Source: a virus. From it: a stretch of 23,305 nt of DNA. The DNA lies in the UHGV virus genome UHGV-0337120. The stretch is one strand, 5' to 3'. The number at the start of each line of letters is the position of its first letter. Within the stretch, counting starts at the first letter, position 1. Of the stretch, positions 1-23,305 are shown piece by piece. The notes under the pieces are model-generated. The model ran no database searches, was not told where the DNA came from, and saw nothing but the letters and a program-made list of their open reading frames with translations. The position numbers and the translations under genes were made by a program.

Positions 1-666
1 GTCTTCTGCGCTGCCGCCACTCTGTGCCGCAATGAGCGCACCCTGCCGTTGCTCTTCAACAACAGGTGCAACCGCGCGACCGGCAGCATACAGACCGGCA
101 CTGCCAGCCGCCATGGCAACAGCACCGCGCTGACTGAGCTTACCGGCAATATCCTGAACACGGTCATAGCGTTGCTGCGCCTGCGTGACGCGTGCAAGCT
201 GGCCCCGCTGGCGTTCGAGCTGATCGTTGTATTCCTGCGTCCGCCTGATTGCCCTCTCGACCGCACGGTTACTTCCGTCCGCCCGTATACCGTGAGATTC
301 CAGTTCGCGACTGGCTTCGCTAAGTCGGGATTTGTGGAGGGAATAAACCGTATTAAGGCGATCAATCTTCACAGTCAGCGAGCGTATAGCTTCCTGCTGT
401 TTTTCCGTTAGTGTTGTGCCTGTACGCTGGGCCTCCTGGAGGCGCTGAAGTCGCGCACGCGCCTCGTTCAGACTGTTTTCAGTCGAGGTCACCTGCTGGC
501 GGGCACGGGAAAACGCATCACTGCTTCGCTGGAGTGACTTAAGAGCGTTCTGCGTGGAGGAAAGAGATTCGGAAAGCGCGCCGGTCATTTCCCGGGCGCG
601 CCTGACGGGTTGAGTGAGACGGTCGACCGCAGTAAGGGCTACACGTATCTGGAGATTATTACTCAT
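1..666 (-). CDS. T: Tail tape measure protein, N-terminal part (gene continues past the window start)
   Basis: Minus-strand ATG at 666-664, translation MSNNLQIRVALTAVDRLTQP... is coiled-coil and Q/R/A-rich as in tape measure proteins; sits directly after E/E' as in P2; its ATG overlaps the E' stop (GATGAGTAA). Not in the ORF track because it is open at the window edge. Confidence 0.7.
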   Translation of the reverse strand, partial: MSNNLQIRVALTAVDRLTQPVRRAREMTGALSESLSSTQNALKSLQRSSDAFSRARQQVTSTENSLNEARARLQRLQEAQRTGTTLTEKQQEAIRSLTVKIDRLNTVYSLHKSRLSEASRELESHGIRADGSNRAVERAIRRTQEYNDQLERQRGQLARVTQAQQRYDRVQDIAGKLSQRGAVAMAAGSAGLYAAGRAVAPVVEEQRQGALIAAQSGGSAED

Positions 667-1194
667 CGTTATGATTCCCGGTTCTGACGGCCGCCCGTTC
701 TCGCCAGGCAACCAGTTCACCGGGAGTCATCACAAAGATTTCAGAGGGCGACCAGTGAAATACAACGGCTATATCAGCGACAATATCTTCAACGTAATCA
801 AAAGCAAGAAGCGTTACGCGCCGCCCGCCTCCTGCGCCTTCTTCGCTGACGAGGGAAGCAAAAAACCGACTGCCACCTCGTACAGTTTAAAGAAGTCTTC
901 CGGGCACATTGACATAAGTGCCGCGCGGCTGAGGTGAGGTTCAGTTACGCGTTCCAGAAAAATGGCGGCAGCATCAACATCGGTGTTGAACAGGTCCGTC
1001 ATGCGGATCCCTCGAAGCGAGCCCACCTGACGCGCAAGCGCCCCAATCTTCACGCTGGAAACCGTCTTATTACCGCAGACAACAGGAACCCTGAGATTAA
1101 CCGTGTCATTTGCGATCGCCTCTGCGTTTTCCGTGTCGCCATTCGTCACAGCATCTGTGTCATTCGTCACGATATTTTCTTCAGTCTGATCCAT
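659..1194 (-). CDS. E': E+E' chaperone made by programmed -1 frameshift at TTTTTTG (plus 859-865)
   Basis: Hand translation: slipping -1 at T_TTT_TTG opens a 69-codon frame (FASLVSEEGAGGGRRVTLLAFDYVEDIVADIAVVFHWSPSEIFVMTPGELVAWRERAAVRTGNHNDE) ending at TAA 661-659, overlapping the T start codon. Same heptamer and layout as P2 E/E'. Confidence 0.55.
814..1194 (-). CDS. E: Tail assembly chaperone, gpE-like
   Basis: 126-aa ORF between tube gene and tape measure, P2 position of gene E; GGGAG-like RBS upstream; slippery TTTTTTG near its 3' end (plus 859-865). Confidence 0.7.
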   Translation of the reverse strand: MDQTEENIVTNDTDAVTNGDTENAEAIANDTVNLRVPVVCGNKTVSSVKIGALARQVGSLRGIRMTDLFNTDVDAAAIFLERVTEPHLSRAALMSMCPEDFFKLYEVAVGFLLPSSAKKAQEAGGA

Positions 1195-1245
1195 TATTTT
1201 TCTCCCGGGGCAACAGGACGCCGCCCCTGTTATCAGATTTAACTA

Positions 1246-1758
1246 TCAGCCAAGCCCCAGCATGGAGCGGGTGCGGTCAGAAAGAACATCCTTACCATCA
1301 ATGCGCCAGATGAAGTTCAGCACGTCGATTTCAATAACATCGCTGTTATCAACGCTGAGCTTGTACCAGGTGCATTTCATCGCATAGGTATGTTCGGTAT
1401 CTTCACCCTGTTTGGCCTCGCCCTTGTCGATTTCGACAATGCGACCACGGGCTTCAATATCGACGTACTCAATCCCTTCTTCGGAATAGTATTCACCCGA
1501 GAAGCGAACACGCACGGCATCAATACCGGCGGCGTATTTGGCAAAGATGTGACGATCGACGCCACCAACCGCAAAGGAGAGATCCAGTGCACCATCATCA
1601 AGACCGAGATCCACCGACGCAGAGCCAGGCATACCCGCCCCGCGATACGACTCTGTTTTGCGGGTCAGTTTTGGCGGGGTAAAAGACGTCACCTTGCCCA
1701 GCTTGTTGTCACCGTCCACAAAGACGGTAAACACACGAAGTTTTTTTGGTACGGCCAT
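1246..1758 (-). CDS. FII: Tail tube protein, gpFII-like
   Basis: 170-aa ORF immediately after sheath gene; start overlaps FI stop (TAATG); GGAGG RBS; size and position match P2 FII. Confidence 0.85.
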   Translation of the reverse strand: MAVPKKLRVFTVFVDGDNKLGKVTSFTPPKLTRKTESYRGAGMPGSASVDLGLDDGALDLSFAVGGVDRHIFAKYAAGIDAVRVRFSGEYYSEEGIEYVDIEARGRIVEIDKGEAKQGEDTEHTYAMKCTWYKLSVDNSDVIEIDVLNFIWRIDGKDVLSDRTRSMLGLG

Positions 1759-2951
1759 TAGCTACCTCCAAGAGATGCAAAAGCAGAGCCAAAGAACTCG
1801 TCGGTAAACGTCTGATAGAGTTCCATACATTCCATCGGTGGTACGGGCGTGTATTTGTAGCGAATACGCACAATGCCCTGACGAAGACTGGTTGTATTGT
1901 TGTCGACAATATCGAACCAGCATTCCGCCCCAATGAGTTTTCCGGCTGTCACCAGTGCATCCAGCTTTGCCTTGATAGCGCTCACGGCATCCTTAGCATT
2001 GGCAGGCGTAAGCGGTGAATCCACTATCTGAAGTTGCGCCTCCGCAATGGTGTCAGCCAGTTGCTGCGCCGTACGTGTGTACACCTCAAAGATGTACTCC
2101 GCAGTTTCCGGCGTACGGTTACCCCAGAAACGGAAGGAGCCGTCGCCCTGGTGAATAAGAGTGGTCACCTCGCTGTTGTTCAGCGTGTTGGCATCGCTGT
2201 TTTCATCCTGAAGTGACCAGGAAACAGACGCTGACACCCCAAGAACATTTTTCACAGGCATGTTAGAAAGGGAGCGATGCCAGCCCTGTTCATGGTCGAG
2301 TCGGGCACGAAGACCGCACGCATACGCCGCAGCCGGGAAGGTTTCGTTTTTACCGGACACCGGGTTGAACGCAATGAAATCAGGCCACAGAAGCATGATT
2401 TCGCGACCGGAAATCTTTTTACGGAACGCAATAGCATCGGACGGTTTTGTGCAGCCAGGGCAGCCGGAATACGCAAATGCGCGCATTTTTCCGGCAACAG
2501 TCACCAGTGCAGCCGTGACAGCATCCGATTCAAGGCCCGGAGCGGCAAGAATGCGGGGTCGGCAACCAATACCTTCCATCTGTTCGGCAACCAGAAGCGC
2601 CTGCATACCGCTGTAGCTTCCGTCTTCTTCCGTGGTACCAATGACCAGTTGATCCTGTGTTTTATTCTCAGCCCCCTCTTTTGCCGCCTCCACGCGAACG
2701 ACAATCACCCGTGTACTGACCTGGTCAGATATCGCTTTAAGGGCCTTATAAAGCGTGCCCGCTTTCCCGGCCTTCCCCAGAACAGAAGATACACGGGTAA
2801 TCAGCACTGGCTTGTTAAGGGGGAACTGCCCGGTATCCGCATCATCTGCAACGGCAACAATACCAATGACGCTGGAATCAACGTCATTAATGGCCGTCAC
2901 AAGGTCGGTATTCTCCGTGACGCGCACACCGTGAAATCGTTTTTCAGCCAT
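1758..2951 (-). CDS. FI: Contractile tail sheath protein, gpFI-like
   Basis: Contains FPLNKPVLIT, identical to a remembered P2 FI segment, plus further sheath-like blocks (RILAAPGL, WPDF, RFWGNRT, YTPVPP). Start placed at ATG 2951 (MAEKRFHGV, GGTGA RBS) rather than the track's ATG at 2963. Confidence 0.9.
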   Translation of the reverse strand: MAEKRFHGVRVTENTDLVTAINDVDSSVIGIVAVADDADTGQFPLNKPVLITRVSSVLGKAGKAGTLYKALKAISDQVSTRVIVVRVEAAKEGAENKTQDQLVIGTTEEDGSYSGMQALLVAEQMEGIGCRPRILAAPGLESDAVTAALVTVAGKMRAFAYSGCPGCTKPSDAIAFRKKISGREIMLLWPDFIAFNPVSGKNETFPAAAYACGLRARLDHEQGWHRSLSNMPVKNVLGVSASVSWSLQDENSDANTLNNSEVTTLIHQGDGSFRFWGNRTPETAEYIFEVYTRTAQQLADTIAEAQLQIVDSPLTPANAKDAVSAIKAKLDALVTAGKLIGAECWFDIVDNNTTSLRQGIVRIRYKYTPVPPMECMELYQTFTDEFFGSAFASLGGS

Positions 2952-3026
2952 ACGATTCACCATCAGTTGTGTTTATGCTCGCCTGAATAATCCACCATTG
3001 GCGCACAGCCATCACCTGATGCGGGC

Positions 3027-3044
3027 TGTGGGGATTTTTTTACA
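3027..3044. promoter_or_regulatory. TGT-N12-ACA dyad, candidate Ogr-type late activator site between divergent FI and D
   Basis: TGTggggatttttttACA read directly; centred about 55 nt upstream of plausible -10 elements in both directions (TGATAC near 3081 for D; GATTAT on the minus strand near 2986-2991 for FI). Confidence 0.4.
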
Positions 3045-3104
3045 ACAGAGCCAGACAGAAACGACAAGGTACGCGTGGGATGATACGCACACGGGAGGGA
3101 TATC

Positions 3105-4250
3105 ATGAGCATCACTGAATCAGTAACACATCACATCAACAGCGCACTGGATGCAGCGGAAGATACCGTTAGGGTGCCAGACTTCACTATCACACTGGAA
3201 GGGAAAGATGCCAGCCTGAAGAACATCACGCAGCGCATCATGAGCCTGACCATGACAGACAACAGGGGTTTTGAGGCTGACAGGGTGACACTGGAAATCG
3301 ACGACGCCGACGGCGGGGTGGTACTTCCGGAACGCGGAACACGATTATCGCTGGCGATGGGGTGGAAAGGTGAAAGCCTCACTCGCAAGGGGACGTTTGT
3401 GGTGGACGAAGTGAGCCACGAAGGTCCGCCGGATAAGCTGACCATATCCGCGAACAGTGCGGATTTTCGCGAAGAGTTTAACGTGAAACGCGAAGTCTCC
3501 TGGCATGACGTGACCGTTGAGCGTGTGGTATCTGCCATCGCGCACCGTTACGGACTGAAAGCACAAATCAGCGAAATGCTGATGAATATCGAAATCGACC
3601 ATGCAGACCAGACAGAGGAAAGCGACATCTCGTTCCTCACGCGTATGGCTGACATGCTGGGTGCAATAACCACCGTAAAAAACGGGAGCCTGCTGTTCAT
3701 TCTGCCGGGTGGCGGTGTGACAGCCAGCGGGCGCGCCCTCCCCTCATTCGCCCTGACCCGCTCGGATGGCGACAGTCATCGCTTTCGCATTGCTGACAGA
3801 AAAGCCTATACCGGAGTGAAAGCTTACTGGCTGGATTTAAAGTTCGGCCAGAAGAAGGCCGTGAACGTGAAAAAGCGAAACGCGAAAACCACACAGAAGC
3901 CGGAGAAAAGCAGTTCACGGGAGGGTGGATACATGGAAGGCGCAGAAGGCAATGTATATGTGCTGAGAAAAACCTACCCGAACGAAGAAGCCGCGCGTCG
4001 CGCAGCTGCCGCACGCTGGCAGCAACTTCAGCGGGGTGCAGCAGAATTCAGCATCACGCTGGCGCGCGGACGCGCCGACCTGTATCCGGAGATGCACGGC
4101 ACGGTATCCGGGTTCAAGAGCGATATTGACAATCAGGACTGGGTTATTTCGCGCATTGAGCACGTCATCGACGACAGCGGCTTCACCACCAGACTGGAGC
4201 TGGAAGCAAAAATCGCAGACTGGATAGCAGAGCGCGCCACAACTGGCTAG
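3105..4250 (+). CDS. D: Tail protein / late control protein gpD-like
   Basis: 381 aa; blocks FTITLEGKD, LTMTDNRGFEADRV, SWHD, FLTRMA, GGYMEGAEGNV, AAEFSITLARGRADLYPE, DWVISRIEHV, GFTTRLELE align to P2 gpD from memory; GGGAGGG RBS. Confidence 0.9.
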   Translation: MSITESVTHHINSALDAAEDTVRVPDFTITLEGKDASLKNITQRIMSLTMTDNRGFEADRVTLEIDDADGGVVLPERGTRLSLAMGWKGESLTRKGTFVVDEVSHEGPPDKLTISANSADFREEFNVKREVSWHDVTVERVVSAIAHRYGLKAQISEMLMNIEIDHADQTEESDISFLTRMADMLGAITTVKNGSLLFILPGGGVTASGRALPSFALTRSDGDSHRFRIADRKAYTGVKAYWLDLKFGQKKAVNVKKRNAKTTQKPEKSSSREGGYMEGAEGNVYVLRKTYPNEEAARRAAAARWQQLQRGAAEFSITLARGRADLYPEMHGTVSGFKSDIDNQDWVISRIEHVIDDSGFTTRLELEAKIADWIAERATTG

Positions 4251-4291
4251 AATGAGCGCGAGCCCACCCCGTTTCAGCCTGGGGGACCATC

Positions 4292-4594
4292 ATGCATCCT
4301 TGCCCATACTGCGGAGCAAGTACCCGCACCAGAACAAGCCGCGACGCCAACGATACAGGAACAATCAGGGAGAAATATTACCAGTGCAACAACATTGAAT
4401 GCAGCGCCACCTTTGTGACGCACGAGTTTGTCGTGAGAACCGTATGCCGTCCGCAACCCACCGAAGAACGGGGAGTCGTCCCCGCAGACGCTTTCAAATC
4501 ATGCCACCGGGGAAGGGATCAACTCAGCCTCCCCCTGGGCGATTGCGCCTCCCAGTCAAAAACTGTACATTACGCGCGGGTGCCTTTCGGCTGA
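4292..4594 (+). CDS. ogr: Ogr/Delta-family zinc-finger late transcription activator
   Basis: CPYC...QCNNIECSATF matches the Ogr C-x2-C...C-x4-C finger (P2 Ogr CPLC...QCQNVNCSATF); directly downstream of D as in P2. ORF is 100 aa, longer than P2 Ogr, so the C-terminal extent is uncertain. Confidence 0.8.
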   Translation: MHPCPYCGASTRTRTSRDANDTGTIREKYYQCNNIECSATFVTHEFVVRTVCRPQPTEERGVVPADAFKSCHRGRDQLSLPLGDCASQSKTVHYARVPFG

Positions 4595-4725
4595 CGGCTG
4601 GAAGGATTACCTGAAGGCCGGATGTGGAAAGGCCCCGAGTCAAACATATTGTTTAACCCGAGGCCCTGACCATCTAACCGTGACAAGTGGAAGGTTAGCG
4701 CCTCTTTGAAAAAGGAGCAAGCGCT

Positions 4726-4866
4726 ATGCCGCAAAAAACGATCATCGTGAGCATTTTATGCTTAACCATGTTGTTGACCGTCTGGATGATACACCGTTCA
4801 CCGTGTGAGTTCAGACTTAACATCATGTGGTCAGAATTTGCGGCGTTCTTGCAGTGTAAACAGTAA
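4726..4866 (+). CDS. hok: Hok/Gef-family type I toxin-like small membrane protein (46 aa)
   Basis: Hand translation MPQKTIIVSILCLTMLLTVWMIHRSPCEFRLNIMWSEFAAFLQCKQ. Shares the spacing CLT-x9-S-x-CE-x-R-x6-E-x-AAF with Hok (R1); GGAG RBS 8 nt upstream; structured 3' region with hairpin at 4875-4896 and terminator at 4961-4991. Too short to appear in the ORF track. Confidence 0.6.
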   Translation: MPQKTIIVSILCLTMLLTVWMIHRSPCEFRLNIMWSEFAAFLQCKQ

Positions 4867-4960
4867 GAAACCGCAGCGGGGGTGAAAGCCCCCGCTATCC
4901 GGTTGCCGAAGGTTCGGTCGAAAGTCGCACCCTCACACGCAAGTCACAAAGAAAAACAAA

Positions 4961-4991
4961 GCCCGCAGCGTAAAAACTGTGGGCTTTTTTT
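4961..4991 (+). terminator. Rho-independent terminator (8-bp stem with one G-U pair, then T7)
   Basis: gcccgcag-cgtaaaaa-ctgtgggc followed by ttttttt. Confidence 0.6.
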
Positions 4992-5061
4992 GTTTAACAA
5001 CCTGGCGGTGAAAACAACAAGCAGAGATAGTCTCACCAAAAAAATTTAGAACGCCATGGCA

Positions 5062-5251
5062 ATATGTGGACAACTCGAAAAATAATCCTTTATTTTTCAT
5101 TGCATTACATCAGTTTTCGCGCCACCCGAAGGTGGCATAAGGGGGTAGCACGTATCGCTATCCCCCTTTATATATCAAATGGTTACGAGTTCAAAGTAGT
5201 TCGGAATAGTGCCATTTAGTCCCCGTTTATGGGCAAAATCTGGACAACTCC
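5062..5251. other. Candidate attP region: two direct copies of AT-N-TGGACAACTC flanking a hairpin-rich core
   Basis: aTGTGGACAactcg at 5063-5076 and atcTGGACAactcc at 5238-5251; from memory the P2 Int arm-site consensus is TGTGGACA. Two hairpins at 5121-5166 lie between them. Position between ogr and int matches P2 attP. Confidence 0.35.
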
Positions 5252-6222
5252 GCAACCGGATTGAACCTTACCGCGTCCTGGAGATAATCAGGTGCAAAGT
5301 GCGCATAGGTCATTGTTTGCTGAATTGTGCTGTGCCCTAAAATACGCTGAAGGGTAATAATGTTCCCTCCATTTATCATGAAATGAGTTGCGAATGTGTG
5401 CCGTAAAACATGCACAGACTGACCGACTGGTAAATCAGGCCGCACAGTCCTTATTGCACTTCTGACTATCGCATAACTGGGGTTCATTAATCTTCCAGTC
5501 GCTTTGACTTTAATCAGAGATTCAAGATCTTTAGCTATAGGAATAACCCGCCGCGATCCATTCTTTGTCTCCATGAAAATAACCTTCCCACCAATTATGT
5601 GTTCACCTTTAATATTGGCAACTTCACCCCAGCGCCCGCCTGTAGCCAAGCTTAACAATACAGCCTTAAGATTATCGCCAGATAAAAGTGCGGTTAGCCT
5701 AGGAATATCATCATGTGCAAGATAAGCCATTTCCGGCTGATTAATTGTTAGCTTGCGTATCTCGTGAAACGGGTTATCACCCACAAACTCTTCAACATCA
5801 ATCAGCTTTTCAAAGAAACCGCTCATCATTGCACAATAACGATTTACCGTTGACTGCTTAATTCCGCGATTCATTAATTCAAGGCGATATCTGATAATAT
5901 TTTTTCGGGTTAAGTGGTCACTTCTGTTAATACCAAGCTCTTGCATATCACGAAGAACCGCTTCAATTCTGACCCGATTCATCGCGCCATAACGATGATT
6001 CTTACCGTGGTACACCCACCACAGTTCCAGAAGATCGCTTAACGCTTTACGTTCAATAGGTTTTTCGACCCAGTCCTTATCGTGATAATGCGTCAGAACA
6101 TGGCGTTCATACATCGCCGCTTCACCACGGGTAGGAAATCGCCGCCGAAATCTTCTTCCTTCAGATCCAGCAGGCCGCACGTCCACACAGTATTTGCCAT
6201 CAGCGAGCTTCTTAATCGACAT
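5227..6222 (-). CDS. int: Tyrosine integrase, P2 Int family
   Basis: N-terminus MSIKKLADGKYCVDVRPAG matches P2 Int MAIKKLDDGRYEVDIRP; C-terminal HVLRHTFATHFMINGGNIITLQRILGH...YAHFAPDYLQDA carries the catalytic R-H-R-Y region. Start set at the ATG giving MSIKK (6222), not the track's 6258. Confidence 0.92.
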   Translation of the reverse strand: MSIKKLADGKYCVDVRPAGSEGRRFRRRFPTRGEAAMYERHVLTHYHDKDWVEKPIERKALSDLLELWWVYHGKNHRYGAMNRVRIEAVLRDMQELGINRSDHLTRKNIIRYRLELMNRGIKQSTVNRYCAMMSGFFEKLIDVEEFVGDNPFHEIRKLTINQPEMAYLAHDDIPRLTALLSGDNLKAVLLSLATGGRWGEVANIKGEHIIGGKVIFMETKNGSRRVIPIAKDLESLIKVKATGRLMNPSYAIVRSAIRTVRPDLPVGQSVHVLRHTFATHFMINGGNIITLQRILGHSTIQQTMTYAHFAPDYLQDAVRFNPVAELSRFCP

Positions 6223-6288
6223 AAGGAAGCCCCCCAATGAAAACATCATCTTGATCACAATTTTGAGAAATAAAGGCCAGATGGACCG

Positions 6289-6582
6289 TTAACCAGTCTT
6301 CTTGCCGGAGTGGGGTGATTCCGATTCGCTTCGCCCAATGTGTGCGAGAGCCGGTACCACCTGCCCGACCTTTGGTTCGACCTCATCGAACAAAAACCAG
6401 TCGCGGTATTTAGAAAATCTCGGGTGCTTAAAAAGCTTGATAGTGATCTCAAGACCAGGAAGGTTACGACCATACTCATAACTGGTCAGAGCAGAGTAAG
6501 AAATCCCAATCATATCAGCGAACTCCCGTTGAGTGAGATCTTCAGATTTACGCATGACGCGAATTTTTTGAGGAATGTCCAT
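6289..6582 (-). CDS. C: Immunity repressor, P2 C-like
   Basis: 97 aa; MRKSE...PALAH...SPHSG.KTG aligns with P2 C from memory; AGGAG RBS; divergent from cox-like gene and upstream of int as in P2. Confidence 0.85.
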   Translation of the reverse strand: MDIPQKIRVMRKSEDLTQREFADMIGISYSALTSYEYGRNLPGLEITIKLFKHPRFSKYRDWFLFDEVEPKVGQVVPALAHIGRSESESPHSGKKTG

Positions 6583-6621
6583 TTGACAAACTCCTACATA
6601 TGTGTATTAATACCACATATG
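6583..6621. promoter_or_regulatory. Switch region: candidate early promoter (TTGACA-N17-ATTAAT) overlapped by an inverted repeat, candidate operator
   Basis: TTGACA at 6583-6588; CATATGTG (6597-6604) and CACATATG (6614-6621) form a perfect 8-bp inverted repeat around a TATTAATA-containing spacer. Confidence 0.4.
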
Positions 6622-6695
6622 AACATAAAAAGAAATGTTCTAAGTGGTTCCAACTAGTGCCAGATAGAAATAGCACCAATAACGGAGGATACCAG

Positions 6696-7121
6696 ATGCA
6701 AGAAGTCACTCAAAACGCGCCTGAATCGCCTGCCGAAACACAGTGCGATCAGTTGACAGATGCGCCAGAAACCGCACACCAAAAGACCGGGCGCAAAGCC
6801 CCTGAACGCCAAGAAATCAGGCTTTCACAAAACCCTTCTCATCTCCTGTCAAAAGAAGGGTTTGCGATGTATATCGGCAAGACCGTTAACGCCATCGTGA
6901 GCATGGCAAAAGCAGGGAAATTACCCGCTGTGTACATGGCGGACCCTCTCAAGCCTGGCGGAAACGCCGAACTTTACATCAACCGGAAAGCATGGGATGA
7001 AGCCTGCGATCGACTCACTGAAAACGCACCGCAAGAATGGCACGAATGGGAAAACCGACTTTTTTTATTTAAGCCAGCAGCTGGTTCACGGAATAAACGT
7101 ATCAGTAAAAAAGCAGCTTAA
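6696..7121 (+). CDS. cox: Cox-like excisionase / early repressor (HTH)
   Basis: Segment FAMYIGKTVNAIVSMAKAGKLPAVYMADP resembles P2 Cox FAKLIGKSTGAVRRMIDKGKLPVIDMTDP; GGAGGA RBS before ATG 6696. N-terminal 55 aa are low complexity, so true start is uncertain. Confidence 0.55.
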   Translation: MQEVTQNAPESPAETQCDQLTDAPETAHQKTGRKAPERQEIRLSQNPSHLLSKEGFAMYIGKTVNAIVSMAKAGKLPAVYMADPLKPGGNAELYINRKAWDEACDRLTENAPQEWHEWENRLFLFKPAAGSRNKRISKKAA

Positions 7122-7202
7122 TATCAAACACACAGCGAAATCCACAACAGGAGATTTCGCCGTAAATAATCTAATCGTTGGTGTTATGCGGGGGCGCAAC
7201 AA

Positions 7203-7640
7203 TCAACCAAGAAGACTTTTGAAAGCAAAGGATAACCCAGTAGTAAGAGCGGATGATGCGGTGCTTTTTATCGCGTCCATTGAGCCACTCTTGGCTGCAT
7301 CAACAAGCTTGTCGCCAAATGATTGTTTAAGTGACTCTGGATCAAGCTTAAGTAATTCAAGACCTTTGGCCGTGAGAACCGCATCAGAAAAGTAATGCGG
7401 AGGAGAAGATTTAGCGGATACATAACCAGCATCAACAAGCCATGCGATGGAGTCACGGCGAAGCTCAAGAGCTTCAACTAGTTGCCTCCTGGAGGATCGG
7501 TCTTCTTCAAAAGTCAGCTCTGAAACACCGGTTAAGGCACAAATATCAATAGTTACTTTGCGGGGAAAAGTTTCATAAAGAAACGCAAAAGTTTTACCAA
7601 CTGTTTCATTAAAAACATCAAGATTTGAAGGTGTTGACAT
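7203..7640 (-). CDS. Hypothetical protein, transcribed antisense to the early operon (cargo candidate)
   Basis: About 145-aa ORF filling the 500-bp gap between cox and the next plus-strand gene; GGAG RBS before ATG 7640; AT-richer than flanks; no motif recognised. Confidence 0.5.
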   Translation of the reverse strand: MSTPSNLDVFNETVGKTFAFLYETFPRKVTIDICALTGVSELTFEEDRSSRRQLVEALELRRDSIAWLVDAGYVSAKSSPPHYFSDAVLTAKGLELLKLDPESLKQSFGDKLVDAAKSGSMDAIKSTASSALTTGLSFAFKSLLG

Positions 7641-7833
7641 GACTGACTCCACTCAAACAAAAGACTTATACAGCGATTTACGATTCATCATCATACAACA
7701 GCAATCAGGCAGACTGGATCCAACACGTGCAAGCAAGGCCTGGAAAGAAGCACTTACCGATCAGGGGATCGATGTAATTAGCGAAGTCATGGCTGAAGTG
7801 ATTTTTAAGCTAACAAGAGACGAATCACTGTAA
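7639..7833 (+). CDS. Hypothetical small early protein
   Basis: 64 aa; GAAGGTG RBS 6 nt upstream; first gene of the packed plus-strand early operon. Confidence 0.4.
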   Translation: MTDSTQTKDLYSDLRFIIIQQQSGRLDPTRASKAWKEALTDQGIDVISEVMAEVIFKLTRDESL

Positions 7834-7858
7834 TCATCGCATAAGGACCGAGTGAAGA

Positions 7859-8197
7859 ATGAAGCAACAACGAAATGCACGCATCAATAACAACACCGAA
7901 CGCCACGTTGCACGCCAGCACTTCCGTAAAAATAGTGCGACCGTAACCACTGAAATCCATGTAACACCAGACGGTCACCCGGTAAAACAAACCGGCAAAC
8001 ACACCTGGGCGATTGGCGACACTGCCATCGTTATTCACAAAAGTTTTCGCAGTCCTGTTACTGGCAGATTTAATTTCACCCTGACTCGCGGGGATGATTA
8101 CTTCGGACAGGATTTCACATTTTTTGAAGCCTTAAGAACGGCAGACAGATTAATCAACGGCCTGTGTTTTCAATATCCGGGAAGTAAGTACCGATAA
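7859..8197 (+). CDS. Hypothetical early protein
   Basis: 112-aa ORF tightly packed in the early operon. Confidence 0.5.
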   Translation: MKQQRNARINNNTERHVARQHFRKNSATVTTEIHVTPDGHPVKQTGKHTWAIGDTAIVIHKSFRSPVTGRFNFTLTRGDDYFGQDFTFFEALRTADRLINGLCFQYPGSKYR

Positions 8198-8212
8198 ATA
8201 AAGGATTCAGTC

Positions 8213-8455
8213 ATGATCGAAGCCTACAAAATACTTATTAATAACGCGTTGCAGCGTTACCACTTTGAACTCGCAAACAGGGGCGTAACTAAGGATGAAA
8301 GCCTTCGTAACTCACTGCGCGGCGCAATTATGGGACTGTATAACTGCGCGCTGGGCAGCGATGACCGTGAAGCGCTGGAAGAATTAAAGTCGATTATGAC
8401 AGAACTGTTTGAAGGTGAAATTGTTGAGCCTTACTTCACAGGGGTGGCAGCATGA
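8213..8455 (+). CDS. Hypothetical early protein
   Basis: 80-aa ORF; stop overlaps the next start (ATGA). Confidence 0.5.
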   Translation: MIEAYKILINNALQRYHFELANRGVTKDESLRNSLRGAIMGLYNCALGSDDREALEELKSIMTELFEGEIVEPYFTGVAA

Positions 8456-8577
8456 TCATATTCCTTTCATGGCTAATTCTGATTATCTCCGTACTTATGG
8501 CAATCGGCATTATGCGAATTATCCACACACTGAAGGATATCGAATTATTCTTTACCGGCGATAAACGCCGTAAATAA
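8452..8577 (+). CDS. Small hydrophobic single-TM peptide (41 aa)
   Basis: MIIFLSWLILIISVLMAIGIMRIIHTLKDIELFFTGDKRRK; ATGA-coupled to upstream gene. Confidence 0.35.
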   Translation: MIIFLSWLILIISVLMAIGIMRIIHTLKDIELFFTGDKRRK

Positions 8578-8589
8578 AGCGAAAACGTT

Positions 8590-8685
8590 ATGAAGAATGT
8601 AAAAGCAATACTCACCATTGCCAGTGTGTGGCTGATATTTCAGGTGTGTGCGCTTATCTGGTTAGCCCTGAAGATCTGGGAATAA
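8590..8685 (+). CDS. Small hydrophobic single-TM peptide (31 aa)
   Basis: MKNVKAILTIASVWLIFQVCALIWLALKIWE; weak RBS. Confidence 0.3.
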   Translation: MKNVKAILTIASVWLIFQVCALIWLALKIWE

Positions 8686-8790
8686 CCTTAAGCTTCAAAT
8701 AAGAACGCAATAACACCAGAAAACATACGAACAATTAATTAAGGCATTCATGCCATCGGGTTCCCTTTGTCTTTTTTCAGGAGTCAACAA

Positions 8791-9024
8791 ATGAGAACAG
8801 CCGAATCACCCGGCAGAGAAATAGCCGCCAGACCAGCTAACCATCATGCACATATCAGCATGGCCGCAAGAAAAGCCGAGCGTGCGCATATCTGCGAATT
8901 GCTGCGTGACCTGGTTGACACAGCGAGAGAGAAGCACACCTCCCCGGAGGAAACCTGCTCATCCATTGAACGACTGATTGCAACGCTCACGAACAACGCC
9001 GAACAGAAGGAGTGCACACAGTGA
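8791..9024 (+). CDS. Hypothetical early protein
   Basis: 77 aa from ATG 8791 with CAGGAG RBS (track starts earlier at a non-ATG codon). Confidence 0.45.
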   Translation: MRTAESPGREIAARPANHHAHISMAARKAERAHICELLRDLVDTAREKHTSPEETCSSIERLIATLTNNAEQKECTQ

Positions 9025-9602
9025 ACCATCTCATGATCGACACCGAAACATTGGGTACCGGACCGGACGCAGTCATATTCGCGATTGGCGCGGTGTTTTT
9101 CGACCCGTTCACCGGAAAGCTGGGCAAACAGTTTGAGAAACTCATCGACCCGGTGGATTCAGAACGCAACGGTGGAACCGTCAATGCAGCCACCGCTGTA
9201 TGGTGGGCCGGACAATCCGTGGAGGCCAGATCCTGCCTGCGCAACGCAGATGGAACAGAGCTGGCAGCAGTGACCGAATTTCTGGCGTTCATTTCACGCA
9301 ATATGCATGACGAAAGCCCGGGCAATTCACTGAACATATGGTGTAAGGGCGCATCCTTCGATTTCCCGATCCTGAAATCCGCCATAACACGCACAGCCGG
9401 AGAAAAAAGCATCCCCTGGTGCTACTGGAACGAGCGCTGTATGCGCCCGCTTATCGCCATGGCTGAATCAACTGGATGGAAAATGCCAGGCAGATCAGGA
9501 AAAGAGGCCATTGCTCACACCGCGCTGGGCGACGCCATTTACCAGGCAAAGGTCGTGTCAGAAATCTGGCAGCGCTTCACAACACCATTCCTGAACATAT
9601 GA
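9012..9602 (+). CDS. DEDDh-family 3'-5' exonuclease (DnaQ-like)
   Basis: Exo I motif IDTETLG and Exo III motif HTALGDAIYQA read directly. True start probably GTG 9021 or ATG 9033. Confidence 0.7.
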   Translation: MHTVNHLMIDTETLGTGPDAVIFAIGAVFFDPFTGKLGKQFEKLIDPVDSERNGGTVNAATAVWWAGQSVEARSCLRNADGTELAAVTEFLAFISRNMHDESPGNSLNIWCKGASFDFPILKSAITRTAGEKSIPWCYWNERCMRPLIAMAESTGWKMPGRSGKEAIAHTALGDAIYQAKVVSEIWQRFTTPFLNI

Positions 9603-9611
9603 GGTGAAGCC

Positions 9612-9839
9612 ATGGTCGCCATCCTGAATGTGTGTTGCTGCCCCCCCCTGAACGTGGAAAGAAAAGCCCGCGCATCGCTGCGTTTATTCCGCGACGGCGT
9701 GCGGAATTTTTCACGCATAAAACCCCACGACTACCTGGTAATAAGAATCGGTTTCCGCTGGCGATTACTGAGCAAAAACAACGGGGCGTCATGGGATTTA
9801 TTAACGCACGAAACCTATAACAAAGAGGCCGCGTTATGA
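9612..9839 (+). CDS. Small basic Cys-rich ORF containing a C8 tract; stop overlaps dam start
   Basis: GAGGTGA RBS before ATG 9612; C8 homopolymer at 9641-9648 inside codons 10-13; TGA overlaps the dam ATG (TTATGAGC). Coding status uncertain. Confidence 0.3.
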   Translation: MVAILNVCCCPPLNVERKARASLRLFRDGVRNFSRIKPHDYLVIRIGFRWRLLSKNNGASWDLLTHETYNKEAAL

Positions 9840-10816
9840 GCAAAGAACTGTTATCCGGTACGCCACTGAAATGGGTGGGCGGAAAAAGCCGCATCATGAA
9901 CACACTGAAGGCGCACCTGCCAGAAGCCGACTGTCTGGTTGAGCCGTTCGTGGGCGGCGCATCGGTATTCATGAACACCAGTTACAAGCGTTACATCCTG
10001 GGTGATTCCAATGGTGCGCTGATTAATTTCTACCGGCAAGCCAGGGACAACACCGACAGCCTGATCGACGAGGCGAAAACCCTGTTCCTGAACCACAACA
10101 ACAGGGGTGACTATCTCATCATTCGCGAAACCTTTAACGCAGAGAATCATGCCTTCCTGAACAGCAGAACGGGAATAAGCGACCGCCGTGAACTGCGACT
10201 GGCCGCCATGTTTTTGTACCTGAACCGACACAGCTTTAACGGTTTGTTCCGCGTGAACGGAAAAGGCGATTTTAACGTGCCTTTCGGCTGCTACCGCAAG
10301 CCCTACTTCCCTGAGCGTGAAATCCGCGCATTTGCAGACAAGGCAAACAGCACCCGAACGCTGCTTATCCACGCAGATTTTAAGGATACGCTGAACTCTG
10401 CCAGTCACCTGTTCGGCATGGGCAACACGCTTTGCGTGTACTGCGATCCCCCTTACCTGCAATTCAGTGGCCGGGACAATTTTACCGCCTACGGAAAACC
10501 ATTCGATGAAGACGAGCACGTTCGTCTGAGGGCAGCGCTTGACCGCCTTTCACAGGAAACGGGCGGCATGACCAGCATCACCATCTCCAATTCCGACACA
10601 CCGGAAACCAGACGCATTTATCAGGGTTACCGGATGAACACCATCCTGGCACCACGAAGCGTTGGCGCAAGAACCCGGGAATCAGCACCGGAGGTTATCG
10701 CCACCCTGAGACAGTGCGACGCCTGCGGTCGCCATGGCGGTGGCTACTGCCCGGACTGCGGACCTGTAACGGAAGATGCAACTTACAGCGCGATGTTAAT
10801 CACCGCCAGTACGTAA
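9836..10816 (+). CDS. dam: DNA adenine methyltransferase (Dam family) with Cys-rich C-terminal extension
   Basis: LKWVGGK, CLVEPFVGGASVF (SAM binding), FLYLNR, NVPFG.YRKPYFPE and catalytic DPPY align with E. coli Dam from memory; C-terminus has CDACGRHGGGYCPDCG. Confidence 0.92.
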   Translation: MSKELLSGTPLKWVGGKSRIMNTLKAHLPEADCLVEPFVGGASVFMNTSYKRYILGDSNGALINFYRQARDNTDSLIDEAKTLFLNHNNRGDYLIIRETFNAENHAFLNSRTGISDRRELRLAAMFLYLNRHSFNGLFRVNGKGDFNVPFGCYRKPYFPEREIRAFADKANSTRTLLIHADFKDTLNSASHLFGMGNTLCVYCDPPYLQFSGRDNFTAYGKPFDEDEHVRLRAALDRLSQETGGMTSITISNSDTPETRRIYQGYRMNTILAPRSVGARTRESAPEVIATLRQCDACGRHGGGYCPDCGPVTEDATYSAMLITAST

Positions 10817-10850
10817 ACAACCAGTAAATCAGTAACACCGGAGTCAGGAA

Positions 10851-11087
10851 ATGAATAGCGAAAACAACAAAGAGCTTTTGCGGGAATTGCGTCTCATCGC
10901 CCGTGCACACGAGGAAGCAGCAAAAGTTGCCGCAGCTGCTGGAAGACCAGAGCTCGTTATCACTTCAGCAATCTCACTGAGGATCACCATGGAAGCAATT
11001 CAGGTAATTCAGGATCAGGAAAGTGAAATCGCCACCCTTAAAAAGCAGCTCAACGAGAAATCTGCCGGGCAAAGGAGTCAGCAATGA
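10851..11087 (+). CDS. Hypothetical small protein
   Basis: 78-aa ORF, helical/charged, stop overlaps next start. Confidence 0.4.
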   Translation: MNSENNKELLRELRLIARAHEEAAKVAAAAGRPELVITSAISLRITMEAIQVIQDQESEIATLKKQLNEKSAGQRSQQ

Positions 11088-11302
11088 TCCAGGAATCAAC
11101 CGTTATCAGATTCACAGCCAACGGCCGTCAGTACGAGGTAGACGAAAGCCTGATTGACCAGGGCATGACACGCCAGGACTCACGCAATTCTGAGATGCAT
11201 CACATCCGCCTTATCAACGGTTCGCACTTCTGCGCCACGAACATGGAAGAAGTACGCGTGCTGACAGCAACACGCAATACGGGAGGTAAAGCATGGCAGT
11301 GA
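11084..11302 (+). CDS. Hypothetical small protein
   Basis: 72-aa ORF in operon. Confidence 0.4.
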   Translation: MIQESTVIRFTANGRQYEVDESLIDQGMTRQDSRNSEMHHIRLINGSHFCATNMEEVRVLTATRNTGGKAWQ

Positions 11303-11655
11303 TTTATATCGCCGGTCCAATGACCGGATACAAAGATCACAACAGAACGGCGTTTTTCACAGAGGCGATGAGGCTCGCGGCAGACGGGCACGTTGTGCTG
11401 AACCCTGCCACGTTGCCGGAAGGATTAAGCCAGCAGCAGTACATGAGCATTTGTATTCCGATGCTCATGTGTGCCGATGTCATTTACTTGCTGGAAGGCT
11501 GGGAGGATTCAGCTGGCGCGCGGGCGGAGTACGCAATGGCACTCAAGCTGAACATAGACGTGTCATTACCGCCTGTCAGGGAAGACGGTAAAAGCATCAC
11601 GCAGCCGGGAGTCGATCAGACGCCGCACAACCAGCAGATTAACCTTTCGGAGTAA
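11293..11655 (+). CDS. Nucleoside 2-deoxyribosyltransferase-like protein (DUF4406-like)
   Basis: N-terminal VIYIAGPMTGY...N...F...A..L...GHVVLNP pattern typical of the NDT-like fold, recalled from memory. Confidence 0.5.
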   Translation: MAVIYIAGPMTGYKDHNRTAFFTEAMRLAADGHVVLNPATLPEGLSQQQYMSICIPMLMCADVIYLLEGWEDSAGARAEYAMALKLNIDVSLPPVREDGKSITQPGVDQTPHNQQINLSE

Positions 11656-12083
11656 CGCAAATGCTCGCTGGCAGACAGACCAACAGATGCGCTCGCTTTG
11701 TTTTTTGCGGGCCTGACAAACGCCTTCATGGATGCGCTGTTCGTTTCTTCCAGATACAGAATGCGCTCAATCAGGCGTTCAGTGCTCATGAAATCCCTTT
11801 GCGTAATCAGACGAAGGTAGCTCTGTTTCTGCCAGCACGCCAGTTCGGCGACGAATTCACACTTGCTGCAAAACCAGGAAAAAACAAAAAATGCCAGTCC
11901 GCAAAGACTCATCAGGACGGGGAAACCTACGAGAAGAAAGGACAATACCGCAGCAATCAGCGCCCCGGCGCGCAACATGGCAGCGGCTTTATTGCTGAGT
12001 ATGAAAACCATCTCTTCCAGCCAATAGCTGTACCACAGATGAAAAAAAATCTTCTTGTCTGCTTGCTCCATAGTAACAGGCAT
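11616..12083 (-). CDS. Two-TM membrane protein, antisense to early operon (cargo candidate)
   Basis: ATG 12083 with GGAGG RBS 7 nt upstream; hydrophobic helices AMLRAGALIAAVLSFLLVGFPVLM and LCGLAFFVFSWFC, then a soluble C-terminal domain; 3' end overlaps the convergent upstream gene by 40 nt. Confidence 0.55.
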   Translation of the reverse strand: MPVTMEQADKKIFFHLWYSYWLEEMVFILSNKAAAMLRAGALIAAVLSFLLVGFPVLMSLCGLAFFVFSWFCSKCEFVAELACWQKQSYLRLITQRDFMSTERLIERILYLEETNSASMKAFVRPAKNKASASVGLSASEHLRYSERLICWLCGV

Positions 12084-12469
12084 AAACAACCTCCATTGTT
12101 AATAAACGCCGCTATCCCTCGGCGCATTCCATTTTTGCGCCGCGATTATACATACTTCAGCACGCAACACAAAAACCGCTTGCCAGCGCTCGTCGTGTCA
12201 GGTTACATTTCCGCTGCACCTCATAAAACGGGTGCCGGGATTTCCACCCCGCTGACAAACGAAGCGCACAGCCGCGCCAGCGGTTTTTTTGTGCGTACTG
12301 TATCGCCACGTCTTTTTCGCGTCAGAATTATGGCGGGGCGTACAGGGCCGACTTCGGTCGGGCCGGTTTCTTCGTTTGCCGGTTGTGGAAACCCTGTACG
12401 TCTCGCCACCCTGAGTTTTCCACCTCTGGTTGGTGAGTTTTCAAAATTCACAAACGAAGAGGCCACACC

Positions 12470-12691
12470 ATGGCAAACCGCAAGCAACAGCGCGCCCGCG
12501 CTGAGCGTCTTCACATCCGCAGCGAAATCAACCGCAGACTCCATCGGGCTGCATCTGTCGCCTTTATCATGCAGTCAAACGTATTACACCGACTTAACGA
12601 CGGTATCGCTGCCGGGTATTACGCGGCAGTCTTCAGCTATCTCGCCGAAGATCTGGCAGAACTACAAAGCCTCATCAACCAGCACCGATAA
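12470..12691 (+). CDS. Hypothetical protein (P2 orf82/83-region equivalent)
   Basis: 73 aa; GAAGAGG RBS; follows a 370-bp ORF-free structured region. Confidence 0.45.
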   Translation: MANRKQQRARAERLHIRSEINRRLHRAASVAFIMQSNVLHRLNDGIAAGYYAAVFSYLAEDLAELQSLINQHR

Positions 12692-12759
12692 ACCACATCC
12701 GGAAGCTATCCCACACCTGCACGCGGGAGGCTTCCGCACATCTGTTACCGGAGGTTCTC

Positions 12760-13176
12760 ATGAAGAGCGTTAAGGGGCTTTCAGATATTCAGGACTTTTT
12801 TAACTGGATGTGGGCGGTGGATCCCCTGCTGGCTTCCCGCCTGAACAACTGGCACGACTATTACCGCCGCGCCTGTAAACAGGCTGCCCGCAGCGTCACC
12901 ACATACGGGGATTTCTCCTTCACCGTGGACGGTCGTTACCGCGTGGACGTGAAAGGTGATGGTGATGGACTGGGTTTATTTCACATCAACGGCACCGACA
13001 GTACCGCCATCAGCTGGTCGTCATCAGAGATGGCGCTGGTTCTGGAAATGACAACCCACAGCGTGGCCGTGAAAGGTATATACACCGCAGAAGGTTTTAT
13101 CGGCGAATACCAGCGCCTTCTCGTGCTGTACCGCGCGGCGTTTCAGGTGGCAACTGCCGGGGAGTACGACGCATGA
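12760..13176 (+). CDS. Hypothetical protein upstream of A
   Basis: 138 aa; GGAGG RBS; stop overlaps A start (ATGA). Confidence 0.5.
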   Translation: MKSVKGLSDIQDFFNWMWAVDPLLASRLNNWHDYYRRACKQAARSVTTYGDFSFTVDGRYRVDVKGDGDGLGLFHINGTDSTAISWSSSEMALVLEMTTHSVAVKGIYTAEGFIGEYQRLLVLYRAAFQVATAGEYDA

Positions 13177-15686
13177 GTGACCGCAATGCACAGCTGGCGT
13201 ACCCGTGGAACGCACCGCTACCGGTTATCGATCCTGAAACGTTCGGCAGAGCACAACCAACCGCATTACGCCAGGCCATTCAGAGCTACATCAACGAGGA
13301 CATTCGCATTGATGCCAGACTGGATGAAGAAACCGTCTCCTTCCTGACAAACACAGACGAAGGCAAGCGAATTAATTCGCACCTTCACCACGACGAAGAG
13401 CGTCGGATCAGACTGGAAAAACTGGCGCGGCACAAACGCGAAAATCCGCCCACACTGGTATCTGAAGCCATGGCAGAGCTGCGCGCCCTGCCGCCGTTTC
13501 TTGCCAGTCCGCTCATCCGGGACCTGGCTCGCCTGAGCCGCAAACAGGAGAGCGCACGCCGGGAAGGGCTTAAGAATAACAGCGCATATGCGGCGGATAA
13601 CTTCGTTCGTCATGGGCTGCGTGCCCGCCTGAAACGTATCGCCCGTGTGAATGAACGCTTTGCCACCCCGGCCTTTAAGGCCACCGCCGCCCGCGAACGG
13701 CTGGATGAACTGCTTATACTGCCGCAGCTGAGCCGTGACGAAATCCAGCGCCTTGCCACCCTGACCGCCACCGCGTTTTCCGCCGCACTGGAGCGCGCAT
13801 GTGATGAGATCATCGAAAAGACCGGCAGGGGTGACGATGACCTGTTCACCTGGTTACTGACCTACCAGTCACTGGCACACATGGCGTTAAAACTGGGTAT
13901 CACGCCACCCTGCTGGCCGTCGCTGGAAATCAGGCCAGACCGCCGCACCGCCCCCAACCCGGAACGGGTGCCGGGTGCGGTCATGCGCCTTTCCTGTGCG
14001 ACATGGTGGAACAGTCAGTTAAGACACCTCCGGGACATCTGGCGTGAAGAGCTGTTACGCGCCGCAGGTCTGGTGTCACGTAAGACATCGGTATATATCA
14101 GCCATGAAGCGTTACTGGACTGGCGCGAAAAACGCCAGCGCACCCGCGATTTTCTGAAGGCCTGGGACATCGAGAACGAAGAGGGAGAACGGTTCAGCCT
14201 TGAGGATATCTACTGGGCAGGTCTCTCTAATCCGCGTAACCGCCGTAACGAGATGATGACCTGCGCCCGGGGAATGGAGCAGGTCGCCGAAGCACGCGGC
14301 GATGTGGCGTTTTTCGTCACCGTCACAGCCCCTTCCCGTTTTCACAGCGTGAACGATGACGGCAGTCTGAACCCGAAATACTGCGGGGCAACGGTACGCG
14401 ATGCCAGTGATTATCTGGTTTACCGCTTTTTCGCCGCCGTCCGCAGGGCCATCGACAAGGCCGGGCTGGGCTGGTACGGCGTGCGCACAGTGGAGCCCCA
14501 CCACGACGGTACACCGCACTGGCACATGCTGGTATTCACCAGCCAGGAAAACGAAGCCCGTATCACTGAAATCATGCGCAACGCCGCCATCAGGGAGGAC
14601 CGCGCAGAGCTGGGTGATGATATCTCCCCGCGTTTTAAATGCGAAAAAATCGACCCGGCAAAAGGCACACCGACAAGCTATATCGCGACCTATATCGGTA
14701 AGAACCTGGACGCCAGCGCCTTCATGGGAAATGACCCGAAAACCGGCAAACCTTACGTCGATAAGGAATCAGGCAAAACCATGGCCGAAACCGTGGAGAA
14801 CGCCATCGGCTGGGCAGGCCTTCACCGCATCCACCAGTTCCAGTTCTTCGGTATCCCGCCCCGCCAGGTATGGCGCGAACTCCGCAGCCTTGCCGGGCAG
14901 ATGGCCCGTAACCCGACTGCCCCACAGCGTCTGGACCATGACGACATTGACGCCATACTGGCCGCCGCCGACGTGGGATGTTTTGCCACCTATATCACCC
15001 GCCAGGGTGGTGTGCTCATTCCCCGCAACACGTACCTGGTCCGCACCGCATACGAAACTGCCGAAGAGGCCAACGACTACGGCGAATTCCCGCAACGCAT
15101 TTACGGCGTCCGCGCCCCGTTACTCGGGGAGCGCTACACCATATGCACCCACCCGGACACCTGGAAACTGGTCAGACGTAAGCCGGAAAACGAAGACCGC
15201 ACGGACGAGGGTTTTGACGTTGAGTGCGGCTTTGCCGCACCTTGGACTCGTGGCAATAACTGTCCCCATGATGAAAAAACAGACACCGGAGAGGGTAAAA
15301 CCCCACCACCGGAAGCCAGGAAAGAACAAAAACTGGTCGTCCCGGGAGGTGATTTGGGTGAGTGGTTAAGGTCACTGACCCCCACAAAGCGAAAACAACT
15401 CACCAGGCAGCTGAAAGATGCGACATCTGACACAAAAACCGTGAAAACCGGCAGCCCCACCACGCCCGATGACGTCATACATGTGCGTACAGCATTGCCG
15501 CTGACTGACGTCACCACCACCGTAATCAAGTCGGCACTGAGCGCGACGGGCGAGGAGCTACACAGTGGCGCAGCACTTTCCGTACACAGAGGTGCACGCG
15601 TTCGCCTGCCTGACGGGCGGATTGTGCACTGGGATGAGAAATCACGAAGCCTGGTGGCAGCAGATCAACCGGAGGTGAACCCATGA
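13173..15686 (+). CDS. A: Rolling-circle replication initiator, gpA-like
   Basis: 837 aa; VEPHHDGTPHWHMLVF matches P2 A VEPHHDGTPHWHMMLF (HUH-type metal motif); downstream GYIAKYISKN-like SYIATYIGKN also conserved. Confidence 0.92.
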   Translation: MSDRNAQLAYPWNAPLPVIDPETFGRAQPTALRQAIQSYINEDIRIDARLDEETVSFLTNTDEGKRINSHLHHDEERRIRLEKLARHKRENPPTLVSEAMAELRALPPFLASPLIRDLARLSRKQESARREGLKNNSAYAADNFVRHGLRARLKRIARVNERFATPAFKATAARERLDELLILPQLSRDEIQRLATLTATAFSAALERACDEIIEKTGRGDDDLFTWLLTYQSLAHMALKLGITPPCWPSLEIRPDRRTAPNPERVPGAVMRLSCATWWNSQLRHLRDIWREELLRAAGLVSRKTSVYISHEALLDWREKRQRTRDFLKAWDIENEEGERFSLEDIYWAGLSNPRNRRNEMMTCARGMEQVAEARGDVAFFVTVTAPSRFHSVNDDGSLNPKYCGATVRDASDYLVYRFFAAVRRAIDKAGLGWYGVRTVEPHHDGTPHWHMLVFTSQENEARITEIMRNAAIREDRAELGDDISPRFKCEKIDPAKGTPTSYIATYIGKNLDASAFMGNDPKTGKPYVDKESGKTMAETVENAIGWAGLHRIHQFQFFGIPPRQVWRELRSLAGQMARNPTAPQRLDHDDIDAILAAADVGCFATYITRQGGVLIPRNTYLVRTAYETAEEANDYGEFPQRIYGVRAPLLGERYTICTHPDTWKLVRRKPENEDRTDEGFDVECGFAAPWTRGNNCPHDEKTDTGEGKTPPPEARKEQKLVVPGGDLGEWLRSLTPTKRKQLTRQLKDATSDTKTVKTGSPTTPDDVIHVRTALPLTDVTTTVIKSALSATGEELHSGAALSVHRGARVRLPDGRIVHWDEKSRSLVAADQPEVNP

Positions 15687-16087
15687 CACGATTCCATTGT
15701 GTACTCCAGCGCCATGATTTCAGCGCCATCATGAGTGGACGCATTCCGGCACTGACGCTGAGCGGCGTCAGTGTTCGACCACAGCCAGGCGACGAACTGG
15801 AGATCACGATCGCAAACCCCGATCGCAGCACAGATACCGTCATGACCGACATCCTGACTGCAAGAATCAACACCGACAGAAGCGCATTCATCGTTGCCGT
15901 GCGCCCTCGTCGCGCCATATCAGAGCCTGAACCACTGACTCCCGTAGGAAAAATCATGCAGGCATACCACGAAAAACAGACCAGAAAACTCAACGAAGAA
16001 CTGGCAAGAACGCTGGCCGTCGTTAACCGAAAAGCGGCAATTGTCCGCTATGTGCATTCGGCCGCCAGCAGGCAATCACACAGGTAA
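15683..16087 (+). CDS. Hypothetical protein, first gene after A
   Basis: 134 aa; ATGA-coupled to A; GGAGGTG RBS. Confidence 0.5.
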   Translation: MTRFHCVLQRHDFSAIMSGRIPALTLSGVSVRPQPGDELEITIANPDRSTDTVMTDILTARINTDRSAFIVAVRPRRAISEPEPLTPVGKIMQAYHEKQTRKLNEELARTLAVVNRKAAIVRYVHSAASRQSHR

Positions 16088-16135
16088 CAAAAGACCATGA
16101 ACATGACCAGAAACAGCAAACCGAAGGAGCACACC

Positions 16136-16306
16136 ATGAACGACATCAGGAGGATCAGCGACAAAGAGCTTACGAAAATGATTGAGTCGGCGCAGCAGCT
16201 GCTTTCACGACGAAATCCGGTTGTGGAAGAAACATGGTGGGAAAATTTACTGGCAGCACTGACCGAACTCCGCGAACGCCGGAACAACGAAGGAGCCGCC
16301 AAATGA
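16136..16306 (+). CDS. Hypothetical small helical protein
   Basis: 56 aa from ATG 16136 (AAGGAG RBS); track ORF starts earlier at 16097. Confidence 0.4.
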   Translation: MNDIRRISDKELTKMIESAQQLLSRRNPVVEETWWENLLAALTELRERRNNEGAAK

Positions 16307-16641
16307 AGACACCCAGAATGACCGGAAAGGTAATCATTTTACGCTACCTGGAAACGCACGCACGCTTCAGCGCACCAGAGCTGGTTGAAAAACTGGGCGT
16401 GAAAAGGACCATCATTAATCAGGCCGCCGGAAAGATGGTACGCGAAGGGCTGCTGGTTGTGGACGGGTACACGGACAAGATAACGCATTACCGGAAGCCA
16501 ACGGAAAAGGAACGACTGGAGCTGGAGCGGCGGGCTGAACAGCAACAAAAGCCGTCCGTAATCCAGGACTGCAAGCGAAGCGAAATCATGAAGCGAATTC
16601 TGTTTATCTACGGCGCTGGCGAAGAGCTGCCAGTCATCTAA
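16303..16641 (+). CDS. Putative winged-helix DNA-binding protein
   Basis: 112 aa from ATG 16303 (ATGA overlap with previous stop); segment LRYLETHARFSAPELVEKLGVKRTIINQAAGKMVREGLLVVDG looks like a MarR-like wHTH (fold-level guess). Confidence 0.45.
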   Translation: MKTPRMTGKVIILRYLETHARFSAPELVEKLGVKRTIINQAAGKMVREGLLVVDGYTDKITHYRKPTEKERLELERRAEQQQKPSVIQDCKRSEIMKRILFIYGAGEELPVI

Positions 16642-16673
16642 CCCCAACAATAAAACCAACACGGGAGACAAAT

Positions 16674-16991
16674 ATGCCAACACAGGTTGCAACAGAGGGA
16701 CGACTGGCAGCAGACCCGAACACAAGGAGAACAACCAAAGGAACCAACGTCACAACGGCACAACTGGCGGTATCACTACCCTGCCATGGCGCAGAACAGC
16801 CAACCACAATGTGGCTTTACCTTATTTCATTCGGGAAGCAGCACGAAGAACTGGCAAAACACAGAAAAGGCGATCTGATTCTGGTGCACGGAAACTTGCA
16901 GGTAAACAGGTATCAGGACAAGTACGGGCAACAGAAAGAGGGCTGGCAGTTGCTGGCGCAAAGCATTATCAGCTCAAGAACCGGGCGATGA
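16674..16991 (+). CDS. Truncated SSB-like OB-fold protein lacking the acidic C-terminal tail
   Basis: 105 aa; G.L..DP..R.T..G..V....LAVS...W....FGK..E......KG....V.G.L....Y.D..GQ aligns with the E. coli SSB OB-fold from memory; no Gly-rich linker or DDDIPF tail. Confidence 0.5.
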   Translation: MPTQVATEGRLAADPNTRRTTKGTNVTTAQLAVSLPCHGAEQPTTMWLYLISFGKQHEELAKHRKGDLILVHGNLQVNRYQDKYGQQKEGWQLLAQSIISSRTGR

Positions 16992-17001
16992 CTTCACGCA
17001 T

Positions 17002-17041
17002 GTTACCCTCAGCAGCGAGGGTAACACAGGATTTCTTTTTT
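17002..17041 (+). terminator. Terminator hairpin between convergent genes
   Basis: Perfect 9-bp stem GTTACCCTC-agcagc-GAGGGTAAC, T-run at 17034-17039. Confidence 0.55.
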
Positions 17042-17547
17042 CAGTCAAACCGAAATCGGCCGCTTGTCGCGTATGCATAGGTGACCACCGCACCCAGCGC
17101 ATTCACACGCTTCTTCACATAAATCACATTACCATCCTGATAGTCACCGTATGGGTAGCAAATAAAGATTGTTTTTTGCAAATCAGGATCATCAACAAAT
17201 GCCCCTGAACAACTTTTTGAGCTACCGCGACTGTACTCATAGGGAGCGGAATAGAATGAATCTTCACCCGGAAGAAAATATATCAGCGTAACCAGGAGGG
17301 TAAACAGAATCATCCAGGTAAGAAGGCACATACCCGAAAAAAACTTAAGATACGATGTAACCCCGGTAAATTTAGACCGATCAACCAGGTTCTTTTTCAA
17401 CAGGCACAGTGAGACAAAAACCGAAAGCACCACAGACACTGAAACAAGGCAGTTTGTCGTGAACGAATAAAGGTAGGTAATTCTGTAAACATCGTTTCGC
17501 CACCAAATAAAAAGAAAAATCCCCCCCCAAAACAGAAAGCGTGACAA
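17041..17547 (-). CDS. Multi-TM membrane protein with C-terminal soluble domain (cargo candidate in A-cos region)
   Basis: 168-aa ORF, AT-rich; three hydrophobic segments then ~75-aa Y/G/D-rich tail; only TTG/GTG starts available; G8 tract (plus C8 17521-17528) within first 10 codons. Confidence 0.45.
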   Translation of the reverse strand: MSRFLFWGGIFLFIWWRNDVYRITYLYSFTTNCLVSVSVVLSVFVSLCLLKKNLVDRSKFTGVTSYLKFFSGMCLLTWMILFTLLVTLIYFLPGEDSFYSAPYEYSRGSSKSCSGAFVDDPDLQKTIFICYPYGDYQDGNVIYVKKRVNALGAVVTYAYATSGRFRFD

Positions 17548-17660
17548 AAGTTAAATAAGGATATGAGTAATTTTTCACAGTTCTCACCCGGCAATACACC
17601 ACTGATTCAGACAGATGATTATCATCACCACCCACCCCCAAAAATCGCAAGATAAAAAAT

Positions 17661-17690
17661 GCACAAAAGCGCACGAAATTGCACAATTTT
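17661..17690. repeat. Three helically phased 10-bp GCAC repeats upstream of the membrane-protein gene
   Basis: gcacaaaagc / gcacgaaatt / gcacaatttt start at 17661, 17671, 17681, exactly 10 bp apart. Confidence 0.35.
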
Positions 17691-17782
17691 TCTTATGTGT
17701 TTCATCCCCATTCAGCCCAGTAACGGCGCTGGCTGAGGCCGGTTTGCACGGTGCACGAAAAACGAGGCAATTGCAGCGCGCA

Positions 17783-17801
17783 GGCGACGAGGGAAGGGCG
17801 C
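17783..17801. other. Candidate cos (cohesive-end) site
   Basis: GGCGACGAGGGAAGGGCGC, G-rich 19-mer about 330 bp beyond the 3' end of Q; loosely resembles the P2/186 cos 19-mer recalled from memory (GGCGAGGCGGGGAAAGCAC). Uncertain. Confidence 0.25.
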
Positions 17802-18081
17802 CCGAATTGAGGGGTGGAAGGCAGGTTGCTTTATTTGGGGTCGTATTGCGCGTGATACGCCAGCAGTGAAGCCTGTTTTAAAAAACCACACCGAAACAGA
17901 GTCAGAAAAACAGGCCGCCAGAATGCGTCTGGTTGAGTTTTACGGGGTCGGGATTAAATGCGGAAACATCACACCGCAGGCATGACGCGAAAAAGAGAAA
18001 AACCACAGCAAAACATAATGTTAAATGTTATTGATGAGTTGAGAAGCGAAAGGTGTATTGCGTTGACAGAGCTGGAGAGTC

Positions 18082-18106
18082 GGGGCATAAATTTTTTATG
18101 CCCCGG
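18082..18106. other. Perfect 11-bp inverted repeat downstream of Q
   Basis: CGGGGCATAAA-ttt-TTTATGCCCCG, 26 bp beyond the Q stop; no clear U-tract on either strand. Confidence 0.4.
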
Positions 18107-18131
18107 CGAAGCAGCCGACAAGCGAAGCGCG

Positions 18132-19175
18132 TCAGCTGGCGCCATCCTGAAGCAGCGAATAGGGATTAAAGCGCATCACTTCAACCCCAAGCCATTCATT
18201 GACATGCTTCATCGCTTCCATGACCGGTTGCAACTCGTTGATGAAAAATACCCTCGCCGCCTTCTCAACGTCACCGAACGCCGCGTTCCCGTCAGGCATT
18301 GCCCCCATCAGCTGAGGCGGTACACGGTGAGCCGCAAGGATATCGTCGCGGGCACTCCCCTTGATGTTAAGGAATTCGTCCTTCGCGGTGATTTGCTGGA
18401 ACGGCAGTATTTGCACACCATCCTTGCCGCCACCTGGCGCGTGCAGAAGGATATTGCGGAACGCCCCCTTGCCACGGGATTCCGTGAGTGTTTTCTTGAT
18501 GGCTTCCACGCTTTCAGCGTTTGCCTGGGCGGCACCAACATAGACAATGCACCCGGCATGTGAACCGTTGTCATAGTAGAGCTTGCGGAACGTATCCGCT
18601 GAGTTCGACAGACTCACCGACAGCAACCCACCGATATACTCCGGCATCCCGTAGATTTCCTGGTTGATATCGGGGTTCAGAACGTGGCACACAGCCCCCT
18701 TACGGAAAGCAAATTCAGAACCATCATCATTGAGGTACCAGTACGTATCGAGATCACTGCCCCGCCGCGTGTATTTCGCCAGCGCAGGACGAAGCGCAAT
18801 GGGTTCACCGAACTTGTTGCGGCGGACTTCAAGATAGGCATTACCGAACACGAACCAGTCCAGCGCAAACGCGGAAAACGCCTGGCGGGACAGTAGCGGA
18901 TGAGGAACAAAGCAGCCGTTCAGGGCATTACGCTTAAAATACAGGGCCGACTGGTGCCATGATGCACGACGCGAGGCGCGAGCAATGGCATTCCAGTCCA
19001 TGGGGGTGTCATAGTAGCGGCCATTATCGGCGCACGACATGTTATCAAGCAGATCAAGACGGCTTGCTTCATAAGGACCGTCAAACGTGAAAGCACTGAG
19101 TGACGGCGCTGATTTCAGTGCATCAGCCAGTGAGCCCGTGCCGCGCTTTCCGGTGTATTTTTTACGTTTACTCAT
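18132..19175 (-). CDS. Q: Portal protein, gpQ-like
   Basis: 347 aa; blocks EPDINQEIYGMPEY, YDNGSHAG, LAAHRVPPQLMG, GDVEKAARVF match P2 Q from memory. Confidence 0.92.
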   Translation of the reverse strand: MSKRKKYTGKRGTGSLADALKSAPSLSAFTFDGPYEASRLDLLDNMSCADNGRYYDTPMDWNAIARASRRASWHQSALYFKRNALNGCFVPHPLLSRQAFSAFALDWFVFGNAYLEVRRNKFGEPIALRPALAKYTRRGSDLDTYWYLNDDGSEFAFRKGAVCHVLNPDINQEIYGMPEYIGGLLSVSLSNSADTFRKLYYDNGSHAGCIVYVGAAQANAESVEAIKKTLTESRGKGAFRNILLHAPGGGKDGVQILPFQQITAKDEFLNIKGSARDDILAAHRVPPQLMGAMPDGNAAFGDVEKAARVFFINELQPVMEAMKHVNEWLGVEVMRFNPYSLLQDGAS

Positions 19176-19180
19176 TGTGT

Positions 19181-20914
19181 TCAGAACTCCATTGCAAAGC
19201 CACGATTATCCTCACGCTCTGCGCCGATTGGCTCATTGATAACAGCAAGCATGGTTGCCCAGGCGAGATCACCATGACTGACACCGCGTGAGCGGTCAGT
19301 GTCATAGGTGATATAGCCGCCGGGCGTCTGTATTTTTCGCACCGATGCAAAGGCCTGTACCAGGTCGCGCTCGCTGCGGTCATACTCCCAGCGTCCGGCA
19401 CGGACCACCTGAAGCATCTTCATGACCAGCGCCCGCTTTGAAGCGATATTAAAGTTATACGGAACAGCCAGGGGGAAGAATTTTTTCACTATCTGATAAA
19501 CCCCTTCCCCGTTCCCGCCGGTGACATCAATCCCGATATGCTTCACATTGTATTTTTGGGTGTACTCCTCAATCAGGGCGGCCTGCTGTTCAAACTCCAT
19601 GCCCTGAACCCTGACGGTTTCCACCGTACGAAAACGCCCACCGGCAACAAGGGGTGGCACGCACACCGACAGCGCCCCGCAGTCCCCCTTCCCGCTGCTG
19701 CCGTTGGCGTCATACCCGAGCCAGACTTCCCTCACCCCCATAGGGCGGACAGCAAAAGGCTTCCAGTCCGGCCATTCGTCATAGCCATCAACACCGCACC
19801 CGACGAGCGTATTCAGACTGAAGGCTGCCTCACCATCACGGACAAATTCGCACATGTACAGATTACGAAATTCACTTTCTGTATTTTCGCCGCGAATAAC
19901 ACCAATATTGGTGTACCGCCATCCGTTAGCGACAGCATCCTCAATAGTGACAATCTGCCGCCATGTTTCGTCAGGAAAGAGCACGCCCCCCTTCAGATGC
20001 GCATGTGAAACATCAAACTCACTGCGTTTTGAGCGTGGCTGTTCGCTGTTCCAGCGGTCCCCCGTCCAGAACTGATACGCCTCATGTGTTTCACCTGACG
20101 GTGTTGAAAAGTAGGTTCGCGTAAGCCCTTCCAGTGTCGCCATTGCCCCAGCAACCTTCCTGAGTTCCACAAAGTTACTGACCCAGAAAAATTCGTCGAA
20201 TTTAAGATGACCGGTATAGGACTGCGCGGTGGCAGCTGACGTACCGAGGAAGTGCAGCTCCGCGCCGTTGGACAGCACGATCTTGTCGCCCCCTTTCAGC
20301 TCAACATCCACTTCCAGCGCCGCCTGCTGAATAAAATGCTTGAACTGATACGCCTGACGACGGGAGGCGGACAAAAATATCTGGTTGCGCTGATACCCGG
20401 CGGAGACGTCATCACGCAGTGCATCAAGGAGCGCCTCGCGCGCAAAATACCAGGTCGCACCAATCTGACGCGACTTCAGGATCATACGGTTGCGGTGGTG
20501 ACGGTTTTCGTACCATTCACGTTGATGCCACGCCAGCGTCGGGAGGATTTTTTCACGAAGCGCGACAATCTGTTCTTCGGTGAAGTGATTTTTCAGTCTG
20601 CGTTTACGGGGCTTTTTACCGGAAACGGCCTGTTCTCCCTGACCGTCATTCAGTTTTTTCAGCTGGCGCGTGAGAAGGTCAATTTCCTTAAAATCGCTGC
20701 CGCTTTTCTCTGTTTTTGTGGTGAGCTGGATCAGGCGCGCATCAATGGACTGGGTGACCCGCTGGATCGGAGGTGTGGCATCCCACTCATCGCGTTTTTT
20801 CCATGAGTAAATCGTGTTCTGGCTGATCCCCATCAGTTGCGAGATTTCCGCAGGTGTGTACCCTTGCCAGTAAAGTTGTCTTGCCCTTATGCGGACAAAT
20901 GCATCCTGAATCAT
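19181..20914 (-). CDS. P: Terminase large (ATPase) subunit, gpP-like
   Basis: 578 aa from ATG 20914 (AGGGGG RBS); adjacent to and co-oriented with Q, divergent from O, as in P2. Confidence 0.9.
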   Translation of the reverse strand: MIQDAFVRIRARQLYWQGYTPAEISQLMGISQNTIYSWKKRDEWDATPPIQRVTQSIDARLIQLTTKTEKSGSDFKEIDLLTRQLKKLNDGQGEQAVSGKKPRKRRLKNHFTEEQIVALREKILPTLAWHQREWYENRHHRNRMILKSRQIGATWYFAREALLDALRDDVSAGYQRNQIFLSASRRQAYQFKHFIQQAALEVDVELKGGDKIVLSNGAELHFLGTSAATAQSYTGHLKFDEFFWVSNFVELRKVAGAMATLEGLTRTYFSTPSGETHEAYQFWTGDRWNSEQPRSKRSEFDVSHAHLKGGVLFPDETWRQIVTIEDAVANGWRYTNIGVIRGENTESEFRNLYMCEFVRDGEAAFSLNTLVGCGVDGYDEWPDWKPFAVRPMGVREVWLGYDANGSSGKGDCGALSVCVPPLVAGGRFRTVETVRVQGMEFEQQAALIEEYTQKYNVKHIGIDVTGGNGEGVYQIVKKFFPLAVPYNFNIASKRALVMKMLQVVRAGRWEYDRSERDLVQAFASVRKIQTPGGYITYDTDRSRGVSHGDLAWATMLAVINEPIGAEREDNRGFAMEF

Positions 20915-20981
20915 TGACGCCCCCTTGCTGTTTGATCTCAAGAGTAAACGCCCGCGCATTCATCCAGGTATCCGGTGCCAT

Positions 20982-20999
20982 TGTCGCCACGCTCTTACA
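20982..20999. promoter_or_regulatory. TGT-N12-ACA dyad, candidate Ogr-dependent late promoter element in the P/O intergenic region
   Basis: TGTcgccacgctcttACA; TATCAT -10 candidate at 21031-21036, about 35 nt before the O start. Confidence 0.4.
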
Positions 21000-21071
21000 A
21001 CATCGCCGCCTTGAGGCGCAGCCATCCCCTTATCATCATGAAGAAAAGCAACCCACAGAAAGGGGATTTAC

Positions 21072-21908
21072 ATGGCAAGTAAAAACGCGCCAGTACGGAA
21101 AAAATTCCGCGTCGCCGTCTCGGGCACCACCATCGACGGGCGTGAGATTTCGGGGCTGATGTTGCGTCAGGCCGCTGAGAATTACGACCCGGAAGTGTGG
21201 GGGTCACGGGTGAACGTGGAGCACATGCTTTCACGTATGCCATCCAGTGAATTCAGTGCCGTGGGCGATGTGATTTCACTGTCCACCGAAGAAATCAGGG
21301 AAGGCAAACTGGCCGGCCGCACCGCACTGTATGCCGAAATTGAGCCCACCGACCGCATGACGCAGATGCTGAATGATGGCAAGAAAATCTACTCAAGCAT
21401 TGAGCTTGAACCCAACATTGATGCCGTTGGCGGCCCTTACGTAATTGGCCTGGCAATGACCGATACCCCGGCAAGTCTCGGCACTGAACGACTGAAGTTT
21501 GCCGCCCAGCAGCGCGCCAGCATCATGCAGTTCAACAGCCGCAGCGGTGAGCCAGTCATGTTCACCGAATGTATGGAAGCGGAACTCGCGGCCTCCGTAC
21601 AGGACAGCACCGAAGAAAGCCAGAAATGGTTTTCGCGCGTCATGGCGCTCATCAGCAAAACCCGTGACACGGACAGCGAGCAGTTCGCTCACGTGCGCGA
21701 AGCCGTCGAGAGCATTGCCACGGAACAGGCCGGCCTTCTGGATCGCTTCCATGCGATGGAAGAGCAACAGCGCAGTGATAAGGCATCACTGGAAACCCTG
21801 ACCCGCGAACTGACTGAACTGAAGGCGCAGCTGAAAACCGAAGATGCGGACAAGGAACAGCGCTTTGCTTCAACCGGTGGCAACAGCCACGCCCTGGCTG
21901 ATTTTTAA
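21072..21908 (+). CDS. O: Capsid scaffolding protein, gpO-like
   Basis: 278 aa; KKFRVAVSGTTIDGREIS..., SIELEPN, GLAMTDTPASLGTE, coiled-coil C-terminus; aligns to P2 O from memory. Confidence 0.9.
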   Translation: MASKNAPVRKKFRVAVSGTTIDGREISGLMLRQAAENYDPEVWGSRVNVEHMLSRMPSSEFSAVGDVISLSTEEIREGKLAGRTALYAEIEPTDRMTQMLNDGKKIYSSIELEPNIDAVGGPYVIGLAMTDTPASLGTERLKFAAQQRASIMQFNSRSGEPVMFTECMEAELAASVQDSTEESQKWFSRVMALISKTRDTDSEQFAHVREAVESIATEQAGLLDRFHAMEEQQRSDKASLETLTRELTELKAQLKTEDADKEQRFASTGGNSHALADF

Positions 21909-21923
21909 CAGAGGAACAAAATC

Positions 21924-23018
21924 ATGGGAAACCGCTTAACGCTTTCTCGCGAAGGCCGCAGCAATCTTGAGGCCTATCTTGCACGCCAGGCTGAACTGGC
22001 CGAAACCACCGTAGAACGACTGGGGAAAACCTTCAGCGTTGATCCGGCTGTTCATCAGAAGATGGAAAACGCCATCAAAGAGAGCGACGAGCTGCTGAAA
22101 AGAATCAACAGCATCGGCGTTGACGATCAGGAGGGTGAAAAAGTCCTGGTGAATACCAGCGGCCCCATCGCCAGCACCAACTCAACCAGTGACGGCGTGA
22201 AGCGACGCAATCCCGCTGACGTCTCTGATCTGGCATCACGTCGTTATCGCTGCGAACAGGTGAACTACGACACCTTCATCAGCTACGCACAGATTGACGC
22301 GTGGAGCAGCCAGAAAAACTTCCAGCAACTGCTGAGTGCACAAATCACCCGACAGATTGCACTGGACCGTATCATGATTGGCTTTAACGGTGAGTCGCAC
22401 GCCATCATCTCCGATCGTTCTGCCAACCCGAAACTTCAGGACGTTAACACCGGGTGGCTGAAACACATCCGTGAACACGCCACGACGCGTGTCGTGAAGG
22501 CAATGACGCTGACCCGTCGCGATCATGAAAACAAACTGGTTGCAAAAGGCGACTACGGCAACGCTGACGCGATGGTTAACGACATTCGCTCTTCCATACT
22601 GGATGAGTGGCACAAGGACGCCCCGGATCTGGTTGTTGTCATGGGCCGCAACCTGTTCAACACGCTGCGTCTGCCTATGATTAACGCCATCAGCACCACC
22701 AACCCGAACACGGAGCTGGTCGCCGGACAGCTGATTACAGCCTCCCGCACCATTGGCGCGCTGCCAACCTTCTTTGCGCCGTACTTCCCGGACGATGCCA
22801 TGCTGATCACGTCGTTCAGCAACCTTTCGGTCTACTTCCAGAAAGGGTCACTGCGTCGCTTCATCCGTGAAGAGCCGGAGTACAACCGTATCGCCACCTA
22901 CCAGTCCATGAACGACTGCTACGTGGTGGAAGACTACGGCAAGTGCGCACTGATTGAGGGCATTTCTTTCGCCGGTGAAGATCCGGAAGACAAGAAAGAG
23001 GCAGAAGCACAGGCGTAA
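21924..23018 (+). CDS. N: Major capsid protein, gpN-like
   Basis: 364 aa; IMIGFNGE, DRSANPKLQDVNTGWL, DPDLVVVMGR, PYFPDDAMLITSFSNLSVY, YVVEDYG match P2 N from memory. Confidence 0.92.
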   Translation: MGNRLTLSREGRSNLEAYLARQAELAETTVERLGKTFSVDPAVHQKMENAIKESDELLKRINSIGVDDQEGEKVLVNTSGPIASTNSTSDGVKRRNPADVSDLASRRYRCEQVNYDTFISYAQIDAWSSQKNFQQLLSAQITRQIALDRIMIGFNGESHAIISDRSANPKLQDVNTGWLKHIREHATTRVVKAMTLTRRDHENKLVAKGDYGNADAMVNDIRSSILDEWHKDAPDLVVVMGRNLFNTLRLPMINAISTTNPNTELVAGQLITASRTIGALPTFFAPYFPDDAMLITSFSNLSVYFQKGSLRRFIREEPEYNRIATYQSMNDCYVVEDYGKCALIEGISFAGEDPEDKKEAEAQA

Positions 23019-23026
23019 CGCATTAT

Positions 23027-23046
23027 GGCGGGCACATGTGCCCGCC
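23027..23046 (+). terminator. Perfect palindromic hairpin after capsid gene N
   Basis: GGCGGGCA-catg-TGCCCGCC, 8 nt after the N stop and before the M RBS. Confidence 0.45.
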
Positions 23047-23067
23047 GGTTAATCAGGAGTCGAATAC

Positions 23068-23305
23068 ATGCTGACACCGGCACAACGATACCTTCAGCGC
23101 GTGATGGCGCATCATCGGGCTGATCCATTCAGTCGCGAAGAGCAGCGAACACGAACGGCACATGAACAGGTTCTTCACCAGTTACGCCTCGCCCAGTTGC
23201 AGCTGAAGGGCGTGCAGTCGAACATCGCGAAAGCGGAGCTGAAGAAGCACCTGATACCGAATTTTGAAGGCTGGATCGACGGCACACTGGCAGGCGACAG
23301 CGGAC
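23068..23305 (+). CDS. M: Terminase small subunit, gpM-like (N-terminal part, runs off the window)
   Basis: ATG 23068 with CAGGAG RBS; MLTPAQRYLQRVMAHH resembles P2 M MTSPAQRHMMRV; follows N as in P2. Confidence 0.75.
   Translation, partial: MLTPAQRYLQRVMAHHRADPFSREEQRTRTAHEQVLHQLRLAQLQLKGVQSNIAKAELKKHLIPNFEGWIDGTLAGDSG

Follow-up and report, generated by a model that had tools for sequence, protein, structure and literature searches.

Gene organization of the inverted tail block

The window, a stretch of 23,305 nucleotides (UHGV virus genome UHGV-0337120) to which all positions refer, is best explained as a P2-related (Peduoviridae) temperate phage of Escherichia coli, written in vegetative order. 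Its left end carries a block of tail genes on the minus strand, followed on the plus strand by D and a late activator gene:

1–666, minus strand: T (tape measure), 5' part, first 222 codons (translation; PHROG 28 tail length tape measure, E 2.9e-30)
814–1194, minus strand: E (tail assembly chaperone; PHROG 103 tail protein, 1.5e-23; weak Pfam Phage_TAC_7 match)
659–1194, minus strand: region of E together with E', the −1 frameshift extension of E, with its stop at 659–661 (frame analysis; organized as in P2 E/E+E')
1246–1758, minus strand: FII, tail tube (Pfam Phage_tube, 1.8e-49)
1758–2951, minus strand: FI, tail sheath (PHROG 23 tail sheath, 4.2e-113; Pfam Phage_sheath_1)
3105–4250, plus strand: D, tail/baseplate hub, 'late control D' (PHROG 52, 6.5e-153; Pfam Phage_GPD)
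4292–4594, plus strand: ogr/Delta-family zinc-finger late activator gene, 100 aa (Pfam Ogr_Delta, 9.9e-16)

The FI and FII homologues recognized by PHROG and Pfam adjoin each other. The longest FI open reading frame spans 1758–2963 on the minus strand; the start kept in relatives is the ATG at 2951, where MAEKRFHGV aligns with MSETRFHG of the relatives and which is also called by RefSeq. Frame analysis places the slippery heptamer T_TTT_TTG of E/E' at 865 to 859, and the ATG of T at 666 overlaps the end of E'. T runs past the left edge of the window, with U beyond it. In a 99.9% identical E. coli prophage (L002), the full 2.8-kb T is followed by U on the same strand, and the inverted block is for this reason counted as including U, that is, FI-FII-E-E'-T-U. 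The complete order in this near-identical prophage is H and G-like genes, then U, T, E, FII and FI, all reading leftward, followed by rightward D and ogr.

PHROG and Pfam thus confirm the gene identities given in a preliminary description made from the sequence alone, which had placed FI, FII, E/E' and T on the minus strand and D-ogr on the plus strand; its list of inverted genes holds for those named, but leaves out U. The co-directional FI-FII-E-E'-T-U-D operon of P2 and 186 is absent, FI to T and D lying on opposite strands (minus and plus, respectively), while the remaining features of a P2-like tail module are present: the E/E' frameshift at T_TTT_TTG followed by T, the pair gpU and gpD, and an Ogr/Delta gene after D. 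Co-directional order from FI to D is not family-defining, because a whole clade of accepted Peduoviridae also lacks it.

The FI–D gap and its predicted divergent promoters

The gap between FI and D measures 141 bp if FI is taken as the longest open reading frame and 153 bp if it starts at the codon that relatives keep, in line with the spacing of about 140 bp first reported. The elements considered below are as follows:

2987–2992, minus strand: GATTAT, predicted −10 hexamer for the late promoter of FI (PF-type), beginning 43.5 bp from the dyad centre; predicted start near 2980
3027–3044, no strand: putative palindromic Ogr-type late-activator site, exact match to TGT-N12-ACA, centre 3035.5
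3076–3084, plus strand: predicted extended −10, TG-n-GATGAT, of the D-ogr promoter, hexamer 43.5 bp from the dyad centre; predicted start near 3091
20982–20999, no strand: second TGT-N12-ACA dyad, in the divergent P–O gap, counterpart of the shared PP/PO activator site of P2

The sequence TGTGGGGATTTTTTTACA lies exactly at 3027–3044 and is the sole TGT-N12-ACA match in the gap, as originally described. The whole window holds six such matches against 5.7 expected by chance, so that the motif count is by itself uninformative and only placement and conservation carry weight. The window has only two gaps between divergent late genes, FI–D and P–O, which account for about 1% of its length; two of the six matches fall there. 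The motif rule does not extend to every late operon, since the gap upstream of the R-S-V-to-G tail operon in the near-identical prophage has no TGT-N12-ACA and contains only TGT-N14-ACA.

The FI–D gap can be aligned end to end across relatives, with a mean column identity of 65%. In an alignment of 14 diverged gaps, the half-site bases T.T and ACAA are invariant and the N12 spacer varies. Each of the 19 inverted loci has one dyad, always in the same position; many relatives have TCT rather than TGT as the left half-site. Imperfect activator sites occur in P2 as well (TGT-N12-CCA). The gap homologues share descent, and their conservation does not count as independent evidence locus by locus. 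An intrinsic terminator, composed of the T run in the dyad spacer and an upstream hairpin at 3005–3030, was considered and rejected: the fold is no better than that of shuffled sequences (z −1.64), the T run is not kept in relatives, and the scan of the gap made no such call.

On both sides of the dyad, hexamers of the form NAnnnT begin 43.5 bp from its centre, an offset from which none of the 19 inverted loci departs by more than 1 bp (43.5 on the FI side in 18 of 19; 43.5 or 44.5 on the D side in every one). The −10 A and T positions are invariant on both sides of the gap among 14 aligned relatives, and TG is conserved on the D side. A scan of the gap revealed no canonical −35/−10 (sigma-70) promoter. 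The configuration corresponds to that of P2-type Ogr/Delta-dependent promoters, with a partial dyad TGT-N12-ACA upstream of a −10 and no recognisable −35. In promoters of that type the dyad is centred some 55 bp upstream of the mapped start, and transcription depends on the activator and on its contact with the alpha subunit of RNA polymerase. A bidirectional terminator hairpin stands between the fibre-assembly gene and U; it blocks read-through from upstream, and D consequently needs a promoter within the FI–D gap. The predicted D-ogr start lies 14 nt before the D ATG, giving a leader of only about 14 nt. The equal offsets of these −10-like hexamers and the invariant half-sites give good comparative support to the earlier proposal that the dyad is positioned to serve both directions, and one dyad is probably common to the FI-side and D-side promoters. 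From the sequence we infer that Ogr binds here, that transcripts start near 2980 and 3091, and that the D-side promoter depends on Ogr.

Distribution of the arrangement

The same 4.7 kb is present and colinear, with identical FI–D adjacency, in 16 complete E. coli chromosomes at 89–99.9% identity. A colinear P88-type FI–D junction occurs in 1,109 of 5,426 complete E. coli genomes, or about a fifth. Among phages, FI and D are head-to-head with U after T in five records from four ICTV genera of Peduoviridae, the same order being annotated in P88 and 520873 (Xuanwuvirus), phiT5282H (Novemvirus), ST16-OXA48phi5.4 (Reipivirus) and 3LV2017 (Reginaelenavirus). These relatives were found at the protein level, with a best D match of 72.5% in phage records; over 1–4700, nucleotide similarity sufficient for a named genus such as Xuanwuvirus is lacking, megablast against 50,697 phage records giving 0 matches.

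Outside E. coli, the 13 close relatives that could be assessed in other species of Enterobacterales all have the inverted layout. The other-species loci that carry both genes divide into 13 that are inverted, with D 62–76% identical to that of the window, and 59 that are co-directional, with D 44–52% identical. FI to D is likewise co-directional in P2, Dagavirus, Kapieceevirus, phiCTX, Burkholderia AP3 and phages of Mannheimia, Shewanella and Aeromonas. The head-to-head layout is the standard, inherited one of a large P2-related group. The novelty implied by the preliminary description, which had itself named a normal arrangement in related genomes as the observation that would remove it, is accordingly lost. 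An explicit account of the FI-U inversion was not found in the literature, including the P88 paper and a 2026 survey of P2-like viruses, although subscription journals were sparsely covered, which makes this weak evidence.

Origin of the inversion and alternative explanations

In neighbour-joining trees of both D and FI, the inverted genomes form one bipartition, recovered in 50 of 50 bootstraps each. The window belongs with the P88-like clade: its D and FI group with clade members, and it shares their homologous FI–D gap of about 150 bp. The single grouping in the two trees agrees with FI-U having inverted once, long ago, and become fixed. The arrangement, its distribution across the clade, and the conservation and geometry of the gap elements are established. 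In the model that we propose, a segment comprising the PF late promoter and FI-FII-E-E'-T-U would have inverted once, in the ancestor of the P88-like phages and allied genera, and then become fixed. D, now cut off from its own operon, would thereby have come to lie back to back with the PF promoter and the palindromic Ogr site of that promoter. With a palindromic activator site, a −10 at the mirror-image distance would be all that D-ogr transcription required. The Ogr site centred at 3035.5 would activate a leftward promoter (−10 GATTAT) for FI to U and, from the same position, a rightward promoter (TG-n-GATGAT) for D-ogr, so that the gap would now work like the divergent PP/PO pair of P2. We consider this model as a whole, a single ancestral inversion with a shared Ogr site driving both gene sets, to be likely. 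That the FI-promoter site was co-opted after the inversion for a newly evolved D-ogr promoter, yielding a second bidirectional promoter in the style of PP/PO, seems somewhat favoured on present evidence.

The dyad could instead serve the FI (ancestral PF) promoter only, with D-ogr transcribed from an activator-independent extended −10 that lies in the gap by chance. Extended −10 promoters can work without a −35 or an activator, and the TG two bases upstream of the D-side hexamer is kept in 18 of 19 loci; D-ogr may thus be partly or wholly independent of Ogr. Early or constitutive expression of ogr would also be biologically expected, as the P2 record gives ogr a promoter of its own that is not a late one. 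Yet the D-side hexamers are weak (GATGAT, GACCAT, AACCAT, GATCCT), and in all 19 loci they stand a fixed 43.5–44.5 bp from the dyad centre, whereas the distance from there to the D ATG is more variable (66.5–71.5 bp). The fixed distance moreover equals that of the mapped P2 promoters PP, PO and PF. We regard the activator-independent origin of D-ogr transcription as unlikely, though still to be reckoned with.

The remaining explanations concern the inversion itself. Several independent origins, or horizontal replacement of the tail module, would be in keeping with the mosaic nature of phage genomes and with the far greater divergence of T (31–48% identity) than of FI or D among clade members; this is improbable given that D, outside the block, and FI, inside it, yield the same single, fully bootstrapped bipartition, and that the FI–D gaps are homologous along their whole length. 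A site-specific invertase might also flip FI-U as a switch, the window showing one of two states, and a DNA invertase gene does adjoin U in P88 and 520873, where it belongs to a cassette for tail-fibre switching. In the lineage of the window, however, there is no invertase at the U-side position, and the block lacks flanking inverted repeats: of the 17 repeat pairs found, not one has arms at both boundaries. All 20 clade loci share one orientation, and a flipped FI-U would leave FI without its conserved promoter-to-gene arrangement, which makes a switch very improbable. Finally, the junction, for which the preliminary description had allowed a recombination or assembly origin, might be an assembly chimera or a recent recombination event peculiar to this sequence, a reading whose sole ground is the difference from P2. 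An identical junction in the 16 independently assembled E. coli chromosomes and in 13 other species, its presence in the five phage records of four genera and, in its P88 type, in the 1,109 E. coli genomes, and the end-to-end alignment of the gap reduce the chance of such an origin to practically nil. The other option raised at the outset, a genuine in-place inversion with respect to P2 that leaves D-ogr in need of its own promoter, is borne out.

Implications

For annotation and triage, FI and D head-to-head in a P2-like prophage are the mark of a common clade, not grounds for reporting a misassembly or a new rearrangement. The arrangement is ordinary, and only the probable use of one site for both gene sets is of mild interest. 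If the model is correct, a bidirectional promoter drives both the tail-hub gene and the late activator in a clade that occurs in about 20% of E. coli genomes. This would create direct positive feedback from Ogr through the D promoter (P_D) to D-ogr, which in P2 would operate only via read-through of the long F operon; no paper describing the co-option of a D-ogr promoter or such an Ogr feedback loop was found in the literature. In evolutionary terms, the separation of D from its operon by the inversion could be tolerated, in our reading because the activator site is palindromic and reusable in the opposite direction. The FI–D gap repeats an architecture that P2 already uses for P and O. It offers a clean, testable case of promoter co-option and leaves the understanding of P2-type late control unchanged.

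Comparison with known systems

The closest counterparts are P88 and its relatives (Xuanwuvirus, Novemvirus, Reipivirus and Reginaelenavirus), which have the identical order of leftward U, T, E', E, FII and FI followed by rightward D and ogr. Their homologous FI–D gaps of 145–157 bp contain, as in the window, one T(G/C)T-N12-ACA and mirror-image −10 elements, and ogr is followed by a hok/gef gene both in P88 and in the lineage of the window. The likeness is confined to the protein level, at 68–73% identity for D, 63–73% for FI and 31–39% for T. P88 differs in its left half-site, TCT, and in its tail-fibre invertase cassette, which is absent from the window's lineage.

The F operon of P2 (PF: FI FII E E' T U D, read through into ogr) comprises the same genes and the same E/E' heptamer as the window. 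The activator site lies 84.5 bp from the FI start codon in the window and 82.5 bp in P2. The seven genes of P2 run in one direction, with D overlapping the end of U, whereas FI-U is inverted in the window. From residue 25 onward, the D protein of the window shares 48% identity with P2 gpD; residues 1–24 cannot be aligned. The gene differs from its P2 counterpart in encoding another N-terminus, of about 24 residues, and in having a ribosome-binding site and a promoter region of its own.

The nearest analogue of the proposed promoter pair is PP/PO of P2, where a single palindromic, annotated activator site lies between two divergent late operons that have no −35, as proposed for the FI–D gap. 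In the P2 record, the pO and pP transcripts start at 3016 and 3127, each 55.5 bp away from the centre of the activator site; the starts predicted in the window, at about 2980 and 3091, are their counterparts. The P2 −10 hexamers begin 43.5 bp from the site centre at PP and PO and 44.5 bp at PF. One palindrome has similarly been assigned to both the P and O promoters in phage Smp131 (PMC3931495). The P2 site fronts P and O, whereas that of the window fronts FI and D, with starts that are predicted only, and the conserved TG of the extended −10 on the D side is not seen at P2 PP or PO.

Gene content and genome order

The window is a P2-related phage genome in vegetative order. Genes were called by ORF listing and translation and by PHROG and Pfam scans, and the identities assigned in the preliminary description hold. 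The tail genes and their neighbors are arranged as follows.

Features of the window
1–666, minus: T (tape measure), first 222 codons, running past the left edge
814–1194, minus: E chaperone, with the −1 frame extension E' ending at 659–661
1246–1758, minus: FII (tube)
1758–2951, minus: FI (sheath); the longest ORF extends to 2963
2992→2987, minus: predicted FI-side −10, GATTAT; predicted start ~2980
3027–3044: TGT-N12-ACA dyad (late-activator motif), center 3035.5
3079–3084, plus: predicted D-side −10, GATGAT, preceded by TG at 3076–3077; predicted start ~3091
3105–4250, plus: D
4292–4594, plus: ogr/Delta zinc-finger gene
5120–5136: attP (context 4860–5230)
9836–10816: Dam-type D12 methyltransferase
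11293–11655: DUF4406
13173–15686: GPA replication protein
16234–16641: MarR-like ORF (weak)
16674–16991: SSB

The P2-type slippery heptamer T_TTT_TTG of E/E' is located at 865→859. Beyond ogr, the order is hok/gef, attP, int, C, cox, early genes and A, then the leftward genes Q and P and the rightward genes O and N. Positions 1 to ~5136 correspond to the right end of the near-identical prophage of E. coli JNEC-KY204 (D, ogr, hok and attR beside ytfP), and 5120–23305 to its left end (from int on). The two prophage ends overlap by the 17-bp att core, and the sequence is therefore in the excised, not the prophage, order.

The ogr homologue encodes 100 residues vs 72 in P2. Its zinc-finger spacing is CX2C-X24-CX4C, where P2 Ogr is quoted as having CX2CX22CX4C, and its C-terminal extension of ~35 residues has no assigned function. 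A Hok/Gef-family toxin ORF of 46 aa (4726–4866, plus; Pfam HOK_GEF 1.9e-6) lies between ogr and attP and is followed by a terminator-like hairpin at 4958–4987; P88 has a hok/MokW-like gene at the matching position. Three plus-strand early-region ORFs, 11661–12773, 12760–13176 and 15683–16087 (370, 138 and 134 aa), gave no Pfam match; their neighbors are the five early-region genes listed.

Extent of the inverted block

The JNEC-KY204 prophage (L002) displays the order head genes, lysis genes, tail genes R to H, fibre-assembly gene, U, T, E, FII and FI leftward, and D, ogr and hok rightward, ending at host ytfP. Because U adjoins T there, the inverted unit is FI-to-U, with U just beyond the window edge. 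Just outside the left edge of the window, the fibre-assembly gene and U converge on a 35-bp gap with a perfect 9-bp GC-rich hairpin (L002 17332–17353). The scan calls this hairpin an intrinsic terminator on either strand, and it is probably the common end of the V-to-G and FI-to-U operons. With this terminator-like element in place, transcription from upstream would not reach D, whose transcript must start in the FI–D gap. The gap upstream of R-S-V-W-J-I-H (L002 11288–11459) lacks TGT-N12-ACA and has a TGT-N14-ACA instead; the P2 rule therefore does not identify a late promoter for that tail operon. Two genes, DUF6645 (1,971 bp) and DUF1378, separate the lysis genes of this prophage from its tail genes.

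Distribution and origin of the inversion

The preliminary description left open whether the head-to-head FI–D arrangement is an in-place inversion or a recombination or assembly junction. A colinear 4.7-kb region (89–99.9% identity) in 16 complete, independently assembled E. coli chromosomes refutes a junction of either kind. The order is that of the published phage P88, and it recurs in 520873 (Xuanwuvirus), phiT5282H (Novemvirus), ST16-OXA48phi5.4 (Reipivirus) and 3LV2017 (Reginaelenavirus). Among 5,426 complete E. coli genomes, 1,109 gave a single colinear match to the P88-type FI–D junction.

A species survey, in which a D protein scan of one genome per bacterial species was followed by local tblastn with FI, FII, T, U, D and ogr, gave 13 inverted loci, with D 62–76% identical to that of the window, and 59 co-directional loci, with D 44–52% identical. 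The inverted loci are from Edwardsiella, Citrobacter youngae, Salmonella, Trabulsiella, Brenneria, two Klebsiella, Serratia, Chania, Rouxiella, Pantoea, Symbiopectobacterium and one record labelled Vagococcus. The inverted layout is almost certainly typical of the clade. Since published and annotated genomes with an ICTV classification already carry it, as does a fifth of E. coli genomes, the novelty proposed for it is lost by the preliminary description's own reckoning.

Two records carry anomalies of their own. In Escherichia phage 520873 (4676–7820 and 7977–9074), an IS100 (IS21-family) insertion interrupts the sheath gene, and the annotation divides D into three parts; the record is probably a defective prophage, but its FI–D gap is the same as in the clade. 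The Vagococcus sp. WN89Y locus is nearly identical to P88 on a 226-kb contig labelled as this Gram-positive genus, and the assembly is likely contaminated or mislabelled.

P2, Dagavirus, Kapieceevirus, phiCTX, Burkholderia AP3 and the Mannheimia, Shewanella and Aeromonas phages are co-directional, which indicates that this is the ancestral state. Inverted genomes form one bipartition in neighbor-joining trees both of FI, a gene of the block, and of D, which is not part of it, in 50/50 bootstraps each, a pattern that fits a single old inversion that was then inherited. A switchable segment is ruled out: no inverted repeats flank the FI–U block and its orientation is identical in every clade member, as expected of a fixed rearrangement. 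Residues 1–24 of D (3105–3176) cannot be aligned with P2 gpD (residues 1–14), and the remainder is 48% identical. The sequence is consistent with an old breakpoint at the U/D overlap, at which D may have gained a new 5' end and ribosome-binding site.

The FI–D gap

The gap spans 141 bp from the longest FI ORF, or 153 bp from the FI start codon conserved in relatives. Its sole TGT-N12-ACA lies at 3027–3044, exactly as first described. Across the whole window the motif occurs six times (5.7 expected). Late genes diverge at just two gaps, FI–D and P–O, and each contains one of the six, that of P–O at 20982–20999. Both predicted −10 hexamers start 43.5 bp from the dyad center, and the P–O gap likewise has NAnnnT hexamers 43.5–44.5 bp to each side of its dyad. 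No canonical −35/−10 promoter was found in the FI–D gap.

All 19 inverted loci contain exactly one T(G/C)T-N12-ACA per gap, in the same place. The FI-side NAnnnT hexamer starts at 43.5 bp in all loci but one and the D-side hexamer in all but three, the exceptions being at 44.5 bp; TG precedes the D-side hexamer in 18. Aligning 14 non-redundant gaps (65% mean column identity) shows little or no variation in the dyad T.T and ACAA, the A and T of both hexamers and the D-side TG, against a freely varying N12 spacer; these gaps are homologous, and their conservation is not independent replication. Many relatives have TCT as the left half-site, though P2's own sites are imperfect too.

These features suggest that the inversion would have brought PF and its palindromic site beside D, where a mirror-image −10 could have given D-ogr a late promoter and thereby created a second PP/PO-style pair. 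The FI side is very probably an Ogr promoter, as judged from the dyad and its spacing, with Ogr binding and the exact transcript starts on both sides as predicted features. That the D side shares the site, and that its promoter needs Ogr, is somewhat favored by the symmetric spacing. The main rival explanation, transcription of D-ogr through the TG-extended −10 without an activator, draws on the conservation of that element and appears rather unlikely. No account of the inversion or its promoter consequence was found in the part of the literature covered. A shared site would be a minor, testable addition of a type already familiar; the inversion itself was already known from deposited genomes.

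Comparison with known systems

The closest named relatives are the P88-like Peduoviridae, which share gene order and gap architecture with the window but resemble it at the protein level only (D, 68–73%). As no nucleotide match to phage records was found, the window is placed in the clade but outside all sampled genera. The distance from dyad center to FI ATG is 84.5 bp vs 82.5 bp in P2, where the PF hexamer GAAAAT starts at 44.5 bp. In phage Smp131, the P and O promoters have been assigned one common palindrome; the same paper restates the TGT-N12-ACA consensus and the Ogr dependence of P2 late operons (PMC3931495). The functional match is the P2 PP/PO pair, whose geometry the FI–D gap repeats. 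The P2 GenBank record annotates one 'activator binding site; pO, pP promoters' at 3057–3087, with transcript starts at 3016 (minus) for P and 3127 (plus) for O (P2 coordinates); both lie 55.5 bp from the center (3071.5) of a TGT-N12-CCA site, and the −10 hexamers TAGCCT and GAAACT each start 43.5 bp from it.

What the first reader, a model, noticed from the sequence alone, without database searches (positions are those of the whole stretch)
2964..3104. Candidate bidirectional Ogr-dependent late promoter
One symmetric TGT-N12-ACA dyad lies about 55 nt from plausible -10 hexamers on both strands. A second dyad of the same form sits in the divergent P/O gap (20982-20999). Chance expectation for this pattern is roughly one per 4 kb, so finding one in each of two short divergent late intergenic regions is suggestive.
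Basis: partly seen in the sequence, partly recalled or inferred. Interest (0 to 1): 0.4.

Follow-up and report, generated by a model that had tools for sequence, protein, structure and literature searches.

The report
Shared Ogr site, divergent tail promoters
A short symmetric DNA site between two back-to-back tail genes of a P2-like phage is very probably one binding site for the phage's late-gene activator that switches on both genes, an arrangement already known from another gene pair in phage P2, so it is a sound but ordinary regulatory prediction.

Summary
TGTGGGGATTTTTTTACA lies at 3027-3044, between the tail-sheath gene FI (minus strand) and gene D (plus strand), and TGTCGCCACGCTCTTACA lies at 20982-20999 between P and O. 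The pattern is not enriched across the window (6 found, 5.7 expected); what is informative is where the two sites lie and how well they are conserved.

In 76 unique FI/D intergenic sequences from relatives with the same divergent gene order, 75 carry T[G/C]T-N12-ACA at the same position. In 19 sequences less than 85% identical to each other, the invariant columns are T.T, ACAAC, a -10 hexamer on the FI side (window GATTAT) and an extended -10 on the D side (window TGgGATGAT). Each hexamer lies 34 bp from the dyad, so the two hexamers are 86 bp apart. The start sites annotated for P2's PP/PO pair imply the same geometry, and the P2 record annotates one shared activator site there. An Ogr homolog is encoded just downstream of D.

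It is a new member of a known kind (a second PP/PO-type shared Ogr site, associated with an inverted FI-to-U block). Start sites and Ogr dependence are untested. Interest is low to moderate.

The parts
1758..2951 (-). FI tail sheath gene, first gene of the leftward FI-FII-E... tail operon. The longest ORF starts at 2963; the likely true start is the ATG at 2951.
   Evidence: PHROG 23 tail sheath E=4e-113; Pfam Phage_sheath_1; relatives' FI proteins align from residue 1 of the 2951 start.
2987..2992 (-). Predicted -10 hexamer of the FI promoter (GATTAT on the minus strand). The predicted start site is near 2980, giving a leader of about 29 nt.
   Evidence: Columns 2987, 2988 and 2991 (A2, A5, T6 of the hexamer) are invariant in 19 non-redundant relatives. 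It is 34 bp from the dyad in 23 of 24 sequences. P2 PF has GAAAAT 35 bp from its dyad and 7-9 nt upstream of the annotated start site.
3010..3015 (-). Weak -35-like element of the FI promoter (GTGATG, 3 of 6 matches, 17-bp spacer).
   Evidence: The 'TCAC' box is conserved, with invariant column 3013 (= G3 of the hexamer).
3027..3047 (.). Predicted activator (Ogr-family) binding site: TGT-N12-ACA, extended to ACAACA. Centre 3035.5, about -55.5 from both predicted start sites.
   Evidence: Exact match. T3027, T3029 and A3042-C3046 are invariant while the spacer averages 56% identity; hypergeometric P = 5e-5. Present at the same position in 75 of 76 unique relatives.
3076..3084 (+). Predicted extended -10 of the D promoter (TGgGATGAT; hexamer 3079-3084). 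The predicted start site is near 3091, giving a leader of about 14 nt.
   Evidence: TG (3076-77), A3080 and T3084 are invariant. It is 34 bp from the dyad in 22 of 24 sequences, 35 bp in 2. The corresponding far side of P2's PF site has no -10-like hexamer.
3105..4250 (+). Gene D (tail/baseplate hub protein), transcribed rightward.
   Evidence: PHROG 52 E=6.5e-153; Pfam Phage_GPD.
4292..4594 (+). Ogr-family zinc-finger late activator, the presumed protein that binds both dyads.
   Evidence: Pfam PF04606 Ogr_Delta 57.8 bits (cut-off 26.3). 46% identical to P2 Ogr over 54 aa, with all four Cys aligned (C4, C7, C32, C37).
20982..21002 (.). Second predicted activator site (TGT-N12-ACAACA) in the P/O gap, at the position of P2's annotated PP/PO shared site.
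   Evidence: Exact match. All 62 unique P/O gaps examined have T[GC]T-N12-[A/C]CA at this position (P2 itself is TGT-N12-CCA). The P2 record annotates 'activator binding site; pO, pP promoters'.
20941..20946 (-). Predicted -10 of the P promoter (TACTCT on the minus strand), 35 bp from the dyad. Predicted start site near 20934; P likely starts at 20914.
   Evidence: relatives have TAATCT or TACTCT at 34-35 bp; P2 has TAGCCT at -12..-7 of its annotated start site.
21034..21039 (+). Predicted -10 of the O promoter (CATCAT), 34 bp from the dyad. Predicted start site near 21046; the O ATG is at 21072.
   Evidence: CATCAT, GATGAT or AATCAT at 34-35 bp in nearly all of the 62 unique relatives.

Best explanation
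The 153-bp gap between FI (tail sheath, leftward) and D (rightward) is a divergent pair of late promoters that share one binding site for the phage's Ogr-family zinc-finger activator. The site (TGT-N12-ACAACA, 3027-3047) lies exactly midway between the two promoters, 34 bp from a weak -10 hexamer on each side. That puts its centre near -55.5 of both predicted start sites (about 2980 on the minus strand, about 3091 on the plus strand; 111 bp apart). By analogy with P2, the activator bound to the symmetric site recruits RNA polymerase through the alpha subunit C-terminal domain to either flank. This would switch on the FI-FII-E-T-U tail operon leftward and D (with read-through into ogr) rightward once Ogr has been made. 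The FI-side promoter corresponds to P2's PF. The D-side promoter exists only in phages where the FI-to-U block is inverted relative to D, so that D no longer sits at the end of the F operon. Shown here: the site, its conservation, the invariant spacing, the -10 elements, the lack of a consensus sigma-70 promoter, and the presence of an Ogr homolog. Inferred: the start sites, Ogr binding, contact with alpha-CTD, and activation in both directions.
For: The dyad is present. The FI<->D arrangement is shared by P88/Xuanwuvirus, Gemsvirus, Reginaelenavirus, Novemvirus, KSP20 and 13 enterobacterial genome loci. A near gap-free alignment has the geometry FI -10 / 34 bp / T[GC]T-N12-ACA / 34 bp / D -10. 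The hexamers are 86 bp apart in 21 of 24 sequences and 87 bp in 3, while hexamer-to-ATG distances vary (29-39 and 18-22 nt). 75 of 76 unique sequences keep the site. In 19 sequences less than 85% identical to each other, the invariant columns are the half-sites, A2/A5/T6 of the FI -10, G3 of a -35-like box, and TG + A2 + T6 of the D extended -10; the spacer is only 56% identical. P2's annotated PP/PO start sites (3016 and 3127) place hexamers 86 bp apart with TGT-N12-CCA as the central 18-mer, and the record annotates one shared activator site. The scan found no sigma-70 consensus promoter in the gap. The Ogr homolog lies 41 nt after D. The extended motif hits only the P/O and FI/D gaps in the complete genomes of Klebsiella phage 3LV2017 and phiT5282H, and the two sites within a genome resemble each other (GTTGTG..CACAAC in both; GGTCTGGCC..CGACAACAAAA in both; window TGT-N10-TTACAACA in both). 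P2's PF site, which has no divergent gene, has no -10-like hexamer on its far side.
Against: There is no experimental evidence for this phage or its lineage: no start sites have been mapped and no binding or Ogr dependence has been shown. The papers I could read on P88-like phages say nothing about late promoters. The invariant TG extended -10 on the D side could make that promoter partly or wholly independent of the activator. The left half-site is degenerate (TGT or TCT), and P2's own sites are imperfect (TGT-N12-CCA), so the consensus alone discriminates weakly; window-wide the pattern occurs at the chance rate. Concordance of TGT versus TCT between the two sites of one genome is only suggestive, and one IMG/VR contig is discordant (L100 against L181). 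The -10 patterns were defined after seeing the alignment.
Confidence: 0.75

Rival explanations
1. The site works in one direction only. It is the ancestral PF activator site and activates FI alone, while D is transcribed from an activator-independent extended -10 promoter that merely lies nearby.
For: The TG extended -10 motif is invariant on the D side only, and extended -10 promoters can work without a -35 element or an activator (established knowledge). The FI side matches P2 PF in hexamer type (GAnnAT) and spacing.
Against: The D-side hexamer keeps a nearly invariant 34-35 bp distance from the dyad across less than 85% identical sequences, while its distance to the D start codon varies by 4 nt. 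That spacing constraint is unexplained if the promoter ignores the site. The geometry is the mirror image of the FI side and equals that implied by P2's annotated PP/PO start sites. The hexamers themselves are weak (GATGAT, GACCAT, AACCAT).
Confidence: 0.13
2. The dyad is a chance match, and the conserved blocks reflect shared ancestry or binding of a different regulator (for example a host factor or another phage protein) rather than Ogr.
For: Window-wide the pattern is at chance frequency (6 against 5.7). Ogr binding has not been shown. P2's own sites do not match the strict consensus.
Against: Five of six half-site positions are invariant against a 56%-identical spacer (P = 5e-5). The same motif sits in the P/O gap at the position where P2's activator site is annotated. 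In whole genomes the motif is restricted to the two late divergent gaps. An Ogr homolog is present.
Confidence: 0.07
3. The feature is an intrinsic terminator: hairpin CACAGCC(3004-3010)/GGCTGTG(3023-3029) followed by GGGATTTTTTT on the plus strand, with the 'dyad' a by-product of the stem and T-run.
For: The predicted RNA hairpin is -14.5 kcal/mol and is followed by a T7 run.
Against: The fold is not unusual for this composition (z = -1.64; 16 of 200 shuffles fold as well). The terminator scan did not call it. Nothing upstream is transcribed on the plus strand, where the sequence is antisense to FI. The hairpin and T-run are absent from all relatives except the closest one (L096), whereas T.T and ACAAC are invariant.
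Confidence: 0.03

Closest known systems
Phage P2 PP/PO divergent late promoters with one shared Ogr (activator) binding site
   Same: One partially symmetric site lies midway between two divergent late promoters. There are 86 bp between the -12..-7 hexamers, 34 bp from each hexamer to the central 18-mer, and 111 bp between start sites. The -10 elements are weak and there is no good -35. An Ogr-family activator is encoded in the genome. The window's own P/O gap is the direct counterpart.
   Different: The FI/D pair controls tail genes rather than the packaging and head genes. P2 has no promoter in front of D (U and D overlap within the F operon). The D-side promoter has an invariant TG extended -10. 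In this lineage the strong half-site is ACAAC and the weak one is T[G/C]T, whereas P2 PP/PO reads TGT-N12-CCA.
Phage P2 PF late promoter (FI-FII-E-T-U-D operon)
   Same: It drives the same first gene (FI). It has a GAnnAT-type -10 (P2 GAAAAT; window GATTAT) 34-35 bp from the dyad, and the stronger GTTGT half-site lies on the side away from FI.
   Different: In P2 the site serves one direction only, and its far side has no -10-like hexamer. In P2, D is the last gene of this operon; here D is split off and reads the opposite way.
Predicted Ogr-type sites in other P2-like phages (Smp131 TGT-N12-ACA with PP'/PO' on one dyad; phiRSY1/phiRSA1 TGTTGT-N13-ACAACA)
   Same: These are also motif-based predictions of late promoters upstream of morphogenetic operons, with an Ogr homolog carrying the C4 zinc finger. 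Smp131 lists the same dyad coordinates for both PP' and PO' (PMC3931495; PMC5694545).
   Different: Those phages keep other tail-gene orders, and in the passages read neither paper reports a shared site for FI and D. Spacer length differs (N13 in the Ralstonia phages).

Membership tests
P2-family Ogr/Delta/B-dependent late promoter | Upstream element of partial dyad symmetry with consensus TGT-N12-ACA | tested here: met
   Exact match at 3027-3044. T.T and ACAAC are invariant in 19 non-redundant relatives. Consensus as cited in PMC3931495.
P2-family Ogr/Delta/B-dependent late promoter | Element centred at about -55 from the transcription start site | tested here: inconclusive
   Start sites are not mapped. 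Relative to the conserved -10 hexamers the centre falls at -55.5 on both sides, the same as for P2's annotated PP/PO start sites. The true start sites need RNA mapping.
P2-family Ogr/Delta/B-dependent late promoter | Recognisable -10 but poor -35, i.e. not a self-sufficient sigma-70 promoter | tested here: met
   The consensus scan finds no promoter in 2964-3104. The -35 positions match 3 of 6 (GTGATG, CAGAAA) and the -10 hexamers match 4 of 6 (GATTAT) and 3 of 6 (GATGAT).
P2-family Ogr/Delta/B-dependent late promoter | Located upstream of a late (morphogenetic) operon | tested here: met
   FI tail sheath lies to the left and D tail protein to the right.
P2-family Ogr/Delta/B-dependent late promoter | Cognate Ogr/Delta-type C4 zinc-finger activator encoded by the element | tested here: met
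   4292-4594: Pfam PF04606 57.8 bits; 46% identity to P2 Ogr; four Cys aligned, with a 2-residue longer loop (CX2C-X24-CX4C against X22). It is below NCBIfam's equivalog cut-off (53 against 116 bits), so it is a family member and not an Ogr equivalog.
P2-family Ogr/Delta/B-dependent late promoter | Transcription depends on the activator and on its contact with RNA polymerase alpha-CTD | not testable with these tools
   This needs reporter assays with and without Ogr, an rpoA109-type host, and in vitro transcription.
PP/PO-type shared (bidirectional) activator site | A single site equidistant from two divergent late promoters, with start sites about 111 bp apart | tested here: met
   Only one conserved dyad is present. 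The geometry is 34 bp / 18 bp / 34 bp, with 86 bp between hexamers in 21 of 24 relatives. P2 PP/PO is the same. Start sites are predicted, not mapped.
Rho-independent terminator | A stable GC-rich hairpin followed by a U-run, at the end of a transcription unit, and conserved | tested here: not met
   The hairpin has z = -1.64, is not called by the scan, has no upstream plus-strand gene, and is not conserved.

The most novel reading that the evidence does not exclude
The D promoter arose after the FI-to-U block was inverted next to the ancestral PF activator site. Because the Ogr site is symmetric, a -10 element 34 bp away on its far side was enough to create a new late promoter for the stranded gene D. 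This would be a natural demonstration that Ogr-class activators work in either orientation. It would also put D, and ogr by read-through, under direct Ogr positive feedback, with the invariant TG extended -10 and/or the conserved -10 at the D stop codon supplying the priming expression.
Probability: 0.45. Interest if true: 0.4.

Novelty: new member of a known kind. Interest (0 to 1): 0.3.

Why it matters
The result gives a concrete, testable map of late-gene control for a widespread group of P2-like prophages of Enterobacterales: P88/Xuanwuvirus, Gemsvirus, Reginaelenavirus, Novemvirus, KSP20-like phages and this window's phage. In these phages the tail operon is split and inverted, and no separate V-promoter gap or further motif hit was found. 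They appear to run their late programme from two bidirectional control regions (P/O and F/D), not from P2's three regions holding four promoters. The result also corrects two start codons (FI, P), supplies a lineage-specific motif (T[G/C]T-N12-ACAAC with -10 hexamers 34 bp away on both sides) that can be used for annotation, and shows how a symmetric activator site can be reused after a genome inversion. It does not change what is known about how Ogr works.

Tried and rejected
(1) Window-wide enrichment of TGT-N12-ACA: none (6 against 5.7), so the argument rests on position and conservation. (2) The terminator reading of the hairpin plus T7 run at 3004-3040: the fold is not significant (z = -1.64), it is not conserved, and no plus-strand gene lies upstream, so I rejected it. 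(3) Exact TGT-N12-ACA in P2's own promoters: none. P2 sites read TGT-N12-CCA (PP/PO, PF) or TGT-N11-ACA (PV), so the strict consensus is not required for a real site. (4) I first thought ogr was expressed only from the D promoter. I revised this after finding an invariant TAnAAT/CATAAT hexamer at the D stop codon. (5) An SD-sequestering hairpin in the ogr leader: only 4 pairs, -2.8 kcal/mol, and almost no covariation, so I dropped it. (6) Known RNA families in the gap: none; Rfam hits only C4 and isrK elsewhere. (7) Literature: the primary P2/P4 promoter paper (PMC177091) is not held, the NucC/Ogr search returned noise, and the papers on P88 and phiSM do not mention late promoters or Ogr. (8) Co-variation of TGT versus TCT between the two sites of one genome: concordant in the window, P88, 3LV2017, phiT5282H and several IMG/VR contigs, discordant in one. 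There are too few TGT-type genomes for a test.

Full report
**What the window is.** The window is part of a P2-like (Peduoviridae) temperate phage. On the minus strand lie E (814-1194), FII (1246-1758) and the FI tail sheath gene (1758-2963, or more likely to 2951). D is on the plus strand at 3105-4250, followed by an Ogr/Delta zinc-finger protein (4292-4594). Then come the integrase (5227-6258, minus), a Cox-domain protein and the early genes, then Q (18132-19175, minus), P (19181-20959, minus), O (21072-21908, plus) and N. In P2 the F operon reads FI-FII-E-T-U-D-ogr in one direction. Here FI and D point away from each other.

**Check of the observation.** TGTGGGGATTTTTTTACA lies at 3027-3044 and TGTCGCCACGCTCTTACA at 20982-20999. 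The pattern is at chance frequency across the window: 6 matches against 5.7 +/- 2.6 in shuffles. The probability that both roughly 155-bp divergent late gaps contain an exact match is about 1e-3.

- Two start codons need adjusting. FI most likely starts at 2951 (MAEKRF..., SD GGTGA), in line with the relatives' annotated starts.
- P most likely starts at Met16 (ATG 20914, SD AAGGGGG). The alignment with P2 gpP and 80 tblastn matches that begin at residue 1 of the shortened protein support this.
- The true gaps are then 2952-3104 and 20915-21071.

**The arrangement is shared.** The divergent FI<->D order, with ogr about 40 nt after D, occurs in these relatives:

- Escherichia phage P88 and other Xuanwuvirus;
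- 500465-2 (Gemsvirus);
- Klebsiella phage 3LV2017 (Reginaelenavirus);
- Enterobacter phage phiT5282H (Novemvirus);
- Serratia phage KSP20;
- 13 genome loci, including Edwardsiella, Citrobacter, Trabulsiella, Salmonella, Brenneria, Klebsiella, Serratia, Pantoea and others.

D proteins of this group are 62-76% identical to the window's. D proteins of phages with the standard P2 order are about 50% identical. In the complete P88 genome the U-T-E-FII-FI block lies inverted after the invertible tail-fibre segment, and S and V are contiguous, so there is no separate PV gap.

**Comparative footprint.** Aligning from the FI ATG to the D ATG gives an almost gap-free alignment. In 24 sequences the layout is FI -10 (on the minus strand) / 34 bp / T[G/C]T-N12-ACA / 34 bp / D -10. 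The two hexamers are 86 bp apart in 21 sequences and 87 bp in 3. The distances from the hexamers to the start codons vary, 29-39 nt on the FI side and 18-22 nt on the D side. After adding IMG/VR contigs, 75 of 76 unique intergenic sequences (104 loci) carry T[G/C]T-N12-ACA at the same position; the single exception reads TTT.

In 19 sequences less than 85% identical to each other (alignment A1, mean column identity 57%), the invariant intergenic columns outside the FI start/SD region (2952, 2961) are these:

| Window columns | Element |
|---|---|
| 2987, 2988, 2991 | T6, A5, A2 of the FI -10 (GATTAT on the minus strand) |
| 3013 | G3 of a -35-like GTGATG, 17 bp from the FI -10 |
| 3027, 3029 | T.T of the left half-site |
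| 3042-3046 | ACAAC of the right half-site |
| 3076-3077 | TG of an extended -10 on the D side |
| 3080, 3084 | A2 and T6 of the D hexamer GATGAT |

The 12-bp spacer averages only 56% identity. Five of the six half-site positions are invariant (hypergeometric P = 5e-5). This is the pattern expected of a protein-binding site flanked by two promoters whose positions are fixed relative to it.

**Comparison with P2.** The P2 RefSeq record annotates a single "activator binding site; pO, pP promoters" (3057-3087), a P start site at 3016 (minus strand) and an O start site at 3127 (plus strand). Taking -12..-7 of those start sites gives hexamers TAGCCT and GAAACT, 86 bp apart. The 18-mer that begins 34 bp in is TGTGTCAGTGATAAGCCA. 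The geometry in the window's FI/D gap is therefore the same as in an annotated bidirectional Ogr-dependent pair. The predicted start sites (about 2980 and about 3091) are also 111 bp apart.

- P2's PF has GAAAAT 35 bp from its TGT-N12-CCA element, the same hexamer type (GAnnAT) as on the FI side here.
- The far side of the P2 PF site, where nothing is transcribed, has no -10-like hexamer (a single control).
- The consensus promoter scan finds no sigma-70-type promoter in the gap, as expected for activator-dependent promoters.

**The second dyad.** All 62 unique P/O gaps collected through the terminase gene, including P88 and P2, have T[G/C]T-N12-[A/C]CA at the same position. A P-side hexamer (TAATCT or TACTCT) and an O-side hexamer (CATCAT, GATGAT or AATCAT) lie 34-35 bp away in nearly all of them. 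In the window these are TACTCT (reverse complement of 20941-20946) and CATCAT (21034-21039). With P starting at 20914, this dyad can also serve both directions, as in P2.

**Genome scans.** The window holds only part of its phage, so I scanned complete relatives with T[G/C]T-N12-ACAAC.

- Klebsiella phage 3LV2017 (35.1 kb) is hit only in the P/O and FI/D gaps, on both strands (GTTGTG...CACAAC).
- phiT5282H (32 kb) is hit only in those two gaps (both GGTCTGGCC...CGACAACAAAA).
- P88 is hit in both gaps plus two other places.
- The window is hit in both gaps plus two other places.

Within each genome the two sites resemble each other. In the window both read TGT-N10-TTACAACA. That fits one protein reading both sites, although the TGT/TCT concordance is only suggestive.

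**The activator.** The 100-aa protein at 4292-4594 matches Pfam Ogr_Delta (57.8 bits against a cut-off of 26.3). It is 46% identical to P2 Ogr over 54 residues, with all four zinc-binding cysteines aligned and a loop two residues longer. It scores below NCBIfam's equivalog threshold, so it is a family member and not a strict Ogr equivalog.

**Mechanism, and how much of it is shown.** Shown:

- a conserved symmetric site;
- two conserved weak promoters at fixed and equal distances from it;
- the same geometry as P2 PP/PO;
- an Ogr-family protein encoded in the same element.

Inferred from what is established for P2 (my own knowledge, partly echoed in PMC3931495 and PMC5694545): the activator binds the dyad, probably as a dimer, and recruits RNA polymerase through alpha-CTD to either flank. 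This would turn on FI-FII-E-T-U leftward and D rightward. An invariant TAnAAT/CATAAT hexamer at the D stop codon (window TAGAAT, 4248-4253) suggests that ogr keeps its own promoter, as it does in P2. Late read-through from the D promoter would add positive feedback. The main rival is that only FI is activated and D uses an activator-independent extended -10 promoter. The invariant 34-35 bp spacing on the D side argues against this but does not exclude it.

**Rejected readings.** The hairpin (3004-3029) plus T7 run looks like a terminator. Its fold is not unusual (z = -1.64), the scan does not call it, no plus-strand gene lies upstream, and it is absent from all relatives but the closest (L096). 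Rfam finds nothing in the gap.

**Novelty and verdict.** Shared Ogr sites for divergent late promoters are already known: P2 PP/PO is annotated that way, and Smp131's PP'/PO' are listed on one dyad. Motif-based prediction of Ogr sites in P2-like phages is routine. I found no description of the FI/D pair in the papers I could search, but that library is incomplete. The finding is therefore a well-supported new member of a known kind: a second PP/PO-type unit associated with an inversion of the tail block. Its interest is modest. It matters mainly for annotation and as a natural example of a symmetric activator site used in both directions.

Noticed in passing
window 3004-3040 (+): The hairpin CACAGCC/GGCTGTG followed by GGGATTTTTTT looks like a terminator and overlaps the left half-site and the spacer. 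The RNA fold is -14.5 kcal/mol but z is only -1.64. The T7 spacer is shared only with the closest relative (L096, TGTGTGGATTTTTTTACA); all other relatives have GC-rich spacers. An A/T tract inside an Ogr-site spacer is unusual for this lineage, and its effect on DNA bending or activator binding is unknown.
   Followed up: partly
window 4248-4253 (+), with L001-L025 equivalents: An invariant -10-like hexamer lies at the D stop codon (window TAGAAT; relatives TAGAAT, CATAAT, TAAAAT or TACAAT), about 35-38 nt upstream of the ogr ATG, with a weak -35 inside the D coding sequence. It suggests that ogr has its own sigma-70 promoter, as in P2, even though the D-ogr gap is only 41 nt.
   Followed up: partly
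window 4254-4291 (+): The ogr leader contains a C-run that could pair with the G-rich ribosome-binding site (relatives: GGAGTTCAACTCCC...GGGAG). The consensus fold has only 4 pairs, -2.8 kcal/mol and almost no covariation, so it is probably not a real structure.
   Followed up: yes
window 4727-4868 (+): A small hydrophobic ORF (MPQKTIIVSILCLTMLLTVWMIHRS...) lies between ogr and the attP/int region. It sits where P88-like records annotate a 'MokW-like host killing / hok-gef family' protein. Terminator-like hairpins flank it at 4874-4897 (minus) and 4958-4987 (plus).
   Followed up: no
window 12216-12290 and 12326-12413 (+): Rfam hits above gathering score lie in the early region: isrK Hfq-binding RNA (64 bits) and C4 antisense RNA (82 bits). 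They overlap the predicted ORF 11661-12773.
   Followed up: no
window 20914 vs 20959 (-) and 2951 vs 2963 (-): The longest-ORF start codons of P (terminase large subunit) and FI are probably 15 and 4 codons too far upstream. The internal ATGs have good ribosome-binding sites and match the relatives' N-termini.
   Followed up: yes
window 10083-10100, 10215-10232, 10410-10427 (+): Three of the six TGT-N12-ACA matches cluster within 350 bp inside ORF 9836-10816. Two share the core CCTGAACC (TGTTCCTGAACCACAACA and TGTACCTGAACCGACACA). This may be a coding repeat or iterons in the early/replication region.
   Followed up: no
L088 (P88), L256 (3LV2017), L257 (phiT5282H): In the complete genomes of this lineage S and V are contiguous or overlapping, so there is no P2-type PV gap. 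The extended motif finds no third late site in 3LV2017 or phiT5282H. The late programme may run from only two bidirectional control regions.
   Followed up: partly
L015 (Vagococcus sp. WN89Y) and L084 (Planococcaceae MAG UBA3378): Assemblies labelled as Gram-positive Firmicutes carry P88-like enterobacterial prophage sequence; the FI/D gap of L015 is nearly identical to P88's. Contamination or mis-binning is likely.
   Followed up: no
L006 (Citrobacter phage Shae_phiSM, OR565851): The deposited annotation appears shifted by one gene. The tail sheath CDS is labelled 'late control gene D protein' and the D CDS is labelled 'ogr/Delta-like zinc finger family protein'.
   Followed up: no

What the first reader, a model, noticed from the sequence alone, without database searches (positions are those of the whole stretch)
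4600..5000. Hok/Gef-family toxin gene between ogr and int
A 46-codon ORF with the Hok spacing pattern and a structured, terminated 3' region sits next to the probable attP. A phage-borne hok-like locus could act in lysogen maintenance or abortive infection. No antisense partner was identified by eye.
Basis: partly seen in the sequence, partly recalled or inferred. Interest (0 to 1): 0.55.

Follow-up and report, generated by a model that had tools for sequence, protein, structure and literature searches.

The report
Hok/Sok toxin–antitoxin cassette in P2-like phage

Summary
Confirmed and ordinary. ORF 4726-4866 (+, 46 aa) scores above Pfam's gathering threshold for Hok/Gef (27.8 bits against 22). 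It sits in a self-contained cassette, about 4543-4995, that has most of the hok/sok regulatory elements of plasmid R1:
- its own promoter, conserved in every genomic context;
- a 5' element (tac) that pairs with a 3' element (fbi) over 17 bp in the full-length mRNA;
- an alternative tac/ucb pairing once the 3' end is removed;
- a protective 3' hairpin and a terminator.

It is a roughly 60-nt Sok-like RNA on the minus strand, about 4685 to 4624, with a conserved promoter and a hairpin.

An identical locus in an E. coli chromosome is annotated 'Hok/Gef family protein'. Phages P88 and Chuche carry the cassette in the same slot after ogr, and Stx phages and an O157 island carry it elsewhere. Peptides 50-85% identical were reported toxic on overexpression.

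The one departure from R1 is that neither this locus nor any of 12 relatives has a mok leader ORF. What the cassette does for the phage (prophage addiction, abortive infection or help with lysis) was not resolved.

The parts
4543..4571 (+). hok promoter: -35 TTGCGC (4543-4548), 17-nt spacer, -10 TACATT (4566-4571). Transcription would start at G4578. The promoter lies inside the 3' end of the ogr ORF.
   Evidence: A TTGCnn-17-TAnATT-6-GGGTGCC arrangement is kept in nearly all the copies examined (P2-like phages, Stx phages, O157 island), and homology between contexts begins at the -35. E. albertii has TTGAAA with an 18-nt spacer, and the degraded S. diarizonae copy lacks it. It matches only 7 of 12 consensus positions and was not reported by the consensus scan.
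4578..4995 (+). Predicted full-length hok mRNA (about 418 nt).
   Evidence: Rfam RF01794 matches the 5' UTR at 4578-4736, E 2.4e-9, 47.9 bits, below the gathering score of 59. The 5' end aligns with GGCGCTTGAGG of an R1-type hok.
4578..4594 (+). tac element, the 5' end of the mRNA.
   Evidence: In the minimum-free-energy fold of the full-length RNA it pairs with 4914-4932. In the 3'-truncated RNA it pairs with 4624-4636. It is invariant in 12 of 13 relatives.
4624..4636 (+). ucb element, the alternative partner of tac after 3' trimming.
   Evidence: The tac/ucb helix has 12 pairs, with 98.7% of cells paired across 13 sequences.
4660..4704 (+). Sok-target hairpin. GAGGC (4660-4664, the counterpart of the R1 mok Shine-Dalgarno) pairs with GCCUC (4700-4704, dcb) in the truncated form.
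   Evidence: helix 6, 89% paired. Predicted accessibility of the loop rises from about 0.2 to 0.5-0.7 on truncation in most relatives.
4712..4717 (+). hok Shine-Dalgarno AAGGAG, sequestered by 4702-4707 in the full-length fold.
   Evidence: Probability unpaired is 0.02 or less in the full-length form in 12 of 13 sequences. The pairing appears in the RNAalifold consensus.
4726..4866 (+). hok CDS, 46 aa: N-terminal transmembrane helix and a C-terminal part with C27 and C44.
   Evidence: Pfam PF01848 27.8 bits against a cut-off of 22; PHROG 251; 34% identity to R1 Hok, E 2e-8. It has 6 of the 7 residues reported as more than 80% conserved in Hok.
4874..4897 (+). GC-rich 3' hairpin, the likely stop for 3' exonucleases. 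It would define the truncated, active mRNA.
   Evidence: 9 pairs, 99% paired, 4 pairs with compensatory changes. Role inferred from R1 (PMC9841398).
4914..4932 (+). fbi element, which pairs with tac.
   Evidence: 17 bp in the minimum-free-energy fold. Recovered by RNAalifold in all 13 sequences, with a compensatory change in the Salmonella diarizonae copy. Homology with the Stx-phage copies ends right after it.
4958..4995 (+). Intrinsic terminator, hairpin plus T run. T-rich on both sides, so possibly bidirectional.
   Evidence: The weak Rfam Thr_leader matches here reflect only terminator likeness.
4692..4720 (-). Sok-like promoter: -35 TTGCTC (4720-4715), 17-nt spacer, -10 TAACCT (4697-4692).
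   Evidence: Both hexamers are invariant in 13 sequences (AGGTTA and GAGCAA). In the alignment with an R1-type hok, the -10 box lines up with AGGATA, which I recall from memory as the R1 Sok -10. The sokW probe and the promoter-mutating primer in PMC8621323 carry GGCTAACC. The promoter is weak against consensus and was not found by the scan.
4624..4686 (-). Predicted Sok-like antisense RNA, about 60 nt. Both ends are inferred, give or take a few bases.
   Evidence: It folds as a free 5' tail of about 19 nt, an 18-bp hairpin and then UUUCC; dG -33.9 kcal/mol, z -6.0 against shuffles. It is complementary to the target hairpin and the ucb region of the hok leader.
4292..4594 (+). ogr (left neighbour). 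Its last 17 or so codons and its stop codon lie inside the hok cassette.
   Evidence: Pfam Ogr_Delta; cassette boundary.
5100..5136 (.). attP crossover region (right neighbour).
   Evidence: Identity with the integrated prophage in NZ_CP116067 ends at 5136; there host ytfP follows.

Best explanation
Positions 4543-4995 are a complete, self-contained hok/sok-type type I toxin-antitoxin cassette. It is carried as accessory cargo at the attP-proximal end of a P2-like temperate phage.

Inferred mechanism, by homology with plasmid R1:
1. A weak constitutive promoter makes a stable full-length hok mRNA of about 418 nt.
2. In that mRNA the 5' end (tac) is clamped to the 3' fbi element, the Shine-Dalgarno sequence is buried, and the Sok target is masked.
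3. Slow 3' trimming back to the hairpin at 4874-4897 removes fbi. Tac then switches to ucb and the target hairpin forms.
4. A short-lived antisense RNA of about 60 nt, transcribed leftward from about 4685, binds the trimmed mRNA and triggers its destruction.
5. When Sok supply stops, the stored mRNA is translated into a 46-aa inner-membrane peptide that collapses the membrane. Supply could stop through loss of the prophage, a global block of transcription by an infecting phage, or events during induction.

Shown here: family membership of the peptide, the two alternative RNA folds and their conservation, the conserved promoter boxes, and mobility of the cassette between phage types. Inferred: transcript ends, processing, the Sok-mRNA interaction and toxicity.

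Unlike R1, there is no mok leader ORF, so translation would have to start directly at the hok ribosome-binding site.
For: - Pfam HOK_GEF is above its cut-off, and PHROG 251 matches at E 5e-19.
- Rfam 'sok' (hok leader) matches at E 2.4e-9.
- Minimum-free-energy folds give tac/fbi in the full-length RNA and tac/ucb plus the target hairpin in the truncated RNA.
- RNAalifold on 13 distinct relatives recovers tac/fbi and the Shine-Dalgarno hairpin, with 16 pairs showing compensatory change.
- The truncated structure is 84% paired, against 35-49% when the partners are slid, and no shuffle out of 500 reaches the observed covariation.
- The Sok-like RNA folds strongly (z -6.0) and its promoter boxes are invariant.
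- The hok promoter is conserved in unrelated contexts.
- The cassette is annotated Hok/Gef, 'host toxic membrane protein' or 'MokW-like host killing' in many records.
- Three close relatives were cloned for toxicity assays, and none is among the 3 non-toxic constructs out of 45.
Against: - The Rfam hit is below the gathering score (47.9 against 59), and the NCBIfam Hok models are well below their cut-offs.
- Neither promoter reaches the consensus-scan threshold.
- Predicted opening of the hok Shine-Dalgarno after truncation is variable (0.00-0.43) among relatives, so how Hok gets translated is unclear.
- The conserved Leu before the Cys-Glu motif is Pro here.
- There are no expression or toxicity data for this exact sequence.
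Confidence: 0.85

Rival explanations
1. Role: prophage addiction. The cassette kills cells that lose the prophage, because the stable hok mRNA outlasts Sok. This keeps the P2-like element in the lineage.
For: This is the classical function of hok/sok on plasmids (PMC9841398 introduction; PMC10899753 abstract). The cassette has its own promoter and terminator and is the last element before the prophage end, so it leaves with the phage. hok loci are four-fold enriched in prophages.
Against: No data here. Deleting the different hokW-sokW cassette from Sp5 did not affect normal growth, and prophage stability was not reported.
Confidence: 0.35
2. Role: abortive infection or exclusion of other phages. 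An infecting lytic phage shuts off host transcription, Sok decays, Hok kills the cell early and the invader's burst is lost.
For: From my own knowledge, R1 hok/sok was reported to reduce T4 growth (Pecota and Wood 1996); I did not check this here. In P2-like prophages the slot after ogr also holds other accessory cargo: a Com/methyltransferase pair, a RES-domain protein, and zinc-ribbon/TagO genes.
Against: [quoted passage not shown] The P2-like defence-hotspot papers do not mention hok or ogr.
Confidence: 0.25
3. Role: lysis helper during the phage's own lytic cycle, as shown for hokW-sokW of Stx phage Sp5.
For: In Sp5, sokW disappears after induction, HokW appears before the endolysin, and deletion halves phage release (PMC8621323).
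Against: That cassette is a different hok (51 aa), located elsewhere in Sp5 and 933W than the homologue of this one. From general knowledge, P2-like phages are mostly not SOS-inducible.
Confidence: 0.2
4. The cassette is an inert or decaying passenger. Without mok, Hok cannot be translated from its native mRNA, so the locus has no phenotype.
For: No mok start in this copy or 12 relatives, while the control plasmid locus shows one. The start codon and Shine-Dalgarno stay largely paired in both predicted folds. Some copies have lost fbi (L010, L012) or their promoter and Shine-Dalgarno (L018).
Against: The ORF length, the Shine-Dalgarno, both promoters and every RNA switch element are conserved across P2-like phages, Stx phages and islands, while the coding sequence diverges to about 50% identity or lower. 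Neutral decay would not give that pattern.
Confidence: 0.15

Closest known systems
hok/sok (parB) of plasmid R1 and related IncF plasmids
   Same: The toxin is a Hok/Gef-family peptide (34% identity). The element order is the same: promoter, tac, ucb, GAGG box, target hairpin, dcb, Shine-Dalgarno, hok, 3' hairpin, fbi, terminator. The antisense promoter is in the same place, with -10 TAACCT here aligned to AGGATA in the R1-type locus (= TATCCT on the minus strand).
   Different: There is no mok ORF: the window has ATC where R1-type loci have the mok ATG, whereas the control plasmid locus has mok at -58 with 70 codons. The leader is about 20-25 nt shorter and the peptide is 46 aa, not 52. It is phage-borne.
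The same 46-aa Hok cassette in P2-like phages P88, Chuche, P884B11 and 520873 and in E. coli P2-like prophages
   Same: Same slot directly after ogr, same architecture, 74-76% nucleotide identity. The peptide of this group, listed as 72_1621, was tested for toxicity.
   Different: The peptide is only about 50% identical. The window copy is closer to the copies in Stx phage phi296 / phage 86 and in the O157 island (85-89% nucleotide identity), so the cassette has been exchanged between phage types. Here the ogr ORF runs into the cassette.
Cassette downstream of lom in Stx phages (933W, Sp5/VT2-Sakai, phi296), annotated 'host toxic membrane protein'
   Same: Homologous from the -35 box to fbi, 77-85% nucleotide identity, 46-aa ORF.
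   Different: Different phage family and neighbours. Homology stops right after fbi, so the terminator differs.
hokW-sokW of Sp5 (Takada et al. 2021, PMC8621323)
   Same: A prophage-borne hok/sok type I system with experimental proof of toxin, antitoxin RNA, and RNase III and Hfq dependence. The sok -10 region contains the same TAACC.
   Different: A different cassette: 51-aa HokW (MKQQKAM...), at about 57.8 kb in VT2-Sakai against 44.5 kb for the homologue of this locus. Its lysis-helper role cannot simply be transferred.

Membership tests
Hok/Gef peptide family (Pfam PF01848) | Profile match at or above the curated gathering score | tested here: met
   27.8 bits against a cut-off of 22, E 1.9e-6, residues 9-44 on profile positions 7-42 of 42.
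Hok/Gef peptide family (Pfam PF01848) | Residues more than 80% conserved in 1264 Hok peptides (M1, C16, T18, L30, C31, E32, E41) | tested here: met
   M1, C12, T14, C27, E28 and E37 are present. L30 is replaced by Pro26 here and in the tested peptide 82_1289. A C-terminal Cys (C44) matches the Cys variant reported at logo position 48.
Hok/Gef peptide family (NCBIfam HokA equivalog / Hok subfamily) | Score at or above NCBI's curated cut-off | tested here: not met
   HokA 37.4 bits against 89; Hok family 27.3 bits against 73. It is therefore not HokA or R1-type Hok, but a separate subgroup of the Pfam family.
[quoted passage not shown] | Long-range tac/fbi pairing that closes the full-length mRNA | tested here: met
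   17 bp (4578-4594 with 4914-4932) in the minimum-free-energy fold. Present in all 13 relatives in the RNAalifold consensus.
[quoted passage not shown] | Alternative tac/ucb pairing and target hairpin after 3' truncation | tested here: met
   Minimum-free-energy fold of 4578-4900. Helices are 98.7% and 89% paired across 13 sequences, and slid controls give about 40%. These pairs are invariant, so the evidence is compatibility rather than covariation.
[quoted passage not shown] | Cis-encoded antisense RNA (Sok) with its own promoter, complementary to the hok leader | tested here: inconclusive
   Conserved -35 and -10 boxes at the homologous place and a stable hairpin RNA. There are no transcript data, the promoter is weak against consensus, and the U tract has only 3 U.
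[quoted passage not shown] | Overlapping mok leader ORF to which hok translation is coupled | tested here: not met
   No start codon at the homologous position, and no ORF crossing the hok ATG in the window or in most relatives. The same script finds the 70-codon mok at -58 in an IncF plasmid locus.
[quoted passage not shown] | Rfam RF01794 covariance model at the gathering score | tested here: inconclusive
   47.9 bits, E 2.4e-9, full model length, but the gathering score is 59.
[quoted passage not shown] | Toxicity of the peptide and neutralisation by the antisense RNA | not testable with these tools
   Only indirect evidence: relatives 82_1289, 72_1589 and 72_1621 are listed among the tested constructs, and none is among the three non-toxic ones. 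Neutralisation by Sok has not been tested for this subgroup.

The most novel reading that the evidence does not exclude
This 46-aa Hok subgroup, found in P2-like phages, Stx phages and O157 islands, may be a natural mok-less version of hok/sok. In it the tac/fbi-to-tac/ucb RNA switch and Sok would control the hok ribosome-binding site directly, without translational coupling to a leader peptide. That would show mok is dispensable in part of the family. It would also give a simpler natural model for the switch.
Probability: 0.35. Interest if true: 0.35.

Novelty: already known. Interest (0 to 1): 0.15.

Why it matters
It matters little beyond correct annotation. The locus adds one more phage-borne hok/sok cassette to a family already found in about 9% of Escherichia phages and enriched in prophages.

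Two points may interest specialists:
- The same cassette, promoter included, moves between P2-like phages, Stx phages and genomic islands.
- This subgroup keeps every RNA switch element of R1 but has no mok, so how its toxin is translated is an open question that can be tested.

The biological role of the cassette in P2-like phages has not been studied.

Tried and rejected
- **mok ORF.** I scanned all frames of the window and 12 relatives, with a plasmid positive control. None is conserved. Long frames occur in only three prophage copies (L005, L006, L012), and the window's GTG at 4680 gives 9 codons that are not conserved.
- **Direct release of the hok Shine-Dalgarno.** I tested whether 3' truncation frees it, which would explain the absence of mok. 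The window fits (0.00 to 0.40 unpaired), but several relatives stay at 0.00-0.06, so I do not claim it.
- **Equating the locus with hokW-sokW.** Rejected. The hokW start sequence is absent from all homologous loci, and hokW maps elsewhere in Sp5 and 933W.
- **Rfam Thr_leader hits at 4870-4993.** These are terminator look-alikes.
- **Word-indexed and exhaustive protein searches.** They returned only close relatives, 25 and 8 hits, because the peptide is so short.
- **Genome-collection scan.** It gave 6 loci. Three sit in Xanthomonas, Planococcaceae and Vagococcus assemblies on contigs that look enterobacterial, probably contamination.
- **Papers on P2-like defence hotspots.** They mention neither hok nor ogr.

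Full report
**Observation**

The window has a 46-codon ORF at 4726-4866 on the plus strand, MPQKTIIVSILCLTMLLTVWMIHRSPCEFRLNIMWSEFAAFLQCKQ. An AAGGAG ribosome-binding site lies 8 nt upstream. Downstream are a GC-rich hairpin (4874-4897) and a canonical intrinsic terminator (stem 4958-4987, T run to about 4995).

The neighbours are phage genes. gpD is at 3105-4250, ogr at 4292-4594 and a tyrosine integrase at 5227-6258 on the minus strand. Further on come a C-type repressor, cox, a Dam methylase and the gpA replication gene. The window is therefore a P2-like (Peduoviridae) temperate phage, distantly related to P88.

The same phage is integrated in E. coli DETEC-S792. There the sequence is identical up to window position 5136, and the host gene ytfP follows. 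The attP crossover is therefore at or just left of 5136, about 140 nt beyond the hok terminator.

**Identity of the peptide**

- Pfam HOK_GEF (PF01848) scores 27.8 bits, above its gathering score of 22.
- PHROG 251, 'MokW-like host killing', scores 69 bits, E 5e-19.
- The NCBIfam models for HokA and the R1-type Hok family match only weakly, 37 and 27 bits against cut-offs of 89 and 73.
- Identity to R1 Hok is 34%.

The peptide is thus a Hok/Gef member of a separate subgroup. It carries six of the seven positions reported as more than 80% conserved among 1264 Hok peptides: M1, Cys and Thr in the membrane helix, the Cys-Glu motif, and the later Glu. The Leu before Cys-Glu is Pro.

**The RNA around it**

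Rfam's 'sok' model is written in the sense of the hok leader and ends at the hok AUG. It matches 4578-4736 over its whole length with E 2.4e-9, although below the gathering score (47.9 against 59). Alignment with an R1-type plasmid locus shows the same order of elements.

Folding the predicted full-length transcript (4578 to 4932 or 4995) gives a 17-bp helix between the 5' end (4578-4594, tac) and 4914-4932 (fbi). The hok Shine-Dalgarno is paired with 4702-4707.

Folding the RNA cut after the 3' hairpin (4578-4900) moves the 5' end onto 4624-4636 (ucb). GAGGC (4660-4664) then pairs with GCCUC (4700-4704) to form a long hairpin. These are the two conformations described for R1 hok mRNA (PMC9841398).

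On 13 distinct relatives (alignment A2):
- RNAalifold recovers tac/fbi in all of them, and 16 predicted pairs carry compensatory changes.
- The truncated-form structure is 84% paired, against 35-49% when partners are slid.
- No shuffle out of 500 reaches the observed covariation.
- The tac and ucb sequences are invariant, as expected for a segment that must fit two partners. For those helices the evidence is compatibility, not covariation.

**The antisense partner**

On the minus strand, TTGCTC (4720-4715), a 17-nt spacer and TAACCT (4697-4692) are both invariant in the 13 sequences. In the alignment with an R1-type locus, the -10 box lines up with AGGATA, which from memory is the R1 Sok -10. 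The oligonucleotides used to probe sokW and to inactivate its promoter contain the same GGCTAACC.

A transcript starting near 4685 would have a free 5' tail of about 19 nt, an 18-bp hairpin and then UUUCC. Its folding energy is 6 standard deviations better than shuffles.

This is a credible Sok equivalent of about 60 nt, but its ends are inferred. Neither this promoter nor the hok promoter reaches the threshold of the simple consensus scan.

The hok promoter is TTGCGC, 17 nt, TACATT, 6 nt, then G4578. It is conserved as TTGCnn-17-TAnATT in nearly all the copies examined, and homology between contexts begins at the -35 box. The unit is therefore a self-contained cassette of about 450 bp.

**What is missing**

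R1 needs translation of the overlapping mok frame to translate hok. There the mok ATG is 58 nt upstream of the hok ATG and mok has 70 codons (PMC9841398).

My frame scan finds exactly that in an IncF plasmid locus. It finds no start codon at the equivalent place in the window (ATC) or in any of 12 relatives. No ORF crossing the hok ATG is conserved.

Predicted opening of the hok Shine-Dalgarno after truncation is clear in the window (0.00 to 0.40) but weak in several relatives. I therefore cannot say how translation is activated. This is the only real departure from the paradigm.

**Distribution and prior knowledge**

- The 451-bp region matches 1750 of 5426 complete E. coli genomes and 198 phage records.
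- It lies directly after ogr in P2-like phages P88, Chuche, P884B11 and 520873 and in several prophages. There it is sometimes followed by other cargo.
- It lies after lom in Stx phages such as 933W and Sp5, and next to the urease island of O157:H7.
- P2-like phages of Klebsiella, Serratia and Salmonella that have a similar gpD lack it.
- Records call it 'Hok/Gef family protein', 'host toxic membrane protein' or 'MokW-like host killing'.
- A 2025-26 catalogue of Hok (bioRxiv 10.1101/2025.08.07.668861) reports hok enriched four-fold in prophages. Its construct table lists three peptides of this subgroup, one of them 85% identical to the window peptide. None is among the three non-toxic constructs out of 45.
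- The experimentally studied hokW-sokW of Sp5 is a different cassette at another position of the same phage. Its lysis-helper role is a lead, not a result for this locus.

**Verdict**

The finding is real and its interpretation is right. It is already annotated and belongs to a well-known kind.

I give 0.85 to the statement that this is a working hok/sok-type cassette. The physiological role is unresolved:
- prophage addiction, about 0.35;
- abortive infection, about 0.25;
- lysis help, about 0.2;
- inert passenger, about 0.15.

The most novel reading still open is that this subgroup runs the hok RNA switch without mok.

Noticed in passing
window 12216-12290 and 12326-12413 (+): Rfam matches above gathering score to isrK (64 bits) and C4 antisense RNA (82 bits), adjacent in the early region upstream of gpA. 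They lie inside a 370-codon ORF (11661-12773) that has no Pfam match. This looks like a P1/P7-type c4 antisense-RNA module in a P2-like phage.
   Followed up: no
window 4542-4594: The ogr ORF is 100 codons, against 86 in the other P2-like prophages sampled. Its last 17 or so codons and its stop lie inside the hok cassette, across the hok promoter and tac element. The cassette therefore supplies a foreign C-terminus to Ogr.
   Followed up: partly
window 5118-5136: The hairpin GCCACCCGAAGGTGGC sits at the point where identity with the integrated prophage ends. In E. coli DETEC-S792 the adjoining host gene is ytfP, so the phage probably integrates at the ytfP terminator.
   Followed up: partly
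L010 (E. coli ST866, Stx-type prophage) and L012 (E. coli F5656C1, P2-like prophage): No GCACCC fbi core was found at the expected distance in these two copies of the cassette. In L012 homology ends before fbi. Such copies might make an mRNA that is never locked shut, or they may be decaying.
   Followed up: no
L009 (IncFII plasmid pMTY1886, R1-type hok): Its Hok is identical to R1 Hok, but the mok ATG is 57 nt rather than 58 nt upstream. It is therefore in frame with hok and would give an N-terminally extended Hok instead of Mok. Plasmid L019 has the normal 58-nt spacing.
   Followed up: partly
L003, L005, L011, L012 (P2-like phage and prophages), downstream of hok: The stretch between hok and the attachment site carries varying cargo: a Com plus DNA methyltransferase pair, a RES-domain NAD+ phosphorylase, and zinc-ribbon/TagO genes. 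The slot after ogr behaves as a variable accessory region not mentioned in the P2 hotspot papers I checked.
   Followed up: no
L013, L014, L016 (assemblies named Xanthomonas pisi, Planococcaceae MAG, Vagococcus sp.): These contigs carry the E. coli-type hok cassette at near identity to enterobacterial copies. This is most likely contamination of those assemblies.
   Followed up: no
window 4726-4735 with 4837-4846: The hok start codon and first codons pair with the codons for Phe-Ala-Ala-Phe near the C-terminus (10 pairs, 99% paired in 13 sequences). This probably explains why both ends of the ORF are nearly invariant at the nucleotide level while the middle diverges.
   Followed up: partly

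Follow-up and report, generated by a model that had tools for sequence, protein, structure and literature searches.

A gene read against the early operon of a P2-like phage and its small head-to-head partner: an accessory cassette and candidate prophage defence/self-immunity pair

What is a gene for that lies in the early region of a P2-like phage but is read against the early transcript? The question arises from the window analysed here, i.e. the whole stretch of 23,305 nucleotides from the virus genome UHGV-0337120, which represents a P2-like phage in non-integrated gene order (Table 1). An earlier note on this DNA had proposed that an antisense ORF of about 145 codons, which lies between cox and the first early gene on the plus strand, is a cargo gene, probably expressed in the lysogen with an exclusion, defence or conversion function. 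In the following, this ORF is called gene A.

Table 1. Features of the window around gene A and the evidence on which they were assigned
Feature	Position	Strand	Basis or remark
gpD	3105-4250		
ogr	4292-4594		followed by a gap
Integrase	5227-6258	-	
C-type HTH repressor	6289-6582	-	
cox	6696-7121	+	PF10743, E 1e-27
Exchangeable cassette (terminator, A, B)	7125..7858	.	variable slot, cox to DUF4761
Terminator-like hairpin downstream of A	7131..7164	-	consensus scan and inverted repeat; T-rich tail solely in minus direction
Gene A, 145 aa, acidic predicted winged-helix protein, PHROG 2266	7203..7640	-	ORF, homologue alignment
Shine-Dalgarno-like GAAGGTG of B	7627..7633	+	within codons 3-5 of A
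CATG, A and B ATGs overlapping head-to-head by 2 nt	7638..7641	.	read from sequence; palindrome
Gene B, 64 aa, predicted three-helix bundle, conserved partner of A	7639..7833	+	ORF; co-directional with early operon
Shine-Dalgarno GGAG of A	7647..7650	-	6 nt upstream of A ATG; within codons 3-4 of B
Candidate -10 TATAAG for A promoter, inside B (tentative)	7665..7670	-	TATA-like box aligned in enterobacterial homologues
DUF4761 gene	7859-8197		
DUF4754 gene	8213-8455		followed by more early-region ORFs
Replication protein gpA	13173-15686		position and size as in P2
Portal	18132-19175	-	position and size as in P2
Terminase	19181-20959	-	position and size as in P2

The antisense ORF of about 145 aa with its own ribosome-binding site is indeed present, only the span given for it has to be corrected. 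The longest reading on the minus strand, 7203..7652, starts from a GTG and gives 149 aa. The true start is the ATG at position 7640, which yields the 145 aa of the earlier note, because the homologues begin in register with the N-terminus MSTPSN, at residue 1 (MS(T)PSN), the same 438-nt gene is annotated by PGAP in E. coli, and the GGAG is found 6 nt upstream of this codon. The protein matches PHROG 2266, a family to which no function is assigned, over its full length (E 1.2e-31; residues 4-140 on profile positions 2-143 of 144). Furthermore, at E<=1e-3 a deep HMM profile search covering 1.8 billion representatives retrieved 1531 cluster representatives, almost all of them single-domain proteins of approximately 145 aa. 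Compared to homologues with 55-78% identity, the dN/dS ratio of A is 0.22-0.24. A is a genuine protein-coding gene under purifying selection.

The gene was also correctly placed between cox and the next plus-strand gene; yet it overlaps the ATG of that gene by 2 nt. Moreover, this first plus-strand early gene, which had been regarded as a separate neighbour, turned out to be the conserved partner of A and is called B hereafter; a B homologue was found directly divergent from A in 73/116 loci with a B-family HMM. Hence, the unit that needs explanation is a two-gene cassette. Since the two ATGs share one CATG, the Shine-Dalgarno sequence of each gene sits in the first codons of the other, and because of this reciprocal placement the A and B mRNAs bearing their own ribosome-binding sites are necessarily complementary across both initiation regions. 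B is under selection as well, its dN/dS ratio being 0.13-0.19, and its family shows the motif Q..G.MD.VRA..YW..L....LAEAL. In prophages that have B but lost A, the GAAGGTG of B is 100% identical, and B starts 51-67 nt after the preceding early gene; thus, B requires no promoter of its own.

How regular this partnership is was analysed among 109 related loci collected from genomes and IMG/VR; an A homologue is carried by 116 loci. The exact 2-nt overlap with an opposite-strand ORF that starts at an ATG and encodes 64-85 aa occurs in 59/116 loci and includes 46 distinct B sequences, while 43/116 are A-only; these pairing frequencies are approximate, because the loci were fetched by A-derived peptide patterns and the neighbouring genes were called with a crude ORF picker. 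B-only loci exist, too, hence neither gene strictly requires the other. The lineages with B are scattered over the tree of A, with several B-less clades nested among them, which suggests that the pairing is ancient and was followed by repeated losses. The pair was found in E. coli, Yersinia, Serratia, Salmonella, Klebsiella, Pectobacterium, Providencia and Pseudomonas, and it is also present in MAGs of other groups.

The orientation of the pair is equally recurrent. In most cases A runs against the surrounding lytic operon and B along it: both neighbouring genes are antisense to A and run with B in 42/55 distinct loci with B, compared to 11/37 loci without B. This observation bears on the assumption that A serves the phage during infection, for instance as an acidic protein that counters host defence or takes over the host, and that its antisense orientation is incidental. 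In favour of it, small acidic phage proteins often inhibit host systems, and several of the clades that lack B carry the A-like gene in the same direction as late or tail genes. However, the 42/55 loci in which A opposes both neighbours belong to several unrelated backbones, which makes expression of A from a lytic operon hard to reconcile with the data, and the terminator-like hairpin downstream of A is built for the direction of A only. We regard an infection-phase role of A as improbable.

Is the cassette then a regular part of the phage or cargo? Its borders can be seen in close relatives. In one prophage (L005), cox is 97% identical, the homology ends at position 7124, and the slot is filled with 314 nt of unrelated DNA with a small plus-strand ORF. 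In two others (L004 and L120), B and everything rightward of it are kept next to a different immunity region, and just the last 34-38 nt of A are retained, i.e. the ribosome-binding region of B. Of 5426 complete E. coli genomes, 3 carry A at full length and 20 carry B, 17 of the latter being B-only. The claim that the gene lies in AT-richer DNA holds: A has a GC content of 42.7% and the cassette of 43.3%, compared to 49.8% for cox, 46.3% for the DUF4761 gene and 52.7% for the window; the region from int to the early genes as a whole is AT-rich, too (45.1% GC). Relatives carry a ParE-like gene within the same early region.

Elsewhere the cassette occupies quite different slots. The main P2 hotspot between gpA and portal (gpA-Q) holds it in the Klebsiella phage ST147-VIM1phi7.1, in phage Midge and in FSL SP-004, and the Salmonella version in this hotspot is present in >1500 assembly blocks. 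It is found between C and cox in Yersinia, among the early genes of a P2-like prophage in Serratia, and in Pseudomonas between the large terminase gene and gpW/portal of lambda-type head modules. Further slots are those between antiterminator Q and holin S and between tail tube and tail assembly chaperone. Pfam searches on the neighbouring genes confirmed the slots terL/portal, Q/holin, tube/TAC and gpA-Q. In Salmonella and Klebsiella, the cassette can adjoin an XRE gene and a reverse transcriptase gene; a functional tie to them was rejected, because the cassettes of Midge and FSL SP-004 occur without them. To judge from these neighbourhoods, the cassette travels in many unrelated phage backbones.

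With respect to the position in the window, the interval from int to gpA is a recognised minor P2 hotspot that holds 8% of the P2 defence systems (PMC13586616). An orientation antisense to lytic operons is associated with morons expressed in the lysogen and, combined with an own promoter, is typical of accessory loci (PMC7067206); A shows the antisense orientation. The alternative that A represents a conserved core early gene of the phage lineage, which the earlier note had named beforehand as speaking against cargo, could be checked by the presence/absence pattern. A is located inside the early region with conserved early genes on both sides, as such a gene should be. Nevertheless, it is missing from close prophages that share cox or the downstream genes, it is as rare in E. 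coli as stated above, and its homologues reside in head, tail and lysis regions of other phages. This pattern refutes the core gene, for which we see practically no chance left. In contrast, the proposed status as accessory cargo is well in line with the scarcity of A in E. coli, the replaced slot in L005 and the homologues in unrelated slots, and we consider it very likely that A and B together form one mobile accessory two-gene cassette.

Two small, tightly linked and co-inherited genes, both under purifying selection, could also stabilise the prophage as a toxin-antitoxin or addiction pair, all the more as the ParE-like gene of the relatives shows that other cargo of this type occurs nearby. 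However, A and B are divergent and form no operon, and loci with A only or B only are common. Neither protein contains a toxin-like domain: A and B gave no match in Pfam, NCBIfam and PADLOC, 21 diverse homologues of A gave none in Pfam or PADLOC, and the same set of A, B and the 21 homologues matched no model of PADLOC-DB 2.0 (2023 library). The folds predicted for the two proteins, a winged helix and a three-helix bundle, are unlike known toxins. Altogether, we consider an addiction function very improbable.

The absence of matches in these libraries agrees with the former statement that A has no recognisable motif, and neither an effector nor an enzymatic domain could be recognised in it. 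At the level of the predicted structure, however, the statement does not hold. The remote homology search and structure prediction that the earlier note had suggested assigned A to PHROG 2266 and predicted a winged helix. According to the AlphaFold2 model, which was calculated on a 19-sequence alignment, residues 1-100 follow the topology helix, strand, helix, long helix, beta-hairpin wing and helix, with pLDDT values of 78-93 for residues 11-90 and 73-75 for residues 1-10 and 91-100. The conserved tail, residues 102-145, was predicted to be helical with low confidence. A motif W-L-x3-G-Y ... L-T-x-K-G-x-E-x-L is found within the predicted winged helix, and the most conserved stretch of the protein, DAVLTAKGLEVLK..P.SL..GD.L..A.K.G, extends from the wing into the tail. 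A membrane-spanning tail was rejected, since the maximal 19-residue hydropathy is 0.85 (family median 1.0), i.e. far under transmembrane values. The B model has a pLDDT of 89 and consists of three helices; a structural search with it found no informative neighbour.

The predicted fold leads to the main rival of a defence function, namely a regulatory switch in which A, as a winged-helix repressor that binds DNA, would be antagonised by the small protein B, similar to a miniature version of the P2 Pe/Pc switch with its face-to-face promoters. Such a switch would steer phage development or host genes, or would provide repressor-type immunity against phages with the same module. Residues 1-100 of A are predicted to resemble the winged-helix regulators MarR, PadR and TubR. 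The sequence profile search of the PDB with A gave noise or weak winged-helix matches, led by AspA (E 0.2) and including eS10 (E ~0.2). In the family alignment, variability is highest in the first half of the putative recognition helix, as expected for differing specificities, and the annotators of phage Midge labelled the A homologue a putative transcriptional regulator. Genes with overlapping starts need face-to-face promoters, as in the switches of P2 and 186, and the overlapping starts of A and B require the same arrangement.

Nevertheless, several features do not fit with a repressor. In contrast to the MarR and PadR regulators, A is acidic and not basic, it possesses an additional conserved C-terminal tail, and no operator-like sequences were found. 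The acidic character is a family trait (median pI 4.8; pI < 6 in 98% of 94 distinct members) and extends in this A to the N-terminal domain, which has a pI of 4.9. In the Pseudomonas members, the putative recognition helix is even free of basic residues. When 21 diverse A members were compared with the HTH, MarR and PadR profiles of Pfam, none matched at E<=0.1. The repeat search around the A/B junction returned no operator-like repeats; it gave the terminator hairpin and a short direct repeat that stems from the A peptide motifs FNET and LYET. Finally, in late head and tail operons, where the cassette is also found, a developmental switch has no obvious target. Hence, a repressor switch appears unlikely to us, but more deserving of attention than the other alternatives.

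If A is expressed in the lysogen as a protein with its own transcription unit, corresponding signals should surround it. The strict sigma-70 scan found no promoter for A or B. PWM scans across the loci revealed a weak positional cluster of -10-like boxes approximately 35-43 nt upstream of A, which is inseparable from the coding constraints of B. The hairpin downstream of A is suggestive only, since terminator-like sites in the region are no more numerous than in shuffled sequences. A scan of positions 6200-8600 with Rfam detected no RNA family.

The consequences for the transcripts can be read more directly from the gene arrangement. Transcription from Pe has to traverse A in antisense direction before it reaches B, and the early transcript and the A mRNA are complementary over approximately 500 nt, including the ribosome-binding site and start codon of B. 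This overlap would also permit that the transcript of A matters more than the protein. As an antisense RNA, the A mRNA would then control B and the early operon, or it would exclude superinfecting relatives that carry B. The B-only relatives would be available as targets, and there is a precedent in the antisense RNA STnc6030 of prophage BTP1, which causes superinfection exclusion (PMC7067206). However, the low dN/dS ratio of A demonstrates selection on the protein, its residues are conserved at a family identity of only about 30%, and a fold is confidently predicted. Given that A is selected as a protein, an RNA function is possible only on top of a protein function, and we judge an RNA acting in place of the protein to be improbable. 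A defence protein with an antidote is the reading that we favour.

To our knowledge, prophage defences that carry their own off-switch, i.e. Tha/Ith, Tai/Ati, Tab/anti-Tab and TerI, have been described only recently and comprise a handful of families. In phage phi80, the antisense defence gene tai interrupts a lytic operon that holds the small counter-defence gene ati of 76 aa; Tai inhibits tail assembly, Ati binds its cognate Tai, and tai genes are found in moron slots of Enterobacteria prophages, including hotspots of the P2/P4 type (He et al., 2024; PMC11364771). The arrangement is similar to that of A and B, and the 5' ends of orf63 (minus strand) and orf64 (plus strand) of phi80 also overlap head-to-head, by 20 nt compared to 2 nt for A/B. 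However, TaiEcA has 204 aa, whereas A is a predicted winged-helix protein of 145 aa. The Tai family was originally delimited by PSI-BLAST. A could not be assigned to it (BLASTP against TaiEcA, E 6.8; hhalign probability 0.1% against phi80 orf63), and likewise B is not an Ati, since it gave nothing against AtiEcA and its profile reached a probability of 0.07% against orf64.

In Staphylococcus aureus prophages, the inhibitor Ith of the Tha system alone permits phage escape (Rostol et al., 2024; PMC11087260). There, the defence protein Tha is a HEPN RNase expressed from the cI operon, and the antisense gene is that of the inhibitor, ith, while in the present case the putative defence gene is antisense; furthermore, A has no HEPN domain and the host phylum is different. 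In the Pseudomonas phage JBD26, anti-Tab is a plus-strand gene of the late operon, whose product binds Tab and by itself confers escape (Patel et al., 2024; PMC10884400). Like this pair, many A/B cassettes adjoin terminase genes in Pseudomonas prophages. However, Tab and anti-Tab have 83 aa each and are convergent with overlapping 3' ends, whereas A and B overlap at their starts, and homology of A/B to Tab/anti-Tab (JBD26 gp31 and gp30) was rejected at hhalign probabilities of 0.4% and 3.6%, respectively. The same principle applies to TerI of Listeria with its two anti-TerI proteins (bioRxiv 2025.02.27.640495).

The geometry of these defence pairs, with one gene opposing the lytic operon and a small partner inside it, is realised in the window and in the 42/55 distinct loci with B mentioned above. 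The resemblance of A/B to Tai/Ati, Tha/Ith and Tab/anti-Tab is, as far as this comparison goes, one of architecture and not of family membership. The 17 B-only E. coli genomes parallel the escape by counter-defence alone that is known for these three systems. Within the P2-like phages, A/B is accessory DNA like the hotspot cargo tin, old and Z/fun. Rousset et al. reportedly compiled a catalogue of the P2 hotspot systems in 2022, and such systems are also listed in PMC13586616; A/B matches none of the catalogued systems in PADLOC 2.0.

Based on these analogies, our overall explanation, for which we see close to an even chance, is that A is a defence or exclusion protein expressed in the lysogen and B an antidote of the lytic phase. 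The two parts of this explanation are not equally firm. Reciprocal expression of A and B in the lysogenic and lytic states is probable, while their role as defence and antidote is plausible but somewhat less than evenly favoured. In the lysogen, the C repressor would silence Pe, and A would be transcribed from a weak promoter of its own, situated within B or further away, with a transcript that ends at the hairpin 7164-7131. During lytic growth, transcription from Pe would run antisense through A into B, such that transcriptional interference together with RNA pairing would switch A off, and the B produced would probably neutralise the A protein that is already present. For Tai/Ati, Tha/Ith and Tab/anti-Tab, this logic has been demonstrated by experiment. 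A, being acidic, with a predicted winged helix and a conserved, flexible tail, would most likely bind a protein or nucleic acid of the incoming phage. B would act as self-immunity factor against A, and prophages that retain B alone could be natural escapers. In such a toggle, each mRNA would occlude the translation start of the other, which could restrict the cargo to the lysogenic state and the antidote to the lytic cycle.

Whether A/B can be regarded as a previously unrecognised, widespread family of prophage defence and self-immunity with an RNA-level toggle in enterobacterial and Pseudomonas prophages is a further step, and a tentative one on which we would rather bet against ourselves. 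The cassette is a good experimental candidate, not a demonstrated novelty. Nevertheless, it shares its wiring with the known self-immunity pairs but consists of unrelated proteins, it is common, and it escapes PADLOC. Should A/B prove to be a defence pair, it would contribute a new type of effector, namely a small acidic protein with a winged helix. Moreover, prophages with A and B, with A only and with B only all exist and thereby provide a natural experiment on self-immunity and escape, and the head-to-head overlap of 2 nt offers a clean model for the reciprocal antisense control of two translation starts.

The annotation of the smaller gene deserves a separate remark. All 120 cluster matches of the B family were labelled "hypothetical", and gene callers frequently omit B.

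Several of the prophages that carry A, the minus-strand gene coding for a predicted winged-helix protein, or its homologues have additional genes next to it. In L031 and also in L032, two related loci from other genomes, an A-like gene without the partner gene B is located directly upstream of, and in the same direction as, a SIR2_2-like gene and a gene for a HerA (DUF87) ATPase, an arrangement which looks like a SIR2-HerA defence system. Furthermore, an overlapping gene pair adjoins the cassette of A and B in P2-like prophages of Klebsiella and Salmonella; it encodes two proteins, a small one of 102-106 aa and a larger one of 316 aa, which are labelled XRE-family and RNA-directed DNA polymerase, respectively, in the entry for Klebsiella. 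The Salmonella copies (L122-L124) have no Pfam match on record, and the cassette is present without this pair in Midge and FSL SP-004. Moreover, a Yersinia prophage (L006) harbors, between the cassette and cox, an antisense ORF for a 155-aa protein with hydrophobic stretches, which is likely a further cargo gene of this region.

Many proteins of the B family from Pseudomonas and Janthinobacterium end in a cysteine-rich C-terminal tail (e.g. PRCxCCRxC), which is found in loci L020, L037, L104, L108 and L113 and among proteins P0182-P0219; this tail may represent a metal-binding extension. The enterobacterial B proteins are without it. B-family proteins also weakly match PHROG 3787 (E about 1e-3), a 242-aa family of unassigned function, of which the C-terminal third is covered (profile positions 168-235). 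Hence, a B-like domain may also occur as part of a larger fusion protein. It must be mentioned that B is often left out of public gene calls, and the simple ORF picker used here to call neighbours missed it in L015, L029 and others. A 389-nt "intergenic" gap in L118 is by its position a candidate site of such an uncalled B, as the loci L104 and L108 of the same clade have their B gene there.

Beyond the cassette, the window contains an ORF in the gpA-portal hotspot, the main cargo slot of P2, which opposes its plus-strand neighbours and had no match in Pfam; it is a candidate for a second cargo gene of this phage. Two small hydrophobic ORFs are situated in the most AT-rich stretch (39% GC) of the early region, the longer of which is annotated by PGAP in E. 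coli relatives.

Features of the window and of related loci, with coordinates
Feature	Locus	Coordinates	Strand	Remark
ORF adjoining tail sheath gene	window	1246-1758	-	tube candidate, by position only
Tail sheath gene	window	1758-2963	-	
41-aa hydrophobic ORF	window	8452-8577	+	early region
31-aa hydrophobic ORF	window	8590-8685	+	early region
MarR_2-like protein	window	16234-16641	+	downstream of gpA; weak match (E 3e-5), under Pfam cutoff
SSB-family protein	window	16674-16991	+	downstream of gpA
168-aa ORF	window	17041-17547	-	AT-rich DNA (43% GC), classical P2 gpA-portal hotspot
A-like, SIR2_2-like and HerA genes	L031	8508-11416		
XRE/RNA-directed DNA polymerase pair	L001	4562-5798		
Corresponding overlapping gene pair	L122-L124	2195-3431		
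155-aa ORF	L006	4781-5248	+	
Gap, candidate B site	L118	6612-7000		

Regarding the phage map, gpD, ogr, gap and int follow each other in unbroken order in the window, and their contiguity therefore indicates a non-integrated map with intact attP. The tail genes of P2 are ordered FI-FII-E-T-U-D; unlike in P2, the sheath gene and its adjoining ORF are here divergent from gpD, on the minus strand.

What the first reader, a model, noticed from the sequence alone, without database searches (positions are those of the whole stretch)
9603..9839. C8 homopolymer inside a small ORF coupled to dam
A small ORF with a strong RBS contains a C8 run and ends by overlapping the dam start codon. By hand, C7 or C9 either terminates this ORF at once or shifts it into a frame ending at 9820, so tract length could alter coupling into the methyltransferase. 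dam keeps its own RBS, so any effect would be modulatory.
Basis: partly seen in the sequence, partly recalled or inferred. Interest (0 to 1): 0.4.

Follow-up and report, generated by a model that had tools for sequence, protein, structure and literature searches.

The report
Hypermutable C8 run before phage dam
A run of eight C's near the start of a small, conserved toxin-like gene in an E. coli P2-type prophage really does change length (C6 to C12) in about one in five to ten natural copies, switching that small gene out of frame, but any effect on the neighbouring DNA methylase gene is unproven and probably small.

Summary
ORF 9612-9839 (75 aa, SD GAGGTG) holds C8 at 9641-9648 and ends in an ATGA overlap with dam (9836-10816). 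The ORF is a real gene: Pfam ParE_like (1e-17), and its AF2 model matches only RelE/ParE-type toxins at the top. It is 75 aa across Enterobacterales and always ends in an ATGA overlap with the next gene, usually a DNA methyltransferase.

The tract is specific to the E. coli lineage; other genera encode Ala-Pro there without a homopolymer. It is strongly length-polymorphic. About 20% of copies sampled without regard to length are not C8 (C7, C9, C10). Exact-protein look-ups add C6 and C12. Identical 1.26-kb flanking haplotypes carry C7, C8 and C9. Every off-length allele keeps an intact downstream frame and an intact overlap.

Best reading: a slipped-strand hot spot that switches the small protein off or truncates it. 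C7 stops at once. C9 reads a 69-aa alternative frame ending 15 nt before the dam ATG.

dam has its own SD and no sequestering RNA structure, so modulation of dam is plausible but likely minor and is untested. Whether the switch is adaptive or mutation-selection balance is unresolved. It is a new member of a known kind, of moderate interest.

The parts
9012..9602 (+). Upstream gene: 3'-5' exonuclease (Rv2179c-like). It is the conserved neighbour that precedes the small ORF.
   Evidence: Pfam PF16473, E 7e-51. The same gene order is seen in the E. coli loci and in Klebsiella phages.
9601..9606 (+). Shine-Dalgarno GAGGTG of the small ORF, 5 nt before ATG 9612.
   Evidence: Read directly from the sequence. 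It is identical in all E. coli loci.
9612..9839 (+). Small ORF of 75 aa: a RelE/ParE-fold 'ParE family toxin-like protein' (WP_000225756.1).
9641..9648 (+). C8 homopolymer, the hypermutable tract. It encodes the last base of Cys10, Pro11, Pro12 and the first base of Leu13, which is the loop between strand b1 and helix a1 of the model.
   Evidence: for the tract itself. Length variants C6-C12 are seen in relatives.
9628..9637 (+). Cluster of alternative start codons in the other two frames. ATG 9628 is in frame with the domain at C9, C6 or C12. GTG 9632 and TTG 9635 are in frame at C7 or C10. None has a recognisable SD.
   Evidence: Read from the sequence. PGAP uses exactly these starts in C9 and C7 genomes. 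The corresponding proteins are P0002, P0003, P0052, P0056 and P0057.
9649..9651 (+). TGA that comes into the ATG-9612 frame when one C is lost (C7 gives a 12-aa peptide).
   Evidence: Read from the sequence. C7 alleles are L004, L008, L018-L023, L060, L091 and L093.
9654..9656 (+). In-frame GTG (Val15) just downstream of the tract. It is a possible re-initiation start and is used by PGAP where no upstream start is in frame.
   Evidence: The L007 annotation starts here. P0053 and P0058, 61-aa 'METKAR...' forms, also start here.
9818..9820 (+). TAA that ends the frame read after a +1 C insertion (69-aa product from ATG 9612). It lies 15 nt before the dam ATG.
   Evidence: One search lists ORF 9632..9820. 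The 69-aa product P0031 was found on 201 contigs.
9823..9828 (+). dam's own Shine-Dalgarno, AAGAGG, 7 nt before ATG 9836.
   Evidence: Read from the sequence.
9836..10816 (+). Phage Dam (D12-class N6-adenine DNA methyltransferase, 326 aa). Its ATG overlaps the small ORF's TGA (ATGA, 9836-9839).
   Evidence: Pfam PF02086, E 7.5e-52. TIGR00571 dam, E 2e-66. PADLOC orphan MTase. The ATGA overlap is conserved in every orthologous locus examined.

Best explanation
The C8 run is a genuine, heritable slipped-strand-mispairing hot spot. It sits at codons 10-13 of a conserved 75-aa RelE/ParE-fold gene in the early operon of a P2-like (Peduoviridae) E. coli prophage.

The three common states differ as follows.
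- C8: the protein is made from a strong SD, and its stop overlaps the dam start.
- C7 (-1): the strongly initiated frame stops immediately at TGA 9649-9651. The toxin-like domain can then be made only from SD-less starts (GTG 9632, TTG 9635 or GTG 9654), i.e. weakly or by re-initiation, and without the N-terminal beta-strand.
- C9 (+1): ribosomes from ATG 9612 read a 69-aa out-of-frame product ending 15 nt before the dam ATG. The domain is reachable only from the SD-less ATG 9628.

The shown effect is therefore an ON to OFF (or much reduced and truncated) switch of the small protein. The inferred effect on dam is at most a modest change in translational coupling, or in polarity in the C7 state, because dam has its own SD and no structure hides it.

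Off-length alleles arise recurrently and do not accumulate further damage. This fits either reversible phase variation or mutation-selection balance in a weakly selected prophage gene. I regard mutation-selection balance as somewhat more likely.
For: Anatomy of the locus.

The gene is real and starts at ATG 9612:
- Pfam, PHROG and the family alignment support it, including the conserved N-terminus M..L.V.C.(A/P)P(L/V).
- The AF2 model places residues 4-7 as a beta-strand of the sheet.
- The fold is RelE/ParE.

The tract is polymorphic:
- Of 13 fetched E. coli complete-genome loci, 2 are C7 and 2 are C9, and every indel in the 280-nt alignment window around the small ORF is in the tract.
- In 19 metagenome and IMG/VR loci found with a pattern that does not include the tract, 15 are C8, 3 are C7 and 1 is C10.
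- Exact-protein look-ups give the C8 form in 3693 blocks, the C7 form in 99, the C9 form in 73, plus the 69-aa C9 read-through product on 201, 39, 31 and 12 contigs. C6 and C12 forms are also present.

The events are recurrent:
- Identical 1260-nt flanking haplotypes carry C7, C8 and C9, giving at least 4-5 independent C7 and at least 7 independent C9 origins.

The variants are heritable rather than random error:
- One C7 context has 15 further similar places.
- L018 and L023 share a private haplotype.
- Most carriers are draft assemblies of short-read style.

The off alleles are otherwise undamaged:
- Every one of the off-length alleles examined (about 30) keeps the 63-codon domain frame and the ATGA overlap, and dam is full-length (314-326 aa) wherever the locus reaches its end, except in L061.

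dam can initiate independently:
- It has its own SD.
- The region around its start has no excess RNA structure, z -0.06.

Background: indel rate rises exponentially with run length in E. coli, and 8-bp G:C runs are outliers there (PMC8510543).
Against: - No read-level data were available. Within-culture switching and reversibility are not shown.
- A minority of the variants could be homopolymer errors in long-read assemblies, for example NCTC9112. STEC17-183 shows indels elsewhere too.
- The tract is absent outside the E. coli lineage and is interrupted (CCCCACCC, CCCCAC) in some E. coli sublineages. This argues against long-term selection for mutability.
- The gene lies in the repressor-controlled early operon, with no promoter-like site nearby beyond chance. 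It may therefore be silent in lysogens, leaving little for phase variation to act on.
- No function of the small protein is known, and no effect on dam has been measured.
Confidence: 0.7

Rival explanations
1. Adaptive contingency locus. The tract is maintained because stochastic, reversible ON/OFF switching of the RelE/ParE-like protein benefits the phage or its lysogen. Through coupling or polarity it may also switch phage Dam, for example to hedge between hosts with different restriction or abortive-infection systems.
For: - The tract sits at the 5' end of the ORF, as in classical contingency genes.
- Lengths C6-C12 are found on identical haplotypes.
- Off alleles never carry secondary lesions.
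- C8 requires the rare CCC-CCC codon pair; P=0.013 given the peptide.
- Start codons exist in both other frames just upstream of the tract.
- The frame read at C9 stays open almost to dam, which only 2.6% of synonymous recodings would give.
- A second G/C run near the 5' end of another gene in the same prophage also varies.
Against: - The tract is not conserved in any other genus and is interrupted in some E. coli sublineages.
- About 80-90% of copies are C8, which fits simple purifying selection against frameshifts.
- The expected C8 indel rate in E. coli already explains recurrent variants (PMC8510543).
- The alternative starts have no SD.
- The open-frame statistic is weak, and Yokenella shows a similar open frame without a tract.
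- No expression in lysogens is demonstrated.
Confidence: 0.25
2. Sequencing or assembly artefact. The C7, C9 and other alleles are homopolymer miscalls and the true tract is always C8.
For: - Some variant genomes are long-read assemblies, for example NCTC9112.
- STEC17-183 has extra indels elsewhere.
- Independent occurrence on identical haplotypes is also what random error would produce.
Against: - Variants occur in SPAdes-style metagenome contigs and in many draft isolate assemblies, and in Logan and ENA as well as NCBI.
- One C7 context recurs in 16 similar places, and a private haplotype is shared by L018 and L023.
- C6, C10 and C12 alleles are not typical one-base miscalls.
- The neighbouring C7/G7 tract at 17521 is almost invariant in the same data: 999 and 875 contigs against 2.
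Confidence: 0.04
3. Recoding signal. The C run serves as a site of programmed ribosomal frameshifting or transcriptional slippage, so that one template yields products in two frames (the 75-aa protein and the 69-aa alternative-frame protein).
For: - The alternative frame is open for 62 codons and was even annotated as a gene in strain ED1a (ECED1_0913, P0033).
- C-rich runs read by tRNA-Pro are shift-prone (my own knowledge).
Against: - There is no stimulatory structure: the fold around the tract gives z +1.15.
- There is no Rfam match.
- The alternative-frame product has no family match beyond close E. coli copies (cluster 2).
- Orthologues lack both the run and the open frame.
- Genomic length variation by itself explains the observed products.
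Confidence: 0.04

Closest known systems
Homopolymeric-tract contingency loci (slipped-strand mispairing) of Neisseria, Haemophilus, Campylobacter and Bordetella, e.g. the C-run in bvgS
   Same: A G/C mononucleotide run sits inside the 5' part of an ORF. One-base gains and losses shift the frame. Several tract lengths coexist among otherwise identical genomes.
   Different: The host is MMR-proficient E. coli, where such loci are rare. The run is short (8). It lies in a prophage early-operon gene of unknown function. Reversibility, switching rate and phenotype are not shown. The tract is young and lineage-specific.
neuO of prophage CUS-3 in E. coli K1 (phase-variable O-acetyltransferase; PMC3046976, PMC13001214)
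   Same: A simple-sequence repeat in the 5' coding region of a prophage gene in E. coli gives length-dependent ON/OFF expression.
   Different: neuO uses heptanucleotide repeats. It is a lysogenic-conversion gene expressed in the lysogen and has a demonstrated phenotype. Here the repeat is a homopolymer in an early lytic-operon gene with no known phenotype.
Phasevarions (phase-variable Type III mod / Type I hsd methyltransferases; reviewed in PMC13076061)
   Same: A hypermutable repeat is physically linked to a DNA methyltransferase, so methylation could in principle become stochastic.
   Different: In phasevarions the repeat is inside the methyltransferase or specificity gene and switches it fully ON or OFF. 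Here dam itself has no repeat, has its own RBS, and is intact in nearly all alleles where it could be read to its end. Any effect would be indirect and partial.
RelE/ParE superfamily type II toxins (RelE, YoeB, YafQ, HigB, ParE; e.g. PaaA2-ParE2 of an E. coli O157 prophage, PDB 5czf)
   Different: The protein is only 75 aa. No adjacent antitoxin gene is present; the neighbours are an exonuclease and Dam. It is instead consistently coupled to a downstream methyltransferase or another replication-module gene. Toxicity is untested.
Translationally coupled gene pairs with ATGA stop-start overlap
   Same: A 4-nt overlap is conserved in every orthologous locus, from Pantoea to Klebsiella.
   Different: The downstream gene has a good SD and no occluding structure. 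Dependence on upstream translation is therefore not implied by the sequence.

Membership tests
Simple-sequence contingency locus (slipped-strand phase variation) | Simple-sequence repeat within the coding region or promoter of the controlled gene | tested here: met
   C8 at 9641-9648, codons 10-13 of ORF 9612-9839.
Simple-sequence contingency locus (slipped-strand phase variation) | Repeat number differs among closely related or otherwise identical genomes | tested here: met
   C7, C8 and C9 occur on identical 1260-nt flanks. About 20% of copies in unselected samples are not C8. The range is C6-C12.
Simple-sequence contingency locus (slipped-strand phase variation) | A change in repeat number switches the reading frame or expression of the gene | tested here: met
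   From the sequence, C7 gives a stop after 12 codons and C9 gives a 69-aa out-of-frame product. Protein output was not measured.
Simple-sequence contingency locus (slipped-strand phase variation) | High-frequency, reversible switching within a clonal population | not testable with these tools
   This needs read-level or colony-level data. The only indirect hint is that off alleles carry no secondary lesions.
Simple-sequence contingency locus (slipped-strand phase variation) | Repeat maintained by selection (conserved across lineages despite synonymous alternatives) | tested here: inconclusive
   The tract is retained in E. coli sublineages 5-8% divergent (L007-L009). It is interrupted in L010 and L011 and absent in all other genera. 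The codon choice is improbable, P=0.013.
RelE/ParE superfamily toxin (Pfam PF24732 ParE_like) | Sequence match to the family model above its curated threshold | tested here: met
   64.3 bits against a cut-off of 24.4, E 1.1e-17.
RelE/ParE superfamily toxin (Pfam PF24732 ParE_like) | RelE/ParE fold (helix or helices packed on an antiparallel sheet) | tested here: met
RelE/ParE superfamily toxin (Pfam PF24732 ParE_like) | Adjacent cognate antitoxin gene forming a two-gene module | tested here: not met
   The neighbours are a 3'-5' exonuclease and Dam. The same or similar neighbours are found in other genera. In some loci a small unknown ORF follows, which is not excluded as an antitoxin.
RelE/ParE superfamily toxin (Pfam PF24732 ParE_like) | Toxic activity (mRNA cleavage or gyrase poisoning) | not testable with these tools
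Phasevarion (phase-variable DNA methyltransferase) | Hypervariable repeat inside the methyltransferase or specificity gene | tested here: not met
   dam 9836-10816 contains no homopolymer of 7 or more. The tract lies in the upstream ORF.
Phasevarion (phase-variable DNA methyltransferase) | Methyltransferase activity switches ON/OFF with repeat length | not testable with these tools
   This needs methylome or reporter data. The sequence predicts independent initiation, with an own SD and no occluding structure.
Translationally coupled gene pair | Stop-start overlap conserved among orthologous loci | tested here: met
   ATGA is present in the window, in Salmonella and Klebsiella phages and in the 11 GTDB loci long enough to be analysed, of 13 found.
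Translationally coupled gene pair | Downstream RBS unavailable without upstream translation (sequestering structure or no SD) | tested here: not met
   AAGAGG lies 7 nt upstream of the dam ATG. The MFE of 9760-9880 does not differ from shuffles, z -0.06.
Programmed frameshift / transcriptional slippage site | Conserved slippery run with a conserved second-frame product or stimulator | tested here: not met
   The run and the open second frame are absent in orthologues. There is no structure and no Rfam hit.

The most novel reading that the evidence does not exclude
A temperate coliphage carries its own contingency switch. Slippage of the C run stochastically turns a solitary RelE/ParE-fold effector on and off. 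Through loss of ribosome traffic and polarity in the C7 state it also tunes the phage Dam. Each burst or lysogen population would then contain sub-populations that differ in host take-over and in DNA-methylation protection. This would be a phage-borne, indirectly wired 'phasevarion' in E. coli, possibly paired with a second switch in the membrane-protein moron at 17521-17528.
Probability: 0.12. Interest if true: 0.7.

Novelty: new member of a known kind. Interest (0 to 1): 0.42.

Why it matters
E. coli and its phages are not thought of as users of homopolymer contingency loci. Here, thousands of public genomes already show a tract that toggles a conserved, uncharacterised RelE/ParE-fold gene which is wired stop-to-start to phage methyltransferases across Enterobacterales.

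If the switch has a phenotype, it would be a simple, testable example of bet-hedging encoded by a temperate phage. It would also give a handle on what this widespread 75-aa protein does next to Dam.

If it has no phenotype, it is still useful. It is a documented annotation trap: PGAP and Prodigal call five or more different 'proteins' from one gene. It is also a natural reporter of C8 instability in wild E. coli.

Tried and rejected
- Megablast of the region against the phage collection found nothing. Only protein-level relatives exist there.
- NCBIfam and PADLOC have no model for the small protein.
- RNA folding around the dam start and around the tract gave z -0.06 and +1.15. I therefore dropped the ideas of a structure-gated coupling and of a frameshift stimulator.
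- The promoter and terminator scan of 6200-11000 gave no excess over shuffles and nothing next to the ORF. An internal promoter that would express the pair in lysogens is therefore unsupported.
- Repeats in 9400-10000 are only short chance matches.
- Rfam has no hit at the locus.
- Literature searches for PF24732 and for homopolymer control of phage dam found no precedent. PMC6286511 turned out to concern host phosphomannomutase genes.
- The open alternative frame, with only 2.6% of synonymous recodings equally open, was considered as evidence of design. I judged it too weak, because the three E. coli sublineages are not independent and Yokenella is similar without a tract.
- The scan of genome contigs returned only 13 loci (one genome per species), so it could not be used for population frequencies.

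Full report
**1. What is in the sequence**

The window is a P2-like (Peduoviridae) prophage. It carries an integrase, an HTH repressor, Cox, DUF4761, DUF4754, the gpA replication protein, SSB, portal and terminase.

Inside the rightward early operon lie three adjacent genes:
- a 3'-5' exonuclease (9012-9602)
- a 75-aa ORF (9612-9839)
- a D12-class Dam methyltransferase (9836-10816)

The small ORF has a good SD, GAGGTG at 9601-9606. It contains C8 at 9641-9648 (codons Cys10-Pro11-Pro12-Leu13). Its TGA overlaps the dam ATG, giving ATGA.

- Losing one C brings TGA 9649-9651 into frame, giving a 12-aa peptide.
- Gaining one C reads the frame of ORF 9632-9820, giving 69 aa that end at TAA 9818-9820, 15 nt before the dam ATG.
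- dam has its own SD, AAGAGG at 9823-9828.

A C8 run is not improbable by base composition alone. The window has two against 0.57 expected, and 11 of 100 shuffles reach two. Given the peptide C-P-P-L and this phage's codon usage, however, it is expected only 1.3% of the time.

**2. The small ORF is a real, conserved gene**

- It matches Pfam PF24732 'ParE-like toxin domain' (E 1.1e-17, residues 14-71).
- It matches phrog_1525 over residues 4-73.
- RefSeq annotates it as 'ParE family toxin-like protein' WP_000225756.1.

Homologues from Klebsiella, Enterobacter, Citrobacter, Salmonella, Pantoea and others are almost all exactly 75 aa. They share the N-terminal pattern M..L.V.C.AP(L/V) and a very conserved C-terminal two-thirds. 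The ATG 9612 start is therefore the ancestral one.

No antitoxin-like partner is adjacent. Instead, in every orthologous locus the ORF ends in an ATGA overlap with the next gene. Of the ten downstream ORFs scanned from the GTDB loci, five are a Dam, one is a Toprim primase and four are small unknowns. The next gene is also Dam in Klebsiella phage ST16-OXA48phi5.4, and a cytosine methyltransferase in Salmonella phage SW3.

**3. The tract is lineage-specific**

No orthologue outside the E. coli clade has a homopolymer at this position. They encode Ala-Pro with GCGCCG or similar.

Within E. coli, sublineages 5-8% divergent still have the run (L007-L009). Two more divergent ones have CCCCACCC (L010, L011), and one protein variant implies CCCCAC (P0064).

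**4. The tract is strongly length-polymorphic**

- *Complete genomes.* 27 E. coli complete genomes carry the region. Among the 13 fetched, two are C7 (MSB1_4I, JNEC-KY203) and two are C9 (NCTC9112, LZSFT34). All indels in the 280-nt alignment are in the tract.
- *Unselected sample.* A 19-nt pattern upstream of the tract, blind to tract length, returned 19 true loci from metagenome and IMG/VR contigs. Fifteen are C8, three are C7 and one is C10. Together with the complete genomes, about 20% of uninterrupted tracts are not C8.
- *Exact-protein look-ups.* The C8 protein is in 3693 blocks. The C7 product called from GTG 9632 is in 99. The C9 product called from ATG 9628 is in 73. The C9 read-through product from ATG 9612 is on 201, 39, 31 and 12 contigs. 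Products that can only come from C6 and C12 also exist.
- *Recurrence.* Identical 1260-nt flanking haplotypes carry C7, C8 and C9. Examples are L004/L032/L036, L021/L025/L012, L005/L013, L030/L041 and L033/L035 (ED1a). This implies at least 4-5 independent C7 and at least 7 independent C9 events in a modest sample.
- *No secondary damage.* Every off-length allele retains the complete 63-codon domain frame and the ATGA overlap. dam is full-length wherever the locus reaches its end, except in L061.

**5. Artefact or real?**

Some variant genomes are long-read assemblies, and one (STEC17-183) has other indels. Several points argue against error as the general explanation:
- Variants appear in SPAdes-style metagenome contigs and many draft isolate assemblies, and in the Logan and ENA sets.
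- One C7 context recurs in 16 similar places, and L018 and L023 share a private haplotype.
- C6, C10 and C12 are not typical single-base miscalls.
- The nearby C7 run at 17521 is nearly invariant in the same kind of data.

I could not inspect reads, so within-culture heterogeneity and reversibility remain untested.

**6. Mechanism**

*Shown by sequence.* Tract length decides whether the strongly initiated frame yields the 75-aa protein (C8), a 12-aa peptide (C7) or a 69-aa unrelated product (C9).

Start codons exist in the two other frames immediately upstream: ATG 9628, GTG 9632 and TTG 9635. GTG 9654 lies just downstream. Annotation pipelines use them. None has an SD, and the resulting proteins lack strand b1. 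I infer that these states are OFF or strongly reduced.

*For dam.*
- The overlap is conserved, so some coupling is likely ancestral.
- dam has a good SD, and the RNA around it is no more structured than shuffles (z -0.06).
- In C9, ribosome traffic still reaches to within 15 nt of the dam ATG.
- Only C7 leaves about 185 nt untranslated, where loss of coupling or Rho polarity could lower dam.

**7. Adaptive switch or hot spot?**

In E. coli, indel rates rise exponentially with run length, and 8-bp G:C runs are outliers (PMC8510543). Recurrent C7 and C9 alleles are therefore expected from mutation alone.

C8 predominates in every sublineage, and off alleles are otherwise undamaged. This shows selection for the in-frame state together with rapid turnover of variants. 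It fits mutation-selection balance in a gene that is probably expressed only during lytic growth. No promoter-like signal lies nearby. It fits reversible phase variation equally well.

Hints of design are individually weak:
- rare CCC-CCC codons
- alternative starts in both other frames
- a C9 frame open almost to dam, which only 2.6% of synonymous recodings give
- a second varying G/C run in the same prophage

Absence of the tract in other genera and its interruption in some E. coli lineages argue against long-term maintenance.

My weights are about 0.7 that this is a real hypermutable switch of the small protein with little effect on dam. Within that, I put about one quarter on an adaptive contingency role.

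**8. Comparison with what is known**

It works like a homopolymeric contingency locus. Its closest E. coli precedent is the repeat-controlled prophage gene neuO of CUS-3 (PMC3046976).

It is not a phasevarion in the defined sense, because the repeat is not in the methyltransferase (review PMC13076061).

The protein belongs to the RelE/ParE fold and the Pfam family. It fails the two-gene toxin-antitoxin criterion.

I found no report of a homopolymer upstream of a phage dam, nor any on PF24732.

**Verdict.** This is a new member of a known kind, of moderate interest. It is cheap to test, and the natural C7, C8 and C9 alleles are already available.

Noticed in passing
window 17521-17528 (+); the gene is on the minus strand, 17041-17686: A second C8 run (G8 on the coding strand) sits at about codon 18-20 of a minus-strand accessory gene between ssb and portal. 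Twenty-one of 22 full-length E. coli complete-genome matches are 1 nt shorter than the query. Of the three fetched, L044 and L046 have C7, giving an intact 178-aa or 235-aa 'transmembrane protein' (WP_000801013.1). That form is on 999 and 875 contigs. The window has C8, which splits the gene in two, and the window's 168-aa form is on only 2 contigs. STEC17-183 has C9. The window therefore carries a rare frameshift allele, or a sequencing error, at a second G/C run. The protein has no Pfam or PADLOC match.
   Followed up: partly
window 12216-12290 and 12326-12413 (+): Rfam finds isrK (64 bits) and C4 antisense RNA (82 bits). These are the P1/P7-type immunity and antirepressor-control RNAs. They lie inside the 370-aa ORF 11661-12773, which has no Pfam match. 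That long ORF may be mis-called, or it may contain an icd/ant-like module.
   Followed up: no
window 9632-9820 (+), alternative frame of the small ORF: This 62-codon overlapping frame was annotated as a gene in E. coli ED1a (ECED1_0913, CAR07115.1) instead of the ParE-like ORF. It is open in all E. coli sublineages, whereas only 2.6% of synonymous recodings keep it open and most other genera have stops there.
   Followed up: partly
L014 (Salmonella phage SW3) 518-2648; L015; L016; L047-L055: The 75-aa RelE/ParE-fold gene is stop-start overlapped (ATGA) with the next gene in every genus examined. That gene is usually Dam. In SW3 the small gene sits between a Dam and a cytosine methyltransferase. 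The consistent association with methyltransferases, with no antitoxin, is unexplained.
   Followed up: partly
window 10709-10789 (Dam residues 292-318): The Dam protein has a C-terminal Cys-rich extension (CDACGRHGGGYCPDCG). It matches a segment of exodeoxyribonuclease VIII / phage exonuclease models rather than methyltransferase models (NF007259 positions 526-552; phrog_20376). It looks like a shared zinc-ribbon-like module.
   Followed up: no
L006 / L045 (E. coli STEC17-183, NZ_CP075652.1): This assembly has a 1-nt deletion in the exonuclease gene and C9 at the second tract, with no gene annotated there. It may be indel-prone and should not be counted as evidence for biological tract variation.
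   Followed up: no
L061 (metagenome contig OAUP01000013.1): The only C10 allele found also has a dam ORF of 262 aa instead of 314-326 aa. It is the single case where an off-length tract coincides with a shortened dam.
   Followed up: no
protein cluster of P0001: In the 90%-identity protein collection the 75-aa ParE-like protein shares one cluster (614 members) with the unrelated 193-aa exonuclease encoded just upstream. This suggests that bridging fusion or read-through products exist in some assemblies, or that it is a clustering artefact.
   Followed up: no

What the first reader, a model, noticed from the sequence alone, without database searches (positions are those of the whole stretch)
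11616..12083. Second antisense cargo gene: two-TM membrane protein
Good RBS, two clear TM helices and a soluble tail, convergent with and overlapping the 3' end of the upstream gene. A candidate superinfection-exclusion or abortive-infection protein. The competing plus-strand 370-codon frame over the same DNA translates to low-complexity sequence.
Basis: partly seen in the sequence, partly recalled or inferred. Interest (0 to 1): 0.55.

Follow-up and report, generated by a model that had tools for sequence, protein, structure and literature searches.

The report
Prophage membrane gene inside antisense ORF

Summary
Window 11616-12083 (-) encodes a 155-aa protein with a GGAGG ribosome-binding site, a 35-residue hydrophobic hairpin and cytoplasmic helices on both sides.

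It is a genuine gene:
- Third-codon positions are the most variable in six independent clades.
- At least 43 clusters of ~150-160-aa relatives exist (PHROG 6315, function unknown).
- AlphaFold confidence is high (pLDDT 86).

In every context examined (16 representative loci plus the window) it lies antisense to an early lytic operon, in P2-like and in lambdoid prophages. It is rare among related E. coli prophages, so it is cargo. The fold weakly resembles SLATT two-TM effectors. An exclusion or abortive-infection role is plausible but untested.

The dismissed plus-strand frame (11661-12773) is not noise. In P2-like phages the gene avoids the three codons that would be stops in the exact antisense register (combined p = 2.6e-13 over 11 lineages). 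Lambdoid relatives show no avoidance. That frame has its own ATG and Shine-Dalgarno sequence and fills the gap between the flanking early genes. Here it runs on across the isrK and C4 immunity RNAs, as the eta ORF does in phage P4.

I infer a translated bridging ORF that prevents premature termination of early transcripts.

The parts
11616..12083 (-). 155-aa gene for a small inner-membrane protein (PHROG 6315 family). It is the cargo gene of the finding.
   Evidence: ORF. Codon-position test 39/12/19 at positions 3/2/1, repeated in 5 clades. 43 clusters at 50% identity, all ~150-160 aa. PHROG 6315, E = 4.7e-28. AlphaFold2 pLDDT 85.9, pTM 0.78. PGAP CDS WP_271290490.1.
11865..11969 (-). Codons 39-73: the hydrophobic hairpin, two short TM helices joined by a G-F-P turn. 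Residues 1-38 and 74-155 are predicted to be cytoplasmic.
   Evidence: Hydropathy. AlphaFold2 helix break at residues 52-53. 12 K+R in residues 74-155 and K/R just before TM1. The topology itself is inferred from the positive-inside rule.
12090..12094 (-). Shine-Dalgarno sequence GGAGG, 6 nt upstream of the ATG at 12083.
   Evidence: Read from the sequence.
12145..12172 (-). Candidate sigma-70 promoter of the gene: -35 TTGTGT (12172-12167), 16-nt spacer, -10 TATAAT (12150-12145). It is back-to-back with the isrK promoter.
   Evidence: Own hexamer scan. The sister allele L002 has TAGAAT at the same position while the surrounding DNA is diverged. The tool's stricter scan did not list it because the -35 matches only 3 of 6. 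Activity is inferred, not shown.
11661..12773 (+). 370-codon early-strand ORF in exact antisense codon register with the 155-aa gene. The N-terminal ~140 codons overlie the gene; the rest overlies the isrK promoter, isrK, C4 and the epsilon-like ORF. It ends 14 nt inside orf138. Proposed translated bridging ORF, analogous to P4 eta.
   Evidence: GGAG-N8-ATG starts 5 nt after the DUF4406 stop. Antisense-stop codons are avoided: 1 observed against 4.3 expected, P = 0.011 here, Fisher p = 2.6e-13 over 11 lineages. The effect is frame-specific. Residues 166-288 hit PHROGs 821/995/6928, E = 1e-14 to 1e-16, and tblastn finds this frame in P88-like and lambdoid phages. The P4 analogue ORF spans isrK and C4.
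11293..11655 (+). Upstream early gene (DUF4406, nucleoside 2-deoxyribosyltransferase-like). Its last 40 nt overlap the 3' end of the 155-aa gene.
   Evidence: Pfam PF14359, E = 8.5e-34. PHROG 355.
12107..12134 (+). Terminator-like GC hairpin plus T-rich tail on the early strand. It lies inside the bridging ORF and inside the 5' UTR of the minus-strand gene.
   Evidence: Terminator scan. Any function is speculative.
12180..12209 (+). Sigma-70 promoter (TTGCCA-18-TACATT) for the isrK/C4 immunity transcript, analogous to P4 PLE.
   Evidence: Promoter scan, 9 of 12 matches; it ends 7 nt before isrK.
12216..12290 (+). isrK-type RNA (the counterpart of seqA in P4).
   Evidence: Rfam RF01394, 64.1 bits against a gathering score of 50. 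The equivalence to P4 seqA is stated in PMC3632133.
12326..12413 (+). C4 antisense RNA (the counterpart of the P4 CI immunity RNA).
   Evidence: Rfam RF01695, 82.1 bits against a gathering score of 45.
12470..12691 (+). 73-aa homologue of the P4 epsilon derepression protein. It is the first protein gene downstream of C4, in a different frame from the bridging ORF.
   Evidence: BLASTP against P4 epsilon: 34% identity, E = 1e-8. RefSeq names the orthologue 'derepression protein'.

Best explanation
The window is a P2/P88-like (Peduoviridae) prophage of E. coli. Its early lytic operon runs on the + strand.

(1) Shown. 11616-12083 (-) is a real gene under purifying selection. It encodes a 155-aa inner-membrane protein: an N-terminal amphipathic helix, a tight two-TM hairpin, and a C-terminal helical region of about 80 residues. 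It belongs to an uncharacterised temperate-phage family (PHROG 6315).

(2) Shown. In all 16 representative loci examined, as in the window, the family is inserted antisense to an early lytic operon. It is patchily distributed, so it is accessory cargo.

(3) Inferred. It is transcribed from its own promoter (-10 TATAAT at 12150-12145), independently of lytic transcription, most probably in the lysogen. It acts at the membrane as an exclusion or abortive-infection effector. The fold resembles the SLATT two-TM effectors, which are predicted pore-formers. Both soluble parts face the cytoplasm, which favours sensing or acting from inside over blocking DNA entry in the periplasm.

(4) Shown. In P2-like phages the gene is constrained so that the exactly antisense early-strand frame stays open.

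(5) Inferred by analogy with P4 eta. This early-strand ORF is translated from early-promoter transcripts for the sake of translation, not for its product. Ribosomes then cover the roughly 1.1 kb between DUF4406 and orf138, and transcription is not cut short by Rho or by the C4/isrK immunity mechanism before it reaches the epsilon-like gene, orf138 and replication gene A.

Confidence by step: about 0.95 for (1), (2) and (4); about 0.45 for (5); about 0.35 for the exclusion or abortive-infection role in (3). The overall figure is for the statement as a whole.
For: Gene reality:
- Variable columns 39/12/19 at codon positions 3/2/1. Same bias in five other clades.
- All 7 differences between the window and L001 fall on third positions.
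- Family of constant length with conserved motifs F.L.YSY.LE, Q..Y..L, E..DS, NPA..RA. AlphaFold2 pLDDT 85.9.

Cargo status:
- 12 and 25 genomes of 5426 carry the two alleles, against 1220 that match some part of the 2-kb query spanning the flanking module.
- P88 and Citrobacter phage Shae_phiSM lack the gene at this slot.
- An allele only 39% identical sits in the same slot while the two aligned flanking pieces are 94.8% identical.
- The gene is antisense in lambdoid prophages too, next to GmrSD+HEPN in one case.
- An intact copy survives in a decayed prophage beside Hhe and a type I restriction enzyme.

Promoter: TATAAT or TAGAAT at the same position in the two diverged alleles.

SLATT-like hints:
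- PADLOC model '2TM effector' matched by 6 of 40 members, best E = 1.3e-4; RT-associated SLATT by 2 of 40.
- 8 of the top 23 BFVD fold matches are SLATT-named.
- SLATT proteins are described as predicted pore-forming toxins in bioRxiv 10.64898/2026.04.29.721553.

Open antisense frame:
- 0-2 antisense-stop codons observed against 3-8 expected in 10 of 11 P2-like lineages; Fisher p = 2.6e-13.
- The other frames carry 3-21 stops.
- Lambdoid homologues carry 4, 17 and 23 antisense stops, as expected by chance.
- The ORFs start with ATG, most have a Shine-Dalgarno sequence, and they tile between the flanking early genes.

P4 precedent: the P4 ORF at 8168-8812 spans isrK and C4. Eta translation from the upstream promoter prevents termination, as summarised in PMC10111431 citing Forti et al. 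1999. From established knowledge, P2 operons are subject to Rho polarity, which is what P4 Psu suppresses.
Against: Function:
- No significant hit to any SLATT, defence or exclusion model in Pfam, PADLOC or NCBIfam for the window protein or for the family consensus.
- There is no SMODS, SLOG or RT partner gene nearby.
- Expression in the lysogen is not shown, and the -35 element is weak.

Bridging ORF:
- The other antisense gene of this same prophage (7203-7652) has 12 stops in the corresponding frame, and at least 245 nt of early-strand RNA there has no ORF of 45 aa or more. Continuous translation is therefore not a universal requirement.
- Lineage L015 has two internal antisense stops.
- The window ORF shows no amino-acid similarity to P4 Eta.
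- The Forti et al. paper could not be read directly.
- The 11 lineages share ancestry, so the combined p-value is somewhat optimistic.
Confidence: 0.45

Rival explanations
1. Only the plus-strand 370-codon ORF is a real gene. The minus-strand 155-codon frame is its shadow ORF.
For: Both frames are open in every P2-like homologue. The annotators of Yersinia phage vB_YenM_42.18 called the early-strand ORF (gene 008, 221 aa) and not the family gene. The plus ORF has an ATG and a Shine-Dalgarno sequence.
Against: The most variable positions are third positions of the minus frame, which are first positions of the plus frame, in six clades. The minus-frame protein family exists in lambdoid prophages where the antisense frame holds 4-23 stops. 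The minus product folds confidently. The antisense products match no Pfam family and vary from 130 to 370 aa in length.
Confidence: 0.03
2. True dual coding. The early-strand ORF over the gene encodes a protein whose sequence matters, for example a disordered regulator fused to the eta-like part. It is not merely a tract to be translated.
For: The frame is kept open over genus-level divergence. It has proper start signals. In the window lineage it is fused in frame to the ORF over isrK and C4, which hits PHROGs annotated as regulators.
Against: Its first codon positions change freely. Its length and end points vary, and in L022 and L023 it is a separate ORF from the eta-like one. It matches no Pfam family and its composition is the mirror image of a TM protein.
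Confidence: 0.1
3. The cassette is mainly a regulatory device of the phage itself. Its promoter fires against the early operon and lowers leaky early transcription by interference or by antisense RNA. The membrane protein could have a phage-internal role such as lysogeny control, a Kil-like activity or lysis timing, rather than acting against other phages.
For: It is always convergent with early transcription. In L011, L014, L018 and L019 it lies directly beside the C repressor and integrase and points the same way as them. In E. coli it is always back-to-back with the isrK/C4 immunity promoter.
Against: Closely related, evidently functional phages such as P88 and Shae_phiSM lack it, so it is dispensable for the phage cycle. 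The protein sequence is conserved, not only the act of transcription. A copy survives in a decayed prophage remnant.
Confidence: 0.2
4. The open antisense frame is a by-product of codon usage or of chance, with no selection on it.
For: The exact antisense register is the frame most often open opposite real genes. One lineage (L015) and one borderline lineage (L008, P = 0.06) fit chance.
Against: Synonymous resampling with each locus's own codon usage gives P = 0.0001-0.024 in 9 of the 11 lineages combined, and Fisher p = 2.6e-13. Other genes in the window carry 1.2-5.9 such codons per 155 codons. Lambdoid homologues of the same protein show no avoidance. Within clade L018-L020, 88 third-position columns vary without creating stops in the body of the gene.
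Confidence: 0.03

Closest known systems
[quoted passage not shown]
   Same: The size (~155 aa) and architecture match: an N-terminal helix, a two-TM hairpin and a cytoplasmic helical C-terminus. There are weak profile hits to PADLOC '2TM effector' and 'RTasSLATT' models. SLATT-named proteins are enriched among the best viral fold matches. One family member carries a SLATT-5 label in nr. The setting is mobile-element or defence-associated.
   Different: No Pfam SLATT model is hit at E <= 0.1 by any of 40 members, or at E <= 10 by the consensus. No nucleotide-generating or RT partner is present. Most homologues are instead paired with a 22-48-aa Pro-rich, mostly acid-tailed micro-ORF, which the window copy lacks.
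Phage P4 eta (with nested kil): the ORF that overlies the seqA/CI immunity RNAs
   Same: Applies to the plus-strand frame. The ORF starts upstream of the constitutive immunity promoter, immediately after the preceding gene. It reads across the isrK (seqA-like) and C4 (CI-like) RNAs and ends at the start of the next early gene. An epsilon homologue and the replication gene lie downstream. In P4, its translation from the upstream promoter prevents termination (PMC10111431).
   Different: There is no amino-acid similarity to P4 Eta. The Pfam Phage_ASH match is below threshold, E = 0.063. The host element is a P2-like helper-type phage, not a satellite. The ORF is extended by about 140 codons to run antisense through a complete, independently conserved gene, which is not described for P4.
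Prophage morons and exclusion genes placed against early operons (lambda rexAB/sieB region, P22 sieA/sieB, P1 sim next to c4, T4 imm)
   Same: It is a small membrane protein with its own promoter, oriented independently of lytic transcription, and patchy among related prophages. In lambdoid relatives it occupies the cI-to-recombination-gene region where such genes cluster. From my own knowledge, the P1 sim genes also lie beside c4.
   Different: No sequence or profile similarity to any of them was found. Both soluble parts are predicted to be cytoplasmic and the periplasmic loop is only about 3 residues, unlike DNA-entry blockers that act in the periplasm.

Membership tests
PHROG 6315 (phage protein family, function unknown) | Full-length profile match | tested here: met
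   E = 4.7e-28, residues 9-154 against profile positions 4-148 of 152. The lambdoid member P0083 hits the same PHROG, E = 2.6e-25.
SLATT superfamily | Two-TM hairpin flanked by cytoplasmic helices, total size ~150-200 aa | tested here: met
   Hydrophobic stretch at residues 39-73 with a G-F-P turn. AlphaFold2 helices 5-51, 54-94, 101-113, 120-134 and 144-153, pLDDT 85.9.
SLATT superfamily | Significant sequence or profile match to a SLATT model (Pfam SLATT_1-6, PADLOC 2TM or RT-associated SLATT) | tested here: inconclusive
   Pfam gave no SLATT hit for 40 members at E <= 0.1 or for the consensus at E <= 10. PADLOC gave PDLC00712 '2TM' for 6 of 40 members, best E = 1.3e-4, and PDLC03794 'RTasSLATT' for 2 of 40. 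The window protein and the consensus gave none. One hit whose extent was seen covers only TM2 plus about 20 residues. In BFVD Foldseek, 8 of the top 23 matches are SLATT-named, but all have E > 0.1.
SLATT superfamily | Genomic linkage to a nucleotide-signal or DNA-synthesising partner (SMODS, SLOG, reverse transcriptase) | tested here: not met
   No such neighbour in the window or in the precomputed Pfam annotation of L044-L049. In the P2-like loci, the neighbours identified by tblastn with a fixed query set are ordinary early genes, C repressor and integrase.
SLATT superfamily | Membrane permeabilisation or cell death on activation | not testable with these tools
   Needs expression, viability and depolarisation assays.
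P4 eta-type ORF (applies to the plus frame 11661-12773) | The ORF spans the seqA/isrK and CI/C4 RNAs and their constitutive promoter, starting upstream of that promoter next to the preceding gene | tested here: met
   ORF 11661-12773 against the promoter at 12180-12209, isrK at 12216-12290 and C4 at 12326-12413. The same layout holds in P4, ORF 8168-8812.
P4 eta-type ORF (applies to the plus frame 11661-12773) | Amino-acid homology to P4 Eta or Pfam Phage_ASH | tested here: not met
   BLASTP against the P4 ORF gives E = 0.97. Phage_ASH scores E = 0.063, 14.2 bits against a cut-off of 26. Residues 166-288 do hit PHROGs 821, 995 and 6928.
P4 eta-type ORF (applies to the plus frame 11661-12773) | Its translation suppresses transcription termination in the immunity region | not testable with these tools
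   Inferred only, from the selective maintenance of the open frame and the P4 precedent.
Prophage moron / accessory cargo gene | Present in some and absent from other closely related prophages at the same slot | tested here: met
   12 and 25 of 5426 genomes carry the two alleles, against 1220 that match some part of the 2-kb query spanning the flanking module. It is absent from P88 and Shae_phiSM.
Prophage moron / accessory cargo gene | Its own promoter and terminator, expressed from the repressed prophage | tested here: inconclusive
   A consensus -10 is conserved in position in two diverged alleles, with a weak -35. No convincing terminator was found; the gene ends inside DUF4406. There are no expression data.
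Known superinfection-exclusion proteins (T4 Imm, P22 SieA/SieB, lambda SieB/RexB, P1 Sim) | Sequence or profile similarity | tested here: not met
   No such family appeared in the Pfam, PHROG, NCBIfam or PADLOC scans.

The most novel reading that the evidence does not exclude
P2-like phages accommodate a lysogeny-side gene cassette inside their early operon by keeping a bridging ORF in exact antisense codon register across it. The inserted gene is under purifying selection for its protein and, at the same sites, under selection against the three codons that would stop the opposite strand. Lambdoid phages carry the same cargo family without this constraint, perhaps because their early transcription is antiterminated (an inference from general knowledge, not tested here). 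The cargo itself would be a solo SLATT-like two-TM effector, in most lineages paired with a conserved micro-protein, forming a new prophage exclusion or abortive-infection module.
Probability: 0.35. Interest if true: 0.75.

Novelty: new variant of a known kind. Interest (0 to 1): 0.6.

Why it matters
1. It corrects an either/or reading of the locus. Here two fully overlapping antisense ORFs both carry a signature of selection, of different kinds: amino-acid constraint on one strand and stop-avoidance on the other. There is a natural control, because the same protein family in lambdoid phages shows no stop-avoidance.

2. This gives a clean, testable case of how an operon that depends on coupled translation tolerates a gene inserted backwards. 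It also extends the P4 eta principle to helper-type phages.

3. It identifies an uncharacterised temperate-phage family (PHROG 6315) found in loci from Escherichia, Yersinia, Pseudomonas, Mannheimia and gut metagenomes. It is a two-TM protein, usually preceded by a conserved micro-ORF, and antisense to an early operon in every locus examined. That makes it a good candidate for a new prophage-encoded exclusion or abortive-infection module.

4. It shows that current annotations choose the wrong strand (Yersinia phage vB_YenM_42.18 gene 008) or omit one of the two ORFs (PGAP).

Tried and rejected
- Family scans of the window protein: Pfam, NCBIfam and PADLOC gave nothing meaningful. NCBIfam gave only sub-threshold TM-driven hits.
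- Pfam and PADLOC on 40 family members and on a consensus sequence: no significant family, only weak 2TM or SLATT hits.
- Profile search of PDB sequences: nothing below E = 0.39.
- AFDB50 fold library: unavailable.
- Genome-contig scan with alignment A3: 58 pattern matches, none confirmed. Alignment A4 was too diverse to seed a scan.
- tblastn against the phage collection: only Yersinia phage vB_YenM_42.18.
- Hypothesis that the plus ORF is a P4 Eta homologue: rejected at the amino-acid level and kept only as a functional analogue.
- Hypothesis that the antisense ORF in L011-type phages is a Cox or Apl-like HTH protein, since it is the first early ORF there: no Pfam domain found.
- LexA box upstream of the gene: none seen on reading 12084-12215.
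- Generality of the bridging ORF: it failed for the first antisense gene of this prophage, which I record as evidence against a simple rule.
- Forti et al. 1999 (PMC94026): not held. I relied on its summary in PMC10111431.
- Two literature searches were unproductive.
Full report
CONTEXT

The window is E. coli chromosome (ytfT-ytfR-ytfQ-ppa-chpSB) followed by a P2/P88-like prophage. A 99.3%-identical copy in strain DETEC-S792 is annotated by PGAP with this order:
- integrase and HTH repressor;
- Cox and a string of small early genes;
- 3'-5' exonuclease, Dam methylase and a DUF4406 protein;
- the gene of the finding;
- a 'derepression protein', a 138-aa ORF and the replication endonuclease gpA;
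- then portal, terminase and capsid genes.

The early operon is on the + strand. Base composition around the finding is unremarkable, about 0.52-0.53 GC.

- ORF 11616-12083 (-) encodes 155 aa.
- GGAGG lies at 12094-12090, 6 nt before the ATG.
- Residues 39-73 form one hydrophobic stretch broken by G53-F54-P55.
- AlphaFold2 with a 52-sequence alignment gives pLDDT 85.9 and pTM 0.78. It predicts a long helical hairpin (helices 5-51 and 54-94) plus three short C-terminal helices.
- The 3' end overlaps the convergent DUF4406 gene (11293-11655) by 40 nt.
- The plus-strand 370-codon frame (11661-12773) exists. Its first ~140 residues are rich in Ala, Gln, Leu, Lys, Gly and Arg, which is largely the mirror image of a TM protein.

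2. THE MINUS-STRAND FRAME IS A REAL GENE

Among six alleles 88-99% identical in DNA, variable columns number 39, 12 and 19 at minus-frame codon positions 3, 2 and 1. All seven differences between the window and L001 are third-position changes. The same bias appears in five other clades: 17 of 21, 44 of 77, 88 of 144, 9 of 9 and 48 of 93 variable columns are third positions, with p = 2e-5 to 8e-12.

A profile search of 1.84 billion representative proteins finds 43 clusters, nearly all 150-160 aa. They share the motifs F.L.YSY.LE, Q..Y..L, E..DS, NPA..RA and EKL..WLAGG.P. The protein matches PHROG 6315, of unknown function, over its full length.

3. IT IS CARGO, AND IT WAS ANTISENSE TO AN EARLY OPERON IN EVERY CONTEXT EXAMINED

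- In E. coli the window allele occurs in 12 of 5426 complete genomes and a sister allele in 25. By contrast, 1220 genomes match some part of the 2-kb query that spans the flanking module.
- The sister allele is only 39% identical in protein but occupies the same slot, and the two aligned flanking pieces are 94.8% identical.
- P88 and Citrobacter phage Shae_phiSM have other, plus-strand genes at this slot.
- The upstream neighbour varies: DUF4406 here, a MarR-type gene elsewhere.
- One intact copy sits in a decayed prophage remnant between IS elements, Hhe and a type I restriction system.
- In other Peduoviridae, including Yersinia phage vB_YenM_42.18, the gene again lies antisense within the early region. 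In several lineages it is directly beside the C repressor and integrase and points the same way as them.
- In lambdoid prophages of Pseudomonas, Mannheimia and gut metagenomes, distant members lie antisense between cI and the recombination genes. In one case the neighbour is a GmrSD+HEPN pair.
- A candidate promoter lies 58-61 nt upstream of the ATG. Its -10 is TATAAT at 12150-12145, and TAGAAT at the same place in the diverged sister allele. Its -35 is weak (TTGTGT) and lies in the conserved block, back-to-back with the isrK promoter.

4. WHAT THE PROTEIN RESEMBLES

Three weak and independent hints point to the SLATT two-TM effectors:
- PADLOC '2TM effector' is matched by 6 of 40 members (best E = 1.3e-4) and 'RTasSLATT' by 2 of 40.
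- nr labels member P0083 as SLATT family 5.
- 8 of the top 23 BFVD fold matches are SLATT-named, but all have E > 0.1.

The family consensus does not hit SLATT models, and there is no SMODS, SLOG or RT partner gene. I therefore say it works like, and may be distantly related to, SLATT effectors, which are predicted pore-forming toxins (bioRxiv 10.64898/2026.04.29.721553). I do not file it as a member.

The topology is an inference. K and R residues flank the hairpin, the periplasmic turn is about 3 residues, and the conserved motifs lie in the two parts predicted to be cytoplasmic. This favours a protein that senses or acts from the cytoplasmic face, which suits an abortive-infection-type effector better than a periplasmic blocker of DNA entry.

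5. THE PLUS-STRAND FRAME IS NOT A SPURIOUS COMPETITOR

The two frames are in exact antisense codon register. The plus frame stays open only if the minus gene avoids TTA, CTA and TCA.
- The window gene uses one such codon, at its 3' end and upstream of the plus-frame ATG. About 4.3 are expected from the window's own codon usage.
- The same holds in the 39%-identical allele, in the 26%-identical Yersinia-phage gene, and in nearly all of 29 distinct viral-contig homologues.
- Resampling synonymous codons with each locus's own usage gives P = 0.0001-0.06 per lineage. One lineage, L015, is an exception at 0.45. Fisher's combination over 11 lineages gives p = 2.6e-13.
- The effect is specific to that frame; the others carry 3-21 stops.
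- The natural control is the lambdoid homologues of the same protein. They carry 4, 17 and 23 antisense stops, as expected by chance.
- The early-strand ORFs start with ATG and most have a recognisable Shine-Dalgarno sequence. In the window this is GGAG-N8-ATG, 5 nt after the DUF4406 stop, and the same arrangement occurs in the diverged allele.
- They run from the end of the preceding early gene to the start of the next one.
- Their products have no Pfam domain, vary from 130 to 370 aa, and change freely at first codon positions.

So selection acts on the frame being open, not on its amino-acid sequence.

6. THE NEIGHBOURING MODULE AND THE P4 PRECEDENT

Rfam finds isrK (12216-12290) and C4 (12326-12413) on the + strand, preceded by a sigma-70 promoter at 12180-12209. 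They are followed by:
- a 73-aa homologue of the P4 epsilon derepression protein (12470-12691; E = 1e-8);
- orf138;
- gpA.

isrK and C4 correspond to seqA and the CI immunity RNA of P4 (PMC3632133). In P4 itself, an ORF at 8168-8812 spans isrK and C4 and ends at epsilon. This is eta. According to PMC10111431, which summarises Forti et al. 1999:
- eta is translated only from the upstream promoter;
- it is coupled to the preceding gene;
- its translation prevents termination, so that downstream genes are reached.

The window's plus ORF has the same layout. Its residues 166-288 match ORFs that overlie isrK and C4 in P88-like and lambdoid phages. It has no amino-acid similarity to P4 Eta, and its Phage_ASH score is below threshold.

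In P88 and Shae_phiSM this ORF is about 205 codons and starts just upstream of isrK. In L022 and L023 the antisense ORF and the eta-like ORF are separate and consecutive. In the window lineage they are fused.

7. MECHANISM PROPOSED

Shown:
- a conserved cargo membrane protein on the minus strand;
- a selectively maintained open frame on the plus strand that bridges the flanking early genes.

Inferred:
- after induction, ribosomes translate the bridging ORF, so that early transcripts are not terminated by Rho or by the immunity RNAs before they reach the epsilon-like gene, orf138 and gpA;
- the minus gene is expressed from its own promoter in the lysogen and acts as a membrane effector against other phages.

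Points in favour of the anti-termination reading:
- the P4 precedent;
- the known Rho polarity of P2 operons, which P4 Psu suppresses (established knowledge);
- the lambdoid control;
- the C-rich, G-poor early strand here: C 0.28 and G 0.21 over 11656-12215, and C 0.33 and G 0.17 over 12084-12215.

Points against:
- the other antisense gene of this prophage (7203-7652) has 12 stops in the matching frame, and an early-strand gap of at least 245 nt there carries no ORF of 45 aa or more. That region is not C-rich;
- lineage L015 is an exception.

8. NOVELTY

The protein family is uncharacterised. The combination of an embedded antisense cargo gene with a selectively maintained bridging ORF did not turn up in the literature searches I could run. 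It is best seen as a new variant of two known kinds: the prophage moron or two-TM effector, and eta-type translation-dependent read-through.

VERDICT

Interest 0.6.

Noticed in passing
L018 3911-3994; L019 3908-3994; L021 3908-3997; L022 1965-2051; L011 3882-3995; L016 ~3899-3994; L044 4862-4978; L047 4922-4990 (same strand as the family gene): A conserved micro-ORF of 22-48 aa sits immediately upstream of the family gene in most lineages, including the Pseudomonas and gut lambdoid prophages. Its core motif is FHV[LP][HR]KPAPxPE, with an acidic tail (..DDEE*) in most P2-like lineages but a basic end in the two lambdoid examples. Its stop codon is 3-23 nt before the family ATG, 3-7 nt in the P2-like lineages. 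It has a Shine-Dalgarno sequence of its own and matches no PHROG. It is absent from the window and from the L002-type allele, and degenerate in L023. This suggests the ancestral unit is a two-gene cassette.
   Followed up: partly
window 12180-12691: A P4/P1-type RNA immunity module sits inside a P2-like helper-type prophage, just upstream of replication gene A: promoter, isrK, C4, and a homologue of the P4 epsilon derepression protein. I did not search for the C4 target sites.
   Followed up: partly
window 7203-7652 (-): This is the other antisense gene of the prophage (145-149 aa, PHROG 2266, function unknown), lying between Cox and the DUF4761 gene. Unlike the gene of the finding, it has 12 stops in the exact antisense register, and no continuous early-strand ORF covers it.
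   Followed up: partly
L003 4803-5468 (-) = Yersinia phage vB_YenM_42.18 gene 008: The deposited annotation calls the 221-aa early-strand ORF and omits the conserved 155-aa family gene on the other strand (L003 4992-5459 +). PGAP does the reverse in E. coli. Neither annotates both ORFs.
   Followed up: yes
window 12221-12544 (-); L001 4022-4210 (-); L002 4017-4385 (-): RefSeq annotates hypothetical proteins of 62-122 aa antisense to the isrK and C4 RNAs. These are most likely spurious calls over structured-RNA genes.
   Followed up: no
L007 4001-4468: An intact copy of the gene (94% DNA identity) survives in a heavily decayed prophage remnant. It is flanked by IS110 and IS1 fragments and lies between the anti-phage gene hhe and a type I restriction system.
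   Followed up: no
L049 6251-8013: In a gut-metagenome lambdoid prophage, a GmrSD_N protein and a HEPN protein lie between cI and the family gene. That region therefore appears to collect defence cargo.
   Followed up: no
L015 474-941: This is the only P2-like lineage in which the antisense frame is interrupted inside the gene (codons 102 and 118). The early-strand ORF there covers just 282 of 468 nt.
   Followed up: no
window 12107-12134 (+): A five-pair GC-only hairpin followed by a T-rich tail, terminator-like, lies on the early strand between the gene's start codon and the isrK promoter. It is inside the bridging ORF, so translation could in principle mask it.
   Followed up: no

Follow-up and report, generated by a model that had tools for sequence, protein, structure and literature searches.

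What occupies the roughly 370 bp that separate an antisense membrane-protein gene from the next small gene in the early operon of this virus, and what does the stretch do? The window analysed here is the whole 23,305-nucleotide stretch of UHGV virus genome UHGV-0337120. An earlier reading made from the sequence only had described positions 12090-12469 as an ORF-free structured region inside the early operon, which might be a structured RNA, a replication or regulatory element, or the promoter region of the antisense membrane gene. Its position within the early operon was borne out by comparison with the 99.3%-identical E. coli prophage DETEC-S792, which identified the window as a prophage of the P2 family lying next to chpSB/ppa. 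The order of genes in DETEC-S792 and in the window starts with an integrase, a C-like HTH repressor (6289-6582 of the window, minus strand) and Cox, followed by the early genes for an exonuclease, Dam and DUF4406. Then come the antisense gene of a 155-aa membrane protein, located between DUF4406 and the cassette (11616-12083, minus strand; PHROG 6315 match), the RNA region, a 73-aa ORF (ORF73; 12470-12691, plus strand), a 138-aa ORF of unassigned function (ORF138; 12760-13176, plus strand; PHROG 3237 match) and the replication initiator gpA, a replication endonuclease (13173-15686, plus strand; Pfam Phage_GPA match). The portal, terminase and capsid genes belong to the later part of the prophage, 3' of gpA. 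Phage P88 (Xuanwuvirus, Peduoviridae) has the identical order around the RNA region.

When the whole window was compared with the Rfam covariance models at their gathering thresholds, only RF01695 (C4) and RF01394 (isrK) were hit, each over its full length and each inside the region. A permissive Rfam search of 12000-12800 revealed no further RNA family. The membership of the region in the C4 and isrK families is practically certain. The structured regulatory RNA, one of the functions originally considered, can now be named on the basis of the Rfam matches and covariation as a C4/CI-type antisense RNA accompanied by an IsrK/SeqA-type leader. We estimate with a probability of about 0.8 that the region is an RNA immunity cassette of the type represented by P4 CI/seqA and P1/P7 c4 and that it shares their core antisense logic. 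Most likely, the two RNAs serve to silence an anti-repressor-like gene, and perhaps also that for replication, in this P88/Xuanwuvirus-like prophage of the P2 family.

The C4/CI-type RNA was located at 12326-12413 on the plus strand (82.1 bits against a cut-off of 45, E = 4.9e-15, model positions 1-87 of 87), and the mature C4 RNA of ~80 nt is predicted to extend from ~12331 to ~12410. Two structures that had been noticed in the bare sequence are parts of it. The UUCG hairpin CCGAC-UUCG-GUCGG is present at 12348-12361, and the long-range pairing of GCGTACAGGG (12338-12347) with CCCTGTACG (12392-12400) belongs to a closing stem of 17 bp (12331-12347 with 12392-12408). The second hairpin (12362-12383) carries a 12-nt loop, and the segment 12385-12391 is single-stranded, 5' of the 3' half of the closing stem. 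Right after the closing stem there is a CCA-like ACC (12409-12411), which is the expectation for an RNase P substrate according to the P1 and P4 literature. The 88-nt unit folds with −48.9 kcal/mol (z = −6.07), and none of the 200 dinucleotide shuffles folded as well. Among 23 distinct C4 RNAs, 98.1% of the cells in the three stems are paired and 14 of the 27 pairs show a compensatory change (4 of the 5 pairs in the UUCG hairpin); the stem covariation score was not equalled by any of 500 shuffles. The third C4 stem is invariant, partly because the search pattern used for collecting loci required that stem. The scan of viral contigs with the C4 motif CTTCGGNNNNGCCGGTTT mostly produced chance matches (a C4 RNA was present in 5 of the first 20 loci), and its true hits, which served as distant comparators, bias the third stem toward invariance.

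The leader precedes the C4 RNA and seems to have its own promoter. A consensus scan together with hexamer conservation predicted the sigma-70-like promoter P-isrK at 12180-12209 on the plus strand, a counterpart of P4 PLE, with the −35 hexamer TTGCCA (12180-12185), an 18-nt spacer and the −10 hexamer TACATT (12204-12209). When 45 unique upstream regions were aligned, both hexamers proved invariant and the spacer variable. The isrK model starts 7 nt past the −10 hexamer, and the predicted transcription start lies at ~12216. The leader itself (75 nt, 12216-12290, plus strand) matched RF01394 with 64.1 bits (cut-off 50, E = 7.8e-12, model positions 1-77 of 77). It consists of hairpin 1, hairpin 2 with a target block in its loop, a single-stranded second target block and an intrinsic terminator, for which the terminator scan gave a stem at 12270-12285 and a run of seven U residues at 12284-12290. 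The gap between the leader and the C4 RNA is about 35-40 nt in the window, whereas it is ~107 nt in P4.

Relatives were collected by scanning viral and genome collections with ORF73, which resulted in 63 loci with 58-100% amino-acid identity; the scan of genome contigs contributed only 2 of them. The isrK-C4 region was found directly 5' of the ORF73 homologue in all 63 loci. An ORF of ~130 aa and then a gpA homologue follow 3' of ORF73 wherever the locus sequence reaches far enough. The genes 5' of the cassette differ among the related loci, and some relatives without the membrane gene still have the cassette. The alignment of the relatives showed a nearly invariant scaffold and six hypervariable blocks changing together. 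Conservation, which had been suggested as a check of the region, extends to covariation of both the stems and the antisense blocks.

The six blocks, all on the plus strand and designated here by the a/b target nomenclature of Rfam RF03163, are two antisense segments and their targets on both sides. In the C4 RNA, b' (12367-12378) is the 12-nt loop of the second hairpin and a' (12385-12391) is the single-stranded segment; the b' block of P88 reads GUUCUGUAGUUG. In the leader, a1 (12241-12247), complementary to a', forms the loop of hairpin 2, and b1 (12256-12264), complementary to b', is single-stranded 5' of the terminator. Directly 3' of C4 lies a2 (UUUCCAC, 12417-12423), again complementary to a'. 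It is followed by b2 (CAAACGAAGAGG, 12451-12462), which is complementary to b' and lies over the ORF73 Shine-Dalgarno sequence GAGG (12459-12462). In 41 distinct sequences, the a1-a' duplex had 98.9% of its cells paired, with compensatory changes in 5 of 7 pairs, and b1-b' had 98.6% paired, with 7 of 9 pairs compensatory. The corresponding values were 92.4% and 5 of 8 pairs for a'-a2, and 87.4% and 7 of 12 pairs for b'-b2. As many as five pair types occur at single pairs. Because the sequences are related to one another and recombine, these counts of paired cells do not represent independent events. Two whole structures, each composed of the RNA stems and one antisense-target pair set, were scored for covariation; 0 of 500 shuffles equalled the score and slid controls paired at ~40%. 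The sturdiest covariation evidence is the number of distinct matched specificity types: 7 a' and 17 b' variants were found in 26 combinations, which makes these matched blocks a natural set of predicted heteroimmunity types. The b'-b2 duplex has −21.9 kcal/mol, an energy reached by 0 of 500 shuffles, and a repeat finder recovered the antisense and target blocks without any prior knowledge of them.

The positions of the blocks are conserved as well. In a set of 21 C4 loci that includes P4, P88 and P4-like satellites, b2 lies in every case 27-37 nt past the 3' end of C4, over a GGAG or GAGG that has a start codon behind it, and in 20 of the 21 loci a2 lies 1-6 nt past the C4 end and a1/b1 in the leader. 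In the relative L135, the leader blocks a1/b1 do not match its own C4 RNA, which indicates that the upstream targets may be dispensable.

The same elements could also make up a purely cis-acting leader or attenuator of the genes from ORF73 to A, consisting of a terminator and hairpins sequestering the Shine-Dalgarno sequence and producing no stable trans-acting RNA. The minimum-free-energy fold of the 271-nt transcript, in which b' pairs with b2 in cis and the Shine-Dalgarno sequence is hidden, is consistent with this explanation, and so is the terminator 3' of the leader. However, the C4 RNA matches its family over the full length, and the members of this family that have been studied (P1/P7 c4, P4 CI, Gifsy-1 STnc1160) are processed, stable and trans-acting. 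Moreover, the many matched specificity types are to be expected of immunity between phages, whereas a private cis switch would leave them unexplained. We consider an exclusively cis-acting device improbable and prefer the RNA immunity cassette.

ORF73 is predicted to be the first gene under C4 control, as judged from the position of b2, and ORF138 and gpA are predicted to be the downstream genes of the transcription unit of the cassette. ORF73 is a homologue of P4 epsilon, the helper derepression protein. Its match to Pfam PF25738 (Derepression protein) is marginal (27.9 bits, cut-off 27); BLASTP gave 34% identity to P4 epsilon over 50 aa (E = 1e-8) and hhalign a probability of 95.5% (E = 1.4e-8). 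The variability at the first, second and third codon positions of ORF73 is 0.34, 0.37 and 0.69, respectively; this twofold excess at the third positions shows that ORF73 is a real gene. NCBIfam provided no match for ORF73, ORF138 or the long frame f1 described below.

The closest known counterpart is the immunity region of the satellite phage P4, in which PLE, the seqA leader, the CI RNA (seqB), seqC and the nested eta/kil genes precede epsilon and alpha. The same Rfam models matched the minus strand of the P4 genome at 8420-8507 (C4, 74.9 bits) and 8615-8692 (isrK, 60.8 bits), i.e. where the CI RNA and the seqA leader, both defined by experiment, lie, and both CI and seqA are located within the eta gene (PMC10111431). 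The two cassettes share the promoter, the leader with a1/b1, the processed RNA with a'/b', the a2/b2 blocks and the position of b2 over the Shine-Dalgarno sequence of the next ORF. They also share an ORF spanning the distance from 5' of the internal promoter to the start of the next gene, and an epsilon homologue and a replication gene downstream. The host of the cassette here is a complete phage of the P2 family, i.e. of the helper type, whereas P4 is a satellite. The block b2 covers the Shine-Dalgarno sequence of the epsilon homologue here, whereas in P4 it covers that of kil, with epsilon following after it, and ORF73 and the spanning ORF use different frames, while P4 kil shares the frame of eta. 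The downstream replication gene encodes a P2-type A protein (rolling-circle nickase) here and the alpha primase in P4, and ORF138 is unrelated to P4 ORF151, to which no similarity was detected.

The immI region of P1 and P7 (c4, icd, ant) belongs to the same Rfam family and has the same logic of two segments, a'/b', with a1/b1 upstream and a2/b2 downstream. Specificity differences define heteroimmunity there, and the controlled gene of P1/P7 is an anti-repressor. The controlled protein of the present cassette is of the epsilon family and not of the Ant family. The present cassette also has an IsrK-type leader with a terminator and an ORF running across it; the comparison with P1 covered the antisense logic and the controlled gene. 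Similarly, the Gifsy-1 region (isrK, 'orf45'/STnc1160, anrP) contains a terminated IsrK leader, a processed RNA of ~80 nt and an anti-repressor gene (PMC4825925). IsrK was described as a homologue of SeqA and STnc1160 as a CI-like processed RNA, and the nucleotide sequence of 'orf45', but not its amino-acid sequence, is conserved (PMC4825925). In contrast to the P2-family prophage studied here, Gifsy-1 is a lambdoid prophage with another anti-repressor family, and IsrK activates translation in trans there. The pair IsrK-C4 has been equated with P4 seqA-CI, and N15 has been grouped with P1, P7 and P4 (PMC3632133); PMC10111431 likewise treats the RNAs of the two systems as equivalent. In the anti-immunity region of N15 (CA RNA, antirepressor operon), the gene 32/terminator region matched the RNA region of the window in a BLAST comparison, whereas the genome type and the downstream genes of N15 are different.

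Seen beside these systems, the cassette belongs fully to the known C4 and isrK families and has a logic like that of P4 and of P1/P7 immI. We found no literature on such a cassette in P2-like phages. A P4-type cassette with an epsilon homologue is native to a P2-family lineage, where it stands directly before the replication gene A. This suggests that the tools which the satellite uses for derepression of its helper share ancestry with the anti-immunity module of the helper family itself. For annotation, the consequence is that the 'hypothetical protein' calls made in this place in E. coli prophages and in P88 are replaced by two RNA genes and their regulatory logic.

The function of the cassette in the lysogen can be outlined by analogy with P1/P7, P4, N15 and Gifsy-1. 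The cassette promoter would be constitutively active, and most transcripts would end at the leader terminator. The read-through RNA would be processed, with RNase P acting at the 5' end, to give the stable C4 RNA. C4 would then pair with a2/b2, in cis or in trans, so that the translation of ORF73 would be blocked; transcription of the untranslated RNA would terminate, and ORF138 and A would stay silent. The role of the leader differs among the studied relatives: it promotes termination in P4 and N15 and, as IsrK, it activates in Gifsy-1. The a1/b1 blocks could therefore either titrate C4 with free leader, as proposed from Gifsy-1 IsrK, or strengthen termination by pairing with C4 in the manner of P4 and N15. 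If ORF73 acts like P4 epsilon, its product would inactivate a P2-type C repressor.

The description of the region as free of ORFs did not hold. A frame of 370 codons (f1, 11661-12773, plus strand), a mechanical ORF corresponding to P4 eta, crosses it completely, and shorter ORFs are present on both strands. The region lacks a conventional stand-alone protein gene, yet open frames are present in it. In the window, f1 begins with the ATG at 11661, which is preceded by a GGAG Shine-Dalgarno sequence and lies 5 nt past the DUF4406 stop. From there it reads across the antisense membrane gene and the promoter, continues through both RNAs and, in the +1 frame, through ORF73, and stops 11 nt past the start codon of ORF138. 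In most relatives f1 has 205-207 codons. Its ATG is then found ~57 nt 5' of the first leader nucleotide, between the −35 hexamer and the stop codon of the gene before it, which is only a few nt away; at the other end, the f1 stop codon shares nucleotides with the ATG of the following gene, frequently in the form ATGA. Relatives with the membrane gene resemble the window in that f1 extends through this gene.

In all 41 distinct close relatives, the frame is open between a point 5' of the promoter and another ~300 nt beyond the start of ORF73; the totals for the other two plus-strand frames in this interval are 121 and 77 stops. It is also open in 16 of 16 distant members including P4, in which the frame is eta. 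Of the variants of the hypervariable blocks (n = 78), none has a stop in f1, as against 15 and 25 variants with a stop in the other frames. In about 5 of the 41 relatives, the start of f1 is not intact or frameshifts are present. In three relatives, a +1 insertion in a1 is offset by a −1 deletion at a2, and f1 is intact; L025 has the same a1/a2 indels and an extra 1-nt insertion, and its upstream ATG is out of frame. The membrane gene occurs in two variants that are only 38% identical, and the probabilities that they avoid the codons TTA, CTA and TCA by chance were ~0.003 and 0.002. For the open +1 frame in ORF73, synonymous resampling gave P ~0.04-0.05. These chance estimates are only moderately small. 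Per 100 codons, the other genes of the window have 0.7-3.8 stops in the in-phase antisense frame and 2.3-7.8 in the +1 frame.

It is tempting to see f1 as a frame kept open for the transit of ribosomes and not for its product, i.e. as a translational bridge overriding the RNA immunity switch, although we regard this as rather less likely than its opposite. In PMC10111431, which cites Forti et al. (1999) on this point, the start of P4 eta is placed 5' of the constitutive internal promoter; eta is described as coupled to the gene preceding it, and termination that depends on CI is prevented when eta is translated. By analogy, the transcripts coming from the early promoter in lytic growth would include the f1 start codon, and ribosomes on f1 would cross the leader, C4 and ORF73 up to the ORF138 start, overriding the switch as eta does. 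The segment 12167-12183 could possibly pair with 12276-12292 as an antiterminator. If the bridge proves true, an upstream early gene is coupled to ORF138 and A past a terminator, C4, ORF73 and the membrane gene, and stop codons are avoided in three different contexts, namely in RNA genes, in a same-strand gene read in the +1 frame and in a gene of the opposite strand. This override by f1, the polarity reaching gene A and the function of ORF73 as an anti-repressor are separate steps drawn from the analogies, and each of them should be taken as something between doubtful and slightly better than an even guess. Being conserved and still unlike coding sequence, f1 is the least explained element of the cassette.

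The persistence of the frame in all relatives could also mean that the region is mainly a protein gene, encoding an Eta/Ash-like regulator (Bro-network) of 205-370 aa, with the RNA structures being incidental or secondary. P4 eta was reported to be translated (PMC10111431), and protein-family searches gave several matches. PHROG families of 'transcriptional regulators' match f1 residues 166-288. Pfam PF10554 (Phage_ASH, cut-off 26) matches P4 eta with 82.4 bits and f1 of the relative L166 with 32.7 bits, but f1 of the window remained below the cut-off with 15.3 bits. In BLASTP, f1 of L166 showed no significant similarity to P4 eta, though both match Phage_ASH; f1 resembles eta, but the amino-acid sequence is not conserved. 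These family matches coincide exactly with RNA-encoding nucleotides, the Phage_ASH match falling on just those residues that are encoded by the leader-C4 sequence, and both the Phage_ASH and PHROG matches may partly reflect the conserved RNA sequence. An obsolete CDS for a 137-aa 'cI transcriptional repressor', which is annotated over the RNA in the P4 RefSeq record, can seed such families and probably explains the PHROG regulator matches of f1. Protein matches driven by RNA sequence in this way matter for annotation pipelines.

The pattern of changes also argues against a mainly protein-coding region. Compensatory changes in the stems and in the antisense-target blocks are not expected from selection on a protein. 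In the parts that f1 shares with ORF73 and the membrane gene, the variability at codon positions tracks these genes and not f1; the substitution patterns showed amino-acid selection on ORF73 and the membrane gene and none on f1. The substitutions in the membrane gene are concentrated at its own third codon positions, and the extension of f1 through this gene was rejected as coding sequence for that reason. A region devoted mainly to a protein has a low probability, no higher than that of the cis-acting attenuator, and the RNA immunity cassette remains our preferred interpretation.

A minus-strand ORF of 62 aa (12221-12409) was considered as a real gene, because both PGAP and the record of phage P88 annotate it and its frame is open in 36 of the 41 relatives. 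It is frameshifted in the other 5 and has lost the start codon in 2, and it was rejected on these grounds. The 107-aa mechanical ORF containing it (12221-12544) has no Pfam or PHROG match, and the 62-aa frame runs in phase with f1 on the opposite strand, as its shadow, where the RNA sequence is strongly conserved. A gene in this place is very improbable.

It is just as hard to believe that the region is a replication origin or a mere divergent promoter spacer of the membrane gene: in spite of its location upstream of gene A and of the minus-strand TATAAT at 12150-12145, it has no iterons, the cassette is kept in relatives without the membrane gene, and a promoter would cover only ~12096-12175. 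The P2 origin lies inside gene A. The suggested replication element remained unsupported, and origin and iterons were rejected, since the repeat search found only RNA stems and antisense-target blocks. The proposal of a promoter region for the antisense membrane gene stays plausible for the left ~90 bp only. The candidate −10 hexamer TATAAT is replaced by TAGAAT at the same place in the variant with the 38%-identical membrane gene, and a membrane-gene promoter may be located at 12145-12172 on the minus strand, explaining only the left edge of the region.

The nucleotides at 12167-12183 and 12276-12292 of the window form an inverted repeat of 17 nt with 88% complementarity. The upstream arm involves a conserved A-rich block, ACACAAAAACCGCTTGC, which lies directly 5' of the −35 hexamer of the cassette promoter (12180-12185) and is able to pair with the 3' half and the U-run of the intrinsic terminator that ends the isrK/SeqA-type leader RNA. 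The 12167-12183 block would be present only in transcripts begun upstream, at the early promoter. Because only these transcripts would carry it, the A-rich block paired to the 3' half of the terminator could act as an antiterminator. The same complementarity could also be a chance match of an A-tract with a U-tract.

A second possible alternative pairing concerns the spacer between the leader and the antisense RNA C4. The spacer sequence GTATCGCCAC at 12300-12309 is almost identical to GTCTCGCCAC (12400-12409), which belongs to the 3' strand of the stem that closes C4. In the minimum-free-energy fold of the 271-nt transcript, the spacer is paired with the C4 5' strand, a predicted pairing which may represent an alternative structure of the precursor. 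Covariation of this pairing was not seen on inspection by eye.

Upstream of the antisense membrane gene (11616-12083, minus strand), a candidate promoter hexamer TATAAT was found on the minus strand at 12150-12145, and a GC hairpin (GCGCCG...CGGCGC, 12107-12126) lies between this hexamer and the start of the gene. On the plus strand, a T-rich run comes after the hairpin, which was thus terminator-like in a terminator scan. A membrane-gene variant with 38% identity has another hairpin (ATCACC...GGTGAT) in the same position and TAGAAT at the place of TATAAT.

Protein annotations also cover the RNA-encoding nucleotides. In P4 (NC_001609), the RefSeq CDS of 137 aa at 8168-8584, described as 'cI gene product, transcriptional repressor', still covers the CI RNA region. 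The translated RNA-encoding nucleotides match Pfam Phage_ASH and PHROGs 821, 995, 6928 and 3960, and these 'protein families' may partly mirror RNA conservation. A 62-aa hypothetical protein encoded antisense to C4 (12221-12409, minus strand) is annotated by PGAP in the E. coli prophage DETEC-S792 (WP_024192890.1) and in the P88 record; its ORF has a frameshift or has lost the start codon in 7 of the 41 relatives.

Some related loci carry unusual cassettes. Locus L058 has two isrK-C4 cassettes in tandem (3165-3716) which differ in their a'/b' specificities, and a single open frame of 611 codons encloses both. At locus L135 (213-488), the leader targets a1/b1 are of the window's specificity type, whereas C4, a2 and b2 belong to a different one; the upstream targets thus mismatch their own C4, and the cassette is apparently a recombinant. 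The IMG/VR contig L126 contains CGGAAGAGCACACGTCTGAACT inside the homologue of ORF73 (the P4 epsilon homologue), approximately 40-60 nt past the ORF73 start. We take this to be an Illumina adapter sequence, in which case the disrupted homologue would reflect an artefact of the assembly rather than biology.

Outside the cassette, the 99%-identical genome has nothing annotated over approximately 1.1 kb between the ssb-like and portal genes (~16990-18130 of the window), although mechanically called ORFs are present there. In P2-like phages, cos and cargo genes tend to be located at this place.

Follow-up and report, generated by a model that had tools for sequence, protein, structure and literature searches.

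A lambda Ren homologue and a tail-less SSB-family protein in an optional four-gene extension of the gene A operon of a P2-like Escherichia coli prophage

In this work we describe a cassette of four genes in a 23,305-nucleotide stretch of viral DNA (the window) that belongs to a P2-like prophage of E. coli. The genes, here called g1 to g4, are located directly 3' of the replication gene A and on the same strand, in the interval next to cos that separates A from the portal gene (Q). The operon is anchored at its upstream end by gene A (13173..15686, plus strand), which encodes an 837 aa protein named 'replication endonuclease' by PGAP, with a match to the Pfam family Phage_GPA at an E-value of 5.7e-106. 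The cassette covers 15683-16991, which is the exact span from the start codon of g1 to the stop codon of g4, and all of its genes are on the plus strand. The ATG of g1 (15683-16087, 134 aa) overlaps the stop codon of A as ATGA. It is followed after 9 nt by g2 (16097-16306), which encodes 69 aa, or 56 aa if the alternative start at 16136 is used. The third gene, g3 (16303-16641, 112 aa), overlaps the stop of g2, again as ATGA, and after a gap of 32 nt comes g4 (16674-16991, 105 aa) with the RBS GGGAGA. The cassette has one strong hairpin terminator, which lies after g4 (17001..17042, plus strand) and consists of a 10-bp GC-rich hairpin, GTTACCCTC...GAGGGTAAC, and a T-run; its RNA fold has an energy of -19.9 kcal/mol and a z of -3.5 against shuffles. 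An earlier note, made from the letters of this DNA, had described a four-gene operon after A, and the ATGA couplings and the single terminator agree with that description. An E. coli prophage that is 99.7% identical has these four genes in its RefSeq/PGAP annotation, where g3 goes by the name 'MarR family transcriptional regulator' and g4 by 'single-stranded DNA-binding protein'. All four are under purifying selection (pairwise dN/dS 0.12-0.49) and are thus real genes rather than chance ORFs.

The anatomy of the operon also has implications for its expression. Scanning positions 12400 to 18200 gave no plus-strand promoter-like (sigma-70-like) site in what was a crude consensus search, which a weak or non-sigma-70 internal promoter could escape, and matches to the LexA box were found only at chance level. 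Taken together with the ATGA coupling on the strand of A and the terminator at the end, this predicts that g1-g4 are expressed from the repressor-controlled early lytic operon and not in the lysogen.

The first gene matches phrog_14984 (E 3.4e-81) and had no match in Pfam, NCBIfam or PADLOC. Its homologues are found in E. coli only, every one of them annotated as 'hypothetical', and its dN/dS is 0.14-0.19. Of the four genes it has the tightest linkage to A; the sister A lineage L012 keeps g1 at 57% identity and has g2-g4 replaced. The g2 gene matches phrog_14672 (E 1.1e-34), is called as the same ORF by PGAP and has a dN/dS of 0.20-0.49. We favour its upstream start because the codon aligned with 16136 is no start codon in L004 and L005.

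By its sequence, g3 is homologous to lambda Ren and has a winged helix. It matches phrog_142, 'Ren-like exclusion protein', with an E-value of 2.8e-29, and tblastn aligns its residues 6-104, which are nearly the whole protein, with lambda ren (40280-40558) at 41% identity (E 4e-13), with matches in 170 lambdoid records. The Pfam model MarR_2 scores 24.6 bits, just under its cutoff of 27, and covers the HTH alone (residues 33-76 of the long ORF); dimeric winged-helix proteins of the MarR family have about 140-150 aa, as against the 112 aa of g3. The best PDB match is LrpA (E 0.017), and the dN/dS of 0.12-0.23 points to constraint. Ren is a replication-operon protein that gives lambda an escape from Rex exclusion, which is counter-defence and not defence, and to our knowledge it is the only lambda gene known for this escape. 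In the pR operon lambda ren comes after O and P; it has been described as 'likely involved in DNA replication' and encodes a protein with two-hybrid contacts to the Rex proteins (bioRxiv 10.1101/2021.04.19.439022). Both genes directly follow the replication genes of their phage in the early lytic operon, lambda ren overlapping the end of P and g3, co-oriented with A, starting 617 nt past its end. They differ in that the phage carrying g3 is P2-like, with rolling-circle, A-dependent replication, and not lambdoid, and in that the C-terminus of g3 is slightly longer; the likeness described here is one of sequence and position.

The last gene, g4, encodes, by both its sequence and its predicted structure, a genuine SSB-family OB domain that has lost the partner-recruiting tail. 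It matches the Pfam SSB family PF00436 over residues 4-97 of 105 (E 6.6e-14, 52.3 bits against a cutoff of 26) and PHROG 44 (E 8.5e-24), and scores 48.8 bits with the NCBIfam model TIGR00621, just below the cutoff of 53.95. A phmmer search matched 27 solved SSB chains. The AlphaFold2 model, based on a 77-sequence alignment (pLDDT 95.5, pTM 0.84), shows a five-strand barrel with a helix, and its top 50 Foldseek matches in the PDB are all bacterial SSB OB domains (TM ~0.7-0.8, E down to 5e-9); the top matches in BFVD are SSBs as well. According to the alignment, three of the four ssDNA-stacking aromatic residues of E. coli SSB are kept, W54 as W47, F60 as F53 and W88 as Y80. W47 and F53 (g4 numbering) are invariant across the clade, Y80 is still aromatic, and W40 of E. 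coli SSB falls in a loop that is shortened throughout the g4 clade. Members of the family form homotetramers, or dimers of two-OB chains, and bind ssDNA cooperatively; the tetramer-interface His55 of E. coli SSB corresponds to Leu48 in g4, whose ssDNA binding and oligomeric state are inferred.

The g4 protein ends in ...LLAQSIISSRTGR (SRTGR), where its OB domain finishes, and has neither the disordered linker nor the acidic tip, where the aligned relatives run on through SARTVRP into a linker and FDDxIPF. The earlier note had read this gene as an SSB-like OB fold lacking an acidic tail, preceded by a candidate winged helix-turn-helix protein, and had named a structure model as a check; the model contains the OB fold, and the other two observations are likewise upheld by the C-terminus of g4 and by the MarR_2 score and Ren homology of g3. 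The nearest relatives are 40-48% identical to g4 and most have a DDxIPF-type tip. Among 108 representative relatives with a full OB domain, 50 satisfy a strict criterion for the tip and another 15 or so have a tip that is recognisable by eye; 18 (~17%) are OB-only like g4. The length of 105 aa and the position of the stop are constant across variants that are 75-98% identical, with a dN/dS of 0.15-0.34 at a dS of up to 0.35.

The neighbourhood of the relatives is informative too. Of the closest g4 relatives looked up, five yielded a multi-gene contig, and four of these five lie directly 3' of a large co-oriented gene, which in three of the four is a primase-helicase (with the domains Zn_Ribbon_Prim+Toprim_3+DUF927, DUF927, and Toprim_3+DUF927); in the fourth an unannotated gene of 747 aa is followed by a tail-less SSB of 112 aa. 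The closest proteins outside the g4 cluster (P0010, P0011 and P0013) are short SSBs of P4-like or integrative elements with 42-47% identity and E-values of ~1e-19 to 1e-23. They share with g4 the short L23 loop, the motifs 'SLPC' and 'SARTxR', and a position just 3' of the replication initiator of the element. Unlike g4, most of them have a linker of 20-60 aa and an FDDxIPF-type tip, which P0011 lacks, and their upstream initiator is a Toprim/DUF927 primase-helicase and not a nicking endonuclease of the GPA family. PriB, a protein of about 104 aa with an OB fold derived from SSB and no acidic tail, resembles g4 in size, fold and absence of a tail; the g4 clade is rooted in tailed SSBs, and the 29 phmmer matches in the PDB and the top 50 Foldseek matches are all SSBs and include no PriB chain, which speaks against this identity.

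A natural counterpart is SsbB (YwpH, PDB 3vdy) of Bacillus subtilis, which is found among the sequence matches of g4 (E 7e-4). It has 113 aa against the 105 aa of g4, consists of a single SSB-type OB domain and naturally lacks the acidic C-terminal tail. SsbB is a competence-specific SSB paralogue, present only in a special DNA-processing state, that protects incoming transforming DNA and shields ssDNA without recruiting RecO (PMC3384303). Its gene serves competence on the chromosome of Firmicutes, whereas g4 belongs to a proteobacterial phage replication operon and has tailed SSBs of mobile elements as its nearest relatives. The similarity of the two is at family level only, so that the tail was lost independently.

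The distribution of the cassette in relatives follows a pattern of nested loss in which g1 is always there and g4 is found least often, making g4 an optional accessory. It is missing from related prophages of otherwise syntenic layout in which A, g1, g2 and in some cases g3 are retained, so these are not core genes in all relatives, in line with the earlier note, which had treated such conservation as counter to its reading. In two of seven loci g4 is disrupted, by an IS3 insertion in L006 and by an in-frame deletion of 20 aa in L007. As g4 is absent, broken or deleted in some loci, it is not needed for replication as such. The cassette is not new as a set of genes, because it is already annotated in RefSeq and its exact proteins (WP_032330903, WP_000856784, WP_133301447 and WP_016232589) are listed in Table S5A of Rousset et al. 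2022 (PMC9122126). It is outside the systems curated or tested in that study and outside those tested in PMC9519451.

We see about an even chance that g1-g4 represent the accreted distal end of the early lytic operon and give optional help to the DNA metabolism of the phage itself. The genes would be transcribed together with A after derepression and would be partly translationally coupled to it. As a minimal OB-only SSB, g4 may coat the strand that is displaced after A nicks the origin during rolling-circle replication; having no linker or acidic tip, it could protect this ssDNA without recruiting host proteins that dock on the tail, such as ExoI, RecQ, RecO, PriA and others. The g3 protein might act at or close to the replication complex and could also protect the phage against abortive infection of the Rex type. 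The operon anatomy, the SSB evidence, the primase-helicase neighbours of the relatives, the Ren homology, the precedent of SsbB and the observed selection all support this explanation. On the other side we count the absence or disruption of g4 in relatives, the location inside a published defence hotspot and the change of His55 to Leu. Furthermore, a tail-less SSB cannot contact the chi subunit of Pol III or primase, as is known from E. coli SSB, so that g4 on a lagging-strand template could hinder replication instead of helping it.

A role in counter-defence or host takeover, in which g4, alone or with g3, blunts the immunity of the host or of a resident prophage during lytic growth, seems unlikely to us. 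It could work by hiding ssDNA from tail-recruited nucleases, by blocking RecFOR/RecA loading and SOS, or by stopping abortive infection that senses ssDNA or SSB. The lytic operon anatomy fits this role as it fits that of a helper, the patchy accessory distribution is typical of counter-defence genes and the neighbour g3 is homologous to Ren with its Rex escape. Phage SSBs are also targets of known sensors such as Retron-Eco8, but deletion of the T7 SSB tail left activation of Retron-Eco8 unchanged, so that tail loss is no obvious route of evasion (PMC13402713). It also counts against this role that homology to characterised anti-defence proteins is absent and that there is no obvious target. 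A related and rather improbable idea is that of a 'mute' SSB serving as a weapon or shield, which would outcompete the host SSB on ssDNA, offer no docking tail and thereby silence its interactome (ExoI, RecQ, RecO/RecA loading, PriA restart) on phage, host or rival DNA. The mute SSB and the Ren homologue may then form a two-gene unit against abortive infection or ssDNA-sensing immunity.

The earlier note had assigned the genes to the slot in which P2 carries tin and old, and its reading amounts to superinfection exclusion expressed from the prophage, with a dominant-negative SSB that poisons the replication of an invader or of the host. P2 Tin acts on T-even phages through the T4 SSB gp32. The P2 annotation also records this action on T-even phages, and the gpA-gpQ interval is a hotspot of P2 diversity and defence that contains tin and old in P2 and to which the listed cassette proteins belong (PMC9122126). 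The hotspot is therefore shared, but within it the orientation and coupling of g1-g4 fit orf91 and not tin/old. In the P2 annotation orf91 is on the plus strand and overlaps the stop codon of A, as g1 does, with no sequence similarity between g1 and Orf91. P2 tin and old are convergent on the minus strand, with their own promoter near cos and mapped transcript starts, whereas g1-g4 are co-directional with A and gave no independent promoter in the scan.

The truly variable convergent cargo slot is found downstream of g4, outside the operon. In the window it holds a gene on the minus strand (17041..17748; phrog_1416) with a low GC of 0.44 against ~0.55 in the flanks, which PGAP calls as a 235 aa CDS in relatives and which is frameshifted here at a poly-G tract (G8 in the window, G7 in L001-L003). 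Different cargo is found in the slot in L004, L005, L007 and L014-L016. This gene is the topological equivalent of P2 tin/old. An exclusion gene needs to be expressed in the lysogen, hence the predicted lytic expression of g1-g4 speaks against exclusion, and a tail-less SSB expressed constitutively in the lysogen would be expected to harm host replication. PADLOC had no match for g1 or g2 and only marginal wHTH/BrxA noise for g3 (best E 8.7e-4) and g4 (0.018), and the cassette is not among the curated defence systems mentioned above. Nothing here points to interference with a competing phage, and we regard exclusion as decidedly improbable; the observation of the earlier note is confirmed and its interpretation partly supported. 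More improbable still is that g4 is a decaying, inactive remnant, an SSB gene truncated at its 3' end by the insertion of cargo: the tailed ancestral state of the clade, the two disrupted copies and the many relatives without g4 would agree with decay, but the low dN/dS, the identical stop and length in variants down to 75% identity, the intact RBS and the dedicated terminator argue against it, and the OB-only clusters elsewhere in the clade suggest a recurrent viable form.

If the cassette does help the phage's own replication, it would be a tidy and unsurprising case of a replication operon that grows by optional genes at its 3' end, and of an SSB that sheds its protein-recruiting tail when it serves one replicon only. 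If instead the mute SSB reading is true, simple domain loss would have produced a new class of phage proteins for counter-defence or interference, and a tail-less SSB able to silence a defence sensor or the interactome of the host SSB would be a simple, portable tool and a new counter-defence principle. Our results also suggest caution for surveys of defence hotspots, as the gpA-gpQ interval of P2-like phages is made up of two compartments. The first extends the early operon in its own direction and contains lytic accessory genes such as g1-g4, and the second is a convergent, independently expressed cargo slot, which is the actual counterpart of tin/old. When the two are merged, as they are in published tables of arrangements, defence genes end up together with genes that probably serve counter-defence or replication.

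The four genes lying directly 3' of the replication endonuclease gene A (13173-15686, plus strand; Pfam Phage_GPA, E 5.7e-106) all share its orientation. The ATG of g1 (15683-16087, 134 aa) overlaps the A stop codon as ATGA, g2 (16097-16306, 69 aa) starts 9 nt after g1, g3 (16303-16641, 112 aa) overlaps g2 again as ATGA, and g4 (16674-16991, 105 aa) follows 32 nt after g3 with a GGGAGA ribosome-binding site. A terminator at 17001-17042, composed of a 10-bp GC-rich hairpin and a T-run (-19.9 kcal/mol, z -3.5), closes the unit. These plus-strand genes coincide exactly with the four-gene operon 15683-16991 that the earlier note had described, and PGAP calls the identical four CDSs. The window is a piece of E. 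coli chromosome with a P2-like prophage in it, and over the 1.5 kb queried it is 99.7% identical to E. coli strain JNEC-KY204. Because comparison of diverged copies in pairs gives dN/dS of 0.14-0.49 across g1-g4 (0.16-0.37 for A itself), we conclude that these are real genes under selection. No promoter-like site on the plus strand emerged from a consensus scan of 12400-18200, and an Rfam scan of 15683-17100 returned no RNA family. LexA-box matches were at chance level, with none upstream of the cassette, and a 186-style SOS-controlled post-A operon was rejected for this reason.

Several features surround the cassette. The 3' end of A (15286-15686, the last ~130 codons) lies outside the Phage_GPA domain (residues 189-514 of 837) and is unalignable at the DNA level with a sister lineage, the match ending at query position 2113 of 2514. 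From this, A appears to carry a variable extension at its C-terminus, next to the cassette. Further upstream, Rfam places isrK (12216-12290, plus strand, 64 bits) adjacent to a C4 antisense RNA (12326-12413, plus strand, 82 bits), just 5' of a 73-aa ORF (12470-12691) named 'derepression protein' in RefSeq. Together they look like a P1/P7-type antisense-controlled antirepressor module in the early region of a P2-like prophage. The integrase end of the prophage borders on ppa and on chpSB, a toxin-antitoxin locus of the chromosome, at about 4340-4935 in the window (from 5741-6336 of the relative L001).

The last gene had been described as SSB-like and lacking an acidic tail, and both parts of this description hold. 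g4 scores 52.3 bits against Pfam SSB (threshold 26), matches PHROG 44 and, by sequence search, matches 27 solved SSB chains. An AlphaFold model from the single sequence was unusable (pLDDT 49.5) and was replaced by one built on a 77-sequence alignment, which reached pLDDT 95.5. All of the 50 PDB structures that this confident model matches best are OB domains of bacterial SSBs, and among viral proteins it matches phage SSBs best. The outcome that the earlier note had named as refuting its reading, a structure model with no OB fold, therefore did not arise. PriB was rejected as an identity for g4, only SSBs being matched in the PDB sequence and Foldseek searches. Of the four aromatic positions that stack on ssDNA in E. 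coli SSB, g4 keeps three in the alignment (W54->W47, F60->F53, W88->Y80), and the protein ends ...SIISSRTGR directly after the OB domain. When 1.84 billion representatives were searched exhaustively without a profile, g4 fell into an isolated 50%-identity cluster. Since its nearest neighbours (40-48% identity) are mostly 125-170 aa long with FDDxIPF-type tips, the tail loss is derived. Lack of both linker and tip is not unique to g4, being seen in 18 of 108 full-OB representatives (17%), and the 105-aa length is kept in variants down to 75% identity. It was already known that g4 is annotated as an SSB, that the cassette is catalogued and that natural tail-less SSBs exist.

Five of the close g4 relatives that were looked up yielded a multi-gene contig, and four of these have the SSB gene directly 3' of a large same-strand gene. 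In three of those four this is a primase-helicase of a P4-like or integrative element (Zn_Ribbon_Prim+Toprim_3+DUF927; DUF927; Toprim_3+DUF927), and in the fourth an unannotated 747-aa gene precedes a tail-less 112-aa SSB member. The conserved association of this clade is a replication initiator followed by a small SSB. The closest relatives looked up, P0010 and P0013, which carry the tail tip, and P0011, which has none, are encoded directly after Toprim/DUF927 primase-helicase genes of P4-like or integrative elements (L008 1033-4897; L017 2-3846; L020 2754-5435), and a PerC-family gene follows in two of the three. These positions suggest an SSB gene that travels between satellites and their P2-like helpers.

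The candidate wHTH gene noted before g4 is g3, which shows a weak MarR-like winged helix in Pfam and is homologous to lambda Ren (phrog_142, E 2.8e-29; 41% identity across residues 6-104). In the lambda pR operon, ren is the next gene after O and P, and Ren is described as probably taking part in replication and as interacting with Rex proteins (bioRxiv 10.1101/2021.04.19.439022). For g1 (phrog_14984) and g2 (phrog_14672), Pfam, PHROG, PADLOC, NCBIfam and g1 homologue searches gave no functional lead, and g1 was rejected as a P2 Orf91 homologue as it has no similarity.

Each of the six IMG/VR loci that contain a g4 relative keeps the order g2-g3-g4, with A and g1 also in place where the locus reaches far enough upstream. 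The full cassette is present in ~27 of 5,426 complete E. coli genomes, and others show a nested pattern. A-g1-g2-g3 is followed by a TumE toxin-antitoxin pair in L014 and directly by ogr and the portal gene in L015; L016 has A-g1-g2 and then two other small genes; and L012, from a sister A lineage (71% protein identity), has g1 only and then unrelated small early genes. Two further copies are disrupted. In L006 (3935-5116, IMG/VR) an IS3-family element (orfA 100 aa, orfB 272 aa) interrupts the SSB gene, and in L007 (568-822) a 20-aa in-frame deletion between two GRLA/ARLA repeats removes OB strands. These disruptions are evidence that the prophage can do without g4 while in the prophage state. 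The earlier note had allowed that the genes might prove to be core replication genes conserved in all relatives; g4 is absent from L014, L015, L016 and L012, and because of this nested loss and the disrupted copies it is an optional distal accessory and not a core replication gene. The TumE pair, TumE with an HVO_A0114-like DNA-binding protein on the plus strand (L014 4658-5406; L005 6573-7321), stands after g3 in L014, which has no SSB gene, and after g4 in L005, with a 167-aa phrog_5091 gene between the pair and the portal gene.

As no g4 relative was found among 185,579 species-representative genomes, the family is rare and strain-specific. Searching 50,697 phage records with the cassette by megablast gave no match, nor did tblastn of g1 against the phage database, and among cultured phages tblastn with g4 gave a single weak match, to a Faecalibacterium phage. 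Prophages and metagenomic viral contigs are therefore the only known sources of the cassette.

Anatomy, fold, tail loss, homologies, selection and distribution were observed in this analysis, and they confirm the observation made in the earlier note while supporting its interpretation in part. We propose that g1-g4 would be co-expressed with A during the lytic cycle and that g4 would coat the strand displaced in A-initiated rolling-circle replication. ExoI, RecQ, RecO, PriA, chi and other proteins dock on the SSB tip, so g4, without linker and tip, would fail to recruit the host SSB interactome, and phage ssDNA would thereby be protected. g3 would act at the replication complex or close to it, and it may prevent abortive infection of the Rex type. 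Here we infer expression timing, DNA binding, oligomeric state and benefit, and as a whole the mechanism seems about equally likely to be right or wrong. g4 might shield phage ssDNA much as B. subtilis SsbB protects transforming DNA (PMC3384303).

A dedicated counter-defence role is unlikely. Literature searches turned up nothing specific on a characterised tail-less phage SSB in defence or counter-defence. Less probable still is exclusion by a dominant-negative protein expressed from the prophage, as the earlier note had suggested. The orientation of g1-g4 and their coupling to A disfavour it, neither a promoter nor defence homology was found, and self-toxicity would be expected. PADLOC assigns the cassette to no defence system. 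That g4 is a dead remnant is highly improbable given its dN/dS and conserved length.

The slot of P2 tin and old, to which the cassette was first assigned, fits it only in a loose sense. The whole interval between A and the portal gene (gpA-gpQ) is a hotspot of diversity and defence (PMC9122126; PMC9519451), and the exact proteins of the cassette appear in the arrangement table of PMC9122126 as 'hypothetical + SSB + ...', neither curated nor tested there. The cassette does lie within this hotspot. The P2 record, however, splits into two compartments: orf91 shares the strand of A and overlaps its stop codon, whereas tin and old are read from the other strand, from mapped transcript starts of their own close to cos. 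g1-g4 occupy the orf91-type compartment. The positional equivalent of tin/old is a convergent low-GC cargo gene at 17041-17748 on the minus strand (phrog_1416; a 235-aa 'hypothetical protein' in RefSeq). The content of this slot varies between relatives, whereas A-g1-g2-g3-g4 stays in place. A poly-G tract in the convergent gene (17520-17527) is G8 in the window and G7 in three close relatives; the extra G breaks the frame, leaving a 168-aa TTG-start ORF, and could be explained by phase variation, by pseudogenisation or by a sequencing error. The most useful by-product of this analysis is that two compartments of the P2 gpA-gpQ 'hotspot' can be told apart.

Follow-up and report, generated by a model that had tools for sequence, protein, structure and literature searches.

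The stretch of viral DNA analysed here (UHGV virus genome UHGV-0337120, 23,305 nucleotides, hereafter the window) is a P2-like prophage, and between its early operon and its cos site lies a 666-bp swappable module that carries one gene. As judged from its sequence, the window's copy of this gene is a loss-of-function allele, in which one additional G in a homopolymer shifts the reading frame of a small membrane protein. In the E. coli P2 hot spot the intact protein, WP_000801013.1, ranks fourth in frequency among the occupants, and it is also found in lambdoid phages, and we tentatively regard it as an envelope-acting superinfection-exclusion factor. Taken by itself, the window copy is a largely ordinary find, since it represents an accessory gene that has been inactivated within a well-described hot spot. 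The intact protein is an abundant candidate without an assigned function, and the natural G8 and G9 alleles of its gene would provide built-in negative controls for phenotyping.

The gene order around the module is that of the P2 hot spot, with replication endonuclease, MarR and SSB genes, the cargo, a cos-like 19-mer and then the portal and terminase genes. The features that define this setting are the following.
16674 to 16991, plus strand: SSB gene, the last of the early/replication operon and left flank of the hot spot.
16990 to 17655, no strand: replaceable cargo module of 42.9% GC, delimited by the alignment gap against the prophage L021.
17001 to 17040, plus strand: perfect 10-bp hairpin (17001-17010 and 17017-17026) followed by a T-rich run, found by an inverted-repeat search and from the sequence.
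18132 to 19175, minus strand: portal gene (homolog of P2 Q), right flank of the hot spot.

The L021 prophage, which carries a DUF4760 cargo instead, gives the borders of the module: its alignment to the window is limited to 16600-16989 and 17656-17951, so that homology ends at 16989 and resumes at 17656 around different cargo. The original prediction had placed an AT-rich gene antisense between the early/replication operon and cos, and this description holds: the gene follows the SSB gene (16674-16991) and precedes the cos-like 19-mer (17783-17801) and the portal gene, and its GC content is 42.2%, as compared with 53.5-54.5% in the flanks. It thus makes up an AT-rich cargo of a single gene with its own orientation, located between gpA and cos in the slot of the P2 hot spot that old and tin also occupy. 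The hairpin is likely the terminator between the convergent SSB and cargo genes, to judge from its position and its T-rich run, but it was not among the calls of a consensus terminator scan. In Salmonella and in other E. coli P2-like prophages, the same slot holds homologs, and copies of 52% identity lie antisense between xis and exo in the lambdoid phages 434, 2B8 and mEp332, which is the behaviour of a mobile accessory gene. Megablast returned no match to the region among 50,697 phage records, and an Rfam scan of 16900-18200 found nothing.

Within the module, the reading frames of the gene are arranged around a single homopolymer.
17041 to 17578, minus strand: cargo gene, frameshifted in the window, with a GTG start at 17578; its intact G7 form has 178 aa (WP_000801013.1).
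17521 to 17528, minus strand: G8 homopolymer (C8 on the plus strand), one base longer than the consensus G7, coding for Leu-Gly-Gly in TM1.
17381 to 17578, minus strand: frame open from the native GTG in the window, 65 aa in translation, made of 19 native and 46 out-of-frame residues.
17041 to 17547, minus strand: 168-aa ORF with a TTG start, the downstream remnant that lacks half of TM1.
17583 to 17588, minus strand: Shine-Dalgarno-like GGTGAG, inferred from the sequence, 4 nt upstream of GTG 17578.

The G8 tract is one of just two G/C runs of at least 7 in the window. Beyond codon 19 the additional G (a +1 slip) puts translation out of frame, so that initiation at the native start cannot yield the full-length protein. 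Removal of one G from the window sequence gives a 178-aa ORF identical to WP_000801013.1, RefSeq annotates a 537-nt CDS at the equivalent place in the G7 relatives, and the equivalent MKNYSY or MKKDSY forms the N-terminus of the homologs from Salmonella and lambdoid phages. The 168-aa antisense ORF of the original prediction does exist at 17041-17547, but we reject it as the native product: it is a by-product of the frameshift, no Shine-Dalgarno sequence precedes its TTG (the upstream sequence is AATTACTCATATCCTTATTTAACTT), and its exact product occurs on just 2 contigs, against >2000 for the G7 forms. Likewise, the G8 run is present at 17521-17528 as had been described, but in the real gene, counted from GTG 17578, it occupies codons 17-19 and not the first ones. 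The expectation that a one-base change would join or separate an upstream TTG-initiated frame is borne out, since this frame (17381-17686, minus strand) overlaps the remnant, one G fewer joins the two, and fused 210- and 235-aa products exist as gene calls in G7 relatives. The TTG- or GTG-extended forms of 101, 210 and 235 aa were nevertheless rejected as true N-termini; the homologs lack their extension, which runs across both the module boundary and the cos-flank repeats. The anatomy of the locus and the frameshift, taken together, are very probably correct as described. For the annotation of this family the G run is a trap, as it gives at least five lengths for one gene in public databases (168, 178, 181, 210 and 235 aa), and some of the database forms extend through the cos flank.

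A scan for the sigma-70 consensus upstream of the gene found no promoter. By eye, TTGCGA (17650-17645) and GATGAT (17626-17621) are separated by an 18-nt spacer and match the consensus at 8/12 positions, which is only a guess.

The intact protein has already been catalogued. Rousset et al. 2022 (Cell Host Microbe, PMC9122126) surveyed the cos-proximal hot spot of P2, and their system #4 (Table S5B) is the intact protein, listed with no Pfam domain, '3 TM', 470 occurrences and no function. The sequence of system #4 is that of the repaired protein except for a start three codons upstream (MRTVKNYSY...), and it shares with the window gene the slot, from the gpA-side early operon to cos/gpQ, and the behaviour of a swappable module; the difference is the +1 frameshift of the window copy. 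Among the systems cloned by Rousset et al., as listed in their supplementary files, the protein does not appear, the DefensePredictor supplements do not mention it, and a literature search found no paper naming WP_000801013.

As to its structure, an AlphaFold (AF2) model was accepted that was computed from a 30-sequence alignment with the 210-aa G7 gene call (P0001) as query and that reached a pLDDT of 86.6 and a pTM of 0.75; an earlier model from a 12-sequence alignment was poor (pLDDT 58.8) and was discarded. The accepted model contains helices at 38-61, 70-93 and 105-133 and five strands, and it agrees with Phobius on three TM helices. In the model the strands form a soluble five-stranded beta domain of about 75 aa with two conserved cysteines, which are the only ones in the C-domain and are kept in 29/30 and 30/30 sequences; the domain is probably disulfide-bonded. 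The net K+R charge is +2.0 for the TM2-TM3 loop, +1.1 for the N-tail and +0.5 for the TM1-TM2 loop, which follows the positive-inside rule, and from this rule and the model we infer an N-in, C-out orientation. Such an insertion would therefore place the beta domain in the periplasm.

Searches for relatives with an assigned function gave little. Pfam, with its exclusion families such as SieB and Imm, yielded no match at cut-off for the called ORF, the repaired protein or 30 family members, PADLOC-DB v2 none at E <= 1 for three family members, and the NCBIfam scan nothing; a sequence-profile search of the PDB gave nothing below E = 0.15, a fold comparison of the model no significant structural neighbour, and the annotated PHROG families no match. 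The C-terminal 90 residues do match phrog_1416 (E = 8e-50), a family with no annotated function whose profile is matched likewise by the Salmonella, lambdoid and chromosomal homologs, but which spans the C-terminal domain only, probably since its member genes were called too short. The original prediction had named identification as a known conserved phage gene among the outcomes that would refute it, and membership in PHROG 1416 and the entry in Table S5B of Rousset 2022 bring this about in part, as no function is attached to the gene in either place.

Our best guess for this function, by analogy and held with some reserve, is superinfection exclusion at the envelope. The protein would be expressed from the prophage via its own weak promoter, would sit in the membrane N-in/C-out with its beta domain in the periplasm, and would act at the envelope by hindering genome entry of incoming phages, in a mode that may be likened to those of P22 SieA, HK97 gp15 and T4 Imm. 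SieA is a parallel in architecture, being an inner-membrane protein of 162-164 aa with three TM helices (PMC10883804); like the window gene in its intact form, it is a prophage-encoded single gene of about 165-180 aa with three predicted TM helices. SieA alone suffices to stop DNA injection, without partner proteins, and it has its own promoter and low expression (PMC10883804). Homology between the two was rejected, as hhalign of the family profile A4 against P22 SieA gave 0.3% probability and 1 aligned column, and the family showed no agreement with SieA types A-C, including the FxRYPxEAxxFNK motif. SieA belongs to PHROG 7745 and the window protein family to PHROG 1416, and the conserved motif of SieA is predicted to be cytoplasmic, whereas the conserved part of the window protein is the predicted periplasmic beta domain with its Cys pair. 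A parallel in position is offered by P2 old and tin, lysogenic-conversion exclusion genes that lie in the same slot with the same leftward orientation away from cos; transcription of their mRNA begins immediately downstream of the TGCAT repeats, at about 150 bp from cosR. The two products, a cytoplasmic ATPase/nuclease (Old) and a protein that targets T4 gp32 (Tin), are soluble and unrelated to the membrane protein of the window.

A rather doubtful alternative, which nevertheless deserves attention, is that the protein has no anti-phage role and works in the envelope as a factor of lysogenic conversion or of the housekeeping type, its gene being simply a passenger in prophage cargo slots. It might, for example, confer immunity to a periplasm-acting toxin, raise tolerance of envelope stress or modulate surface glycosylation. 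This alternative draws on four remote homologs that are chromosomal and non-prophage, with no defence genes nearby: one is a neighbour of a sucrose operon, others precede an OprD porin gene or are surrounded by YmgB-like genes, and in locus L047 the gene shares 4 nt with a nucleotidyltransferase gene, behind which a PMT-type glycosyltransferase is encoded. These contexts fit a general envelope function as well as defence. There is also no match in the defence database, and the P2 hot spot also holds cargo unrelated to defence, among it partition systems and a cytolethal distending toxin (PMC9122126). The closest relatives (>48% identity), however, are all found in prophage cargo slots of two unrelated phage types, and the slot is strongly enriched in exclusion genes.

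It is unlikely that the protein is instead an abortive-infection effector that permeabilises or depolarises the inner membrane, so that the cell dies before phage release. A suicide effector role is generally ascribed to the TM proteins of hot-spot systems (PMC9122126), and the recurrent loss-of-function slips described below would suit a costly or toxic protein. Against this, the gene stands alone in the P2 slot, with no sensor partner and only 77 bp between its start and the module boundary, its sole soluble domain is predicted to be periplasmic and thus away from cytoplasmic phage cues, and its fold shows no resemblance to known pore formers.

The variation in the length of the tract, for which the original prediction had suggested looking, is real, as G7, G8 and G9 were all found among isolates. 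The fetched loci carry G7 in 31 cases, G8 in 3 and G9 in 1, and two further loci read GGGAGGG. All 12 metagenome contigs retrieved with a length-agnostic pattern have G7 (12/12), and among the places in E. coli complete genomes nine have G7 and another two show GGGAGGG, an interrupted tract that keeps the frame; OFF alleles account for 2/22 full-length places in complete genomes (at most ~9%). In the exact-sequence index, G7 products of 178, 181, 210 and 235 aa occur on >2000 contigs and the G8 product on 2. At least four haplotypes acquired an off-length allele (G8 or G9) independently, and for three of them a G7 sister has been sequenced. The run is not a fixed trait of the family, since Salmonella codes the same Leu-Gly-Gly by CTTGGAGGC and a run is lacking in the lambdoid copies. 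The second C8 run of the window lies in a ParE-like gene and is intact in every relative checked. The G run is thus a recurrent slippage hot spot and not a conserved switch.

A distinctly unlikely explanation for the eighth G is that it is a sequencing or assembly error and that the source really has an intact G7 gene. Homopolymers are the classic place for long-read indel errors, G7 is by far the commonest state, and the coding sequence of the window is otherwise identical to the G7 allele L001. However, the same G8 allele on the same gene haplotype recurs in a separate assembly, L005, with four differences from the window elsewhere, and a second G8 contig lies on another haplotype. Against a systematic homopolymer error, which was rejected, the window has intact long core genes, namely A (837 aa), terminase (592 aa) and portal (347 aa), and an intact second C8 run.

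Given that the eighth G is most probably genuine, it could be asked whether the locus is a selected contingency locus, in which reversible slippage would turn the exclusion protein ON (G7) and OFF (G8, G9) in lysogen populations. The tract has some of the features of such loci: it is a homopolymer early in the coding region that sets the frame (G7 in, G8 and G9 out), its length is polymorphic among close isolates with all three states natural and the off-length states independent of each other, two Logan read-run assemblies independent of each other contain G8, and the second C8 run of the window is stable. In a selected contingency locus, ON and OFF would both be common and the tract would be kept by selection in the orthologs, and neither is what was found. 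OFF alleles are rare in each of the three samples (2/22 complete-genome places, 0/12 metagenome contigs, 2 versus >2000 indexed contigs), and the tract is absent from the Salmonella and lambdoid orthologs and is interrupted, by synonymous change, in two E. coli alleles. A run of 7-8 G is moreover short for high-frequency switching in mismatch-repair-proficient E. coli. The on/off switch of the original prediction therefore stands only in part: the tract decides whether the protein is made and its length varies between isolates, but OFF is rare and the tract is not conserved. We consider selection for switching very unlikely; if such toggling of G7 were true in the E. coli P2 lineage, lysogens would hedge between excluding rival phages and sparing the cost of the protein.

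The region upstream of the gene, on the other side of the module boundary, contains short repeats and the packaging site.
17660 to 17684, plus strand: three phased decamers (TGCAC, CGCAC, TGCAC), at -123, -113 and -103 from the cos-like 19-mer.
17745 to 17756, plus strand: two cos-proximal TGCAC motifs, at -38 and -31.
17783 to 17801, plus strand: cos-like 19-mer GGCGACGAGGGAAGGGCGC, 13/19 identical to the P2 cohesive end and aligned to the annotated P2 cosR.

The three GCAC decamers that had been noticed upstream of the gene are indeed present at 17661, 17671 and 17681, spaced by exactly 10 bp, a pattern that occurs once in the window as compared with 0.01 expected from shuffles. The original prediction had suggested testing them for regulator binding. 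The decamers sit on the backbone side of the module boundary (17655/17656) and are present in prophages with different cargo. A role as a cargo-specific operator was rejected, as they are outside the module and recur in P2, 186 and P4 with a spacing from cos that differs by no more than about 2 nt. The 19-mer appears homologous to GGCGAGGCGGGGAAAGCAC (13/19) and lies between the end of the early operon and gpQ, as in the P2 family, and it is flanked by TGCAY at conserved distances, in the satellite P4 as well. The TGCAY offsets are -123, -111 and -101 in P2, with TGCAT at -29, and -124, -111 and -101 in P4 and 186, with TGCAT at -29 and TGCA at -36; the window differs in that its units read TGCAC in place of TGCAT, with a shift of 2 nt. 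Because their positions relative to cos are conserved in P2, 186 and P4, the decamers are read here as packaging-site elements, and on this comparison of sequences the repeats probably belong to a conserved cos flank.

In such a flank the TGCAY repeats might serve as binding sites of the small terminase subunit. For the P2/P4/186 cos site (Ziermann and Calendar 1990, as quoted in PMC9122126, PMC9594776 and PMC5694545), the core that P2 and P4 share is given as 55 bp, and the distal TGCAY triplet falls outside this core (PMC9594776, PMC5694545). A literature search found no paper that gives the triplet a role. Longer cos flanks have been reported to improve cosmid transduction >1000-fold, with the cause unmapped (PMC9594776), and the TGCAY repeats are thus a candidate for an extended packaging signal beyond the 55-bp core, as the cosmid work suggests. 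It seems highly improbable that all of the bolder proposals hold together, that is, a new class of exclusion proteins with three TM helices and a disulfide-bonded periplasmic OB-like barrel, expression toggled by G7 slippage, and a TGCAY triplet that is the small-terminase array of P2, 186 and P4. The sole match obtained in a distant DNA search of the phage records was the cos flank of Enterobacter phage phiT5282H.

The minus-strand cargo gene running from 17578 to 17041 is present in the window as a frameshift-inactivated form of a catalogued and abundant hot-spot membrane protein. The features described in the original prediction are all found, while its interpretation is borne out only in part. 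The 168-aa ORF starting at a TTG codon (17041-17547, minus strand) is there, as are the G8 run (C8 on the plus strand, 17521-17528) and an overlapping TTG frame (17381-17686, minus strand) that a one-base change would fuse with this ORF, and the region is indeed AT-rich, with a GC content of 42-43% versus 53-55% in the flanks. A homology search returned one 100% identical protein of 210 aa and about 40 relatives with 45-57% identity, the N-termini of which read MKNYSY... or MKKDSY.... In E. coli prophages with 96-99% identity to the window and a G7 tract, RefSeq annotates a 537-nt CDS (WP_000801013.1, 178 aa) at the matching position. Removal of one G from the window results in exactly this protein, starting at GTG 17578, which is preceded by a Shine-Dalgarno-like GGTGAG. 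In the window as it stands, the frame opened by this GTG is lost after codon 19, and a stop follows after 65 aa at 17381. The 168-aa ORF, which lacks half of TM helix 1 and a ribosome-binding site, is thus the downstream remnant of a frameshifted gene, and the database forms of 210 and 235 aa are over-extended gene calls that reach upstream through the cos flank. The annotation confusion that the G run has caused for this gene is one of three useful leads from this locus.

The window is a P2-like prophage with the following order along the plus strand:

first: tail sheath and gpD, then integrase and Cox
after integrase and Cox: early operon with Rv2179c-like exonuclease, ParE-like toxin and D12 methylase
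13173-15686: replication endonuclease A, after these early-operon genes
after endonuclease A: small genes, a MarR-like gene and SSB (16674-16991)
after SSB: cargo gene region, then the cos-like 19-mer
18132-19175, minus strand: portal, past the cos-like 19-mer
after the portal, minus strand: large terminase

Within the early operon, Rfam gives two matches that exceed the gathering score, the Hfq-binding RNA isrK (12216-12290, plus strand, 64 bits) and a C4 antisense RNA (12326-12413, plus strand, 82 bits). A 201-aa ATG ORF (17958-18563, plus strand) that overlaps the portal gene in antisense at its 3' end is probably spurious; its start coincides with the point where homology to some relatives breaks.

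The alignment of a related prophage with a DUF4760 cargo is confined to 16600-16989 and 17656-17951 of the window, so the swappable module comprises 16990-17655. Besides its single gene, it contains a hairpin with a perfect 10-bp stem (17001-17026) that adjoins the end of the SSB gene. P2-like phages have their cos-proximal hot spot here, with old and tin as the cargo in P2 itself, and homologs occupy the matching slot in prophages of Salmonella and in other P2-like prophages of E. coli. Whether the gene is a known conserved phage gene has a two-sided answer: it is catalogued, but without functional annotation. Its sole family match is phrog_1416 (annotated as unknown function), over the C-terminal 90 residues, and Rousset et al. 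2022 list the protein as system #4 in Table S5B, with 470 occurrences, no Pfam domain and "3 TM"; it is missing from the supplementary files listing the cloned systems (PMC9122126).

Tract length does vary among isolates, as G7, G8 and G9 are all found. In metagenome contigs, 12 of 12 loci were G7 in a pattern scan blind to tract length. The region is covered at 22 places in E. coli complete genomes; G7 was read directly at nine of these and in a second prophage in one such genome, and two carry the synonymous interruption GGGAGGG at codons 17-19 (L055, E. coli S19-651, and L058, JNEC-KY203), which leaves the protein unchanged and should be resistant to slippage. E. coli JNEC-KY204 (NZ_AP045180.1) harbors two P2-like prophages, at about 2.057 Mb and 4.693 Mb (L052), both with the cargo gene at the hot spot, and the 4.693 Mb copy was read as intact G7. 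G8 is found in DETEC-S792 and G9 in STEC17-183, and neither has a RefSeq-annotated CDS there. Apart from the tract, DETEC-S792 is the same as the G7 prophage of JNEC-KY204, and STEC17-183 has a G7 sister in SCU-106. The window and locus L005 represent one gene haplotype with L001 as its G7 counterpart, whereas the off-length allele L006 belongs to another, and this comparison of haplotypes is evidence that the off-length alleles arose independently, on at least four haplotypes. We therefore consider the G run a genuine hot spot of recurrent slippage and the copy in the window a loss-of-function allele. That the eighth G is a simple sequencing error, as had been considered, is unlikely in view of these alleles, and also because the only other C8 run of the window (9641-9648, in the 75-aa ParE-like toxin ORF 9612-9839, plus strand) is in frame, with a product identical to WP_000225756.1 of relatives including DETEC-S792, which argues against a general homopolymer error pattern. 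A selected on/off switch is likewise unlikely, with no support from frequencies or conservation: an exact-sequence index has the G7 products on more than 2000 contigs versus two for the G8 product, and the run is not conserved, as Salmonella writes the same Leu-Gly-Gly as CTTGGAGGC and the lambdoid copies lack it.

As to the function of the intact protein, the AlphaFold model from a 30-sequence alignment is confident (pLDDT 86.6, pTM 0.75) and combines three long helices with a beta domain of five strands. By family-wide charge counts, the N-tail and the TM2-TM3 loop are predicted to be cytoplasmic, so that the TM1-TM2 loop would lie outside, as would the C-domain. Exactly two cysteines occur in the C-domain, conserved in 29 and 30 of the 30 sequences, and this pair would fit a periplasmic disulfide. 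Fold searches with the model gave no significant match, the weak Foldseek matches being mostly OB-type barrels, and a profile comparison of the family with P22 SieA was negative. An exhaustive HMM search yielded only 57 cluster representatives. The lambdoid phages 434, 2B8 and mEp332 carry a 52%-identical copy that is flanked by xis and exo and runs antisense to the pL operon. It is preceded by a putative membrane ORF of 56 aa without PHROG match (ORF pairs at 4755-4925 and 4965-5531 in 434, and at 1632-1802 and 1806-2408 in mEp332), and the pair could form a two-gene variant of the system. As two unrelated phage types carry the protein as prophage cargo, and as it sits in an exclusion-gene slot as a single gene in its own orientation and has a conserved domain predicted to face the periplasm, we tentatively regard an envelope-level superinfection exclusion factor as its most likely function; an abortive-infection effector appears rather doubtful. 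A non-defence envelope role is possible, if less probable than exclusion, and is backed by four remote members in chromosomal, non-prophage contexts. One of these (L047; genes at 687-1208, 1205-1753 and 1865-3322) has a 4-nt overlap with an NTP_transf_6 family gene, followed by a PMT-type glycosyltransferase and an OprD porin gene, an arrangement that hints at an envelope-related operon. The intact gene, an exclusion candidate for which natural null alleles are available, is the second useful lead.

The three GCAC motifs at 17661, 17671 and 17681 form a pattern found once in the window versus 0.01 expected from shuffles. The original prediction suggested that they be tested for regulator binding; a cargo-specific operator is not supported, as they lie just beyond the module on the cos side and are kept in the prophage with different cargo, in Enterobacter phage phiT5282H, and in P2, 186 and P4. 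Counted in each sequence from the base at which the cohesive end begins, the TGCAY offsets are:

P2: -123, -111, -101, -29
P4 and 186: -124, -111, -101, -36, -29
window: -123, -113, -103, -38, -31

The cos-like 19-mer of the window (17783-17801) shares 13 of its 19 positions with P2. Since P4 has essentially only the packaging site in common with P2 (PMC9122126; PMC9594776), conservation of the repeats there points to a role in packaging, most simply as candidate small-terminase recognition sites, rather than in control of the cargo gene. The published common cos core is 55 bp and the TGCAY triplet falls outside it (PMC9594776, PMC5694545); the more than 1000-fold better transduction that one cosmid study reports for longer cos flanks (PMC9594776) is compatible with the packaging role without proving it. 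The TGCAY array, a candidate extension of the packaging signal of P2/P4 that can be put to the test, is the third lead. Because the P2 old-tin promoter abuts the first repeat, according to the annotated transcript starts (33424/33426) and our reading of the sequence, the repeats may secondarily influence leftward transcription.

On the Q side of cos, homology with the STEC17-183, SCU-106 and JNEC-KY208 prophages stops at 17954, where all three carry a plus-strand gene for a 167-aa protein (WP_000017881.1), which suggests a putative second variable junction. The stretch from cos to the portal gene contains three AAAAACCACACCG-like direct repeats (17881-17893, 17964-17976 and 17998-18010).
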